Of a DNA stretch of 64,000 bases, positions 1 through 64,000 are shown in pieces. The number at the start of each line of letters is the position of its first letter. Within the stretch, counting starts at the first letter, position 1. The DNA is taken from the NCBI RefSeq assembly GCF_016097555.1, contig NC_054708.1, positions 62,460,537 to 62,524,536 of the forward strand. The letters are read 5' to 3'. The position numbers and the translations under genes are program-made. This DNA is from Gigantopelta aegis. Lineage: Eukaryota. Below the pieces are notes generated by a model. That model saw nothing but the letters and a program-made list of their open reading frames with translations, did no database searches and was not told where the DNA came from.

Positions 1-834
1 AATATGACACTGTCTCGATCTACAAAGTGTTTTAAATATGTTATCCGAAATTACCCACGATTCAATTTAAGATTAATTTAGTCTGCCAAATGATTTTGTT
101 TTTATAACGTTAAGTGTACGAGACGGGTGGGGAGTGAAGGGTATGTGGGCAACTGCCTCAAACCTGTTCACCATGCATACATTTCCATAATTCTACCCAC
201 AATCTTAGTTGTAATCCGTGTAAAAATATGTTGTCATTCGTTTGCAACCGTATATACACCGTGGGCACACTATACATTCACATCAGGCTGTCTGCAGGCA
301 ATCTGTTTGACAAGCCTCTGAGAATTGAAAATCTGCGTGATCCATTTATTGGTCACGCAGAAATAAATCCAGGTAACCCATTTCCTTTTTGTGTAACCTG
401 CTATATCCAAGTAAAGTAAATGGTGCTCCACATTCTGCACGAACAAAAAATAGGGTAATGCAAAATTAAATTTGCGCGAACGAAACGATCGCTCTCGCAA
501 TTCTCGGTGGCCTGTACCAATAGATATACTCTAATTTTTGTTTTCAAAATTATTTTAACGGCAAATTTCTGATCGAGGTAAATATTGTACCTAATTTTCA
601 GAAATATTTGAAAATAATTCTGGACTATCACTGCTTTCACTTTAAAGATGGGAAACTGGTGAATTTAAAAAAAAAAAGGCAATCAAGTATATATTAAGTG
701 AGGCAATGGAAGTGAAATGCTCTGGATATTACAAACATAGTATATATACTACTCAAAAGAATTTAAGGGTCAAACATTTATAACCAAATAAGTTTCAGAG
801 TGTATTAGATTGATGATGTAAACTACACCAAAAA

Positions 835-2265
835 TGTTATTTATTGTTCCATATTTACAAAAACCCACAAATAAACGTCACTGTATACAAGAAAGTCACA
901 TGACATGCTGTCAAAGTTGAAGGTTGTCAAACATGGATTTTACACATTAGAACATTCGTTTAATAGTGTGTGAATCCACCCCTGGCGCGAATACACTCGA
1001 CACATCGTTGCCCCATGCCGTTGATCAGACGTCTGAAGAACACTTTGGGAATGGCCTGCCACTCTGCCATAAGAAGTTGACCCAGATCATGAAGGTTGGC
1101 CGGAGGGGCATGGCTATCCCGAACTCTCCTGCCTACTTCGTCCCAGGCGTGCTCTATTGGGGCCAAGTCAGGCGAATATGCTGGCCAATCCATCCTGGCG
1201 ATACCTTGTTGTCTGAGAAAGTCCGTTACCACCCTGGCGCGGTGGGGTCTGGCATTGTCATCCTGCAGAACTGCCCCGCCGCCAATCTGCTGAAGGCCTG
1301 GGAGAACCAACAACCGGATAATCTCATTCAGATAGCGGATTCCATTCAGATTGCCATCCACCACATAGAGGGGGGTCCTGTGGTGGATAGAGATGCCGCC
1401 CCACACCATGACGCTGCCACCATCGAACCGTTGACGTTGTCTAACGTTAACGTCAGCGAAGCGCTCCCCAGGACGTCTGTAGACACGAACCCGACCGTCG
1501 TTGAACTGGAGACTAAACCTGGACTCTTCAATGAACATCACTCGACCCCACTGAACACGTTGCCACCGCAGATGAAGCGTGCACCAGTTACGTCTGGCCG
1601 TTTGGCCGTTCTGTGACGTGGTAGGAGTGGTGGTCGAACAGCCTGGCGACGGCAGCGTAGATTATTGGCTCTCAGACGATTGCGTATGGTTTGATCAGAC
1701 ACTCGAGTTCCAGTCGCAGTCCGTCACGTAATCGGCGTGCAGTGGTTGTGCGTTGACGTAGAGCCATATTGGTGATGTAGCGGTCCTCTCTATTTGTAGT
1801 GCTTTGGGGTCTTCCCGAACGTGGACGATTTCGAACAGAATTCGTTGCTTGGTACCGTTGCCATAGTCGGCCAACGACACTCTGACACCAAGTCTCAGAG
1901 CAACATTTCTTTGCGTATTGCCATCCTGAAGCCAAGCAATAGCCCTTCCTCGATCTTCGATAGTCAGTTGAAGTCGTACCATTATCGAATTTGGAGTGTG
2001 CACTGTACACGAACGCAAGCTCCAATTATACGGAAATTCAGCATAGGGAACATGAAATACACGTGCAAAGCGTGCAAATGAAGCGCTTTGTGAAAAAGCA
2101 AGTTATGGGCACTTAGCAGACCTTTCGCTTTCGCCCTAATTTACGTGCAAATGTAAGCATGTTTTCGCCATTAGAACTAGTCGACAATGTCAATGACAGT
2201 GGATTTTAATTCATTTATGGGTTGCTTAGACCCACTTTCGTATAAAATGGAACAATACCATGCGT
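835..2265 (-). mobile_element. Tc1/mariner-like DNA transposon, degenerate copy. Ends are approximate and defined by inverted ~80-bp blocks at 835-915 and 2187-2265.
   Basis: Minus-strand ORFs carry Tc1 transposase hallmarks. The N-terminal HTH region reads MVRLQLTIEDRGRAIAWLQDG...RPRSGRPQSTTNREDRYI. The C-terminal DD34E region reads VMVWGGIS, LQDDNARPHRAR, WPAYSPDLAPIEHAWD. Blocks 835-915 and 2187-2265 are reverse complements of each other (shared cagtg, tgggtt, atggaacaata). Confidence 0.8.
960..2025 (-). pseudogene. Tc1-family transposase pseudogene, frameshifted. The C-terminal catalytic ORF is 960-1541; the N-terminal DNA-binding ORFs are 1672-2025 and 1695-2018, in two frames.
   Basis: The DDE motifs are present but split across three reading frames. 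The first catalytic D appears replaced (EESRF instead of DESKF). Confidence 0.8.
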
Positions 2266-4150
2266 GACATTATGGTCTAGCTAATATAATTGACATTCAG
2301 AAAATAATATATATATATAAAAACACTGAATGGCAGTGTTGGAAGTTAACATCCAGACATTGATACATTTACTGTGATACATGCATATACTGTCTACCAC
2401 ATTTAATTACAAGATTATTTCTCCTGATTCAACTTCCGCATAATCTTAAATCATTATCCCTGGGCTGAACGTGTGTATTAAAGCAATCTTCATTGGGAAT
2501 CACAGGTTCAAGCAGTCTTGAGCCCAAATGTTTGCCTGAAGAGGTGCACGTAAAATGTGTTGTAACAATGCACCTGGAATTTGTGGTAAGGTATCAACAC
2601 CGTGAGTGGAAGACAACCTCTTAAACCTTTTCCAACGTAGCGTGGCTGCATCATGACCTCTGACCCGTTTTGTATAGAGAAGATTGCATAGAAACTCCTC
2701 ACCTCTGGTAACCACCTCTTCTGAAGGTGTATCACCTTAGGCCTGACCAAGAGCATCTATGATACTTTAAGAGCATTCATGAACACTGCAAAACTTCCTA
2801 ACTTACCAACACCCCTGATCTGCCCAGTTGTATCGGATCCAGTTAAACCATGAACTCCAAGCAATGACATAGCTATTTGGTTCCCAGTTTGTTATAACTT
2901 GGATATAATGGCACTCGTCTACGACTACTGTTATTGCATGTAATAATTCCAGTGTTTGGCCATAACTGATGTAACTGAACGTTTTGAAACAAAATTAAAC
3001 CCTACCAATCAGTGTCTCGAGTGAAAATCAACATCAGTTTCAGAATTGACAAGTTCAAATGCATGACACACCATGCGTGTATCTGCCCGTTCCCGAGAGC
3101 TAAAACCTGTAGTTGGTATGCGTTGCGTGGAGTGTTAGAACATGCTTTCTTGTAGCAGTGACAACAGGTTTTATGCACTGGTTGATTGCTTTTTCGGCCA
3201 AGCAAAATGTAAGTTCATCTTTATTCTTTTTGCTTGCTAGAACACTGCTTTGTGTCTTTTATTAGTGTCAGATTCTGAATTTACACATCTTCATTTTTAC
3301 AAGAGGTGGTACCATATCTGATTTGATCATTGATTCTAATAAAAAAAATGTATCATATATAATGCGATCACCCCCAGTAATGGGCTACTAAATGATCAAT
3401 CATCTGCGCAAAGGCGTGGCCTAATTCCTTACATGTTTTAAAATTTAAAGCATGCATCAATGCCTGTACAACTGCCATTGCATCTATAACAAGAAATATG
3501 TTGTTTCGAGTAGTTTTGGTTGCTAGAGTTGGAGTTCCATCTGTAGATATCACTTCTTGCAGGTCAACATCACGCTCCGACTTTGCCACGACTAAAGCCT
3601 TGCAATTAACAATCCACTGGATTTCAGTTGATACTCTTAATGTTTCTTTTCAGCTTTACTGTTTGGCGAACATGACTTCGGCCTCCTTGACTTCGGCCTC
3701 CTTTGACAACCGATCAAGTTCTGGTGCCATAAGGCAAACTTCACACGGGTTAAATGCTTTGTAGTTATTCCCTGAAGTTCTCCATCTCCTTTTAGTAGTT
3801 TGTTACCATGCTCCTGAGCTTGGTCAATTCCAATGCTGGTAAATAGTATGCTGTTGTTGCCAAAGTGAACTCGCCGGCTACCAGCCTGTCACGTACTAAA
3901 GATTATGAAAAAGATAACTCGACACGCCCCACTCGTCCATCAACCCAATCCCATGGTGAAACAAAAATCGCACATTACTATTTAAATGTTCTCAGTTTGT
4001 TTTAGAACGGTTTCCAAAATCAAAATTACTCAGTCTGTTATCACATTATAAAACTTCCAATAATAGAGATCAAATTTACAGTGGAATTTTACAAAAACAC
4101 AGTCTTTAAACCATACCACATCAGTTGTTGGTAAACACCTCCCGATTCCG

Positions 4151-4300
4151 ACCTCAGGAGTCAAACCTCGGGAATCCAACATCAGGAATCCAACCTTAGG
4201 AATCCAACATCAGGAATCCAACATCAGGAATCCAACATTAGGAGTCCAATCGCAGGAGTCCAATCGCAGGAGTCCAACCTCGGGAATCCAATCAGGAGTT
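4151..4300. repeat. Minisatellite with ~14-bp unit caggaatccaacat, about 10-11 units
   Basis: Directly visible tandem iteration of (c/t)aggaatccaac(a/c)t variants. Confidence 0.8.
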
Positions 4301-5412
4301 CAGTCTCCACCCCAACCTCAGGATTATACACCTGGGAAACCCGCTGTAACAATACAAAATGCATTGCATGTATTACATTGTACAATCCCGTATTTATATA
4401 CATGTACTAAATTATTTACATGCAAATATCACTATAAACTTGTACATGTATTGCCTAACATTTTAACAAAATAACTTATCTATACATAATCATTGTTGCA
4501 CAAATACAGTATCTAATATTTACAGTCATTTGCAACAATCAAAGTAATAAAATTCAAAACGTACGTCTTAACACCGTGAGAAATACGAGAGTACCTTCCT
4601 CCTTGACGAAAAATAATAACTACCAGATATCTAATAATTCTTTCTATTTAACCATTTCCCAACACAATTATCACGTGCTTTCCATGCATTGCTCATCCCA
4701 ATACACAATTATCCCGTGCCTTCCATTGCCCATCCACCACACACTACCCGTGCAATATACTACACCAGACAACAAAAGTCAAGCACACAAATCAAATTGA
4801 CTTATTTACTATCCCTATCACCAAAAGTAACGCATACATCAACCTTGACATCTGACAGCCTGTACCATAAGTCTGGGTCTGTTTCTCTGGCTGTATATGC
4901 ACGAGATGTCAACTCTAGGATATGTTGTGCATAATCAAGTTCGTTATAAGCAAATACGTATGTAGACAGGTTTTCCAAGGAAGCAAGGTACAGAAATCAG
5001 TTTGGTTGTTTGACCGGACAATGGAAGGCTAGAAGAGTGAGCACTTAGCACATGTACATGCGAGTCCATGTTGATAATGGAAACCGTTTATGTCGTTCAT
5101 CCAACCTTTGAAACTGCTGGGTTAACTGCATCTGTTCTAAATGGATCATTGGTTCCTGATCTGCAACCTTTACCATGTTCTACCTGTCATCCATGATGGC
5201 GGGGGGAGGGGGTGGATGGGTGGGTGTTGCATGCAGTAGCTAATTTATCCCCACACAACCAACCAGTGTATGGCGAACCACAGGATTTTTACTGAAAAAT
5301 TCATCCAGCCACAGATCAGAGAGAACATGCAATGTAATTTCATGAGCCTCAACTGCCCGTTTGTAGTGGCTATTAGAGATAATCTGATAGACAACAACAC
5401 TACTGTATAGAC

Positions 5413-5566
5413 CAGGGTCCGTGCTTATAAAACATTTATAGAGTCCAGACTCGATTTCTAATGACGTCACACGCATTCAGTTTGTATGACGTTGCCATGA
5501 CATTAGTGTCTCAGACTCTATTAGTCTCGAGTCTAGACTCTAAAAGTTTTATAAGCACCAGGCCTG
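5413..5566. mobile_element. MITE-like hairpin element: ~40-bp terminal inverted repeats around a ~75-bp loop
   Basis: cagggtccgtgcttataaaacatttatagagtccagactcga at the left is the near-perfect reverse complement of tcgagtctagactctaaaagttttataagcaccaggcctg at the right. Confidence 0.5.
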
Positions 5567-6599
5567 TTTGGATCCAAGAATCATATATTCCACTGTGCTC
5601 TACAGTCTTTCTCAAACATCTGATTGCACACACGCTGGTGTGGAATGGGTCTGGCAGCAACCACCACTTCTCCTTGTAATGATTGATAATGTGTTCCACC
5701 TTAATAGCTCTGTTATACAAATCCATGTCAAATAACCATTATTTTGCTATTCTCTTGAGGACATGCGATTGCATTCAGCTTATGAATATTCTGCGATACA
5801 GATATAAGGGTTTGCCAATCATGAGCTGTGGCATTGACGATATGTAGAGTATTTACAGTGTCCAGTGAACATTTATCACATTTGTATACCTGTGAATTGT
5901 ATGTTCTCCACGATGGGATATACTGAATATGATTAGACTCTGAAGACTGTAGTATTTGCATTGTGTGATACTGTCAAACATTGTATGTATCTCGAACATA
6001 ACCACAGAACATCACACGTTCTGGGGGAATGTAGATGCCTCTGTGTATTCTTGTGGTTTCGAGAGCACTCTCTGCAACCTCTGTGGTGATTTCATTGACA
6101 CAGTTCTATGTAATGCCAACTGATGCAGCATTTAGTAACGATATATCAGTCTTGCTTCTATGCATGTGGTGACTGTACAACTGATTGTGGCGTCTCATAT
6201 GAAGATCTCATAGTACATGTAAATGTGGGAGAAATTGAACAGTATTTAATCTGGCGGTCAGACTTAAACATTTGTAGAATTTGCTGACATATAACATTGG
6301 CAGAATACTCTATTTCATTAGATCTTTCGCTAGTGCAAGCAGACTTATGGCCATGCATCATCAGTTGAACACAGAGAAATAATGATTGGGGTATAGTATC
6401 ACCTGCACAGTCTTTAGGTGAACCTGGAAATACCCATTGCTTTTGCCTTGCTTGCCTTACAATGAAATGGAGTTGCTTTGCACACATTAATAACAACTTT
6501 AGTTTTTACCAATCTTGTGCTTCATGAGCACTTGCAGAATTGAATGCCTTATTGCTAGCATGGACAGAATGAACCTTTGATGGTTTACTTCCATAAGAG

Positions 6600-7565
6600 G
6601 TAGAGATGTCATAGCAATGTATCGGACTATTTTATGGTGAAATCTGGTTTAATCCAAGGTGAAGCTCTATCGCCTACACTGTTTACTCTCTTTATTAACG
6701 ATCCGGAAATGGAACTGTTTGGTACTAGTGATCAGTCATATGAGCTGGATGTGATAAACCTTTGTCTATTTATGTATGCTGATGATACAGTACTTTTTTT
6801 CTGAAAGTGATTCTGAATCACAAAATATGTTAAATACATTATATCTTTATACCACAGAGTGGAATCTAAAGGTTAATTATGACAAAACAAAAATTGTTGT
6901 ATTCAGGAGAGGAGGTAATTTAAAACAAGATAAAAAGTCGTCATATAACGGTATTGAATTAAAAATTGTTGAATGTGTTAGCTACTTGAGTGTCGACTTA
7001 CAGCATAACGATAATTTCAATACTGCACACAAAGTTATTGCAAATCAAGGTAAAAAGGCTATATGTGCATTACTGTTTAAAACATGTCACTACTATTTGA
7101 AAATAGAAACATTATTATCATTGTTTGATACGAATGTCGGTAGCATTCTGCACTATGGATGTGTAGTATGGGTGTTTTAACAAAGTTAATAACTTAGAAT
7201 GTGTTAATATGCAATATTGTGAACGGATACTTGGTGTTAAAAGTATTTAATACTGCAGACGAGTTTACCCAATCCATGTACGCTATATTCCGTACATTCA
7301 CGAAATGTATTATATATCAATACCTGGTTAATATTTTTAGTTTACAATATTATCTAAAAAAAAAGCAATTTCCTCAAAATATAAACAAATATTATGTAAG
7401 TACAGACTATCTGCTCATAGTCTAGCAATAGAAACTGGAAGATATAACAATACTGAGAGAAAGGATAGAGTATGTAAACTTTGTAATATGAATGCTGATG
7501 AAGATGAGTATCATTTTATTTCGGTCTGTCCTTTCTACAAAATACTATCAGATGCAGGTGCATAA
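6600..7565 (+). mobile_element. Non-LTR retrotransposon (LINE) 3' fragment: reverse transcriptase plus a C-terminal Cys/His zinc-finger-like motif (CR1/L2/Jockey-like architecture). It is 5' truncated and carries frameshifts.
   Basis: Translation gives GLIQGEALSPTLFTLFINDPE (RT motif), LCLFMYADDTVLF (YADD box), NLKVNYDKTKIVVF, HYGCVVW. Near the end it gives CKLCNMNADEDEYHFISVCPFY, a C-terminal Cys/His motif that appears typical of non-LTR ORF2 tails, followed by a stop at 7563-7565. Confidence 0.75.
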
Positions 7566-8094
7566 AACATTATTATTACACCAGACCATCCTCTTTTAAA
7601 CTAATACAACTATTATCCATTGTCATCAGCTGTGACACCAATACGTCTGTTGTGAACACACAGCAAGTCTGAATTCCTATATTCATATATCTTTTGTACA
7701 CAGCTCACAAATGTTTTATTTGATATTTTACTAAATGTTTTATACTGCTATAATCGATTGACGATTTCTTTGCAGCTGGTTCATACAAGGATTCCATGTT
7801 TCAGAACTGAAATTAGAAATAAAACAATTCTAAATACTTAAAATGTGACATTCTGTATTATACTCCATGTGTTAAAAGTAATTAATAAACAACTTAAAGT
7901 GTCATCAGTTTAAAAACAAAACAAAATAAACCAAAAAATAGACACCAACCGAAGTTCATTACACTAAATGATATATATGTTTGGAAAGTAGTATATTTAA
8001 AAAACATGTTTTGTAGCGCCAGTTTTTAAATAAAAATATATCTATGTTTTAATGATTTTAAGGTTTTAAATTATTTTGTTAATGGATTAAAATG

Positions 8095-8390
8095 TGTTAC
8101 ATGGATCGGCCTCGGTGGTATAGTGGTTATGTAATCGGACTTGAGGTTGGTAGGTATTGGGTTCGAGTAAGTGCACCGCTAGGCTCAATGGGTAGGTGTA
8201 AGACCACGCACACCGAGTTTCACCAACTTCACAGGTGCGATAATGGGTGTGTTCCCGAGTGTATGACTCCACATGGAGGATGATTACCCGGCATACACTG
8301 CAAGTTCCGCGTGATATCGGGTGATACCAAGATAGCTCAACTGACAGCAAGCGTGGAGCACGAACCTGTCAAGTAGTCCCATACCGAAAT
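8095..8390 (+). mobile_element. Divergent tRNA-derived SINE, head type C
   Basis: tRNA-like head ggcctcggtggtatagtggttatg...gggttcgag, followed by ctcaatgggtaggtgtaagaccac. The latter segment is shared with the copies at 55013 and 45628. Confidence 0.5.
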
Positions 8391-8557
8391 GGAAATACTG
8401 TGGCTTCACCATTCATCTCATCATCATCCATGTTTGTAATGTCCACACAAAAAATGTGGCGTTTAAAACCAAATGTGTTACGTTTCTCACTAGAAATAGT
8501 ATCATCCATTTATAATTATAATAAATGTGTAAACAATTACAATACCAAAGCCTTTAA

Positions 8558-8940
8558 AGGGACATTCCCGAGTTTGATGCATTATAAGATGTTTCCGACT
8601 AATAAAATATTTCTACGATTAAACTTACATATTAAATATATTTTCTTGTTTAGAATATCAGTGTCTGTATATTCAATGTGTTTCTGGTCGTCTTAATATT
8701 TGTATGAAGCCCAAACTTGATTTTGTCTTCAAATACTTTCGTACGTACGAAAAAATCTGTTTTAGGAAATAAAATGAAATTTAAGCTAGTACAAATATTA
8801 GAACGATCAGAAACACGTTTAATATACAGCCACTAATATTTAATGCAGAAAAATATATTTGGTATGTAATGACAGTCGTTAAAAAGTATTTGTTAGTCGA
8901 TAACCTCTTTAAAAATTGCAGCAAACTCAGGAATGTCCCT
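8558..8940. mobile_element. piggyBac-like palindromic MITE, copy 1 (TTAA at 8554-8557 and 8941-8944)
   Basis: Termini agggacattcc and ggaatgtccct sit directly next to TTAA on both sides. The two halves are about 150-bp inverted repeats around a central ttcgtacgtacgaa palindrome. Confidence 0.7.
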
Positions 8941-10506
8941 TTAATAAACTAAACTATAAAAGCCTAAATCCAAGTTAGCGAATATACAGAATGCTTTTAT
9001 GTAGGGATAATTGTTTTATTACTATCAGGACATATAATGTAGACAAAAAAATAAAATATATATATATGTAGAAGATTTTAATGCTCACCTTTTTGTTGTT
9101 GCCAACCATCCACAGGTAGCCACAAAGAGAAACCCCTAGTACAAATACTATACTGTAGTTACATATTACATAACGTAACCATAACACATTCGGCGTTATT
9201 GGTTGGGGATACCAGTGCCACCATCCACCATATTTGTTTTAATTTTACTTTCACATTTTCGACGCTATTAGATAGAAAACTAGTATAAATAAAAATTAAA
9301 TTAGTTTAGACTACTGGCACGTATACAGGAATTTATGTTGTTTGCAGTGGTTTGGAGACTGTGGGGGAAGAAACAATGAAGTGCGGGTCCAGAGAGCCCC
9401 CGAAAAAACATACAAACTGTTTTTTTGCTTTAAAGGAATGCTTAAGCAAGGCTTTAGGACTGGTAGGCATATTGAACAATATATAATTCACATTATTGCT
9501 TAATATCAACAAGTATATTGGTATATTTAATTAATAAAACGGTTAGATGTGACGGCTAATTAAACGAAGATGCCCGAATTTAGTCACATTAGCTTTTCTG
9601 CCAAACAGCTATATATAGTTGCAAACGAATCACTGCTTATTTTTACATGGATTACCACTAATATTGTGGGTAGAATGATTGCAGAACGTGGTCAAAAGGT
9701 TTCAGGTCATCTCATTTTGCCTGAATATCGCTATCGTTTTTGCCCGAATTTGAAGATTAGCTCCAGCACAGGGAGGCGCAGTTGTGCTCCCCTCCCGCCC
9801 CGTCTTGTACCCTTATAATATAATATCCGCGAAAGTATCGTCACATGCAAGGTTTACAATACGTTCATTTTTAAATATTTGAATATATGATTTGATTTTT
9901 TTTTTTTAAAGTCCATTTGTTTTGCAGTGTTGGCGCAGGTGTTGTTCTGCTGGAACATGTTATTCTGGTGACAGGCAAAATAAGTCACAAAGTGAGGTCT
10001 AAGGACTTGATCGATATATTCGGAGAGCCGTGACATTATTATCTCTGTCTGGGCCAATATTCTGAAATATTACCAGGTCCTACTGTGTAGTTGATCCAGA
10101 TTCCTCCCCAAACCATGATGCTTTGCGCATCCTATTGGTCTTTCCATAATTGACGTATGCATTCATAGTCATCAAAGAAAAAACATTCCAAGAGCAACTT
10201 TACACTGAAAGCTGTCCAGCGTTCAGAAAATAAAACACGTTAAGCACTAGTTTATTTTTATGTAAGGACATCCAAGATGGTGTCATTCACGTTTGACGTC
10301 ATTTCCATTGAAAAAGACACCGCGTCACATATTCCTACGTCATTGTAATAACCAGTAATGGCTGACTGGAATTAAAGTTGCATATATAGTTTACAAAAAC
10401 ACGATGTATTAAGCTTGAGATTATATGATAAGAGATTCTTACCCTCGTGTGTTTATGTATCGTCAATATCATATATTAGGAAGAAAAATAATGTATTATG
10501 CTCGCC

Positions 10507-10913
10507 AGACGATACAGAAGCACACACACTCTCTCTCTTTCTCTCTCTCTGTCTGTCTCTCTCTGTCTCTCCCCTGCGCGTGCTATAACCTCATCGTGGT
10601 GCAGGGGTGTAACATTCTCTTTGAGAATGGCCAATACAGCACAAATTGAAATTTTGAGTAAAAGTCAGTATCTGTCTTTGATATTTGTATTTTTGCAGTT
10701 CTTTACACTGTTTTTATTTAAATCTTGAATTTTTTTTATTGATGTTGATCATCACCGTATTTGTTTGCATTATCATAGTTTGACACTCAATAGCCGATGT
10801 ATTTTTCGTGCTGGGGTGTCGTTAAACATTCATTCATTTATTCATTCATTCATTCATTCATTCATTCATTCTCTCTGTCTCTGTCTGTCTCGCTCTGTCT
10901 CTGTCTCTCTGTC

Positions 10914-10944
<31 letters not shown>

Positions 10945-10947
10945 GTC

Positions 10948-11024
<77 letters not shown>

Positions 11025-11070
11025 ATTATATTATATTATATTATATATATATATATATATATTGCCATTT
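10507..11070. repeat. Compound microsatellite block: (CT)n, (ATTC)n, (CTGT/CT)n, (TATTA)n, (TA)n
   Basis: Visible simple-sequence runs. The ORFs here translate poly-SL and are artefacts. The stretch gtcgttaaacattcattcatt at 10815-10860 is a SINE 3' tail with an (ATTC)n run. Confidence 0.9.
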
Positions 11071-11282
11071 GACAACAGTAATTCCATTTGGAGTTTCGGC
11101 GCCCTGAATGTTTGTTGGACTCCCACGCATTATTGAGATATTCCATATATAAAGTATTTGTGAAGCTAATTGCTGATGACGTTATTAACATGAGCATTCA
11201 TATGGGATTAAAAAAAATATGTCAGTACAAATTTTAATATTTTCTAATATAAACCTCGTAAAGGTCTCTGTCATCTTAAAAT

Positions 11283-11310
11283 ATTTATTGTTACCTGCAG
11301 GTAACAATAA
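11283..11310. repeat. Perfect 26-bp palindrome ttattgttacctg/caggtaacaataa
   Basis: The sequence is self-complementary around a central ctgcag. Confidence 0.6.
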
Positions 11311-14198
11311 AGATTATTGCTTAAAATCACATTGGTGTACAAGACTGAATCGAAACAATAAATCAGTCGGAAATGCATACATTGTCTTGATAGATTGAAA
11401 CAATACCATGATAAAGATGGATGCATATTTTGTAGATATCAAAATTCTGTGCTACATTTCCAACACTGTCTTCATTTGCAACCTTCTTGTCACAGTCTTC
11501 AATTATGAACATTATACCAGTTTACAAAATGCTATATTGCCTTCTTCTGTTGCCATTTTCTAGCCTATATCATCGGCACTTGGTGTCACTGGGTCATATT
11601 TTACATTACAATCTAGTTGAATTAATGTCGTGTATGGTTATCAAACGATCCCTACATAGTTACACTGGGTCTCTTTTGATTCCGCCCTTCCTTGTACAGA
11701 ACAGAAACATATCCTTGCAGGCTCTACAAACATGTTCATTGTCAATACAGATATTTGCACCCGATATTTGTGAGAGCAATGGGACTCATGGAATGCCAAA
11801 CACAAAATATAGTCTCTGTTTTCTAAGAAACAGGCAACTTACTTGTATCCCTCAATTACAACATGAGCTGCATGCAATAGCAACTATCAGTCAGCTTTCA
11901 CTTGAAAATACCGGATAGCATACAACGTTGGATATTATTTTAATAGTTGTTGTTAAAACGCTTTGCCTTGGAGTATATTTGGATATACTGCCTTCCTTCA
12001 TTCTTTGACTAGGAAAGTAATTAATTTGGTTTTATTGGTGATCTGACTCCGAAAGGTTCTCAATTGGATTACAATATATGGTGCTATGATACTCGGTTGC
12101 CCCTGTTTAGAATCGGCTTTAAATAATTATCTTTCGTTGCTCTTAGCAAAAGTCCCATGGTATATAACAACCACAATGTTAACACGTTCTGTACGGCTTC
12201 CACCTCATAATGCTTTATGCAACATTGATTTACGACCTCCAAAACTTAACACAATCACTGATTACTACATGGACCAAGTCAATCCCATCGACAATAATTA
12301 TACATTTTCTGTTAGACTATCTGCTCATATCAAATTCATCTGCAACAATGCCCATGGTAGAGATACCAATGAATGTTATAATTTGCTTTGTTCCAGCTCA
12401 GTGATGCATTCAAACAGTGATTGGTCTTTGATTCATTTTCCTGGCACGAATGGCTAATGTTTCAGCTTTTTGTGTTTTGATTTTATCATGAAATGTCTTG
12501 TTATATATATTCGCTCACCCTTGAAGGTTGCATAACATTGTTCTTCGTCACGTCAAATGCAGTATTCACTGAAGATACCTTTGCAGTACAGATATTCTCA
12601 GCTTCATAAACGTTTGACTTTGGAAACTCTTTGCGATGACACTTTGATGTTCTGCTGTATCCTTTTAGCAACAGCATTGTGCCCTAACCTTGTTGTGACC
12701 TTAGGGTCCGGGTATCTTTGTTCACTTTAATTTGGTCTTTTTTAGAAATGCATTCACAAATATTGTTGCCAGAAATATGATCCACAATGCTGCCAATCTG
12801 AAGGCTTCAAACATATCAGGGTGCTCATATGGAAGATAGGTGTTGTGCTTAATAAGTTGGTGTGTATGTGCCGTAGAATCACTAACTTAACAACACTAAG
12901 AAGGCTAAACAATGCATCTATGTAACTGTGACGTATCGTCAAATATTTTGAAAACTCTTCATTTCTATGGGACAGACATTTTCATAAATCTTTCCAGAGA
13001 TTGTTTAACTCTGCAAAAAATGTGGTTGTTTTTTTGCCCAAATAGTAAACTGACCAGGCTAGTCTCACAACACTTTTAGTACTTCATAATATACTTGTAC
13101 ATGGTCGTACATCTTCACTTCAAGGACTCGACTAACTACGTCTTCAGCAATCCTATGTACAAGCCTTGAACTCACCATCAAATGATGCCTATAGCACTGA
13201 GAATGATTCCATTCTTAGGATAATAATGACATAGCCGTCGTTATGTCTTTGCAAACTGTTTGAATTATCAGTATGGCAATGGTTTGTAAAGGCAGTTTTA
13301 TTCTGATACGCTCTGGTTCACTGTATTAATGCAATTCATAAATAGGTAAACTTGAATATAATAAAAGTTTGTTGTTTTGATTTTGAAGTTGTGGAATCAA
13401 CAGTATGCCTTTTTGGGTATGGTCATGTTACGATTTGTTACTATCTTCAATGAACTCTTTGTACAAAGATACAATTTTAAACAATAATACCGTTGTAGTC
13501 ATTGTTATATTACAAAGATAAATATATGATCAATATGGGTTTTAAATCAATAACATAGACTTTTAATCGGTTTTAGTCTAACGAGAGCTTATTTTAATGA
13601 CATCTCACCAAAATATAACGTCAAATTCACTTTAAATGTAGGGTCTAAGTAGTATTTAGCAGCCTAATGTAGATTTGTGTGCAATAAAATCTTTGAAACA
13701 GAACATTTGAGGGTGTCAACCTAAACCTTAAGAGCAACTACTTTTGTGAAATAGTGGAAATTGCATTACGTAATGTAAAATAAAGTGTTACGTGAAACCC
13801 TAACCCTCTATGGATGACACGATTGCTTCTATTTCTTAACTTTATATTGCACTAACTTGCTTTTCCCTTATTTTTGCTTTGACAATCCTTATAAATATTT
13901 TATAATGTGTTTTATTTAGTCACTGTTAACTATGCCATTGAAATATTGCTGTTGAGAGAATAGGAGTTGGGTTATAAAATGTATAATTACACAGCAATTC
14001 CTGCAACAAAACTTTATTTATAGTATGTAAATAATCACTGGATGTCCAAATGAGCTTCTGCCTAAACTGTATTTTAAATTTCTACCGAGAAATAAAACTT
14101 GTATAAATTGTATTTTCCAATATTACAGAATAAAGTGTTATATGAGACCATGTTTTGTATTCCTAAATGCTCTGACAAATAGTTTACAATGCTTTTAA

Positions 14199-14574
14199 AG
14201 CGACATTCCTGAGTTTGCTGCAATTTTTAAGATGTTATCAACTAACAGAGACTTTTTAACGATTGTAATTACATATCAAATATATTTTCCTGCATAAAAT
14301 ATCAGCGGCTGTATATTAGAAGTGTTTCTGATCATTCTAATATGTGTACTACTTTAAATTTCATTTTATTTCCTAATATATATTTTTTCGTACGTACGAA
14401 ATTATTTGAAGACAAAATCCAGTTTGGGCTTCTTACAAATATTAAGACGACCAGAAACACATTGAACATACAGACACTGATATTCTAAAACAAGAAAATA
14501 TGTTTAATATGTAAGTTTTATCGTAGAAATATTTTATTAGTCGGAAACATCTTACAATTCAGCAAAATGTCCCT
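14199..14574. mobile_element. piggyBac-like palindromic MITE, copy 2 (TTAA at 14195-14198 and 14575-14578)
   Basis: Terminus agcgacattcctgagtttgctgca on the left and gcaaaatgtccct on the right; central cgtacgtacgaa; same family as 8558-8940. Confidence 0.7.
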
Positions 14575-17546
14575 TTAATATAGTCACTTTTTATTTTATT
14601 TTATAGCAATTCTGTATAAATATAAATGTCGTGGAAATGGAGGTAGGGTCACACAACGGGTAGATACACACAGAAAGCTGTGAGTCCTGAAATGCTATAA
14701 TGTTTTCTATTCCCGGGGATGTAGGCCTTGACAAAAATCATTATTTGCCTTTTCATTTTATGTTTTTTTTTTCTTCTTAGTATTTATTTGCCACTATTCG
14801 CTTGAAGTGAGATATATGTATGTAAACAGAGGTTCTGTAAATAAAGACAATTTAAAAATATTTATCATTCCAGACGAAGTCGAAAGGGTCCGGAACCCCC
14901 ACCCCTGCTCAGGGCAACGTTTTCCCCCACTTATTTTAATGAATGAATAGGCAGTCTTAAATGTGTTTCATTTAATGAGTTACATATGACCCTCCCCCCA
15001 CTGCAAAAAATTCTGAATTCGCGCCTGCATTATATGTCTCACCACCCATACTCCATAAATTCAAAATTATTTTTGACCGATTTCTAACTCCTCTCCAACC
15101 AATAACACTGGAATTATATATTGCTACGGTCCTAAATGTACAACTAAAATATTAAATTACGCGCATATTCGTGCAAGTTATGGGCCTTGACTAATATTAA
15201 CCTAATCACTTCAAATAGCAACTACTCGAAGAGTAATCCATTTACCACAGCATAACAATCAGTTTTAGAACATCACAACTGAAAGCAATTTCCCAAACCT
15301 CCAAGCACATGGATAAGTAGCTTTCGTCCTTGCAGTAGGTGTTCTGTTAGAAGTATGGCACTTCTATCTCGAACACGTCACGTGTAAACGCGAGGTGAGT
15401 TCTTGAAGGGTTTCATCAAATTATTGCAGATTACCAATGCCTGGCGACGGAATGCGACGCACAGTTTGTGAAAACTCTTCTACTAATTAGCCGAGGCAAG
15501 GCCAAGCAATGGAAGCATACACGATTGAACCTAGAATGTTCTATCTTAATTTGATCATAATTAGGTTAACGTCCAATCAAGACAAATTATGTTTGATACG
15601 GAATTATTGTTGACAATCCTGAAGGCTAATCTAAAACGTTCACTGCAAGTGAGGAGAGTTCAAGTTACTGATCAAGTTAGCATCTTTTTTTGTGGGAATG
15701 TTTGGTAGATTTGATAAACTTAATACTTCTTGCAGTTGTATGTATTAGTGGGTTTTTGGTTTCAGCGCCATCCCCTGTAGGCCTGGAGATAAAGACAAAC
15801 TCTGGTCAAACCCAAGACAGTGGGAAATATTATTGTAGGCATGTAGATCTCATGGATTTCATGTTAGTAGGTCTTGTCCTGCTTAATGTCAAGTTATTTT
15901 TTTTTATGTCGCATAGGAACAAACCTTAACCGAGATTTCATATATAAGTAATCATCTAAATTTCATATATAAGTAATTATCTAATATAGTTATTTAACTT
16001 TGAAAATATCTTTGGCGTTAACATTGGGGACATTCCATATCAATTCATCACAGTTTTTGTCATCATCGTCACTCATTTTCTTAAAATATTGTAGCATGGT
16101 TGGTATTTTTGAGAACCTCCCTGTCATGGAGAGAACTCTCAGGCGAAGTCAGAGGTTATGCCCACGACACGTGTGCCTGAACAGTTCTCTGGTGTAAGCA
16201 TGCCAAAACCTTCCCACACTAAATTATATTTACTTATAATTACTTTTAGAGATATAGGCTATTGAGAAATTTTGCCTAATTAGCATGACCATAATAAGGC
16301 ACCTAGAGAATTGATTTTTATACCATTTTAAGCTCGTTTGAAACCCCTTGTAATCTATGGAAACGTTTTTTTTCTTCTTTTTTTTCAAATTCACATTTTA
16401 AATATTTAACCCTCATCTACGAAAAATGTATATATTTTAAAATAAAATAAGCAACAATTACGGTTTATCATGCCTTAAAGTTTTTTTTTTTTTAATCAAT
16501 TCTATGAACACCATTTTTATTTTTTAAAAATACAAGAATGATCGTATTCTAATTGACATACATGTATGAACATTTTAGAAAGCTTTCTTAAAAAACAACG
16601 TTTTAAACGTTCTACACCCTTTTTAAACCCGCGTTTTCGCCTTCCCATCGTATATGACAAAGTTACGCACTGTTTTTACTAGTAATCTGAAACAAAAACG
16701 CGATCACGTTTAAAACATTTTTATTTCACCTTGTCCAAACATCATTTGGACTCCGTCAACAGATAATTTGAAACAATTTGAGATACTCTTTCACGTAACA
16801 ACATTACACTTAAATCTGGCCGTTTTACGGTATGCATATGACCATGAACTGTCATTTGTGTGTGTTTTTGAGATAGAGTTCTTTCTGAAAAGGGGCGTTA
16901 TTCGCACGACGAGATTTACATCATTCGCAAGATTAACTGCATAAACAAGGCGGAATAAACGAATAGCCCAAACAGCTGATTCAAACCAGTGGTATGATTG
17001 GAGTTACGCCCTGCCTACTTTCATCAGATGTTTTGCCTATTCAGCAATTTCAGTGACAACATGGCCAACAAAGTAAGACAGATTGTTCCCCAAGCAGCTA
17101 CATGTCTAAGAACGGGCGTGAACAGTTGAAAATGCCTAATGTATTTGCAGTTCTGTACTTATGGGGATCCTTCTATAATTTGATGATCGCTCTAAAGTTT
17201 AGACTCATCTAGACACTACTATGGAACAGATGCCACGAAATGCGATGAATAAACTCTGGTTTACGTCAATGAAAGACAAATTATTAGGTCTGTATGTTGA
17301 AAGAATCGCATTTTATCACGTAAAATGCAAATAATAAACTAAACGCATTAAATTACCAAAGCTCACCTCAACGTACCCACTGGCGGGTTTCACATTTCAG
17401 AACACTGACTGAGTTCATTACACAGATTTGAAAAAGAACCCAAAACACCCCCCCACCCGCCCCCAAAAACCCCCCTCAAAACAACTGCTAATATTTAGCT
17501 TGTTGCTGCTTTCTCACATTCATTTAAACTTAAGCGTATGAGACGT

Positions 17547-17566
17547 GGGGGGGGGGGGGGGGGGGG
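17547..17566. repeat. Poly-G homopolymer (about 20 nt) butting onto a SINE 5' end
   Basis: tgggggggggggggggggggggacgggacatagcc. Confidence 0.9.
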
Positions 17567-17880
17567 ACGGGACATAGCCCGGTGGTAAAGCACTCGCTTG
17601 ATGCGCGGTCGGTCTGGGATCGATCCCCGTCGGTGGACTCACGGGGCTATTTCTCGTTCCAGCCAGTACATCACAACTGGTATATCAAAGGTCGTGGTAT
17701 GTGTTATCGTGGCTGTGGGATTATGCATATAAAACAAATCCCTTTGCTACTAATGGAAAAATGTAGCGGGTTTTTTCTCTTGGACAATATGTCAAAATTA
17801 TCAAATGATTGACATCCAGTAGCCGATTATTAATAACTCAATGTGTTCTAGTGGTGTCGTTAAACAAAACAAACTTTAAA
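17564..17880 (+). mobile_element. tRNA-derived SINE, family A, full-length copy
   Basis: The head gggacgggacatagcccggtggtaaagcactcgcttgatgcgcggtcgg...gatcgatccccg carries A-box-like and B-box-like segments. The body reads gggctatttctcgttccagccag...ggtcgtggtatgtg...cccacag...agcaagggat...gtagcgggttt. The tail reads gacatccagtagccgat...caatgtgttctagtggtgtcgttaaacaaaacaaacttt. Confidence 0.8.
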
Positions 17881-18044
17881 CGAGACGTGGGGGAAGGGGG
17901 CAGAGGTCAACTGCCCTTCCCTCCCCCATGCCCAAGAGAAGGGGGAAATCTTCGCATTCGGGCAAAACCGATGGAGAGTGATTTTGTTTCTCAGTTTACA
18001 ACCCAATATAGCTGTTGGAAATTATGAAAATATGAATCAACGTT

Positions 18045-18263
18045 GTAAACCACTTGTACCGACCAGTGATCCATAACTGGTTCAACAAAGGCCATGGTTT
18101 GTGCTATCCTGCCTGTGGGAAGCGCAAATAAAAGATTCCTTGCTGCCTGTCATAGAAGAGTAGCCTATGTGGCGACAGCTAGTTTCCTCTAAAAAAGACT
18201 TTGTCAGAATGACCATATGTTTGACGTCCAATAGCCGATGATAAAATAAAAAATCAATGTGCT
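18045..18263 (+). mobile_element. 5' part of a SINE copy (A body, 5' truncated) interrupted by the LTR retrotransposon; the remainder of the SINE is at 23951-23990
   Basis: accgaccagtgatccataactggttcaacaaaggccatgg...tccaatagccgatgataaaataaaaaatcaatgtgct on one side of the insertion, ctagtggcgtcgttaaataaaacaaactttactttac on the other. This matches the uninterrupted SINE tail caatgtgctctagtggcgtcgttaaa seen at 31057-31100. Confidence 0.8.
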
Positions 18264-19389
18264 TGTCACGGGGATCCTATAATACCCGTAACTGAATAAA
18301 ACACGATTATCCAAATATCTCTTCTAACTGTATATCTATTAGATCTCTCTGTATCGGGCAGGCTACTACCCGAGTGACCCGGCTCTAGGAGTAATCAGAG
18401 ATAAGATCTATATATATATATATATATGTAGCACATTTAGTTCACTAGAAAACACAACAAAACACAATACACTTTGGAATCTGTATTAACTCTAACGCTG
18501 ACAAATGTACTTGCCGCAGTAGTTAATTAACAACAACAATATAATAACAACTCAGAACTAACCACTTAATTAGTTAATCACTAGGTGTCTAGTTTACACA
18601 ATATTCTAATCACTTCACCGTGATACAACACACACACGTGTGATAATTGAGAAACGCTGCCAGGGGAACTTAATTAATAAAGGAATTACAACTCTATTCC
18701 TAACTGGTTAATTTTTAATTAACCCGTAACTACTCATTCAGTAACCGTGTAATACAGAATTAATACTGGTACATACCCCAATAAAGACAATAACCTACAG
18801 TTTACCTAGGTCCTCTAGGATGACTGGCTAAGCTTTAATATTTTAGAACAGTGAAGCCTACAATTTACTTCGTCAGATTACCGGAGACACTGTCTAAATA
18901 ATATTGGTATAATACAGTATTAAAATATTTAAAGTCACATCAATCACATCAAGGTTATACAACAGAGAAGAAAAATATATTTACCAGTTCAGTCGGACAA
19001 CGTTCCCCGGGAGCCTTCCAATGTTTCTCCTCGATATATCTAAAATCCAATCTATTTATTAAAAAATCTCAGAGACAGCGAATATCGCCTGGGCACAACG
19101 CGGTACCTCACCTATCATGTGATATTTCCACAACTCCCAGGGACGGTATTTTTTTCTTAGATGGCCAGACTTACTGTCGCCAGTTCGCTAGAAATACCCC
19201 GGTCGTAAACCGCACTACCGGAGTTATTACGTAACTACTGTCCACATGGCCTCCACAACTGGTCTAAGTGCATATTGGGACGCAGCTCTACCACCGTCGC
19301 GCAGGGGTATTACGTAACCAAGCTGCACACGGCCCTCTAAAACAATTAACATCGCCATAGGCGAAAAGATAAGAGCATGATCCGTCACA
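18264..19389 (-). repeat. 3' LTR of the LTR retrotransposon (relative to the coding orientation)
   Basis: About 96-97% identical by eye to 22815-23945. It contains an internal (TA)n and has TG...CA termini. Confidence 0.9.
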
Positions 19390-19873
19390 CACACCCACCT
19401 CAAAAAGGATATTTCCTCTACTCTAGGAATAGGGAAATATACTACATTTAAAGAAAACAAAATGTGCGTTAACCGACGCATCCGGGCATTTATAACACAT
19501 AGTAATAAGGTGACTACCAGTAATCACACTGAGTCTCTAAGTCCCTGGTATACAATAAAATATATAAACAAAAACAGTCAACACATTATCACAACGTTCA
19601 ACTTCGGGACAGGGCATCAGCGATTACATTGGATGTGCCCTTGATATGTTCAATGGTAATTGGGAATTCCTGCAGAAGAAGACTCCATCTAAAAACTCTC
19701 TGGTTGGTGGCGAATGAAAGTAAGCGGATTATGATCAGTAAAGACCACCACTTGATGCAATGCCGACTTCACGTAGATCTGAAAATGCTTCAGAGCTTGT
19801 ACCATGGCCAAAGCTTCCTTCTCTATAGTGGAATAGTTCACCTCGTGTATGTCAAACTTTTTCGAGAAGAAAC

Positions 19874-21305
19874 TTACAGGATGGTCCAGTCCATTTTCGG
19901 TTCTTGGAACAGCACAGCTCCAGCTCCCACGTCACTGGCATCCACAATGTCGTGTTCCAACATGTAATCTATCTCCTTTTTCAGTGCCGCACGTTTTACA
20001 GGGTTTATCCGATAGGCATGCTTTCGAATCGGTGTAGCGTTGGGTTCCAAGCGCACATCCTGGATTAAGTTAGTAACCGTAGGAAAGTCCTGACAAATGG
20101 AAACATTGTCTTGTATCAATGTAGTCAACTTTGCTCGCTGGGGGCTGTCAAGGTGCTGTAGATAAGAACTCAAGTCTGCTAGAATCTGGCTATTGGTTAA
20201 CTTGATCTCTGCAGTCTTGACGTCATCACAGGAAGTTGAGTGACTCTCAATTTGGACAGGCAACACTGGAACTATCGGCAGTCTGTCAAAATAACCTTTT
20301 AGCAAATTGATGTGACAATACCTACTTTTCCTAACCCTATCAGGAGTGTTTATCACATACCCTGTCTCATTAACCCGTTTGTGCACAACATAGGGACCGA
20401 AATACCGGTTCTGTAATGAACCCCGTTTGCTTCCTAGCTAGTTCGGTCGCCTGCCACAACCTATCTGTAACTCTCCCTACATAAATCAGCAGGTTTTCGG
20501 CATTATCCTTGTCTATATAATAACCTGACATCTGATCCTCCATCTCACCCTCAGTTAACAATGTAGTGCGAGCTGCCAACAAATTTAGATCAGCCCCCTG
20601 CTCTAGGATTAACTCTTGTCTATTACAAGGTAAGTCCCCTCTATCAAACACAACTGGTTCATTTCCCCTCTGCGGGAAATCAACAGGTTCCACCACATTT
20701 AGTTCCTCAGTTGATTTATCTACCATTTTACTGATAACCTCATCCACTCCAATTTCATGGCTCACACATGTATCAGAAAAATCACAATTTTTCTCTGTGT
20801 CTCGTGCTACCCTTGCCATAGCCCTAGTCATTACACACGCAGGATATCTAATCTCATCAACCTCACACTCTTCTATGGGTAAAGGGCTGTCTTCAATGAA
20901 CAATTTGTCACCTTGCGGCTGGCAACACTGACTAGGCAAATCGTTACCCAACAAAACTCCTATGTTTTCAAAAGGCAAGTCCTTCACAACACCCATAATG
21001 ACTGGTCCCTTCACAAACTTCGAACAGAAGAAAACGTTATGTAACCGGACAACCATATTTTCCCCAGTAACCGAGGTTAAGTCCAAACTACGTCCTGTAT
21101 CTGAATTCTCCACACCAGCTAAACACTCTGACGTTACAAGAGACTGGCTACATCCTGTATCTCGATAGATTAATATTGCCTTAGGACTCAACTCTTGTTT
21201 CACATCACAAACCATACCAGTGGACACATACGGGTTTACTTTCTCTGCCATAGGTCTAACCATTAACTCTCTCGCTAACGGAGCTGACCTCACTAAACCG
21301 ACCAC
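19874..21305 (-). pseudogene. pol fragment: gag zinc knuckle, retropepsin (aspartic protease) and the N-terminal part of reverse transcriptase. The rest of RT, plus RNase H and integrase, is absent.
   Basis: ORF 20370-21305 reads QCTDFRPHCSYCKKDNHLVGDC (CX2CX4HX4C), then LIYRDTGCSQSLV (DTG protease), then LLGNDL. ORF 19874-20386 reads RKHAYRINPVKRAALKKEIDYMLEHDIV, which is RT-N-terminus-like. Only about 485 bp separate it from the 3' LTR. Confidence 0.75.
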
Positions 21306-22126
21306 TTGCGCATTATCGCGTTTCCTTTTAAAACAGTCCCCGACAAGATGGTTATCCTTTTTACAGTAACTGCAATGTGGACGAAAATCCGTGCATTGGC
21401 TGATAATGCAGGTTTATCCTTACTTTGCCCACCAGGTGCATTCCTTGCCTGACTAGCTGCCCAACTAAATGACTCTCTCCGATAGTTACTTTCCCGGGAA
21501 AAACCTGGCTGAAATTTCTTCTTATCACCCTGATGTATAGAGCTACCCTGTACTGCCTGAGCTTTGTGTATTAACACGTAATCATCTGCCGCTATGCCTG
21601 CCTCCTCTATTTTTTTGATATCATGATCCTCTAAATGAATACGTAAGCTAACTGGTAATTCATTTTTAATGTCCTGTAAGATCAACAATTCCCGTAACTC
21701 GGTATATGACCCTACCTGATGAGAAACCACCCATTTATCAAACATCCCTGCTTTCTTAGCCACAAACTCACTATAAAACTGACGCTGCGTTCTTGTCAAC
21801 TCGCTATACCGTAAACGATAATCCTCAGGTCATAACTCATAAGCCCTCAACACTGCAGACTTAACTAGGTCGTACTGACTTGCTCGCTCATCACTCATTG
21901 AATCATAAGCTACGCTAGCCTTCCCCTTAAACGTAGACACGGCTAACAATGTCCACTTAGACTGCGGCCAATTTAGCTGCTTAGCGGCCCGTTCAAAAAG
22001 TTGGAAGAACATATCTACCTCCTGGTCGTCAAATACAGGCACTGATCTATAAGCCTCCGACATGTTAAACCTATTTCCTGCCTCTTGTCTAACTTCTTCA
22101 GTATTCAACTTTAACTCATGTTCCAC
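21293..22126 (-). pseudogene. gag (capsid-like) of the LTR retrotransposon, split into two ORFs (21830-22126 and 21293-21799)
   Basis: The gag-like segment reads FFQLFERAAKQLNWPQSKWTLLAVSTFKGKASVAYDSM...AVLRAYEL, continuing into RTQRQFYSEFVAKKAGMFDKWV. It lies upstream of the pol frame and is separated from it by a frame change. Confidence 0.7.
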
Positions 22127-22138
22127 TTTTAATTTTGT

Positions 22139-22376
<238 letters not shown>

Positions 22377-22814
22377 GCACGTGCTTCTCTTTCGTACTCA
22401 AGCCTCAAGCTTTTTAAAAGCTAACTGTTGTTCCACACTTAACTCATTTATCTCTATTTGTGGAACAATCTCACTTTCTTCCATAACTGGACTATCACCA
22501 ACAACTTCCTGGATAATAATTGTCCTTATATCTCCTAATGTTTTAGCTGATGTTAAATCAATTTCCCGCTCACTCGTGATTTCAACTAATTCGGCCTTAC
22601 GCGCCCGCTTTATCTCCACTACACTGAGCGTATCCAGCAAATTCTTATCCATGTTTAGATATGACACACTTATTATTTATTTTTTCTAGTGAACAACGTT
22701 GCTACTTCTAGTGAATTTGTAAACATTTTTTATAAAGCCCCCATTTACAAACCATACTTTTCAAATATGGATGTCGCGTTTCAGGTCCGGGACGAGCACC
22801 CCAATTTTTATTCT

Positions 22815-23945
22815 TGTCACGGGGATCCTATAATACCCGTACCTGAATAAAACACGATTATCCAAATATCTCTCCTAACTGTATATCTATTAGAGCTCTC
22901 TGTATCGGGCAGGCTACTACCCGAGTGGCCCGGCTCTAGGAGTAATCAGAGTTAAGATCTAATATAAATATATATATATATGTAGCACGTTTAGTTCACT
23001 AGAAAACACCACAAAACACAATACACTTTGGAATCTGTATTAACTCTAACGCTGACAAATGTACTTGCCGCAGTAGTTAATTAACATCAACAATATAATA
23101 ACAACCCAGAACTAATCACTTAATTAGTTCATCACTAGGTGTCTAGTTTACACAATATTCTAATCACTTCATCGTGATACAACACACACACGTGTGATAA
23201 TTGAGAAACGCTGCCAGGGGAACTTAATTAATAAAGGAATTACAACTCTATTCCTAACTGGTTAATTTTTAATTAACCCTTAACTACTAATTCAGTAACC
23301 TTGTAATACAGAATTAATACTGGTACATATCCCAATAAAGACAATAACCTACAGTTTACCTAGGTCCTATAAGATGACTGGCTAAGCTTTAATATTTTAG
23401 AACAGTGAAGCCTACAATTTACTTCGTCAGATTACCGGAGACACTGTCTAAATAATATTGGTATAATACAGTATTAAAATATTTAAAGTCACAACAATCA
23501 CATCAAGGTTATACAACAGAGCAGAAAAATATATTTACCAGTCCAGTCGGACAACGTTCCCCGGGAGCCTTCCAATGTTTCTCCTCGATATATCTAAAAT
23601 CCTATCTATTTATTAAAAAATCTCAGAGAAAGCGAATATCGCCTGGGGACACAACGCGGTACCTCACCTATCATGTGATATTTCCACAACTCCCAGGGAC
23701 AGTATTTTTTTCTTAGATGGCCAGACTTACTGTCGCCAGTTCGCTAGAAATACCCCGGTCGTAAACCGCACTACCGGAGTTATTACGTAACTACTGGCCA
23801 CATGGCCTCCACACCTGGTCTAAGTGCATATTGGGACGCAGCTCTACCACCGTCACGCGGGGGTATTACGTAACCAAGCTGCACACGGCCCTCTAAAACA
23901 ATTAACATCGTCACAGGCGAAACGATAAGAGCTTGTACCGTCACA
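22815..23945 (-). repeat. 5' LTR of the LTR retrotransposon. A PBS-like sequence tggggtgctcgtcccggacc lies immediately internal to it, at 22795-22814 on the reverse complement.
   Basis: Direct repeat of 18264-19389 with the same termini. The LTR/internal junction reads agaataaaaattggggtgctcgtcccgg. Confidence 0.85.
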
Positions 23946-24054
23946 GTGCTCTAGTGGCGTCGTTAAATAAAACAAACTTTACTTTACTTTTAATTCGGGC
24001 AAGAATCAGCATGCCTATCGGCAAGCCCTACAGTTAAGGAAATGTATACGGCAA

Positions 24055-24110
24055 CAATATAATATAATATAATATAATATAATAATATAATATAATATAA
24101 TATAATATAA
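24055..24110. repeat. (TAATA)n pentanucleotide microsatellite
   Basis: ataatataatataatataat run. Confidence 0.9.
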
Positions 24111-25752
24111 TTTTAAAATGCCGTTGGAAAAAAAAGAAGAGAATTTGGTGCAAGGCAAAAAATGTGCTGTGGGGATATTAAAAATTAAAATCTCCGCGGC
24201 ATTAGCCCTCGACAATTACAGGCGTTTGTCTGTAAAATCACGTGGTATTTCGTTAAGAAAATAACATTACGTAGGAGGAAATACTAATTCAAGAAAACGA
24301 AAAATCCTCGTATGGAATGGAATATACGTGTACCTTCTCACCTCGATATTTCACTTTTATAATATTGGTTATGACATGGAGAGTTAACTTCGCCACTGAA
24401 ATGTCATATAATGATGCTAAAAGTACATAGCGACATCAAAATTGTTTAAGCCTAATAATGCTATTTACTGGCTACGCTGAAATCACAGTTGCACTATGCA
24501 ACCCCACCATTCATAGAGGAAAATGTAATTTTGGGGAAATAGCTGCATCTGTGATATAAATGAGAGATTACAAAATAATATATTCACGGAATTGGACTTC
24601 CTAGTGTCTAGACTCGTAATGTGAGTTATTAAAAATAAGCTCTTTTGAAAAACAAAATATATCCTAGTATATATAGTTTGGTATATAAATTGCATTTTAT
24701 TTAAACACCATTGGGATATTCTGGGTATTGAAAATGTACCACATCTGCACCAGTAGAACTAATTTTAATCGGATTGCTAACAACACTGCGTAGTCCCCAA
24801 TGTCCAGGTAACATTTCGTCTGTAAATAATAATTTAAATATTGACCAATCACACTTCACCTTTTATAACGTTATTTGGGAGCATACAAATTCTAAAAATA
24901 TCGGGCGAGTCTATTTTAGTGGCCGCAGTACAGCGAACCATACCAATACGTACGTGGTGGGTTATCAGTCTTCAATTTTACATTAAATATTATTTATTTA
25001 TTTATATAAAAAAACAACCTAAATCAGTCTTCAGTTTTACATTACAAATTATTTATTTTATAAAATAAAACATGTTTTAAGCCATTCGTAATTCACACGA
25101 AACATGTATACCCTCAGGATAATTCGGAATGTTTTCAAATTATTTTTAAATCACTGGCAGGATTCTGCAAGTAAGGTTTTGATTGGTGGACATGAGCTCC
25201 AACTGGCTGGTGTTAGATCCACATGTAATAGTGGAGCTAATTTTAATTAGATTGATTCGAGGGCTTATTAATGTTTAGGGTTCAAGTCTCACAAGAATTA
25301 ACTGCGCGCTGTTGATTTTGACCTCGCGCATCAACATTTAAAAAAATAATTTCCCTCGGTATGACGTCGATTTTTGCCATGCTTTTTTTGCTATGACGTA
25401 AAACCGCATTTGGAGCTAAAATGCCATTGCACATGAACTAGGACGTGTATTCTAATTTCAATTTAAATATGCCCCTTATTTTGGTATCAAATAAACTCAC
25501 CTTTTTTCAGCAATCCATGCGTTAAAAAAAGCTGCATCGCCGCATCAATTTTGGAACTTTGGTCTGACCATTGGTAAGGCGTTCTAAGAGCATCGAGTCT
25601 AGTTCTGCAACACACTGCCTCGTCTAAAACCAAGTCGTCAAATGGCAGATACACTTTCTTATATTACAGGGACCGTCCTATGTTCTCTGCCAGTTTAAAT
25701 TGTTTCTGACTAACAAAGCCCTTTGAACAACTGAAATTACACATTGTATACA

Positions 25753-25754
25753 TG

Positions 25755-25786
<32 letters not shown>

Positions 25787-25790
25787 TGTA

Positions 25791-25858
<68 letters not shown>
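25753..25858. repeat. Compound microsatellite (ATGT)n(GT)n(TA)n
   Basis: Visible runs. Confidence 0.9.
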
Positions 25859-25863
<5 letters not shown>

Positions 25864-26146
25864 CCTATACCTTACCCATGATATCCATGTCATAAACCCA
25901 TGTGATAATTTACTTTATTAACCCGGTTAATAATGAAATGCAAATTTGCAAGGTCTCTAGGTAATGTGTTGCTGTGGATAGGTCATTTGCTTACAAGCCA
26001 ACAAGACCCGTGTACCTGAGCGTAATGTTTTCAAAGATTTGTTTAAAATGCGTGACGTCAAACTAATCTGTGCTAATCGTGATGACGTCATATTATCGAT
26101 GGTGGCGACTTCAGTACTGTGATTTACTAAAAAACTTAAAGCCTCA
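25855..26146. repeat. Dispersed/segmental repeat X, copy 1 (paralogue of 27352-27630), starting at a compound microsatellite
   Basis: tttatcctata(c/a)cttacccat(g/a)atatccatgtcataaacccatgtgataatttacttt...tgacgtcaaactaatctgtgctaatcgtgatgacgtcat is shared by both copies. Confidence 0.8.
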
Positions 26147-26912
26147 CACCCTAGTTCCATCCAGCGAAAATAAATTATAATTTAGTTAATCTACAAATCT
26201 GTAACACACTTAGATCACGTTTTTATCAAATGGAGTGAAAAAGCAGGTTTTATATCGATAAATACCAAGGGAATCCCCATGTCCCAATTGCTTGAAATAA
26301 TTTTGAAAGTTAGTATTCTGATGTCACCGGTAGAAGCACAACAATGCCTACGTCACGACAAATTTCACAGACTTGGGGTGCGTTCCTTTCACCTCTCCTG
26401 GACATGTTCTAACTGTTCTGTCCTGGTTGTATCCCCTCTCCAGATATCGTAAGACTTAGCAAAATTATTGGTTTTAAGGGTTTGTAACGTTTTGTATTGA
26501 GACACTTACTTGTCTGAACTTTATTGTTACTGAAAATGCTCACGAACTGTGAAGAAAAATCTCACAAATGAACAACAACAAATCGGATGTTGATTGCGCG
26601 AACCGTGCACGAGAAAACAAACCGAACCAAAATGATAACGGTCACGTGATATACCAACGTCTGTGACATTAAAAATAGATTGGACCTCGCTTGCTTAACG
26701 GTTTTTTCTCGACAACACGTTTTGTGAAAAAATGCAAAAAATGCATTTCGTGGTTTTACAAACATCAGGATTACCAAAAAGCACTTCAGGTGAATGGAAA
26801 TGTGTATTCTAAATAATAAAATGTAAGTAAAGTGCAATTTTATTTGTGAAAAATGGGGTTTAATAGCGAAAAACAACGCCGTAATGGTTAACAAATAAAC
26901 GTAACTAGGGTG
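26147..26912. mobile_element. Non-autonomous DNA element of about 765 bp with imperfect 15-bp TIRs. It is present in copy 1 of the X-Y duplicate and absent from copy 2; it is TTAA-proximal and possibly piggyBac-like.
   Basis: The filled site reads aaaaacTTAAagcctcacaccctagtt...aactagggtgtgtcccttTAAttaaaatgttatttt. The paralogous empty site at 27625-27645 reads tttactaaaaaaaagtaattagaatgttatttt. The termini agcctcacaccctag and ctagggtgtgtccct are inverted. The insert has no ORF. Confidence 0.55.
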
Positions 26913-26920
26913 TGTCCCTT

Positions 26921-27103
26921 TAATTAAAATGTTATTTTAGAAGTGTTATAGGATAAATAGAATTCGCTACTCTTTTTTTTAGTATGTAAAATATCAACCT
27001 CGTCTAGTTAATTGGTATTTGTCTCGGCAGAGCCTCGACAAATACCGATTAACATAGACTCGGTTGATATTTTCCATATTAAAAAATACTCCTGACGAAT
27101 CCC
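26921..27103. repeat. Segmental repeat Y, copy 1 (paralogue of 27631-27815)
   Basis: gttattttagaagtgttataggataaatagaattcgctact...gtctagttaat(t/c)ggtatttgtct(c/t)ggcagagcctcgac...gactcggttgatattttccatattaaa is shared by both copies. Confidence 0.8.
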
Positions 27104-27152
27104 CCATTCTTACCTTCACAGGATAAAGATGATAATCATCATCAATAACCTG

Positions 27153-27630
<478 letters not shown>

Positions 27631-27815
27631 AGTAATTAGAATGTTATTTTAGAAGTGTTATAGGATAAATAGAATTCGCTACTCGTGTTTTTAATATGTA
27701 AAATATCAACCTCGTCTAGTTAATCGGTATTTGTCTTGGCAGAGCCTCGACGAAGACCGATTAACATAGACTCGGTTGATATTTTCCATATTAAACAATA
27801 CTCGTGACGAATCCT
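27631..27815. repeat. Repeat Y, copy 2
   Basis: See 26921-27103. Confidence 0.8.
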
Positions 27816-27830
27816 GTATATATATATATA

Positions 27831-28650
27831 TACTGACACACAATGAAAACGCAAAACAGATATTTTTCAATATTTTGTTGTGATTAATGAAAAATATATT
27901 TATTGGATTTAAAATAACAATTTATGAGTGGAAGCCACTGATTGGTTCTTTTGTCTGGGTTTCAATCCTGGTTTTGTTCTCGTTACACATACAATAGCAG
28001 AAACACACAAAATGGTGTGAAATGCGTTCACTACATGCTCAATCATGCTGCATGCAATGCACGTGAAATGCCAGTATGTGGACACATAAAAGTCACGTAA
28101 CGGTGTCATATTCCTCGTCACATTAAGAATGCCACGACTCGGAGAACAACAAAGGGAGCGAGCGTTGGGCATGGTTCAAGGGAGGACTTCGCAAAGCCAA
28201 GTTGCTAGGACCTTCAGAGTCCATCCATCAAATATTGGACGACTTGTTGAACGTCATCAACAGACCGGGAGTGTCCGTGATCGACCTCGACCTGGTCAAC
28301 GTCCCGTTACGACCCCACGCCAAGATCGGCAGATTCGACGACACCACCTCCGTGACCGGTTCAGAACTGCGACGATAACAGCAAGCAACACGATAGGACG
28401 TCATGGAAGGCCTATCCATCCGATGACGGTAATCCGTCGAACGGCTGGACTCAAATGCAGACGCCCGTACAACGGTAACATCATGACATCGCGACATCGT
28501 GCTGCGAGACTACAGTTTGCTCTCCAGAATGGTAATCATCCACCATCTTCCTCTCATAAATTGTTATTTTAAGTCCAATAAATATATTTTTCATTAATCA
28601 CAACAAAATATTGAAAAATATCTGTTTTGCGTTTTCATTGTGTGTCAGTA
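27831..28650 (+). mobile_element. Tc1/mariner-like element, internal-deletion derivative. It has ~80-bp TIRs with TA flanks and keeps only the N-terminal part of the transposase.
   Basis: The left end tactgacacacaatgaaaacgcaaaacagatatttttcaatattttgttgtgattaatgaaaaatatatttattggat is the reverse complement of the right end tccaataaatatatttttcattaatcacaac...cattgtgtgtcagta. ORF 28129-28572 (MPRLGEQQRERALGMVQGRTSQSQVARTF...GSVRDRPRPGQRP...TTPRQDR) is a Tc1 transposase HTH region and ends before the DDE domain. Confidence 0.85.
28129..28572 (+). pseudogene. Truncated Tc1-like transposase (N-terminal paired-like DNA-binding region only)
   Basis: Similar to the N-terminus of the transposase at 1672-2025. 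No catalytic domain lies between it and the right TIR. Confidence 0.75.
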
Positions 28651-29337
28651 TATTAAGGATTCGTCATATACATATTTCTATTACTATTACAAACATTCGG
28701 CAGTCAGAAATACTTTGTGTATATGTGTATATAAAAGCAATCTAATGAATTGTATATGTAATTTTAGTCATTAAAATGCTTTGTTGGTCAGAAACGTGTT
28801 ACATTAACAGAAAACTCAGATCAGTATTTTTTATTTATGTTCTTTTTTTCTTCTTCTTTTCTTGTTTTGAGATAACAGAACGGTATGTGGTTTAATAATA
28901 CTCCGCCTGTGCCTATATGGAATATTCATATCGAAGTTCTAGAAAAAACCCTGTTCTTTTGCTTACTTTAAAGCATTCCATTTGTTTCATGTTATGAAAG
29001 AATCATGAATTTTACACAGATAATCTGCCTATATTAAGGGCCTCTTCTAGCAGTAATGGCACATATTTCTGCGGAAAGATCTCACTTTACACGATTATGA
29101 TATCTGATAACCACAACAAAATAGCTATTAATGCCAGCAACTTGTTTTCAATGTTATCCGACCGTAGTCCCATAAATACATTCGGGTTACACTTGATACA
29201 CGTGTCCTCAACAGTTTGTATAGATCCTGGCGATGACGTGTAATGCTGTCCTTGTTTCTATCTCACATTCTGGTAGTTAAGTTTTTTAATATTTGCAAAA
29301 CAATGTCAGTTCGATCTATAATCCTGATTGTTAAACA

Positions 29338-29585
29338 TTTTTGTTTTGTTTAATGACACCATTAGAGCACATTGACATTGATATATTAATCATAGGCTAT
29401 TGGATATCAAACATTAAATTTTGGTAATTTTAACATATAGTATTGAGGGGAAACCCGTTATTATTATGTTTTTAGTAGTAGCAAGGGATCTTTTATATGC
29501 ACTATCCCACAGCCAGGTTAGGTTAGCACATACGGCGGCCTTTGATATACCAGTCGTGGTGCACTGGCTGGAACGAGAAATAGAC
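29338..29585 (-). mobile_element. SINE family A copy, 5' truncated (no tRNA head)
   Basis: The reverse complement carries gaaacccgttat...agcaagggatcttttatatgcactatcccacag...cctttgatataccagtcgtggtgcactggctggaacgagaaatag and the tail gtttaatgacaccattagagcacattga. Confidence 0.75.
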
Positions 29586-30872
29586 TAAATAATAAGACCA
29601 TACCATTTAGTCACCAATTAAAACGTTAAGACAAAACAGACGCAATTATCCATGTTCTTTTGTATAAATAAATACTTAACATGATAAAGAATTAGATAAT
29701 AAAGAATCGATAATAAGTTTAAACGTTAATTATCAACTACATTCGAAATGCTGTGCTAGGCTGTATGGGCAACCTCCTCTGGTTGACAGCTTTTCATTGA
29801 TTAGCAGGCTTCTTCCCTAACTCCCTAGATAGAATAAAATAATTAATCGTGGGACATATGTTTTCATTTTGTTTAGAAATAAACAGTAAAATCTTTTAAT
29901 AAAAATGAAAGAAATATGACAACAGTTTTTGTTTTCTGAAATTAAATAACCTACCCTTCGTGACATTTGTAACAAACAAATTAATTATAACGTTACATTA
30001 AAAACAAGTGAACTAAAACATCTAACATTATTACTTATTCATCGACGTTTTTCTTCTAAATGATATGGTCACGCAGTACAGCTCACTTCAATTACTTCGC
30101 TACGTTTTCTTTTTCAACCGAGTTTCAGATCGATGATTACTTCACTTTGGAAATATTACATCTTCTGATTTGTGATCTTATGGCACAAGAATCAAACAAC
30201 AAATCTTAAAAGTAATTTCTTCGCGGACATTAACAATCACCTCGCGGACCGCAGATTACGTTGGGTTAGAACAAATTCAGAAAGCATTACCCCGATGCTG
30301 CATGATTCATGACATAAAAAATTAAATTAAGACAAATAAGGAAATAAAGCGAGAACGGGACGACTTGAAGATGATTAAAGCAAGACGACTTCAAATACAC
30401 TTTATTACTCGAAGCCATGTAACTTAGTTTTCAGGAACATTTGATCTGAGCGATTTGAGTTGTCAAAAATAAAGTGTGTAATATTAAAGATATAATTTCG
30501 TTTTGCCCCGTGGACAAGGCTAATCGCCTAAGCTTAAATAAAGCAAAGTAATGTATATTTGTAGTTTTCTGTAGATGTGTGTGTTATAATGCAGGCCTGA
30601 TCCGCTTTAGATAACTAGTGTTTATGGTGAGCCGAATAGTAGATTTAAAGAAAATCGACCCACAAGTATTCATTTATCTTGACATTTATTAGCTTTCAGT
30701 GCCTTTACATCAATAAAAGATTACCGGTACTACATGCATTCGATTTCATTTTATAGATCCAAAGAACAGATCGCCGAGATTTGGCGCCAAATATATTTAA
30801 TAGGGTCTGTACAGAATTCATCAAACAGTGATCGGACAGGTTGTAATTTAAGAAATAAATTCGTACACGAAG

Positions 30873-31050
30873 TTTGTTTTGGGTAACGACACCACTAGAG
30901 CACATTGATTTATTAAGCATCGGCTATTGGATGTCAAACATTTGGTACTTTTGACATATAGTCTTAGAGAGAAAACCCGCTACATTTTTCCATTAGTAGC
31001 AAGGGATGTTTTATATGCACCATCACACAGACACGATGGCCTTTGATATA
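30873..31050 (-). mobile_element. SINE family A fragment (tail plus body)
   Basis: gggtaacgacaccactagagcacattgatttattaagcatcggctattggatgtcaaacatttgg...gaaaacccgctac...agcaagggat. Confidence 0.7.
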
Positions 31051-31056
31051 AAAAAA

Positions 31057-31444
31057 GTAAAGTAAAGTTTCTTTTATTTAACGACGCCACTAGAGCACAT
31101 TGATTTTTTTTTTTATCTTATCGGCTATCGAACGTCAAACTTGGTCATTCTGACACTGTTTTATTAGAGGAAACCCGCTACTCGTTTACGACAGATAGCA
31201 AGGGATCTTTTATCTGCGCTTCCCACAGGCAGAATAGAACAAACCATGGCCTTTGTTGAACTATTTATGGATAACTGGTCGGTGCAAGTTGTTTACACCT
31301 ACCCATTGAGCCTTGCGGAGCACTCACTCGGGGTTTGGAGTCGGTATTTGGATTAAAAATTCCATGCTTCGACTGAGATCCGAACCCAGTACCTACCAGC
31401 CTGTAGACCGATGGCCTAACCACGACGCCACGAAGCCGGTACCT
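31057..31444 (-). mobile_element. Chimeric SINE: C-type tRNA-like head fused to the family-A body and tail
   Basis: Reverse-complement head ggtaccggcttcgtggcgtcgtggttaggccatcggtctacaggctggtaggtactgggttcggatctc...ctcaatgggtaggtgtaa, then caccgaccagttatccataa...A body...caatgtgctctagtggcgtcgttaaataaaagaaactttactttac. Confidence 0.75.
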
Positions 31445-32589
31445 TTGATATATATCAGTCATAACGGCATCAAACCTGGTTAAATTCATCAGTTACTATG
31501 TTCAGTTAAAACAACTTTATTTCAACAAGATAACAAAAAAGTATACCCTAGCCAATTAACCCCTTATATGCTGTGAATTAAGAAAGGTGTAGTGTTTGGT
31601 GTAGGGTTTTTTTGTTGTTTTTAAAGAAGAAAAAAGTGATTCTAAATAATGAAACAGACACTGTTAACTATATAGTATACCTTATGAATATATCAGTATA
31701 TGTCTTTTAATTACATATGTATAAGATATTACAAGGGTCTGATACTCCTTTTGCTGATGTCATTTCTGACTGATATATTAAATCAGGTTTGATAATGTTA
31801 TAACATATAATGCAGATACATCGAGAGATAATTTGACTATTTTGAAGACAAAATGTCAAAACAATACAAATGTATGGATTATATTCACATAAAGGCAGCA
31901 ACAAACATTATCATATGTCATGAAATATGATAAGTGTGAAAAATATACATGTTAATTGTGCTTATTTCATTAAATATGCAATTTTGTGAAAAGTACGATT
32001 GTTTTTCACGTTACACGGAAATGTTTTATCCTGAAATAAAATTTCCTGGATTCTACAAGTAAAATTCATCGTGGCAAATGCTGGTAAATGTAAATATGTT
32101 TGCTTTTTTTCAGAGTGCTATCAGAGATCGATTCTTGACAAATGACTTTCGTCAACAGATGCTTCCTTACACCAAAGACTCTCATATGAGAAACGTATAT
32201 AATAATGCGTATTCAATCGGCTGTAATATGATAGACCAACTTTGGATCAATTTGTTTTTAACAATGAAGGGCTGTCAGAAAAATAACTCTGTTATATTCA
32301 GGTACTTGAACGAATTCATATTGATTTCTCCAAACTCGGAAAGTGTCGACTAACAGGAAGGAAATGGCATTTCCGGTCGGATAATAACTTGGCCTTTTCA
32401 CGGCCTTGGTTATTGTATTGTTTATTGTTTCTCATTATTTGGAATCTAAATGAGGTGAGCTAGCGACCCCATCCCGCCAACTTCCGGCGCTAACTATAGT
32501 TACTTACCGAAGAAAGGAAGGAAATGTTTTATTTATCGACGCACTCAACACATTTTATTTACGGTTATATGGCGTCAGACATATGGTTA

Positions 32590-32862
32590 AGGACCACACA
32601 GATATTGAGAGAGGAAACCCGCTGTCGACACTTTATGGGCTACTCTTTACGATTAGCAGCAAGGGATCTTTTATATGCACCATCCCACAGGAAGGATAAT
32701 ACATACCACGGTCTTTTCTACACCATTTGTGGAGCGCTGGCTAGAACGAGAAATAGCCCAACGGGTCCACCGACGGGGATTGATCCCAGACCGACAGCGC
32801 ATCAAGCGAACGCTTTACCACTGGGCTACTTCCCGCCCCCGTACCGAAGAAAGGACGGAGTA
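32590..32862 (-). mobile_element. SINE family A copy, left member of a head-to-head inverted pair
   Basis: The body is in reverse orientation (gaaacccgctgtcgac...agcaagggat...cccacag...ggctagaacgagaaatagccc). The head end reads gtacgggggcgggaagtagccc. Confidence 0.75.
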
Positions 32863-32863
32863 T

Positions 32864-32883
32864 GGGGGGGGGGGGGGGGGGGG
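32864..32883. repeat. Poly-G run (about 20 nt) between the heads of two inverted SINEs
   Basis: gagtatgggggggggggggggggggggcggaacg. Confidence 0.9.
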
Positions 32884-33085
32884 CGGAACGAAGCGCAGTA
32901 GCAAAGCGCTCACCTGATGCGCGGTCAGTTTAGCATCGATCCCCGTCGGTAGGCCCATTGGGTTGTTTCTCGTTCCAGCCAGGGCACCACGACTGACCAG
33001 TATATCAAACGACGTGGTATGTGCTTCCCTGTCTGGGATGGTGCATATAAAAAAAAATCCCTTGCTACTAATGGAAAAAAAATTA
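32883..33085 (+). mobile_element. SINE family A copy, right member of the head-to-head pair
   Basis: ggcggaacgaagcgcagtagcaaagcgctcacctgatgcgcggtcag...gttgtttctcgttccagccagggcaccacgactg...ggtatgtg...cccttgctactaatggaaaaaaattagg. Confidence 0.75.
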
Positions 33086-34196
33086 GGCTTACAGTAATAC
33101 TAGTAATGCCAGCAACAAATGTCACCAGTAAAAGGTTGTGTTTCTCACTGCGTAGGGTGACCTGAATCGCATAACGCTGCCTGAGAAGCAACAGACAATA
33201 TAGACATGTGCCAGGTGACAGACGAGTTTGCACGTTATAAAGAATCGCGACTGGCAACTTTCTAAAAATTCTAGGTGTGCTAGGTATCACGTGAACCGTA
33301 CATACTCGTACAGATTTTAGTGCTCTTTCTGTTTAATATGTTGACAATATTGGCCAAAAGTTGATATCTTTGAAAATGTTTTAAGCGGGAAGACCACTGC
33401 AGGACCGTCTGCAAGAGGGAGACACCCCTTCCACACCCAATATCTTCGCCGCCCCAATGTCAAATTCCTTTCGATGATTCATGTACAATTACAGATCAAG
33501 TTTGACTTCCATGGCAATTTACCATTTTTGACAGAACTATTGCACTTAAACTTAGGAGATACGAAAATTTGTTTCCCGTACCACAAACGTTTGATGGGAC
33601 ATTTTGTGTGTAGGTGTATCATGTTCTGTTACAGATGAAGTTCGACTTTCGCGGCGATTTATCCAAATGTTTACAGAGGTATGGCCCTTGAATTTAGGAG
33701 ATACGAAAATTTGTTGGGCCCGGTCAGGCATAATATTGTTTTAGCAATACTGTCAAAATGGCTGTTATAAATAGTGGTGGTATCTGCTTTATAAATGGAA
33801 GCGAGACTTTAATAAGCAGTTGGTCGGCTGATCTACGAGTATCTGACTTTATATTGCAACCAGCGGATGCTGCACTATTACTTGTCTGAGTAAAAGGTTA
33901 CTTAATCAAATAATCATGTTCAATTGTTTGCCACATATTGGTACTATATGGAAAATTAATTTCATCATGCGAGAAGAAATCTAGAGAGTCTTGTATCATG
34001 TCAAGATGACTTCATGGTAGACTACGACTTGTTTCCCGTAGAACAAAGAAAAATACACGATTGGTCACATAATGGCGTAATATAAGATAGACTACGAACA
34101 AACAGACAGACAGATAGTTTATCAAAGTCTCACCCCATTACAACATAATACAATGCAACATATACATACAAGCAATATAAAGTTAAAGTTTGTTTT

Positions 34197-34505
34197 GTTT
34201 AGTTTAATGACACCATTAGAGCGCATTGATTTATTAATCATCGGCTAATGGATGTCAAACGTTTGGTAATTTTGACATATATTGTCTTAGAGAGGAAACC
34301 CGCTACCTTTTTCCATTAGTAGCAAGGGATCTTTTATATGCACTATCCCACATACAGTGTAGCACACACCACGGCCTTTGGTATACCAGTCGTGGTGCAC
34401 TGGCTTAGACGAGAAATAGCCCAATGAGCCCATCAACGGGGATCGATCAAACACCGACCGCGTACGAAGCGAGCGCTTTACCACTGGACTACGTCCCGTC
34501 CCTAC
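34197..34505 (-). mobile_element. SINE family A, full-length copy
   Basis: The reverse complement starts gggacgggacgtagtccagtggtaaagcgctcgcttcgtacgcggtcgg...gatcgatccccg and ends with the body and tail ...atcggctaatggatgtcaaacgtttgg...gcgcattgatt. Confidence 0.8.
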
Positions 34506-34523
34506 AAGCCATATAAATATGTT

Positions 34524-37500
34524 TTGTGATCTTATGGCACAAGAATCAAACAACTAATCTTAAAAGTAATTTCTTCCCGGACATTAACAATCACCTCGCG
34601 GACCGCAGATTACGTTGGGTTAGAACAAATTCAGAAAGCATAACCCCGATGCTGCATGATTCATGACATAAAAAATTAAATTAAGACAAATAAGGAAATA
34701 AAGCGAGAACGGGACGACTTGAAGATGATTAAAGCAAGACGACTTCAAATACATTTTATTACTCGAAGCCATGTAACTTAGTTTTCAGGAACATTTGATC
34801 TGAGCGATTTGAGTTGTCAAAAATAAAGTGTGTAATATTAAAGATATAATTTCGTTTTGCCCCGTGGACAAGGCTAATCGCCTAAGCTTAAATAAAGCAA
34901 AGTAATGTATATTTGTAGTTTTCTGTAGATGTGTGTGTTATAATACAGGCCTGATCCGCTTTAGATAACTAGTGTTTATGGTGAAGCCGAATAGTAGATT
35001 TAAAGAAAATCGACCCACAAGTATTCATTTATCTTGACATTTATTAGCTTTCAGTGCCTTTACATCAATAAAAGATTACCGGTACTACATGCATTCGATT
35101 TCATTTTATAGATCCAAAGAACAGATCGCCGAGATTTGGCGCCAAATATATTTAATAGGGTCTGTACAGAATTCATCAAACAGTGATCGGACAGGTTGTA
35201 ATTTAAGAAATAAATTCGTACACGAAGTTTGTTTTGGGTAACGACACCACTAGAGCACATTGATTTATTAAGCATCGGCTATTGGATGTCAAACATTTGG
35301 TACTTTTGACATATAGTCTTAGAGAGAAAACCCGCTACATTTTTCCATTAGTAGCAAGGGATGTTTTATATGCACCATCACACAAACACGATGGCCTTTG
35401 ATATAAAAAAGTAAAGTAAAGTTTCTTTTATTTAACGACGCCACTAGAGCACATTGATTTTTTTTTTATCTTATCGGCTATCGAACGTCAAACTTGGTCA
35501 TTTTGACACTGTTTTATTAGAGGAAACCCGCTACTCGTTTACGACAGATAGCAAGGGATCTTTTATCTGCGCTTCCCACAGGCAGAATAGAACAGACCAT
35601 GGCCTTTGTTGAACCATTTACGGATAACTGGTCGGTGCAAGTGGTTTACACCTACCCATTGAGCCTTGCGGAGCACTCACTCGGGGTTTGGAGTCTGTAT
35701 TTGGATTAAAAATTCCATGCCTCGACTGAGATCCGAACCCAGTACCTACCAGCCTGTAGACCGATGGCCTAACCACGACGCCACGAGGCCGGTACCTTTG
35801 ATATATATCAGTCATAACGGCATCAAACCTGGTTAAATTCATCAGTTACTATGTTCAGTTAAAACAACTTTATTTCAACAAGATAACAAAAAAGTATACC
35901 CTAGCCAATTAACCCCTTATATGCTGTAAATTAAGAAAGGTGTAGTGTTTGGTGTAGGTTTGTTTTGTTGTTTTTAAAGAAGAAAAAAGTGATTCTAAAT
36001 AATGAAACAGACACTGTTAACTATATAGTATACCTTATGAATATATCAGTATATGTCTTTTAATTACATATGTATAAGATATTACAAGGGTCTGATACTC
36101 CTTTTGCTGATGTCATTTCTGACTGATATATTAAATCAGGTTTGATAATGTTATAACATATAATGCAGATACATCGAGAGATAATTTGACTATTTTGAAG
36201 ACAAAATGTCAAAACAAGACAAATGTATGGATTATATTCACATAAAGGCAGCAACAAACATTATCATATGTCATGAAATATGATAAGTGTGAAAAATATA
36301 CATGTTAATTGTGCTTATTTCATTAAATATGCAATTTTGTGAAAAGTACGATTGTTTTTCACGTTACCCGGAAATGTTTTATCCTGAAATGAAATTTCCT
36401 GGATTCTACAAGTAAAATTCATCGTGGCAAATGCTGGTAAATGTAAATATGTTTGCTTTTTTTCAAAGTGCTATCAGAGATCGATTCTTGACAAATGACT
36501 TTCGTCAACAGATGCTTCCTTACACCAAAGACACTCATATGAGAAACGTGTATAATAATGCGTATTCAATCGGCTGTAATATGATAGACCAACTTTGGAT
36601 CAATTTGTTTTTAACAATGAAGGGCTGTCAGAAAAATAACTCTGTTATATTCAGGTACTTGAACGAATTCATATTGATTTCCCCAAACTCGGAAAGTGTC
36701 GACTAACAGGAAGGAAATGGCATTTCCGGTCGGATAATAACTTGGCCTTTTCACGGCCTTGGTTATTGTATTGTTTATTGTTTCTCATTATTTGGAATCT
36801 AAATGGGGTGAGCTAGCGACCCCATCCCGCCAACTTCCGGCGCTAACTATAGTTACTTACCGAAGAAAGGAAGGAAATGTTTTATTTATCGACGCACTCA
36901 ACACATTTTATTTACGGTTATATGGCGTCAGACATATGGTTAAGGACCACACATATATTGAGAGAGGAAACCCGCTGTCGACACTTCATGGGCTATTCTT
37001 TACGATTAGCAGCAAGGGATCTTTTATATGCACCATCCCACAGGAAGGATAATACATACCACGGTCTTTTCTACACCATTTGTGGAGCGCTGGCTAGAAC
37101 GAGAAATAGCCCAACGGGTCCACCGACGGGGATTGATCCCAGACCGACAGCGCATCAAGCGAACGCTTTACCACTGGGCTACTTCCCGCCCCCGTACCGA
37201 AGAAAGGACGGAGTATGGGGGGGGGGGGGGGGGTGGCGGAACGAAGCGCAGTAGCAAAGCGCTCACCTGATGCGCGGTCAGTTTAGCATCGATCCCCGTC
37301 GGTAGGCCCATTGGGTTGTTTCTCGTTCCAGCCAGGGCACCACGACTGACCAGTATATCAAACGACGTGGTATGTGCTTCCCTGTCTGGGATGGTGCATA
37401 TAAAAAAAAAATCCCTTGCTACTAATGGAAAAAAATTAGGCTTACAGTAATACTAGTAATGCCAGCAACAAATGTCACCAGTAAAAGATTGTGTTTCTCA

Positions 37501-38873
37501 CTGCGTAGGGTGACCTGAATCGCATAACGCTGCCTGAGAAGCAACAGACAATATAGACATGTGCCAGGTGACAGACGAGTTTGCACGTTATAAAGAATCG
37601 CGACTGGCAGCTTTCTAAAAATTCTAGGTGTGCTAGGTATCACGTGAACCGTACATACTCGTACAGATTTTAGTGCTCTTTCTGTTTAATATGTTGACAA
37701 TATTGGCCAAAAGTAGATATCTTTGAAAATGTTTTAAGCGGGAAGACCACTGCAGGACCGTCTGCAAGAGGGAGACACCCCTTCCACACCCAATATCTCC
37801 GCCGCCCCAATGTCAAATTCCTTTCGATGATTCATGTACAATTACAGATCAAGTTTGACTTCCATGGCAATTTACCATTTTTGACAGAGGTATTGCACTT
37901 AAACTTAGGAGATACGAAAATTTGTTTCCCGTACCACAAACGTTTGATGGGACATTTTGTGTGTAGGTGTATCATGTTCTGTTACAGATGAAGTTCGACT
38001 TTCGCGGCGATTTATCCAAATGTTTACAGAGGTATGGCCCTTGAATTTAGGAGATACGAAAATTTGTTGGGCCCGGTCAGGCATAAGTATTGTTTTAGCA
38101 ATACTGTCAAAATGGCTGTTATAAATAGTGGTGGTGTCGGCTTTATAAATGGAAGCGAGACTTTAATAAGCAGTTGGTCGGCTGATCTACGAGTATCTGA
38201 CTTTATATTGCAACCAGCGGATGCTGCATTATTACTTTTCTGAGTAAAAGGTTACTTAATCAAATAATCATGTTCAATTGTTTGCCACATATTGGTACTA
38301 TATGGAAAATTAATTTCATCATGCGAGAAGAAATCTAGAGAGTCTTGTATCATGTCAAGATGACTTCATGGTAGACTACGACTTGTTTCCCGTAGAACAA
38401 AGAAAAATACACGATTGGTGACATAATGGCGTAATATAAGTTAGACTACGAACAGACAGACAGACAGATAGTTTATCAAAGTCTCACCCCATTACAACAT
38501 AATAGAATGCAACATATACATACAAGCAATATAAAGTTAAAGTTTGATTTGTTTAATTTAATGACACCATTAAAGCGCATTGATTTATTAATCATCGGCT
38601 AATGGATGTCAAACGTTTGGTAATTTTGACATATATTGTCTTAGAGAGGAAACCCGCTACCTTTTTCCATTAGTAGCAAGGGATCTTTTATATGCACTAT
38701 CCCACATACAGTGTAGCACACACCACGGCCTTTGGTATACCAGTCGTGGTGCACTGGCTTAGACGAGAAATAGCCCAATGAGCCCATCAACGGGGATCGA
38801 TCAAACACCGACCGCGTACGAAGCGAGCGCTTTACCACTGGACTACGTCCCGTCCCTACAAGCCATATAAATA
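34524..38873. repeat. Tandem segmental duplication, copy 2. It contains duplicate SINE copies at about 35231-35408, 35415-35802, 36948-37215, 37232-37440 and 38555-38863, and a poly-G run at 37217-37233.
   Basis: See copy 1. The junction reads ccatataaata|tgttttgtgatcttatggcac. Copy 2 ends at ccatataaataatgcaattg. Confidence 0.9.
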
Positions 38874-39084
38874 ATGCAATTGTAATGATCCACTCTATAC
38901 TGAGTTATGAGAGACTGTTCGCTAAAAGTATATAAACGACAAACCAAGAAAACAACAGTTTAATATATAACGTCTAATGAACACTTGCGAATTGTTTCGA
39001 CATAATGCATGCATCTGTTCCAGGGACACTTATTGGAAACTCGGAAAATACATCCAGGGTAAATGTGCTTGAACCTTCAGTGGC

Positions 39085-39310
39085 CTAAGCACGTATCAAA
39101 TGGCTGATTATATTTTACTGCTGAGCTTATACGGTAAAGCACTCGCCTGATGCGCGGTCGGTGTAGGATCAACCCCCGTAGATGGGCCCATTGGTATATT
39201 TCTCGATCCAACCAGGGCACCACGACTGGTATATCAAAGGCCGTGGTATGTGCTATTCTGTCTTTTGGATGGTGCATATAAAAGATCCCTAGCTACTAAT
39301 TGAGAAACGT
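39085..39310 (+). mobile_element. SINE family A copy (5' truncated head), followed by a minus-strand SINE tail fragment at 39316-39470
   Basis: cggtaaagcactcgcctgatgcgcggtcggtgtaggatcaacccccgtagatgg...ccagggcaccacgactggtatatcaaaggccgtggtatgtg...gggtttcctctct, then tttaacggcaccactagagcacaatgatttattaatcatcggctattggatgtca. Confidence 0.7.
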
Positions 39311-41306
39311 ATCGGGTTTCCTCTCTAAAAGTTTGTTTTGTTTAACGGCACCACTAGAGCACAATGATTTATTAATCATCGGCTATTGGATGTCATTCAT
39401 GTGGTGACTGTGACAAAGTTTTAGAGGTAACAGTCGTGGTGTACTTGCTGGAACAAGAAAGAGCGATCTAATTAAGACTTTATGTTAAACTTACCAGTCG
39501 AGGTAAAAGGAACATACTTGGAGGCAAACAGATAAGAAACGTCAGGGTCTGCGATAATTATGCAAATGTGATATTGGGATCAGTTAGAATAAGTACGAAG
39601 CAAATCTTCGCTTTCGGGCAAAAACGATGAAAAGGTTCGAGCAATATGAGCTGGCATAATCACCCTTTACCATGAATTTCATCATTTTACTAAATCAGTC
39701 AATCAATCAACCATTTGTCTCGTGCTTACATCCACTGACAGTTCAAGCACGACTATCTTGGGTATATTCCCTGAGATGATGTGACCAAGGGAGTTGGTAG
39801 GGTAATAAGGCTATGGAATTTACAATATAAATTAGAAGAGAAAGGAATATACAACAAAGAAACAGAATAAAACTATTTTTAATGCATCATAATATATGTA
39901 ACTAAATTTAAACAACAAAATGTTTGCGTCAGGCTTAAATATGAAATGAATTAGTCGCAAATAGAGCAGGGTTCCAAAACCAAACACATATATATTTGGA
40001 CTCCATTCCTGTAGCAGTTTATATAAAGGTTGCCAAAATTAATCGTAACTCAAGTTAACAAGTAGATCCAGGGATATTAGGTTAAAATCCAAGTAAGATT
40101 AAAACAAAGATTAGTTTAAATCGAATTACATATTTTAAAATTAAATACTTTTATACATACGAGCACGTACTAACACACACCTCCTGCCAGCGATGAAGTT
40201 AAACAGAAAGAAAGAAATGCCACCGAGGCCGGTCTAAAGTTAAACAGAGCTAGGTACAATAGATACAACAGACAAATATACAATATAAGGTATTAAAAGA
40301 GTACTAGTAGTTAAAGCAAGAGAAAACAAATTCAGTTAGAATGTATTAAAAAATAAAATTTTAAAATTTTAAAACCATTAGATTTTTACTTCAGTGGCCC
40401 TTACAAAGGCCAGTACTGCTTTGTCAATTGCTGATTTAATTTGTTTTGGTGGATTTAATACATTTCTGGACGTAGTTTCTATATTAAAAGATTTGACCGT
40501 GTTTTTTAAAAATCGTCTGAGAAACCTCTTCTATCTTCCCACATTTACTATAATTAGGCGAGTTTACCAACTTCAGTTTTCATCAAGTAGACTTCAGACC
40601 AGTCGACACATCAATTCTCATACGAGTTAGGAGTGTTGTATTTTTAATATTGTTAGATATCGGCCCAGGAACATTTACTACAGGTTAAGTGCCATGCTCT
40701 AGTCCTGTGGTTCCAGTCTTTTTGTTAAACAGAATATATTTTTGAAATGGCCACAGAAATTACTTCTGATGTCCCTAACATCAGGCCGCCTGGACTCTCC
40801 ATTTCCAACAAGGAATGTTTGGCGAAACGATCGGCGGCTTCATTCCCTGGGACTCGTTATAAATAATATAATATATTTGATTTATTAGATTTTGTCATCG
40901 AGTCACTTCAGATTCTAATGATTGCAAAGAGCTCAAACTGTCTGAAAAAATTACAAATATTTGTTTCAAATTAATTTAATTACTTTTAATCCAAACTAAA
41001 GATGGCGCTTAATTCAGTAGCATAGACAGATAGGTTACTTGTGAATCTGGCATTTCCTGTGGTAAGTTTGGAGCTAATACCGCCATCAACAATAAAAGCA
41101 ATGCCGGTTTTGCTAGTCTATAAAAGTATCCCCTAAGCGTGCCATTGCTATCACCAATATGGAAGTGATCATTGACTTCAAGAAGATTAACAGGTTTGTT
41201 TGGAGTGAGACAATTTGTTTTGACCAGAATTCGAGACACTGAGTTTGTCTCCTAACTAGAAAGGGAGGAATCTCCCAACTCAGCATGAAACCTATCTTAT
41301 GGTGTG

Positions 41307-44300
41307 CAGACAGGTACTTCACCAGACAGGTACTCCACCAGACAGGTACTATACCAGACAGGTACTTCACCAGACAGGTACTCCGCCAGACAGGTACTCC
41401 ACCAGACCGGTACTTTACCGGACAGGTACTCCACCAGACAAGTATTTAACCAGACAGGTACTCCACCAGACAGGTACTTCACCAGACAGGTACTCCACCA
41501 GACAGGTACTTCACCAGACAGGTACTCTACTAGACAGGTACCCCACCAGACAGGTACTCCAGCTGACAAGTACTCCCCCAGACAGGTACTTTAAGAGACA
41601 GGTACTCTGCCAGACAAGTACTCTACAAGACAGGTACTCCACCAGACAGGTACTTCACCAGACAGGTACTCCACCAGACAGGTACTCCACCAGACAGGTA
41701 CTTCACCAGATAGGTACTCTACCAGACAGGTACCCTACCAGACAGGTAGTCCACCTGACAGGTACTCCACCAGACAGGTACTCAACAAGGTAGGTACTCC
41801 CCCAGACAGGTACTTTAAGAGACAGGTACTCCGCCAGACAAGTACTCTACCAGACAGGTACTCTACCAGACAGGTACTCCACCAGACAGGTACTTTAAGA
41901 GACAGGTACTCCGCCAGACAAGTACCCTACCAGACAGGTACTCTACCAGACAGGTACTCCACCAGACAGGTACTTTAAGAGACAGGTACTCCGCCAGACA
42001 AGTACCCTACCAGACAGGTACTCTACCAGACAGGTACTTTAACAGAGAGGTACTCCGACAGACAGGTACTCCACGAAACAGGTACTCCACTAGACATGTA
42101 CTCCACCAGACAAATACTACCGGACAGGTACTCTAAAAGACAGGTGCACTCTACCAGACAGGTACTCCACAAGGCACGTACTCCACCAGACAGGTACTCT
42201 ACCAATCAGGTACTCCACCAGACAGGTACTCTACCAGAGAGGTGCTACCAGACAGGTACTCCACCAGACAGGTATTCCACCAGACAGGCACTCCATCAGA
42301 GAGGTACTCCACCAGACAGGTACTCTACCTACCAGGTACTCCACTAGACAGGTACTCTACTAGATAGGTACTACCACAAAGGTACTCCACCAGACATGTA
42401 CTCCACCAGAGAGATACTCCACCAGACAGGTGCACTCTACCAGATAGGTACTCCACCAGGCACGTACTCTACCAGACAGGTACTCCACCACACAAGTACT
42501 CCATCAGACAGATACTCCATCAGAGAGGTACTCCACCAGACAGGTACTCTACCAATCAGGTACGCCACCAGAAGGTACTCCACCAGACAGGTACTCGACC
42601 AGGCAGGTACTCTACCAGACAGGTGCTACCAGACAGGTACTCCACCAGACAGGTATCCACCAGAGAGGTACTCCACCAGAGAGGTACTCCACACGACAGG
42701 TACTCTACTTATCAGGTACTTCACCAGACAGGTACTTCACCAGACAGGTACTCCACCAGAGAGGTACTCCAACAGAGAGGTACTCCACCAGAGAGGTACT
42801 CTACCAGATAGGTACTACCACAAGGGTACTCCACCAGACAGGTACTCTACCAGACAGGTACTCCACCAGACAGGTATCCACCAGAGAGGTACTCCACCAG
42901 AGAGGTACTCCACCAGACAGGTACTCTACCAGATAGGTACTACCACAATGGTACTCCACCACACAAGTACTTCACCAGACAGGTGCACTTCACCAGACAG
43001 GTGCACAACATCAGACAGGTACTCCACGACACAGGCACTCTACCTGAGGTCCTGCACCAGATAGGTACTCCACCAGACAGGTACTCCACCAGACAGATAC
43101 TCCACCAGACAGGTGCACTCTACCAGACAGGTGCAGTCTACCAGACAGGTACTCCATCAGGCACGTACTCCACCAGACAGGGACTCCACCAGACAGGTAC
43201 TCCACCAGACAGGTACTCCATGATACATGCACTCTACCTGAGGTACTGCACCAGATAGGTACTCTACCAGACAGGTACTCCACGACACAGGCACTCTACC
43301 TGAGGTACTGCACCAGATAGGTACTCCACCAGACAGGTACTCCACGAGACAGGTACTCTACCAATCAGGTACGCCACCAGAAGATACTCCACCAGACAGG
43401 CACTCTACCAGACGGGTACTCTACCAGACAGGTGCTACCAGACAGGTACTCCACCATAAAGGTACGCCACCAGACAGGTAATCCACCAAAGAGGTACTCC
43501 ACAAGACAGGTACTCTACCTATCATGTACTCCACCAGACAAGTACTCCACCAGACAGGTACTCTACTAGATAGGTACTACCAGAAAGGTACTCCACCAGA
43601 CAGATACTCCACCAAACAGGTACTCCACCAGACAGATACTCCACCAGACAGGTGCACTCAACCAGACAGGTGCACACCACAAGACAGGTACTCTACCAGA
43701 CAGATACTCTACCAGATAAGTACTCCACCAGACAGACACTCTACCAGACAGGTACTCCTCCAGACAGGTACTCGACGAGACAGGTACTCGACGAGACAGG
43801 TACTCCATCAGACAGGTACTCTACCAGACAGGTGCACTCTACCAGACAGGTACTTCACCAGGCAGGTACCTCACCAGACAGGTACTCTAACAGACAGGTG
43901 CACACCACCAGACAGGTACTCCACCAGACAGATACTCCACCAGACAGGCGCACTCAACCAGACAGGTGCACACCACAAGACATGTACTCCACCAGACAGA
44001 TACTCCACGACAGAGGCACTCTACCTGAGGTACTGCACCAGATAGGTACTCCACCAGACAGGTACTCCACCAGACAAGTACTCCACCAGACAGGTACTCC
44101 ATCAGACAGGTACTCTACACAACTACTCCACCAGACAGGTACTTTACCAGACAGGAACTCTACCAGACAGGTACTCTACCAGACAGGTACTTCACCAGGC
44201 AGGTACCTCACCAGACAGGTACTCTAACAGACAGGTGCACACCACCAGACAGGTACTCCACCAGACAGATACTCCACCAGACAGGCGCACTCAACCAGAC

Positions 44301-45499
44301 AGGTGCACACCACAAGACAGGTACTCCACCAGACAGGTACTCCACGACAGAGGCACTCTACCTGAGGTACTGCACCAGATAGGTACTCCACCAGACAGGT
44401 ACTCCACCAGACAGGTACTCTACAAGACAACTACTCCACCAGACAAGTACTTTACCAGACAGGTACTCTACCAGACAGGTACTCTACCAGAAAGGTACTC
44501 CACCAGACAGACACTCTACCAGACAGGTACTCCTCCAGACAGGTACTCGACGAGACAGGTACTCCTCCAGACAGGTACTCGACGAGACAGGTACTCCATC
44601 AGACAGGTACTCTACCAGACACATGCACTCTACCAGACAGGTACTTCACCAGGCAGGTACCTCACCAGACAGGTGCACTCTACCAGACAGGTACTCCACC
44701 AGACAGGTACTCTACTAGACAGGTGCACTCTACCAGACAGGTACTCCACCAGACAGGTACTCCACCAGAGAGGTACTCAACAAGACAGACACTCTACCTA
44801 TCAGGTACTCCACCAGACAAGTACTCGACCAGACAAGTACTCGACCAGACAGGTACTCCACCAGACAGGTACTACCAGAAAGCTACTCCACCAGACAGGT
44901 ACTCCACCAAACAGGTACTCCACCAGACAGGTACTCCACCAGACAGATACTCCACCAGATAGGTGCACTCTACCTGAGGTACTGCACCAGATAGATACTC
45001 CACCAGACAGATACTCCACCAGACAAGTACTCCACCAGATAGGTACTCCACCAGACAGGTACTCCATCAGACAGGTACTCTACAAGACAGGTACTCTACC
45101 AGATAGGTACTCCACCAGACAGACACTCTACCAGACAGGTACTCCTCCAGACAGGTACTCGACGAGACAGGTACTCCTCCAGACAGGTACTCGACGAGAC
45201 AGGTACTCGACGAGACAGGTACTCCACCAGACATGTACTTCATCAGACAGGTGCTCTCTACCAGACAGGTACTTCACCAGACAAGTACTCCACCAGACAG
45301 GTACTCTACCATACAGGTGCACTCTACCAGACAGGTACTCTACCAGACAGGTACTCCACGAGACAGGTACTCCACGAGACAGGTACTCCACGAGACAGGT
45401 ACTCCACCAAACAGATACGCCACCAGACATGTACTCCACTAGACAGGTACTCCACCAGACAGGTACTCCACCAGACATGTACTCCACCAGACAGGTACT
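41307..45499. repeat. Satellite DNA with a 16-bp unit CCAGACAGGTACTCCA, about 4.2 kb and about 260 units with variant subrepeats
   Basis: Strict 16-bp periodicity is visible throughout. Variants include gacgagacaggtactc and a 22-bp unit caggtgcactctaccagacagg. Open frames on both strands with a 16-aa period (TRQVLHQTGTPPDRYS) are a consequence of the 48-nt super-period. Confidence 0.9.
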
Positions 45500-45627
45500 G
45501 AGAGCCATATTGTAGTCTGCCATATGTGGGAGTTTTAAATCACGAGAAGAGTTGTTCTGTCGCTCCCCCAGTCTGTACCAGAAAATACTTTGAGTACGTT
45601 TATGACGATAACTCCTAAGAATACAAA

Positions 45628-45893
45628 TATTTCATTTCATTTTCGTGCTTATATGGAATCAAGGTTCAAGCAAGCTGTCCTGAGCACACGCCTCAGCTAT
45701 CTGGGCTGTCTGTCCAGGACAGAGGGTTAGTTGTTAATGGTTAGTGAGAGAACAGAGGGTGTAGTGGTCTTATACCTACTACCCATTGAGTCGTTAAAAC
45801 TCGCACTGGGTGGGAGCCGGTACCGAGCTGCGAACCCAGTACCTACCAGATGTATGTGCGAGGGCTTAACCACGATACCACCGAGGCCGGTAT
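45628..45893 (-). mobile_element. tRNA-derived SINE, family C, with a (GAAAT)-rich tail
   Basis: The reverse complement reads ccggcctcggtggtatcgtggttaagccctcgcacatacatctggtaggtactgggttcgcagctcgg...ctcaatgggtagtaggtataagaccactacaccc...ctggacagacagcccagatagctgagg...aagcacgaaaatgaaatgaaa. Confidence 0.75.
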
Positions 45894-46731
45894 ACAAATA
45901 TATATCTGGCCAATTAAACATGTAAATTATCATATCAACTGTGCATAATTCATTACCACAACACAGACTCATATACGGTCAATAAAAACGAACAAAAACA
46001 GGTGACCCTCAATAAAATGTCAAGAATTGGATACTTACGATGTCGTGTCCCGCTTGATTTATTGAGCAGATTAACGCGTTCACTGCAGATCATTAACATA
46101 AAATTGTCATATCAACAGGTAGATTAATTATTATTCCTTCTTCATATGCCGTTTAACGACGATTTCATTTGCGCATTAATCTAATAGAAAAACGTGACAT
46201 GTATACCACGAAACATGAGTTTTATCAGTCAAATCATGAATGAAAAATGTATGAGTTAGGGGCACAGTCAATCGTAGAAGAATTTACGTTGGTCTTATGC
46301 CTCATACCTTCAGCTTATCAATCGACATATACACTATAGGTATAAATGCTACCAATCCTCACCCTTAAAGTGAATATGAAAAAAATGGGTGTCAAGCTGC
46401 TCATTTCAGAAATAACGAGTAGCGTCTATGACTGCTATAATTCCGCACAAAAGTTTAGTACTTTTTTTTCGCACGTTTTGCCCAGATCAATTTTTTTTTT
46501 CAATCAACCACACTCACATTTATCACAAATCACAGGACTTGTGGTGTTAACTGCTCTATCAAACGTTTAGTACTACCTATAACTACAGCTCTCGACGGAA
46601 ATACGAAGGTCACTTTAGCGAAATATAAACTAAACAGCTCACATCAGCCAAGTCTCAATGAAACATACTATTCGGCAGCATCCATAATGATATAAAAGTT
46701 ATAAGACGCACGTGAGCGTTTACAAAAAAGA

Positions 46732-46752
46732 CCCCCCCCCCCCCCCGCCCCC
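46732..46752. repeat. Poly-C homopolymer, about 20 nt with one G interruption
   Basis: agaccccccccccccccccgcccccattt. Confidence 0.9.
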
Positions 46753-46890
46753 ATTTATCCACGACAATAATACTGATAATCATAATAAAGACTTTTATAG
46801 GTGTCACACAGGCTCGATTTGATTTTACGATCAATAGATATCTGCGTGAGTACCTTTTAATTTATTTGGTTAATGATGCGTACTACGAAC

Positions 46891-46900
46891 GTATATAAAG
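46891..46900 (+). promoter_or_regulatory. Candidate TATA box (gtatataaag), about 45 bp upstream of the candidate ATG
   Basis: tataaag lies in an otherwise unremarkable region. It is positioned appropriately relative to the ATG at 46946. Confidence 0.3.
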
Positions 46901-46945
46901 ACGTTTGTCTGTCGTTCGACAATCTTGAGCTTTCCACCGCCGAAT

Positions 46946-47022
46946 ATGAAGCTGTTGTTGTTTTCCATCGTTTTTCTCAATGTTTTCCTCGTGTGCTCGG
47001 CAGGTAGAAAGTGTAAGAGCAG
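46946..47022 (+). CDS. Candidate first coding exon of a secreted-protein gene (signal-peptide-like, ends at a GT donor). Speculative.
   Basis: atg aag ctg ttg ttg ttt tcc atc gtt ttt ctc aat gtt ttc ctc gtg tgc tcg gca ggt aga aag tgt aag agc ag|gtaaat translates to MKLLLFSIVFLNVFLVCSAGRKCKSR. The hydrophobic core plus small residues before GRK resembles a signal peptide. gcag|gtaaat is a good 5' splice-site consensus. Confidence 0.3.
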
Positions 47023-47825
47023 GTAAATACATCTGTGAAAATGTGTATTATAGTTTTGCATACAAAACCAAACAGAACACTACAAATATTTTACAATGCT
47101 GATCGTAAAACGTTTAATACTTCTAACACTGAACGTAGCGTAACAAGTCGACAAGCATTAATCGTGGATAAATGACTATACAAATCTTATAATCGCAGAG
47201 TTAAAAGAAAATACCAAAGGTTTGAAGGCAATTTAATTGGTTACCTTAGAAAAAGTAATCATAGACAGCTTTTTAATTTATGTAAAAAGCGCCAATGTAT
47301 ACCAAAATCGCATCATTCTGTGGATGATGTTTAAAAACATTTTAAAGGGACATACCCTTAAACACTAAGGTATATATATTTTTACTATTATAGCCGTTTT
47401 TGATAACCGAAATCATATTTTACTTAGATGTTATGCTTTAGATTATCAATTCGAAGTGTTTTTGGTCTTCCTGGTGTTTTTAATATCACAAAATGCATTT
47501 ATCATATTTTTAAAAACGCACGTGCGTCTGAGAAGTAACAGTTATGGAGTCGAGTTTTTGTCTATTTTTAGAGGGTATTTCACCATTTCAAAGTCACAGA
47601 CTCATGTTTTACATTATTGTAACTTTATCCAAATGTGTTACAGGTTTTTAGATTAACTAAACTTAGTGTTAATTTTCACGGGTTGAAACTAGGGTATGAC
47701 CCTTTAAATATTTAAGCAACAACACGGACATCTCTCCGGGTGCAGTAGAAGAACACAATGAATGCATTTACTCTGAGCTCGACTACCCAGTCACCGAAGG
47801 ATAGATCCAGAATGTAAATAAACAG

Positions 47826-48095
47826 TTAAAATCAAGAAAATCGGCAGGGAATTATAAAGTACTCAATTAATATTTTGTTAGGTTTTAAGACATGTTTATT
47901 CCTCTGTTATCTCGACTCTATAATGGTATATTCAATTGTGGTACGTTGTGGAGGGTAATACCTCTATTTAAGAAAGGTGATGTAAATAACACAAATAATT
48001 ACAGAGGTATCACACTTGTTAACTCACTGGAAACACATATTCACTGCTATCTTAAATAACAGATTACTAAAATGGTTAGACGAACATACTATTAT
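47826..48095 (+). mobile_element. Non-LTR retrotransposon RT fragment (N-terminal RT domains 0-2) with stop codons
   Basis: Translation gives LKSRKSAGNYKVLN, then IPLFKKGDVNNTNNYRGITLVNSL, which are the LINE RT signatures K(S/A)xGxDxI and PKKGxxxxxNYRPISL. Confidence 0.65.
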
Positions 48096-48270
48096 AATAG
48101 TTTGTTTAAACCACTATCCTGGAAGAAAGTACTGGACAACAGGGTTTGTCCTTTTTAAGGCATGTTGCCCTTAGGAAGGCAAAGGTGCATCACAAAATCC
48201 ATAGGCCTACTGATATTAATAAACGTGCTATAAACACTAACGCTATACAGCAACATATAACGTAAATAAT
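48096..48270. repeat. Unclassified repeat of about 170 bp; second copy at 53727-53885
   Basis: Both copies share gtttaaacca.tatcctgg.agaaag.ctgga.aacagggtttgtcctttt...taggaaggcaaaggt.cat.acaaaat.ccat.ggcct.ctgatattaataaa...gctata.ag.aacatata.cgtaa. Confidence 0.5.
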
Positions 48271-48936
48271 TGTACTCTGTGGCCAATTTACCCATTGCAA
48301 ATTCCGCCTATCTCAAATTCGCCATCTATTTCTACCCCGGAATAGATGCCAGAAGTTATGGCCGTGCGTAAACCTTAAGTGAATATATACACGGTGTAAA
48401 AGATTATCCTGTTCTGACCTTATTTCGGCAGTAGTAACCTACGTGGAAGAATCAGTCTTTTCCTCTCATTGTGTAGAGTGTCGAAATAACGTCATGTTTT
48501 AGATACTAAAATGTTAACAATGTGCTGAGGTGTCGAGTCAAACTATTATTATTATCCCTTTCCAAATAGTCGTAGTTATTACAAAATGGGCTTTAACATA
48601 CGTCCAACTGTTCGTTTTGCTTTGTTTTGTTTGTTTGTTTTTTTGTGTTTTTTTTTTTTTTTGTAGGGTTTACCATTTGCAAGAAAGGCTATCTATATAA
48701 AAGTATGTTGAATACAGAATAATGTTTATCGTAGATACCATTCTTTCTGTTTTTGACTATCTTTGTCTCTCTTCATATGTCTCTCAGCCTATTTGTTTGT
48801 CTGTCTGCCTCTCTCTGCCTGTTTCTGTTTGTCCGTTTCTCCATTTGTTGTTTTTTTCTGTCTGGCCGTCTCTGTCTTTTTCAGACATGCAAATGCACAT
48901 ATACTGTCTGGTTTCTCTCTCTCTTACTCTGTCTAG

Positions 48937-48942
<6 letters not shown>

Positions 48943-49026
<84 letters not shown>

Positions 49027-49031
49027 ACACA

Positions 49032-49113
<82 letters not shown>
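48943..49113. repeat. Compound microsatellite (AC)n(CT)n, about 40 units each
   Basis: Visible runs. A further GT/GC-rich cryptic simple sequence follows at 49180-49300 and (TA)n at 49382-49420. Confidence 0.9.
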
Positions 49114-49117
<4 letters not shown>

Positions 49118-49379
49118 ATGTCTGTTTTCCGCCTGTCTGTCTATCTATCTGTCCCTACTGACTGTTTTGTTCCAAGTGTGTGTGTGTTTGCATGTATGTG
49201 TCAATAAGAGTGTGTGCATATGTATGTATTGTGTGTGCGTCTGTGTGCGTGCGTGTGTGCGTGCACGCGTGCGTGGTTGTGCATGTGTGCCAAATGTGGT
49301 GTAAGATACAAAAGACAACCCTTTCGTATTTTCATTTCCTGATACAGTGATCGACCTTTTTTCGTTTCTTTTCTTTTTA

Positions 49380-49423
<44 letters not shown>

Positions 49424-49752
49424 TTTCATGTAGGCATACGTGTAATAGGAGTGATGTGAAACTATATAATTTGAAATAAATAAACACTTTTATATTACAA
49501 GTGCACTTGTTCCAAGCAAATGGATTAAATTGATCACCATTCGGTTTATAATTCCAGACTTTAAATATCTATTAATCGGTACCATTCCTAGATTTCTACG
49601 AAGTACCGGTCAGCTTGACGCCAAGCACAAAGAAGATTAGTTGAGAAACATAAATTGCAAGAAGAACACTCCTCCTCAGCAATGAAAGAACCGCCTACAA
49701 CTTTATAATAATACAACCAAATGATCACTGTTTACAAATGTATTTTCGTTTT

Positions 49753-49765
49753 CAGCAGCAACTAC

Positions 49766-49800
<35 letters not shown>
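49753..49800. repeat. (CAG)n trinucleotide repeat (about 12 units) followed by (CAA/CAACAA) runs
   Basis: cagcagcagcagcagcagcagcagcagcaacaacaaaaacaacaac. Confidence 0.85.
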
Positions 49801-49805
<5 letters not shown>

Positions 49806-50288
49806 AAACAACAACGACAGAACAGCCTACAGTCAGGCAAAAATAAAATGTTGTGTTGCGTCAATTAAAGTTTTTGTTCTAGTTCGTCATTTCTATTTAG
49901 TGATTTTAAACTTTATAGACCGTTGTATTTCGCCATTTTTGATTAGGTTAGGCCTAAATTAAAGATGAATGAATATTCTTTTGTTAATCTGCCTCTACCG
50001 GTTGCAGATGCGTACGATACAAAAACCTATAAAACTATAGTTGTAAACTTCCAGGAGCTCACAACAATTTTCACTAAGGATATTAGTTGGGGTGGGTTTT
50101 TTCCCCTTTTACATCATGGCCCATGTTTTTTAATGACTAAATAGGGAGGTGTACGGCCACTACACCGACGTCTCTCTCATTAAACACTAACATAGCTAGA
50201 ATGTGTGCCGGAGACAGTGTGCTTGAACCGTAATTGGATATAAGGCTTAAAAACAAATAAAAAAAAGTGTGTTTCTTTTTTTCCCTTC

Positions 50289-50388
<100 letters not shown>

Positions 50389-50759
50389 CCTGCAACCATC
50401 ATTTGTATTGACAAAATATGACAAGATAAAGCAATGTGATATCCTGCTAGTAGACTGACTACTAGTATTCATTTAGTCAATGTGCTCCAGTGGTGTCGTT
50501 AAACAAAACAAACTTTAACTACTCATTTACTTCGGATTAGACTCCAGTTTGATATAGTATATCGTTAATACAGTATTTAGAAGTGTTTAAAAACTATTTT
50601 TGACGCATGGATGACAGTTCAAACAGATTGCTTGTTTAACTTGATACATGTCGTACAAAATTTGCTATACAAAAAATACAGAACTCTACCTTTCTTGCCG
50701 ATTTACAGAATAAAAATAATAACAGACTGATGACACGTGTAAATTATCAGCTTTTTCCT

Positions 50760-51011
<252 letters not shown>

Positions 51012-51789
51012 GCAGTATGGCATACACTGATGCACCAGAAAACATCAAATAAATTATGTATATATCATAATCTTTAGTTTGTTTTCTTTTCACAAATCTT
51101 TAGTAACAGGTATGACATACTGACGATAGGGCACCTACGCAGCTTGTAGATCTTGGAATGCCATGGAATTTTAAAACTCATGTGTCAAGGTCTGGAATAT
51201 CCTTATCAGAATATTCACATTGTGAAAATGCCCTGATTTTGATGGAATTCTATATATTACAATCTTGAAAACACATTTTTAAAACTATGATCATTAATAT
51301 ATATTATGTCTTGCCCCTACTTTCCATCTTAGGGAATAATTGTGCTATTATTTGGCAGTGATTTTGACTGGCGAGTTCAGTCATGTACTTATAGTCCTTC
51401 CCACGGGTGCGGAGTTTTCTTACTGTAATGGTATTTGTACTGCAAGTTATATATTTTTGAACCGATTGTTTCCTAAATTGCACACAAAAACAAGTTAATA
51501 ACAATAGACTTCGATATTTGGAACCTCGAAAATCAAAAACCCAGATCTCTCAAAGTAATTTCTTGTTCCAGTATACAGATTTAATAGTTATTAAGTTTTC
51601 AAAACTCGAAGTGTATGGAGTAATGAAAGTATTGTTGAGAGCAAAAGAATGAATTTTCAGCCATGCGGAATATGTGCGCTCTCTATGTTTCTGGTAGTAG
51701 CCTAATTACAGAAGACTGCATCGCCACTAATACAAATCCTAACAATAGTTACGTGTCCTTTTAAGTTCAGACATGTACTGAGCTGCTAA

Positions 51790-52258
51790 TATCGCTAGTG
51801 ACCGAATCTTCCGATATCGTTACTGACCGAGTCTTCTGATATCGCTACTGATCGAGTCTTCTGATATCGCTACTGACCGAGTCTTCCGGTATCGCTACTG
51901 ATCGAGTCTTCTGATATCGCTACTGACCGAGTCTTCCGGTATCGCTACTGATCGAGTCTTCCGATATCGCTACTGACCGAGTCTTCCGATATCGCTACTG
52001 AGCGAGTCTTCTGATATCGCTACTGAGCGAGTCTTCCAATATCGCTACTGACCGAGTCTTCCGATATCGCTACTGAGCGAGTCTTCCGATATCGCTACTG
52101 ACCGAGTCTTCCGATATCGCTACTGATCGAGTCTTCCGATATCGCTACTGACCGAGTCTTCTGACATCGCTACTGATCGAGTCTTCTGATATCGCTACTG
52201 ACCGAGTCTTCTGACATCGCTACTGATCGAGTCTTCTGATATTGCTAGTGACCGATTC
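51790..52258. repeat. Minisatellite with 25-bp unit gatatcgctactgaccgagtcttcc, about 19 units
   Basis: Strict 25-bp periodicity with c/t and c/a variants at fixed positions. Confidence 0.9.
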
Positions 52259-52349
52259 CAGAGCAAACGGAGGGAGATAAATATGGGTTGGGCGGAATAA
52301 TTTAGTGTCTTCTTAGAAGTACATGGCCGGACGTCGACACTTATGCCAA

Positions 52350-52530
52350 GCCAAACCAATCTAAACCACACCACCCCACCCCACATCACACCGTACCACA
52401 CAACCCCACACCACACCATACCATACCACACAACCCCACACCACACCACATCACACCATCCCACCCCATACCACACAACCCCACACCGCACCATACCATA
52501 TCATACTACACCATACCACATCACACCATG
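52350..52530. repeat. C/A-rich degenerate pentameric low-complexity tract (CCACA/CCATA-like)
   Basis: ccacaccaccccaccccacatcacaccgtaccacacaacccca... The ORF gives a T/P/H-rich peptide on the plus strand and a W/G/V-rich peptide on the minus strand. Confidence 0.8.
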
Positions 52531-53887
52531 CAATTTTTAAGAGCTTGAAGTCTGAAGTTGATGTTTGCACGGAGGATATGTTCCAGAGGACGCGCTACTC
52601 AGATTATCAACTAAGCTCAGATTATCAACTATGCTCAAAATATCAAGTGCCACGACGGAATTGGCCAACTCAACAGTTGTGTTGTAAATTTTCCCCACTC
52701 ACCGACTTACGACGGGTAAGCTCAGATTAACAACTAATCGGACGTAGGAGTTGTATACGACGAGAATCTAGTTGTAAAAGTACTCAGACTAGTAACTGCA
52801 CAGTCGTGAGATCGACATGTTGGCCAGATTCGTCGTGACAGTTGATAGTATGAGATTAGCATTAGTTTCGGTGTGTTTTGTAGCCTTTCCATCTGGGGTA
52901 ATAATATGGCTTCCTGACTGTCCACCGTGACGTCTTCAGGATTCACTGGGGAGGCAGTTGAGGACGACGGTTTCCTCGAAATGTGTAAAAAAAAAAGAGT
53001 CAATTTTATCACAAAATATATCCTGTGACCATGTCAACTGGCTTTGTTTGGATTTTTAAATTGTTTATGAATGTAGGTGTGTGTTGGACTGATTGATACA
53101 TTTATGACGATAACTGATACATTTATGTTGATACCTTCCATTCATCGATAGGTGTTTCTTTAATGGCAGTTTGCAGTTAAAACAGTTTAACATTTATTTT
53201 CGAAAATTTCGACTAGTACCACAAAAGGTCGAATTTTGAACCAAAATGCAAATGCTGCAGCAAGAAAGAAAATTGAATTTTGGATTCACAATGGAAATGA
53301 AATAAAATTGCATACATTTTTTGCCCAGATGAAACTATTTTGTTTTTTACAACCAACACACTCACATTTATCGCAAATCACAGGACTTTAAACGTGTCGT
53401 AGCTCTTGGACTAAAACGTTTCTTGGTACATGGTACAACACTATCATTTGACTGATATTTTCAGATGGAGCATTCTTATTATGGCCTCAGATTACAGTTA
53501 TCTTCCCATTTGGTTGTCTGCTGTTTTGACTGTGATTATTTCATTGCAGACAGCTATGAAGTGGCAACTATTTGACTGAAGTTCACAGGGGAGAGCATGT
53601 AGTTTGTAAATATGTGTAACTTGTTGATATTGAAGACTTGTTTGTGGTAATTCTGGCCCATGCAAAAGTAGTGCTTTTTGTGTAAAATGGATGTACTCCG
53701 GCCAGGTTTAGTGGGTGCTTTTGTTTAAACCAATATCCTGGGAGAAAGAGCTGGAAACAGGGGTTGTCCTTTTCAGAGTATGTGTCCCCCAGGTAGGCAA
53801 AGGTACATACAAAATTCCATGGGCCTGCTGATATTAATAAAAATGTTATAGCCACTAAGGCTATAAAGAAACATATAGCGTAATTAA

Positions 53888-54271
53888 AGGGACATTCCTG
53901 AGTTTGCAGCATTGTTAGATATTTCCGAAAAATAAAATAGTTCTACGATTAAACTTAAATATTAAATATATTTTCTTGTTTAGAATATCAGTGTCTGTAT
54001 ATATTCAATGTGTTTCTGGCCATCTTAATATTTGTAAGAAGCCCAAACTGGATTTTGTCTTCAAATAATTTCGTACGTATGAAAAAATATATTTAAGGAA
54101 ATAAAATGAAATTTAACGTAGTACTAATATTAGAACGATCAGAAACACGTTTAATATACAGCCACTAATATTTTATGCATACAAATAAATTTGATATGTA
54201 ATTACAATCGTTAAAAAGTCTCTGTTAGTCGATAACATCTTAAAAATTGCAGCAAACTCAGGAATGTCCCT
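53888..54271. mobile_element. piggyBac-like palindromic MITE, copy 3 (TTAA at 53884-53887 and 54272-54275)
   Basis: Termini agggacattcctgagtttgcagca and gcaaactcaggaatgtccct; central cgtacgtatgaaa. Confidence 0.7.
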
Positions 54272-54479
54272 TTAATTGTCGTCTGTAGCCATATCACCAG
54301 AATGGTTAAAAATATCTTTGTATGTCTCACTGAGAAGTTTCCAAGAGTAGCTTGTACAGGAATACAATGTTGGATGTTATAATGTTTTTTTTGCAATTAT
54401 GATTACATCTACTCTTTACGAACGGGAAATGTGCTCATGTTAACATACAGCTATTTTATTTTGACACTTAGTCTAGACA

Positions 54480-54895
54480 CTGAGAGAGGAAACCCGCTGC
54501 TACCATAGGCTAACCCTACCAAAAAGATATGTGTTCTTCTCCATAGACAGGACTGTATATACCATGGCTTTTGATATACCAGTCGTAGGACACTGGCTAA
54601 GACAAAAAAGGTGTAAAATTGGTATTGTTTACCGACAGAAGACACTAAAAGACATTGATTTATTAATCATCGGCTATTGGATGTCAAACATTTGGTAATT
54701 TTGACATTAAGTCTTAAAGGGGAAACCCGCTGCATGTTTTCATTAGTAGCAAGGGATTTTCGATATGCACCATCCACAGACAAGATAACACATACCACGG
54801 CCTTTGATATACTGAAATAGCCCAATTGGCCCACCGATGACCGAGCGCTTTATCACAGGGCTACGTCCCGCCTTTCTAAGACAAGGACAGAATCC
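54480..54895 (-). mobile_element. Two degenerate SINE family-A fragments (54480-54600 and 54625-54895)
   Basis: gaaacccgctgc...catggcttttgatataccagtcgtaggacactggctaagac, then agacattgatttattaatcatcggctattggatgtcaaacatttgg...agcaagggat...cccaccgatgaccgagcgctttatcacagggctacgtcccgcc. Confidence 0.6.
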
Positions 54896-55012
54896 AAGGG
54901 TGAATAAAAATGGGTTACACTCCACGCCTTATTATTTTAAGTGGCATATTATAAAAATGCAGTTATAATTGAAACCTCATATATATTCTGGCTCAGGTGG
55001 CTTTTGATGTGT

Positions 55013-55290
55013 GGACCGGTCTCGGTGGTGTTGTGGTTAAACCATCGGACTGGTAAGGCTGGTAGGTACTGGGTTCGCAGCACGATAGGCCTACAGGCTC
55101 CGACCCAGAGCGAGTTTTAACGACTCGATCGATAGGTGTAAAACCACTACACCCTCTTCTCGCTCACTATCCACTAACAGCTAACCCACCGTCCTGGACA
55201 GACAGCCCAGATAGATGAGGTGTGTGCCCAGTACAGCTTGAATCTTAATTGGATATAAGCACGAAAATAAGTTGAAATGAAATGAAAATA
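55013..55290 (+). mobile_element. tRNA-derived SINE, family C
   Basis: ggaccggtctcggtggtgttgtggttaaaccatcggactggtaaggctggtaggtactgggttcgcagc...cgataggtgtaaaaccactacaccc...ctggacagacagcccagatagatgagg...aagcacgaaaataagttgaaatgaaatgaaa. Confidence 0.75.
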
Positions 55291-55881
55291 ATGTGTAGAA
55301 AATATATGGATAAATGGATTTGTTTTCATGTTTAGCAAATGTTCCTATTTGTCACAAGCAATTCCAAGGTTGTTTTGGTGGTGTTTACGTCAGTATGCTG
55401 GACATACACCGCCACGAACGACCATTTACGGGAAACAGTCCACTGTGTGGCTGAAGGCGATGTGTGCAACAGGAAATGGAGACCAGCGCCTCGATTATCA
55501 ATTTCCTTCCACATCTGAAACATGTCACGCGCGGTCACCGGTCCTGTCAAAGCGTGCTGCAATTTGCTTTACGTGTTTCATTAAAATTGAGTTATGCAGC
55601 AATTATTAATGTAGGGATTACCATGTGAAATAAATCAATTCTGTTTTGATGGCATTGAAAACTAATTGTCAGTAAGGAGTTAAGTAAATTATTTGCTAAA
55701 CTCGAGGTAAATGTCGCATTGTGGTGTGTTCGGAATATAACAGAGAACGTTTGTGTATTATGTATTGACGCTGATTCAGGCACACAGTCCTAAAATAATG
55801 CTAGTTACCTGGAAAAGAAAAGGAAGGAAAAGAATGTTTGTTTTAATAATACGTGAGAGCACATAGTAAAGTAAGGTTATT

Positions 55882-56462
<581 letters not shown>

Positions 56463-56948
56463 AAGAAGATAAAGATATGATAATTATTTATGTATTTAGA
56501 AACAGAACTTTTCTTCACATATGTAAGCGAAGGACGTCGACATATGAATGAAAGTCACGTCCAATTCAATTACACAGCCAGAGGACGATTGTGTAAAATA
56601 ATTAAAAAAGAACGGACAATTCTGTAATATAATTAAATTAGGTTTTGTTAACTTTCCAGTTCCAATCAGTTGCCTGTGTGTTGTGATGCGGTGTCTGGAC
56701 ACAAACATTCTCTATAATTTTCAATATATACAATCTAACTAGATTTGTATAGAATATGTCTACACCATTAGATGTCTGTATAATATTATGTGATCTTGCA
56801 GACCTCTTCAGATACCAACAAATTCAACAATGCACGAGGATGCCTAAAACATGTTGGTGTACAAATGATGAAATTGTTCCAAAAATGTCACGTTATTATA
56901 TAGAAAGCTTTGGCCGCTTTGACCGCGGTGATCTTGGCTACAAATTAA

Positions 56949-57332
56949 AGGGACATTCCTGACTTTGCTGCATTGTAAGATGTTTCCGACTAATAAAATA
57001 TTTCTACGATTAAACTTACATATTAAATATATTTTCTTGTTTAGAATATCAGTATCGTATATTCAATGCGTTTCTGGTCGTCTTAATATTTGTAAGAATG
57101 AATGAATGAATGTTTAACGACACCCCAGCATGAAAAATACAACATATTTGTAAGAAGCCCAATACAATGAAATTTAACCTGGTACAAATATTAGAACGAT
57201 CAAAAACACGTTTAATATACAGCCACTAATATTTTATGCAGAAACATACATTTGAAATGTAATTACAATCGTTAAAAAGTCTCTGTTAGTCAATAACATC
57301 CTAAAAACTGCAGCAAACTCAGGAATGTCCCT
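56949..57332. mobile_element. piggyBac-like palindromic MITE, copy 4 (TTAA at 56945-56948 and 57333-57336), with a nested SINE-tail fragment at about 57095-57170
   Basis: Termini agggacattcctgactttgctgca and gcaaactcaggaatgtccct. The insert gaatgaatgaatgaatgtttaacgacaccccagcatgaaaaatac replaces the central segment. Confidence 0.7.
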
Positions 57333-57639
57333 TTAACGAAACAAAATTGTATGTATAGTTGTTTGGCCCTGAATGTTCACGAGTATCCACCTCAGATGTA
57401 ATACAAGGAATACACCATCTCCCCACACTACTGAATATCCTCGTTCAACCATTGATTCATGGCTGGTGTTTAAAAACTAGGACGTTTTTTTGTTTGTTTT
57501 TTACTAATAAAGTCTCTTTTAATAATTTAAATTAGGAGTACTTACATTTTATTATTTAGAATATTCATGTTCGTACTCCTGAGGTGGATCCGGTTATCCA
57601 GGTTTTTGTAGTAACCCAAAATGCAGTGCATTTGGCACT

Positions 57640-58080
57640 GTCCATTATTACAGGCTAAAACTGTGCCTTTAAGGGTTTGGTAAATAGTGGTTGATTCCAT
57701 GAATCTCTAGTGCCTTGTCTATAGGAAGACAGCCACTCTTGACCATATTTCTGCACAATACAGAGGCGAATGGGCATTTGGCAAAATAGTGGTTGATTCC
57801 ATGAATCTCTGCCTTGTCTATAGGAAGACAGCCACTCTTTAGATCATTTACTGGACAATACAGAGTGGAATGGGCATTTGGCAAAATAGTGGTTGATTCC
57901 ATGAATCTCTAGTGCCTTGTCTATAGGAAGACAGCCACTCTTTAGGACATCCTTTACTGGACAATACAGAGTGGAATGGGCATTTGGCAAAATAGTGGTT
58001 GATTCCATGAATCTCTAGTGCCTTGTCTATAGGAAGACAGCCACTCTTTAGGACATCCTTTACTGGACAATACATTGGAT
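57640..58080. repeat. 106-bp satellite, array 1 (about 4 units)
   Basis: Unit acagagtggaatgggcatttggcaaaatagtggttgattccatgaatctctagtgccttgtctataggaagacagccactctttaggatatcctttactggacaat. Confidence 0.9.
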
Positions 58081-59944
58081 ATTTTGCACGGTCTCCCCCT
58101 GCAATTTTTGTTTTAGATATCGATTTTATATATGAAAAGACTGTGAAATTTAAAATTTTAACCTTTATTCTTCCGGCAAGAGTTTTTTTTTTTTTTTTAT
58201 TTTTTTTATTATTTGCAATGAGTGTCCTATTTTTACCGATGCAGTGATGATATAAATTACCTGGGCACATTTTTCCTTTTCAAACAAGCTACAAACAATT
58301 CTTTGGAACCTTGCGAGATATATGTTTTTCCAGATACACTTCAGATGTTAGCAGCAAAAAATTATGGAACCCCCCCCCCCCCCCCCCCCCCCCCGCCTAA
58401 AATAAAATGTCAGTCACATTTAAGCAGTGCAGTGGGCGTGGTGGAAACAATTTTACTGTTTGTGGATGCGTTAAGCTTAATCCAGGCCCAACCAGCATGA
58501 AACCATTCCCCGATGCTTTCTATGATAGTGAAACATCACAAACTGACAAATGTCGAATGCGCAAATGTGTGACCTGTCCTGATTTCAAGCAAATCAGCTG
58601 CGAAAGTAAAATCGGAAGAAAATTATTTGGAGACTTATTGCATCACTGTCTACATATAGTAATGTCATTTCCCACACAATGGGGCTGAATCTTCATGCTC
58701 AGTGGTGCATTTCAATCGAGGAGTTTGATTCAGCATACAAATCATTCTCGGAAGCCTATGTCAGGCTTTATCCAACACAGGCTGAAAGAGAGCTTTTGTC
58801 TCCAATGATTTAGTCCATCACATATGAAATAAAGTACTGGATACAAAAACATGATTGCTCCGTACTTCGTGTTTCAGAGCAGCCTTTTGAAGCTATTCAT
58901 TATGACTACTTGGACTTTCAAAAAGCTTACAAGGTTTCCAAGACTGGAGAAAAAGTCACTGTCAGCAAACGACGGACAAGTTCTGCTCCAAACTGGGTTG
59001 ACAATAAAAGTTCAAGATCATCAGTCCAAGAAGAGTTGCTTCAATCATCATCTGGCACAACAGTCAAGTCATCCAAGCCAAAAAGAGAAAGCATCAGAAA
59101 GATGAAGCTTACAGTGAATCTGCTACAAAGCAGTTTAAAGATGTCAAATTGGTTGGGAATGTTGAAAGAGCACGAAAACTTCGCCTTGTAAACGTTGTTG
59201 GAATGAATGAATGAATGTTTAACGACACCCCAGCACGAAAAATACATCGGCTATTGGGTGTCAAACTATGGTAATAGAAACAAACAATGTGATGATCAAC
59301 ATCAACAGAAAAATTCAAGATATAAATAAAAACAGTGTAAAGAACTGTGCAAAAATACAAATACAAATATCACAGATAGATACTGACTTTTACTCTAAAC
59401 TTCAATTTGTGCTGTATTGGCCATTCTCAAAGAGAATGTTACACCCCTGCACCACGGTGAGGTTACAGCACGCGCAGGGGTGTAAACGTTGTTGGATACA
59501 ATGCCAAAAATGTTATTTCCGGTGGAGCTGAGCATCGACGTCGAATGGTACTGTTACTTATTCCAAGTACCAGCCGTCTTGAAGATGACGATTGCAGCTC
59601 ATGTTCGGATTCGGAAATAAGTGAAATGAGTTCAACTGATGAATCAAATTGTTCCTACAATCAATAATAAATTTGTTTTCATTCATTAATCTTTCTTTTA
59701 CATTATATATCGTATGAAATGTTATACCTTAAATAAATGTTTAGATTTTTTTGCTAAAAAGCAGTGGCATTTGTTGGTAGATTAATCAGGGAAAGAGATA
59801 AATTAATTAAATAACTTCAAATGCAAATTTAAACAAAATGCCAGAAATGTAAACAATAATATTTTAAATTTCATAGTGTTTTAACATTTAGCATCGATAT
59901 CTAAAAAGAAAACTGCAGGGGGAAACCATCTGAAATATCCAATG
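58081..59944 (+). repeat. Spacer of about 1.9 kb in the higher-order repeat, copy 1. It contains poly-C(25) at 58370-58394, decayed ORFs, a SINE-tail fragment at 59190-59290, a 10-bp-stem hairpin at 59440-59490, and a stop followed by aataaa at 59665-59675.
   Basis: Nearly identical copy at about 61000-62985 (offset 3027 bp). The ORFs 58407-58688, 58910-59191 and 59268-59531 recur in that copy. Confidence 0.85.
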
Positions 59945-60990
59945 TGTATATATATTGTACGTATACAGAGTCGAATGGGCATTTGGCAAAATAGTGGTTG
60001 ATTCCATGAATCTCTAGTGCCTCATCTATAGGAAGACAGCCACTCTTTAGGATATCCTTTACTGGACAATACAGAGTGGAATGGGCATTTGGCAAACTAG
60101 TGGTTGATTCCATGAATCTCTAGTGCCTTGTCTATAGGAAGACAGCCACTCTTTAGGATATCCTTTACTGGACAATACAGAGTGGAATGGGCATTTGGCA
60201 AACTAGTGGTTGATTCCATGAATCTCTATCTAGTGTCTTGTCTATAGGAAGAGAGCCACTCTTTAGGAGATCCTTTACTGGACAATACAGAGTGGAATGG
60301 GCATTTGGCAAACTAGTGGTTGATTCCATGAATCTCTAGTGCCTTGTCTATAGGAAGACAGCCACTCTTTAGGAGATCCTTTACTGGACAATACAGAGTG
60401 GAATGGGCATTTGGCAAACTAGTGGTTGATTCCATGAATCTCTAGTGCCTTGTCTATAGGAAGACAGCCACTCTTTAGGATATCCTTTACTGGACAATAC
60501 AGAGTGGAATGGGCATTTGGCAAACTAGTAGTTGATTCCATGAATCTCTAGTGCCTTGTCTATAGGAAGACAGCCACTCTTTAGGATATCCTTTACTGGA
60601 CAATACAGAGTGGAATGGGCATTTGGCAAACTAGTGGTTGATTCCATGAATCTCTATCTAGTGCCTTGTCTATAGGAAGACAGCCACTCTTTAGGAGATC
60701 CTTTACTGGACAATACAGAGTGGAATGGGCATTTGGCAAACTAGTGGTTGATTCCATGAATCTCTAGTGCCTTGTCTATAGGAAGACAGCCACTCTTTAG
60801 GAGATCCTTTACTGGACAATACAGAGTGGAATGGGCATTTGGCAAAATAGTGGTTGATTCCATGAATCTCTAGTGCCTTGTCTATAGGAAGACAGCCACT
60901 CTTTAGATCCTTTACTGGACAATACAGAGTGGAATGGGCATTTGGCAAAATAGTGGTTGATTCCATCAATCTCTAGTGCCTTGTCTATAG
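59945..60990. repeat. 106-bp satellite, array 2 (about 10 units)
   Basis: Same unit. Variants aaatag versus aactag, and gatatcc versus gagatcc. Confidence 0.9.
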
Positions 60991-60999
60991 GAAGACAGC

Positions 61000-62985
61000 C
61001 ACTCTTTAGGACATCCTTTACTGGACAATACATTGGATATTTTGCACGGTATCCCCCTGCAATTTTTGTTTTAGATATCGATTTTATATATGAAAAGACT
61101 GTGAAATTTAAAATTTTAACCTTTATTCTTCCGGCAAGAGTTTTTTTATTTTTTTTATTTTTTTTATTATTTGCAATGAGTGTCCTATTTTTACCGACAA
61201 TACAGAGTGGAATGGGCATTTGGCAAAATAGTGGTTGATTCCATGAATCTCTATCTTGTTTTATATCAGTGATGATATAAATTACCTGGGCACATTTTTC
61301 CTTTTCAAACAAGCTACAAACAATTCTTTGGAACCTTGCGAGATATATGTTTTTCCAGATACACTTCAGATGTTAGCAGCAAAAAAATTATGGAACCCCC
61401 CCCCCCCCCCCCCCCCCCCCCGCCTAAAATAAAATGTCAGTCACATTTAAGCAGTGCAGTGGGCGTGGTGGAAACAATTTTACTGTTTGTGGATGCGTTA
61501 AGCTTAATCCAGGCCCAACCAGCATGAAACCATTCCCCGATGCTTTCTATGATAGTGAAACATCACAAACTGACAAATGTCGAATGCGCAAATGTGTGAC
61601 CTGTCCTGATTTCAAGCAAATCAGCTGCGAAAGTAAAATCGGAAGAAAATTATTTGGAGACTTATTGCATCACTGTCTACATATAGTAATGTCATTTCCC
61701 ACACAATGGGGCTGAATCTTCATGCTCAGTGGTGCATTTCAATCGAGGAGTTTGATTCAGCATACAAATCATTCTCGGAAGCCTATGTCAGGCTTTATCC
61801 AACACAGGCTGAAAGAGAGCTTTTGTCTCCAATGATTTAGTCCATCACATATGAAATAAAGTACTGGATACAAAAACATGATTGCTCCGTACTTCGTGTT
61901 TCAGAGCAGCCTTTTGAAGCTATTCATTATGACTACTTGGACTTTCAAAAAGCTTACAAGGTTTCCAAGACTGGAGAAAAAGTCACTGTCAGCAAACGAC
62001 GGACAAGTTCTGCTCCAAACTGGGTTGACAATAAAAGTTCAAGATCATCAGTCCAAGAAGAGTTGCTTCAATCATCATCTGGCACAACAGTCAAGTCATC
62101 CAAGCCAAAAAGAGAAAGCATCAGAAAGATGAAGCTTACAGTGAATCTGCTACAAAGCAGTTTAAAGATGTCAAATTGGTTGGGAATGTTGAAAGAGCAC
62201 GAAAACGTCGCCTTGTAAACGTTGTTGGAATGAATGAATGAATGTTTAACGACACCCCAGCACGAAAAATACATCGGCTATTGGGTGTCAAACTATGGTA
62301 ATAGAAACAAACAATGTGATGATCAACATCAACAGAAAAATTCAAGATATAAATAAAAACAGTGTAAAGAACTGTGCAAAAATACAAATACAAATATCAC
62401 AAATAGATACTGACTTTTACTCTAAACTTCAATTTGTGCTGTATTGGCCATTCTCAAAGAGAATGTTACACCCCTGCACCACGGTGAGGTTACAGCACGC
62501 GCAGGGGTGTAAACGTTGTTGGATACAATGCCAAAAATGTTATTTCCGGTGGAGCTGAGCATCGACGTCGAATGGTACTGTTACTTATTCCAAGTACCAG
62601 CCGTCTTGAAGATGACGATTGCAGCTCATGTTCGGATTCGGAAATAAGTGAAATGAGTTCAACTGATGAATCAAATTGTTCCTACGATCAATAATAAATT
62701 TGTTTTCATTCATTAATCTTTCTTTTACATTATATATCGTATGAAATGTTATACCTTAAATAAATGTTTAGATTTTTTTGCTAAAAAGCAGTGGCATTTG
62801 TTGGTAGATTAATCAGGGAAAGAGATAAATTAATTAAATAACTTCAAATGCAAATTTAAACAAAATGCCAGAAATGTAAACAATAATATTTTAAATTTCA
62901 TAGTGTTTTAACATTTAGCATCGATATCTAAAAAGAAAACTGCAGGGGGAAACCATCTGAAATATCCAATGTGTATATATATTGT
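61000..62985 (+). repeat. Spacer of the higher-order repeat, copy 2. Poly-C(26) at 61396-61421; an extra partial satellite unit at 61195-61260.
   Basis: See copy 1. The few differences include aacttcgcc versus aacgtcgcc and ctacaatc versus ctacgatc. Confidence 0.85.
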
Positions 62986-62989
62986 ACGT

Positions 62990-63840
62990 ATACAGAGTCG
63001 AATGGGCATTTGGCAAAATAGTGGTTGATTCCATGAATCTCTAGTGCCTCATCTATAGGAAGACAGCCACTCTTTAGGATATCCTTTACTGGACAATACA
63101 GAGTGGAATGGGCATTTGGCAAAATAGTGGTTGATTCCATGAATCTCTAGTGCCTTGTCTATAGGAAGACAGCCACTCTTTAGGATATCCTTTACTGGAC
63201 AATACAGAGTGGAATGGGCATTTGGCAAAATAGTGGTTGATTCCATGAATCTCTAGTGCCTTGTCTATAGGAAGACAGCCACTCTTTAGGATATCCTTTA
63301 CTGGACAATACAGAGTGGAATGGGCATTTGGCAAACTAGTGGTTGATTCCATGAATCTCTAGTGCCTTGTCTATAGGAAGACAGCCACTCTTTAGGAGAT
63401 CCTTTACTGGACAATACAGAGTGGAATGGGCATTTGGCAAACTAGTGGTTGATTCCATGAATCTCTAGTGCCTTGTCTATAGGAAGACAGCCACTCTTTA
63501 GGATATCCTTTACTGGACAATACAGAGTGGAATGGGCATTTGGCAAAATAGTGGTTGATTCCATGAATCTCTAGTGCCTTGTCTATAGGAAGACAGCCAC
63601 TCTTTAGGATATCCTTTACTGGACAATACAGAGTGGAATGGGCATTTGGCAAAATAGTGGTTGATTCCATGAATCTCTAGTGCCTTGTCTATAGGAAGAC
63701 AGCCACTCTTTAGATCCTTTACTGGACAATACCTTTACTGAATCTCTACAATACAGAGTCTTTAGGAATGGGCATTTGGCAAAATAGTGGTTGATTCCAT
63801 GAATCTCTAGTGCCTTGTCTATAGGAAGACAGCCACTCTT
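62990..63840. repeat. 106-bp satellite, array 3 (about 8 units), ending in unique sequence at 63841
   Basis: Same unit. Confidence 0.9.
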
Positions 63841-64000
63841 TTTTCTAACTTTTTAAAACGAAATATTGTACAGTCCTCTCTAGCCCTCGCTTACAACATT
63901 CAATAAGGGGAGGACCAGAGGTGACTCGAGCTTTAGGTATCTATGCAAACCATTCACAATTTCACGTCTTTAAGCACTTTAGGCATCTATGCAAACCATT

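What the first reader, a model, noticed from the sequence alone, without database searches (positions are those of the whole stretch)
8554..8944. Palindromic MITE family of about 380 bp, always flanked by TTAA on both sides (piggyBac-like); four copies in the window
The copies at 8558-8940, 14199-14574, 53888-54271 and 56949-57332 share termini TTAA|agggacattcc...ggaatgtccct|TTAA. Each half is about a 150-bp inverted repeat of the other, around a central ttcgtacgtacgaa palindrome. TTAA on both flanks in 4 of 4 copies is the target-site signature of the piggyBac superfamily. Copy 4 has its central segment replaced by a SINE-tail fragment, so the family predates at least some SINE activity. No autonomous partner encoding a transposase is present in the window.
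Basis: partly seen in the sequence, partly recalled or inferred. Interest (0 to 1): 0.55.

Follow-up and report, generated by a model that had tools for sequence, protein, structure and literature searches.

The report
Hairpin-shaped TTAA mini-transposon, Kolobok type

Summary
Four copies lie at exactly the stated coordinates. They are 89-92% identical to each other, are flanked by TTAA on all eight sides, and carry no gene. Each copy is a near full-length palindrome around TTTCGTACGTACGAAA.

I added three things:
- Two related families (47342-47707 and 26136-26923) and two degenerate fragments share the terminus TTAA|AGGGACA. In all, 12 of 12 intact ends abut TTAA.
- A paralogous "empty site" (48101-48292) carries a single tetranucleotide where copy 3 has TTAA-element-TTAA. 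TTAA is therefore duplicated target sequence, not part of the element.
- The odd centre of copy 4 is a 45-bp SINE 3' tail with its own 13-bp target duplication, plus a separate deletion of about 55 bp.

The piggyBac assignment is not supported. piggyBac ends start with a conserved C and end with G. These elements are 5'-AG...CT-3', which is the RR...YY signature of Kolobok, the other TTAA-specific superfamily. They also match the AGGRR motif of the Xenopus T2 MITEs. Two transposase-bearing Kolobok elements fetched here have TTAA|AG...CT ends, one of them AGGGGAAC.

No autonomous partner was found, and same-species DNA was out of reach. Verdict: an old Kolobok-type MITE family of low interest.

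The parts
8554..8944 (+). Family A copy 1: TTAA (8554-8557), 383-bp element (8558-8940), TTAA (8941-8944). Central palindrome at 8737-8752.
   Evidence: 95.9% to consensus; hairpin z=-13.7
14195..14578 (-). Family A copy 2, opposite orientation: TTAA, 376-bp element (14199-14574), TTAA. One end is mutated to AGCGAC and the other terminal repeat has a 7-bp deletion. Central palindrome at 14386-14401.
   Evidence: (93.6%)
53884..54275 (+). Family A copy 3: TTAA, 384-bp element (53888-54271), TTAA. It is inserted into a ~190-bp host repeat (53720-53887 plus 54276-54298).
   Evidence: (95.2%)
56945..57336 (+). Family A copy 4: TTAA, 384-bp element (56949-57332), TTAA. It was rearranged after insertion.
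   Evidence: (87.6%)
57086..57156 (-). Secondary insertion inside copy 4. A 45-bp 5'-truncated SINE 3' end with an (ATTC)n tail lies at 57099-57143, flanked by the 13-bp duplication ATATTTGTAAGAA (57086-57098 and 57144-57156). Next to it, about 55 bp containing the central palindrome are deleted.
   Evidence: 96-98% identity to the SINE 3' ends at 10798-10843, 59201-59246 and 62228-62273; the 13-mer is single at the homologous site 54028-54040 of copy 3
48101..48292 (+). Paralogous empty site: a second copy of the host repeat that carries copy 3. It runs uninterrupted and has a single ATAA (48266-48269) where the filled site has TTAA-element-TTAA.
   Evidence: (157/193 = 81% identity across the junction; 17 of 23 bases match beyond it)
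47342..47707 (+). Family B: a 358-bp element with the same terminus (TTAA|AGGGACATACC...GGTATGACCCT|TTAA). It is not a full-length palindrome.
   Evidence: fold z=-2.25
26136..26923 (+). Family C: a 780-bp element related to B. Its right end is AGGGACACACCCTAGTT, its left end has decayed to AGCCTCACACCCTAGTT, and TTAA lies on both sides.
   Evidence: 19/24 terminal-repeat match; B-C similarity E=2e-16
25664..25744 (+). Degenerate A-like terminal fragment (TTAC|AGGGACCGTCC...), cut off by a microsatellite.
   Evidence: (72% over 82 bp)
28754..28819 (-). Degenerate A-like subterminal fragment that has lost its terminus.
   Evidence: (76% over 66 bp)

Best explanation
These are old copies of a non-autonomous cut-and-paste DNA transposon (a MITE) of the Kolobok superfamily, of the T2-MITE type.

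Shown:
- The element has no coding capacity.
- Its two ends carry a near-perfect inverted repeat of about 24 bp (AGGGACATTCCTGAGTTTGCTGCA).
- Every intact end abuts TTAA.
- A related uninterrupted site carries one tetranucleotide in place of TTAA-element-TTAA.

Inferred:
- A Kolobok DDE transposase encoded elsewhere in the genome binds the AGGGACA ends, excises the element and integrates it at TTAA with a 4-base staggered cut. Repair of that cut duplicates TTAA.
- The whole-length palindrome of family A most likely arose when one element end was duplicated head-to-head. That gave two equivalent transposase-binding ends around a short palindromic centre.
- The arms had already diverged by about 25% in the master copy before it amplified. 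All copies share the same arm differences: 89-92% identity in one orientation against 72-75% in the other.
- The copies then decayed neutrally. They differ pairwise by about 8-11%, and one later took a SINE-tail insertion and lost its centre.

Two further families in the window (B and C) use the same AGGGACA terminus. That points to a common transposase source.
For: Copies, termini and hairpin.

TTAA at 12 of 12 ends of families A, B and C. TTAA occurs at only 0.84% of window positions.

Empty site: GTAA-TTAA[element]TTAA-TTGT against the paralog GTAA-ATAA-TTGT.

No coding capacity:
- The longest stop-free stretch is 80 aa, with no relative among 5.8 billion proteins.
- tblastn of 120 Kolobok homologues, 5 Kolobok cores and piggyBac against the window found nothing.

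Superfamily:
- Kolobok makes TTAA duplications and has 5'-RR...YY-3' termini, unlike piggyBac (PMC9587614).
- T2 MITEs are defined by a TTAA target and a terminal AGGRR. Full-length Xenopus Kolobok ends include AGGACATGTC and AGGGGAACTA (PMC6004289).
- Bivalve Kolobok consensus sequences run AGACGATTTC...GAAATCGTCT or start AGGCATACC (PMC10294476 supplement).
- Two transposase-bearing Kolobok elements were fetched here. L001 8368-14186 (Patella caerulea) reads TTAA|AGCTTAACTC...GAGTTCAGCT|TTAA. L010 4841-11815 reads TTAA|AGGGGAACTGCATC...|TTAG and also carries a KolX-like P2RX7_C gene.
- Palindromic Kolobok MITEs are already known (Kolobok-N2_XT, PMC12676858). The mean Kolobok MITE length in insects is about 386 bp (PMC5199201).

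Neutral decay: copy-specific substitutions mostly break hairpin pairs, and the covariation term is unfavourable at +8.31.
Against: - No autonomous element with AGGGACA ends was found. The link to a Kolobok transposase rests on the terminal signature and the TTAA target, not on a demonstrated partner.
- The exact motif AGGGACA was not seen on any transposase-bearing Kolobok element examined. The closest were AGGGGAAC and AGGACATG.
- Only 6 full elements and one empty site were available.
- The empty site is a paralog at 81% identity and reads ATAA, not TTAA.
- 123 kb from the nearest available assembly held no copy, so genome-wide behaviour is unknown.
- Three of the 12 ends deviate from AGGRR because of mutation.
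Confidence: 0.8

Rival explanations
1. piggyBac-derived MITE: a piggyBac-family transposase with unusual end specificity mobilises it.
For: - TTAA on both flanks of every copy.
- piggyBac MITEs with TTAA duplications are well known (PMC2872659).
- piggyBac is present across molluscs (PMC10294476).
Against: - In 157 piggyBac-like elements the terminal repeat begins C[C/A/T][C/A/T]. The first C is the one highly conserved base, and the terminal G is required for excision (PMC5381638). Here the ends are A...T.
- The termini fit the alternative TTAA superfamily instead.
- No piggyBac coding remnant was found in the window.
Confidence: 0.12
2. The true duplication is TA (Tc1/mariner, Stowaway-like) or TTA/TAA (PIF/Harbinger, Tourist-like), and the rest of the TTAA belongs to the element or to a target preference.
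For: - TTAA is itself a palindrome that extends the terminal repeat.
- The empty site alone cannot tell a 2-, 3- or 4-base duplication apart, because all three predict the same empty sequence.
- Tc1/mariner elements are present in the window.
Against: - The outer T and A are invariant at 12 of 12 ends. Chance gives about 0.31^12, or roughly 8e-7, at the window's base composition.
- A TTA duplication would require an asymmetric element plus a fixed extra base in every copy.
- The AGG... termini are not the usual ends of Tc1/mariner or Harbinger elements (own knowledge, not tested).
Confidence: 0.04
3. The long hairpin is a functional RNA locus (a small-RNA precursor or regulatory stem-loop), and its spread is secondary.
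For: The predicted hairpin is very stable (z=-13.7). MITE hairpins are known sources of small RNAs in other organisms (own knowledge).
Against: - There are no Rfam matches.
- Among the four copies, substitutions mostly break predicted pairs. The only two double changes lie in the misaligned rearranged centre of copy 4.
- Copy 4 has lost the hairpin tip.
- Families B and C use the same ends without forming a hairpin.
Confidence: 0.04

Closest known systems
T2 family MITEs of Xenopus (Xmix/T2-A1, T2-C and others), non-autonomous Kolobok elements
   Same: - TTAA target duplication.
- Terminal motif AGGRR (here AGGGA).
- A few hundred bp long, non-coding and multi-copy.
- Full-length Xenopus Kolobok ends such as AGGACATGTC and AGGGGAACTA resemble AGGGACATTC (PMC6004289).
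   Different: - The host is different: mollusc-like repeats rather than frog.
- No sequence similarity was shown beyond the first 5-8 terminal bases.
- No matching transposase was identified.
- Family A is a whole-length palindrome.
Kolobok-N2_XT (Xenopus tropicalis Kolobok MITE)
   Same: It is a 496-bp non-coding Kolobok MITE with terminal inverted repeats and internal repeats 'of palindromic nature' (PMC12676858).
   Different: The species and size differ.
Autonomous Kolobok (Kol0 lineage) elements, e.g. L001 8368-14186 (Patella caerulea) and L010 4841-11815
   Same: TTAA flanks and 5'-AG...CT-3' termini. L010 starts AGGGG.
   Different: They are 6-7 kb long and encode the DDE transposase (L010 also a KolX-like protein). 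Their terminal repeats differ from AGGGACATTCC after the first 2-4 bases.
piggyBac-derived MITEs (e.g. coral CMITEs, human MER85/MER75)
   Same: TTAA duplication, short terminal repeats, non-coding (PMC2872659).
   Different: Their ends are CCCTT...AAGGG, that is 5'-C...G-3'. Here the polarity is the reverse, 5'-AGGG...CCCT-3'.

Membership tests
MITE (generic) | Short (<800 bp), non-coding, multi-copy, with terminal inverted repeats and target-site duplications | tested here: met
   - Four copies of 376-384 bp.
- A terminal inverted repeat of about 24 bp.
- TTAA flanks.
- 27-30% G+C.
- No ORF with relatives.
Kolobok superfamily (non-autonomous member) | [quoted passage not shown] | tested here: met
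   12 of 12 ends abut TTAA. A paralogous empty site has a single tetranucleotide. Only one empty site is available, and it reads ATAA.
Kolobok superfamily (non-autonomous member) | Termini 5'-RR...YY-3' (PMC9587614) | tested here: met
   All 12 ends read AG inward, so each element runs AG...CT.
Kolobok superfamily (non-autonomous member) | Terminal repeats shared with an autonomous element encoding a Kolobok DDE transposase in the same genome | not testable with these tools
   - No Kolobok coding sequence is in the window.
- The source genome is not in the searchable collections.
- Kolobok elements from other species have AG... ends but not AGGGACA.
T2-MITE type | Terminal AGGRR next to TTAA (PMC6004289) | tested here: met
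   9 of 12 ends read AGGGA. The exceptions AGCGA, AGGGT and AGCCT are single decayed ends whose partner end is intact.
piggyBac superfamily (non-autonomous member) | TTAA target-site duplication | tested here: met
   Same evidence as for Kolobok.
piggyBac superfamily (non-autonomous member) | Terminal repeat beginning with conserved C (CCC / CC[C/T]T) and ending with G | tested here: not met
   The ends are 5'-AGGGAC...GTCCCT-3'. The piggyBac motif comes from 157 elements (PMC5381638) and from PMC2872659.
piggyBac superfamily (non-autonomous member) | Partner encoding a DDE_Tnp_1_7 transposase with the same ends | not testable with these tools
The source genome is unavailable.
Foldback (FB-like) elements | Very long inverted arms built of tandem subrepeats | tested here: not met
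   The arms make up the whole element. However, no tandem subrepeats were reported inside the copies at the score cut-off used (>=200), and direct reading of the sequence shows none.

The most novel reading that the evidence does not exclude
Three families in one 64-kb window share the terminus AGGGACA. This may mark a mollusc branch of T2-like Kolobok elements whose end motif (TTAA|AGGRR) has been kept since before the split of molluscs and vertebrates. That would imply an unusually conserved transposase-end recognition. The source genome could then hold a still-unrecognised autonomous Kolobok lineage with AGGGACA ends. A bolder variant is that the 185-bp-arm hairpin copies feed the host's small-RNA pathways.
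Probability: 0.25. Interest if true: 0.3.

Novelty: new member of a known kind. Interest (0 to 1): 0.15.

Why it matters
It matters mainly for annotation. A TTAA duplication alone does not identify piggyBac. Kolobok makes the same duplication, and only the terminal bases (A/G...C/T against C...G) separate the two. Filing this family correctly avoids inflating piggyBac content and points the search for the mobilising enzyme at Kolobok transposases.

The nested events also give a relative chronology for repeats in this genome: a MITE inserted into an older repeat, and a SINE tail inserted into a MITE. Beyond that, this is an ordinary decayed MITE family.

Tried and rejected
- **Collection scans for more copies.** The 20-mer terminal repeat and a 28-mer internal block gave 0 hits in metagenome contigs. 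The terminal repeat gave 0 hits in viral contigs.
- **Protein search with the longest stop-free stretch of the element**, hoping for spurious ORFs called on other copies: no candidates.
- **Exact look-ups of window ORFs to reach the same species.** None is on record.
- **Tc1/mariner ORF as a bridge to a related genome.** ENA assembly ERZ25071447 shares the Tc1 element at 93-95% and the SINE at about 80-85%. Its six loci (123 kb) hold no copy of families A, B or C and no TTAAAGGGAC. It is probably another species, or the family is clustered.
- **Literature search for the terminal sequence.** It returned only unrelated PCR primers.
- **Searches of paper supplements for AGGGACAT/AGGGACAC as an element start.** Only internal matches were found.
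- **Saccostrea (L002) and Patella vulgata (L003) Kolobok-like genes.** No terminal-repeat pair was detected around them.
- **My first global-alignment measure of self-complementarity was uninformative.** Shuffled controls scored as high. I relied on BLAST and folding z-scores instead.
- **Sola superfamilies, which also make 4-bp duplications.** I could not document their target sequences from the papers held and did not pursue them.
- **106-bp satellite arrays next to copy 4.** I checked whether they sit inside TTAA-bounded elements and found no clear termini.

Full report
**1. The observation**

Reading the four stated regions shows the same element each time. Bodies lie at 8558-8940, 14199-14574, 53888-54271 and 56949-57332, each with TTAA immediately outside both ends. 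Copy 2 lies in the opposite orientation to the others.

The 390-bp consensus, including both TTAAs, hits the window four times over its full length at 95.9, 95.2, 93.6 and 87.6% identity. Pairwise identity among copies is 89-92%. The terminal 15-mer with up to 3 mismatches occurs 14 times against 2.3 expected, and no shuffle reaches that count.

The palindrome claim holds:
- The consensus aligns with its own reverse complement from end to end (76.5%, E=2e-77).
- Copy 1 folds as single-stranded DNA into one long hairpin at -80.8 kcal/mol, z=-13.7.
- The 16-nt centre TTTCGTACGTACGAAA is intact in copies 1 and 2, has one mismatch in copy 3 and is missing in copy 4.

The window itself is eukaryotic and rich in repeats. 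It holds mollusc-type SINEs, Tc1/mariner and LTR-retroelement fragments, microsatellites and satellites.

**2. More of the same kind in the window**

The terminus search also found two further TTAA-bounded elements.
- Family B (47342-47707) reads TTAA|AGGGACATACC...GGTATGACCCT|TTAA.
- Family C (26136-26923) has the right end AGGGACACACCCTAGTT and a decayed left end AGCCTCACACCCTAGTT.

B and C are related to each other (E=2e-16). They are not full-length palindromes. Two degenerate A-like fragments lie at 25664-25744 and 28754-28819.

Across A, B and C, 12 of 12 ends abut TTAA. Similarity between the two ends of each element stops exactly at TTAA. TTAA occupies only 0.84% of positions in the window. 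A blind scan for any TTAA-bounded inverted-repeat pair recovered the family A copies and found nothing in 20 shuffles.

**3. Is TTAA target or element?**

TTAA is itself a palindrome, so the copies alone cannot answer this. The flanks of copy 3 turned out to be part of an older repeat of about 190 bp, and that repeat has a second, uninterrupted copy at 48101-48292. It is 81% identical, and the alignment runs straight through the insertion point with 17 of 23 matches beyond it.

- The filled site reads GTAA-TTAA-[element]-TTAA-TTGT.
- The paralog reads GTAA-ATAA-TTGT (48266-48269).

The element plus one tetranucleotide is therefore extra, and one TTAA-equivalent remains at the empty site. This excludes the idea that both TTAAs belong to the element.

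There is a caveat. This test cannot by itself separate a 4-base duplication from a 2- or 3-base one, because all three predict the same empty sequence. What separates them is that the outer T and A are invariant at 12 of 12 ends (about 8e-7 by chance). There is also no additional direct repeat outside TTAA in any copy.

**4. Which superfamily?**

Two superfamilies make TTAA-specific duplications, and they are separated by their termini. [quoted passage not shown]

For piggyBac:
- A survey of 157 elements found terminal repeats starting C[C/A/T][C/A/T]. The first C was the one highly conserved base, and the terminal G was needed for excision (PMC5381638).
- Coral piggyBac elements and their MITEs all start CCC(T/A) (PMC2872659).

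The elements here start AG and end CT at all 12 ends. That fails the piggyBac feature and meets the Kolobok one.

More specifically, the Xenopus T2 MITEs, which are non-autonomous Kolobok elements, are defined by a TTAA target and a terminal AGGRR. Full-length Xenopus Kolobok ends include AGGACATGTCAACCCC and AGGGGAACTATCATGA (PMC6004289). Here 9 of 12 ends read AGGGA.

**5. An independent check made here**

I built a profile of seven Kolobok (Kol0-lineage) transposase cores taken from the supplement of PMC9587614. I searched the protein collection with it and fetched the DNA around hits.
- In Patella caerulea (L001) the transposase gene sits in a 5.8-kb element. It reads TTAA|AGCTTAACTCTGGTTACAAA...TTTGTAACCGGAGTTCAGCT|TTAA.
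- In L010 (ENA ERZ18545498) a 7-kb element carries the transposase and a P2RX7_C-like (KolX-type) gene. It is bounded by TTAA|AGGGGAACTGCATC and the inverted copy followed by TTAG.
- Curated bivalve Kolobok consensus sequences run AGACGATTTC...GAAATCGTCT or start AGGCATACC (PMC10294476 supplement).

Transposase-bearing Kolobok elements, including molluscan ones, therefore do have TTAA|AG...CT|TTAA. None has exactly AGGGACA, so the specific partner remains unknown. Palindromic Kolobok MITEs are already on record (Kolobok-N2_XT).

**6. No partner here, and no access to the source genome**

The Kolobok query did hit L001, which served as a positive control.

Attempts to reach more copies failed:
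- two metagenome scans and one viral scan;
- a protein search with the element's longest open stretch;
- exact look-ups of window ORFs.

A Tc1/mariner ORF led to ENA assembly ERZ25071447, which shares that transposon at 93-95% and the SINE at about 80-85%. Its 123 kb contained no copy of A, B or C. Genome-wide copy number, further empty sites and the autonomous element therefore remain untested.

**7. History of the copies**

All four copies align well in one orientation (89-92%) and poorly in the other (72-75%). The two arms had therefore already diverged in the master copy before it amplified. Differences of 8-11% between copies indicate old insertions.

Copy 4 shows two later events.
- A 45-bp insert (57099-57143) is 96-98% identical to the 3' end, with its (ATTC)n tail, of a SINE present at 10798-10843, 59201-59246 and 62228-62273.
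- The insert is flanked by a 13-bp duplication, ATATTTGTAAGAA. That 13-mer is single at the homologous place in copy 3. This is the signature of a severely 5'-truncated retroposition.
- Separately, about 55 bp containing the central palindrome are deleted.

**8. Is the hairpin itself selected?**

Across the four copies, 139 pairs are predicted. Copy-specific substitutions mostly break them. The two 'compensatory' cases lie in the rearranged centre of copy 4. The covariation term is unfavourable at +8.31.

Rfam has no match in the window. Families B and C use the same ends without a hairpin. The hairpin is best read as a by-product of how family A arose, probably a head-to-head duplication of one end, and not as a conserved RNA. 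That origin is inferred, not shown.

**9. Verdict**

The mechanism, a non-autonomous cut-and-paste element that inserts at TTAA, is well supported. The piggyBac label is not: the termini fail the piggyBac feature and meet the Kolobok/T2 features.

| Reading | Confidence |
|---|---|
| Kolobok | about 0.8 |
| piggyBac | about 0.12 |

This is a new member of a known kind, unless it is already in Repbase or Dfam, which I could not check. Interest is low.

Noticed in passing
window 41307-45499: A 4.2-kb minisatellite of a 16-bp unit (CAGACAGGTACTCCAC, about 262 copies, 80% matches). It creates long spurious ORFs such as 44235-45515 (426 aa).
   Followed up: no
window 57682-58074, 59963-61032, 62990-63732: Arrays of a 106-bp satellite. 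They are embedded in a unit of about 3.03 kb that is itself tandemly repeated: identical SINE ends at 59201 and 62228 are 3027 bp apart. Long poly-C tracts follow each array (about 58375 and 61396). No TTAA-bounded termini were seen around them.
   Followed up: partly
window ~30870-39580: A tandem segmental duplication of about 4.35 kb. Repeat families D15, D16 and D19 show 100%-identical blocks spaced 4353-4355 bp apart. It carries several SINE copies.
   Followed up: no
window 740-2308: A Tc1/mariner element with a DDE_3 ORF at 960-1541 (minus strand). It is 93-95% identical to copies in ENA assembly ERZ25071447 (L004-L009). Named protein hits are only 52-59% identical (Littorina saxatilis), so the source species stays unidentified.
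   Followed up: partly
window 27884-28597: Nested perfect 16-bp inverted-repeat pairs surround a Tc1-type HTH ORF (28129-28572). This is probably an internally deleted Tc1/mariner element with long terminal repeats.
   Followed up: no
window 19874-21799 (minus strand): Three consecutive ORFs (168, 311 and 170 aa) that look like the gag, protease and start-of-pol region of an LTR retrotransposon. They were not scanned against any library.
   Followed up: no
window 25664-28833: The two degenerate A-like fragments face each other as the two ends of one minus-strand copy would. Between them lie 3.1 kb of microsatellites, the family C element and the Tc1-like piece. This may be one old copy split by later insertions. 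No internal A sequence was found between them.
   Followed up: partly
L010 4841-11815 (ENA ERZ18545498, contig ptg000017l): A Kolobok element with ends AGGGGAACTGCATC, nearly the same as the Xenopus XKol-A5 end AGGGGAACTATCATGA. It carries a transposase gene, a P2RX7_C-like gene, a nested reverse-transcriptase ORF (6768-9245) and a faint GIY-YIG hit (9452-9847).
   Followed up: partly
L001 8368-14186 (Patella caerulea JAZGQO010000007.1): A 5.8-kb Kolobok element with terminal inverted repeats of at least 45 bp and intact TTAA on both sides. It may be a fairly young autonomous copy.
   Followed up: partly

Follow-up and report, generated by a model that had tools for sequence, protein, structure and literature searches.

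Long G/C homopolymers in a gastropod genome: tracts at SINE 5' ends within a wider class of probable microsatellites

Long runs of G stand directly before the 5' ends of several SINE copies in the window analysed here, a 64-kb stretch (64,000 nucleotides) of repeat-rich eukaryotic DNA with about 38% G+C. A sequence-only reading of the window had attributed the runs either to expansion of the G residues with which the SINE begins or to untemplated 5' addition during retroposition, and had described inverted SINE pairs that meet head to head at such a run. The question raised by this locus is whether the runs are a signature of SINE insertion or belong to a class of tracts that is found in the genome irrespective of this SINE.

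Long G/C tracts and SINE copies in the window

Six G/C homopolymers of at least 15 nt were counted in the 64-kb window, ranging from 15 to 26 nt, and the same run-length count found no G/C run of 8-14 nt there. The expected number of occurrences of the G15 word was 0.00 in 100 dinucleotide-preserving shuffles of the window. The six homopolymers are true sequence features, far beyond chance, and all were confirmed at the positions where they had been described:

17547-17566, plus strand: G20 tract, in which the G5 of the target and the GGG of the SINE (17564-17566) leave about 12 G in excess
32864-32883, plus strand: G20 tract, its final 4 G being the opening bases of a plus-strand SINE
37217-37236, plus strand: G17 T GG tract (G17 part 37217-37233), duplicate of the 32864 tract, of equal 20-nt length with one substitution
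46732-46752, minus strand: C15+G+C5 (G5 C G15 on the minus strand), adjoining no SINE or other recognisable repeat
58370-58394, minus strand: C25 (G25 on the minus strand), not at a SINE but surrounded by unique sequence within a duplicated unit of about 3 kb
61396-61421, minus strand: C26 (G26 on the minus strand), duplicate of the 58370 tract

When scored for G4 potential, as had been suggested, all six tracts were predicted to be G4-competent, with G4Hunter-type scores of 3.0-4.0 (3.3 for the tract of the inverted SINE pair) that refer to sequence competence only.

Self-comparison of the window revealed two segmental duplications:

30166-34519 and 34520-38873: tandem segmental duplication, 4354 bp per unit, 98.8% identity
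58242-60798 and 61267-63841: second duplication, about 3 kb, 98.1% identity

One tract locus was copied within each of them, giving G20 (32864) vs G17TGG (37217) in the 4354-bp duplication and 25 nt (58370) vs 26 nt (61396) in the other. Since two pairs of tracts are thus segmental-duplication copies, the six tracts reduce to four independent ones, and of the three SINE-head cases previously counted as independent only two are left, 32864 and 37217 being duplicates. Two of the four independent tracts (17547 and 32864) abut SINE heads and the other two abut nothing recognisable. No retroposon 5' end was detectable at the 46732 and 58370 tracts, and a search for target-site duplications (TSDs) at these two tracts and at the SINE copy at 32880 gave nothing convincing; downstream of the 58370 tract, at about 210 nt, there is a poly(A)-like stretch, but it had no matching TSD. 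The 4354-bp duplication has its junction (34519/34520) immediately after the TSD of the SINE at 34182-34502, at a distance of 17 nt from the head of that SINE, and the tandem duplication bearing C25 and C26 was found to embed a 106-bp satellite in three blocks (57682-58074, 59963-61032 and 62990-63732).

The SINE is about 320 bp long and its consensus opens with GGG(A/G)CGGGA. BLAST hits to the SINE, whether copies or fragments, numbered over 10 in the window and over 40 in the 226 kb of related DNA, and TSDs of 12-15 nt were recovered for three copies. The family is therefore short (<500 bp), dispersed, multi-copy and flanked by TSDs, as a SINE should be. A tRNA-derived SINE promoter consists of an A box (TRGCNNAGTGG) and a B box (GGTTCGANNCC) at tRNA-like spacing. 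The A box of this SINE, TAGCCCAGTGG, is a perfect match at positions 12-22 and was read directly as TAGCCCGGTGG in SINE copy 1, and about 30 nt downstream of the A box there is a B-box-like sequence, GGGATCAATCC, in which 7 of 11 positions match. ARAGORN and Rfam, its tRNA model included, found no tRNA or other RNA family above threshold. An exact-pattern scan for the SINE core gave no match in viral and metagenome contigs, and the 120 metagenome loci that carried the SINE head pattern were discarded, as none matched the SINE body; they are presumably ordinary tRNA genes.

The SINE 5' ends that follow the runs at 17547, 32864 and 37217 read GGGACGGGAC / GGGGCGGAAC, confirming that these runs directly precede SINE heads. 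It had also been noted that other copies, given as 34505 and 38863, lack the run. Their heads lie at 34502 and 38856, the second being the duplicate of the first, and both are indeed free of it:

34182-34502, minus strand: full-length SINE without a run, head GGGACGGGACG, TSD TACAAGC[A/C]ATATAAA at 34167-34181 and 34503-34517

The locus at 17547, which we call SINE copy 1, preserves both junctions of the insertion:

17540-17546, plus strand: unique part of the 5' TSD, GAGACGT, matching 17882-17888 just after the SINE tail and directly followed by the G run
17564-17881, plus strand: full-length SINE copy 1 (GGGACGGGACATAGCCCGGTGG ... CAAACTTTAAAC), delimited by BLAST against other copies
17882-17893, plus strand: 3' TSD of SINE copy 1, GAGACGTGGGGG, whose G5 stayed short

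The order at this locus is GAGACGT-G20-ACGGGACATAGCC ... CAAACTTTAAAC (ending in TTTAAAC)-GAGACGTGGGGG-AAGGGGG, and from this order with its matching flanks the duplicated target was identified as GAGACGTGGGGG. The target ends in G5. Only its 5' copy, fused to the GGG of the SINE, is long, and the 3' copy is still G5; the target G5 abutting the SINE GGG thus provided a seed of at least G8 at the 5' junction only. About 12 G of the run are unexplained by target and element. The surroundings of SINE copy 1 are rich in G/C tracts, with a C-rich block (C7AC3GC5A5C6) about 70 nt upstream in the region 17437-17480. A hairpin, GGGGGAAGGGGGCAG...CTGCCCTTCCCTCCCCC, is found immediately after the 3' TSD (17889-17930).

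Other repeats were also identified in the window. A 4.2-kb tandem array at 41307-45499 consists of about 262 copies of a 16-bp unit, CAGACAGGTACTCCAC, with 80% matches and about 50% G+C; it shows a strong A>T and C>G strand skew, and ORFs of up to 426 aa are open throughout. A probable LTR retrotransposon at 18262-23945 is bounded by 1.13-kb direct repeats (18262-19389 and 22813-23945, 96.6% identical) and contains gag/pol-like ORF fragments at 19874-21799 on the minus strand. For its 311-aa ORF (20370-21305, minus strand) no homologue was found among 5.8 billion proteins.

The head-to-head SINE pair

A minus-orientation and a plus-orientation SINE had been described as meeting at 32590-33085 with only the G run between their heads, the former beginning at 32590, and the same arrangement had been seen in a duplicate. 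The features found by us in this region and its duplicate are as follows:

32505-32518, unstranded: left TSD TACCGAAGAAAGGA of the younger minus-strand SINE, read from the sequence
about 32520-32840, minus strand: full-length SINE, head GGGGGCGGGAAGTAGCCCAGTGG, with only G5 (BLAST and sequence reading)
32842-32855, unstranded: right TSD TACCGAAGAAAGGA of the minus-strand SINE (14 nt), inside the 23-nt spacer 32841-32863
32880-33079, plus strand: older SINE, 3'-truncated or rearranged, homology stopping at about position 195 of about 320
36873-37193, minus strand: duplicate of the minus-strand SINE in the second duplication unit (BLAST and self-comparison)
37233-37433, plus strand: duplicate of the plus-strand SINE (BLAST)

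The minus-strand SINE therefore spans about 32520-32840 rather than starting at 32590, and 23 nt in addition to the run, including its own TSD, separate the two heads. The plus-strand SINE, for which no TSD was recovered, is 75-78% identical to other copies. Excising the minus-strand SINE (32520-32840) restores a continuous flank, ...GGACGGAGTAT-G20-CGGAACG, indicating that the older SINE already had the tract at its head when the younger SINE landed 9 nt upstream of that tract. In the order of events that we propose, the younger SINE with its own TSD would have landed beside the existing tract first, and the whole 4.35-kb segment would then have been tandemly duplicated; the second head-to-head pair is there because of this duplication. 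The "palindrome" amounts to a single nested insertion, present twice through segmental duplication.

The inverted arms (32724-32840 and 32879-32995) are 117 nt long, 79% complementary and 38 nt apart (spacer 38-43 nt). The fold of 32590-33085 as single-stranded DNA is much stronger than those of its shuffles (z = -12.6), and the hairpin gave weak matches to miRNA-precursor models in Rfam, all far below threshold (32 bits vs gathering scores of 76 and 137). Both the strong fold and these matches are trivial outcomes of two SINEs lying in inverted orientation. Closely spaced inverted Alu pairs are hot spots of hairpin and cruciform instability, as known from work in yeast and human. The pair studied here resembles them in having two inverted SINEs with a short spacer; however, its arms are only 79% complementary over 117 nt with 38-43 nt between them, and the locus survived segmental duplication intact. 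Inverted repeats with such arm divergence and spacer are stable, and the highly similar arms and very short spacer of an unstable inverted repeat were not found in this pair. Thus the inverted pair and its duplicate do exist, but the cruciform reading attached to them is weak.

G/C tracts away from SINE heads

Tracts were also counted in related DNA. The sample comprised 11 loci of about 20 kb around Tc1 transposase genes in the ENA assembly ERZ25071447 (226 kb, of which about 206 kb was non-redundant). These loci were picked through proteins of that assembly that matched the Tc1 transposase ORF of the window at 83-90% identity, and as they were chosen without regard to G runs the sample is unbiased in this respect. 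Tc1 copies were 92-94% identical between sample and window and 93-95% identical among the sample copies, indicating that the sampled genome belongs to the same or a sister species. The SINE family of the window was present in the sampled loci too, and for a host gene in one of them the closest named relative was from Gigantopelta aegis (57-65% identity), with Lottia and Haliotis next, which identifies the organism as a gastropod. The statistics given below rest on about 0.3 Mb in total, with tract lengths as given by the assembly.

The Tc1/mariner element of the window lies at 737-2308, with a DDE_3 transposase ORF at 960-1541 on the minus strand, and many copies with 90-96% identity occur in ERZ25071447; a second Tc1 N-terminal fragment was found at 28129-28572. 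One sampled locus (L005, contig ctg87118) contains a polysaccharide pyruvyl-transferase gene of 452 aa as a single ORF at 6393-7751 on the minus strand. Four further paralogues with 64-72% identity are located on the same contig (855,609 bp), suggesting a local expansion of the pyruvyl-transferase family. In other gastropods the relatives of this protein are fused to a TPT transporter domain.

The 226 kb of sampled DNA contained 28 G/C runs of at least 10 nt, or about 1 per 8 kb, with a maximum of 20 nt; A/T runs of this length were no more numerous (25), in a genome with 38% G+C. None of the 28 abutted a SINE head, and many were located inside other repeat families or satellite, or adjoined (GT)n or (GA)n microsatellites. 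No run was carried by any of the roughly 12 independent SINE heads that are intact in the sample, G2-G4 at most being found there. Taken over sample and window, heads without a run and with only G2-G5 made up about 12 of 12 in the sample and 2 of 4 independent heads in the window. Thus the specificity for SINE heads that had been implied does not hold: the tracts at 46732 and at 58370/61396 adjoin no recognisable repeat, and similar G runs unrelated to SINE 5' ends, named beforehand as the finding that would speak against the link, occur genome-wide. Likewise, long G/C tracts are rare in genomes in general, as had been stated, but the wider sample showed that they are not rare in this snail genome. 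Tracts of at least 18 nt numbered 3 in the 206 kb of non-redundant DNA, that is 14.5 per Mb in this small sample (95% CI 3-42). As a weak control, a 22-kb locus of Haliotis asinina contained neither a G/C run above 7 nt nor a copy of the SINE, the probability of finding 0 runs at the focal density being about 0.07.

In the sampled loci the G/C runs of 4, 5, 6, 7, 8 and 9 nt numbered 496, 103, 59, 14, 8 and 3, respectively, after which the counts levelled off, with 1-5 runs for each length between 10 and 20 nt; A/T runs decayed smoothly with length. When sampled loci and window were pooled, 34 of the 45 G/C runs of at least 8 nt, but only 34 of the 879 runs of at least 4 nt, reached 10 nt. The G/C length distribution is bimodal, with geometric decay down to 8-9 nt and a plateau from 10 to 26 nt.

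Tract length also differed between copies of the same sequence. In three other repeat families, paralogues had GGGGA, GGAGGGG or G6-10 where one copy had G11-18 (G10-18 overall). Copies that were 96.8% identical differed by G13 vs G15AG6 and by G9A vs G14, and the duplicates in the window, 98-99% identical, differed by 25 vs 26 nt and by G20 vs G17TGG, which shows that tract length is unstable. At the SINE heads the G20 tract overlies the first GGG or GGGG of the element, where other copies have G2-G5.

Several further observations were made on the sampled tracts. A dispersed repeat of about 350 bp (L001 8162-8548, L009 1487-1834, L006 18698-19040 and L004 17812-18117) carries G and C tracts that differ by copy, with GGAGGGG, G10 and (GT)6G18 at one homologous site. 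A satellite-like array at L003 1000-3067, with 10-15 nt G tracts in its units, supplies 6 of the 28 sampled runs. At L005 14876-14895 a minus-strand G20 stands near, but does not abut, a rearranged SINE head with an internal deletion, being 24 nt upstream of that head. A candidate upstream motif, GGAGTA[AT], was rejected, being common only to two unrelated families and the window in a purine-rich low-complexity context.

Origin of the tracts and comparison with known systems

The reading that we favour is that the G runs are probably G/C mononucleotide microsatellites of a genome-wide class of 10-26 nt, for which the SINE head is one seed among others. The runs are not a special signature of SINE insertion; two tracts would simply have grown from G-rich SINE starts, and because similar runs occur genome-wide away from SINE heads the link to the SINE is incidental and not defining. 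A short G cluster would first cross a length threshold of about 8-9 nt and would then expand, presumably by replication slippage with an expansion bias, and this growth would have taken place after rather than during insertion. Since the element opens with GGG(G/GG), its 5' end is a ready-made proto-microsatellite. At SINE copy 1 (17540-17566), insertion beside the G5 of the target would have made a seed of at least G8, later grown to G20. At 32864 the TSD search found none, and the seed may have been the GGGG of the SINE alone. Growth from G4 to G20 is then a low-probability event, as about 12 other heads with G2-G5 were left unexpanded. The first of the two mechanisms originally offered, expansion of the 5'-terminal G of the SINE, is therefore the one favoured, with a run that sits on GGG(G), a G8 seed in copy 1, the 34 of 45 runs and the seeds seen in paralogues. 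The second, untemplated 5' addition, is not needed, about 12 other intact heads having only G2-G4.

The threshold reported for mononucleotide microsatellites is about 8-10 nt (PMC3622297). The bimodal distribution is what a length threshold with rapid growth would give, and the apparent threshold of the sampled runs agrees with the published value. The paralogue comparisons support growth from short seeds, although the direction of change, expansion or contraction, is our interpretation of the aligned copies. The flat plateau at 10-26 nt is unlike simple symmetric slippage, and an extra bias or protection is needed to account for it. Random placement, with about 16 heads and the observed tract density, would give an expected value of about 10^-3 for two independent tracts exactly at SINE heads. 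Growth from a seed predicts this adjacency of tract and SINE head and needs no step specific to retroposition. With 2 of about 16 heads the excess over other G3-G5 clusters is at most mild, both cases coming from the flagged window and the sample giving 0 of 12.

Transposon-borne proto-microsatellites are a known source of microsatellites, as in the middle A-stretch and poly(A) tails of Alu and L1 (Grandi & An 2013, PMC3812793). The SINE described here is similar in that a short homopolymer of the consensus passes about 8-10 nt and becomes length-unstable in some copies and not in others. It differs in that the seed is G instead of A and is located at the 5' end instead of in the 3' tail or middle linker, and in that the seed of at least one copy was completed by the G's of the duplicated target site.

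If the runs were instead born with the insertion, the reverse transcriptase of a partner LINE would have added a run of C to the cDNA at the 5' end of the SINE RNA. In copy 1 the run does follow the unique part of the 5' TSD and precede the first SINE base, with about 12 G unaccounted for, and two independent copies of different subfamilies (78% identical) have a run exactly at the 5' end. Non-LTR reverse transcriptases, for example that of R2, can extend their product by a few non-templated nucleotides on reaching the end of the template. The 5' junctions of non-LTR insertions are also similar in that the junction of copy 1 falls within G's common to target (G5) and element (GGG), as microhomology joining gives, and in that extra bases stand between TSD and element. 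They differ in that 1 to a few mixed nucleotides are added there, whereas 12-16 pure G would be needed here and most copies here have none. Untemplated 5' additions of 1 to a few nt are heterogeneous in sequence, and we know of none as long as these runs. In addition, the G2-G5 at about 12 of 12 sampled heads and at 2 of 4 independent heads in the window contradicts a general property of the family: extra bases occurred in 2 independent copies, were absent from about 14 intact heads and so did not recur across the family. Since none of the 28 sampled runs was at a SINE head, many being in other repeats or unique DNA, and since tracts of equal length at 46732 and 58370 are without a detectable retroposon end, we consider untemplated addition unlikely. 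Inheritance of the run from a master copy was rejected, because the two run-bearing copies are in different subfamilies (78% identity). At type 2 promoters pol III starts about 12 nt upstream of the A box, and 16 extra G farther upstream would not be transcribed.

Artefacts of assembly, polishing or sequencing, such as the poly-G of two-colour chemistry or the miscalling of homopolymers, could imply that the true tracts are absent or much shorter. Homopolymer lengths are the least reliable part of assemblies, and both SINE-head tracts are exactly 20 nt long. Nevertheless, the tracts are internal, and their flanks on both sides are collinear with homologous sequence in duplicates or paralogues, where a short G seed occupies the corresponding position; this rules out chimeric joins. 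The duplicates keep the tract with small, real-looking differences (one substitution in one pair and one nucleotide in length in the other), and interrupted tracts occur (G5CG15). No Illumina or MGI adapter sequence was found in the window, and neither were a join or non-collinear flanks of the kind that a poly-G artefact would leave. Moreover, tracts of the same class are present in the separate assembly ERZ25071447, and long-read errors typically shorten homopolymers instead of creating them. We therefore hold it improbable that the tracts are artefacts.

Alternatively, a long G tract could have pre-existed in the target and the 3' CCC of the cDNA could have annealed to it, so that SINE heads would come to stand beside old tracts. 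The 5' junctions of LINE-mediated insertions are known to show microhomology, and in copy 1 the target is rich in G (GGGGGAAGGGGG), with the junction falling among G's. However, the run is downstream of the unique part of the TSD and must be within the TSD or the insert, and a long run in the TSD would make the 3' copy long, which is G5. Microhomology accounts for the position of the junction and not for 12 extra G, and a pre-existing tract is accordingly given little credence. Least probable is that the inverted pair and the G run at its centre form an element with a function or a structure under selection (a cruciform, a G4 or a hairpin RNA locus). Its fold, its weak Rfam matches and its predicted G4 competence are the points in its favour, but the fold follows trivially from two diverged SINEs in opposite orientation, the Rfam matches are far below threshold, one ordinary insertion with its own TSD suffices and no second independent example was found, the other pair being a segmental duplicate.

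Among known systems, the tracts also come close to those of Caenorhabditis, where poly-G/poly-C tracts are maintained by DOG-1/FANCJ (Zhao, O'Neil & Rose 2007, PMC2211496). For C. elegans the reported tract density is about 4 per Mb, as against 0.06 per Mb for human and 0.08 per Mb for yeast (PMC2211496). Both systems have over-represented, dispersed, pure G/C tracts with G4 competence (about 18-32 nt in Caenorhabditis), and in the small 206-kb sample pure tracts of at least 18 nt were over-represented in the same manner, at about 14.5 per Mb (CI 3-42; about 0.2 Mb sampled) vs about 4 per Mb. The present genome differs in phylum, being that of a gastropod mollusc. A shallow literature search found no published description of long G/C tracts in molluscs.

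The association with SINE heads itself carries little weight, being an incidental outcome of a G-rich 5' end; the notable point is the abundance of tracts at the genome level. As assembly, polishing and short-read mapping are least reliable at such tracts, they deserve flags in annotation. G/C tracts of 18 nt or more are at least as dense in the sampled genome as in C. elegans, the textbook example of tracts that require FANCJ/DOG-1. We tentatively suggest, as a possibility still short of an even chance, that this gastropod lineage may hold a tract population like that of Caenorhabditis or denser, with a long mode of 10-26 nt, produced by G-specific slippage with an expansion bias or by unusual protection of G4 tracts, transposon ends such as the GGGG of the SINE being one recurrent seed; less likely, a LINE reverse transcriptase would add long C tails to SINE cDNA. 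If the abundance is true genome-wide and in reads, a mollusc would provide a second animal lineage in which the origin and tolerance of long G4-prone tracts can be studied.
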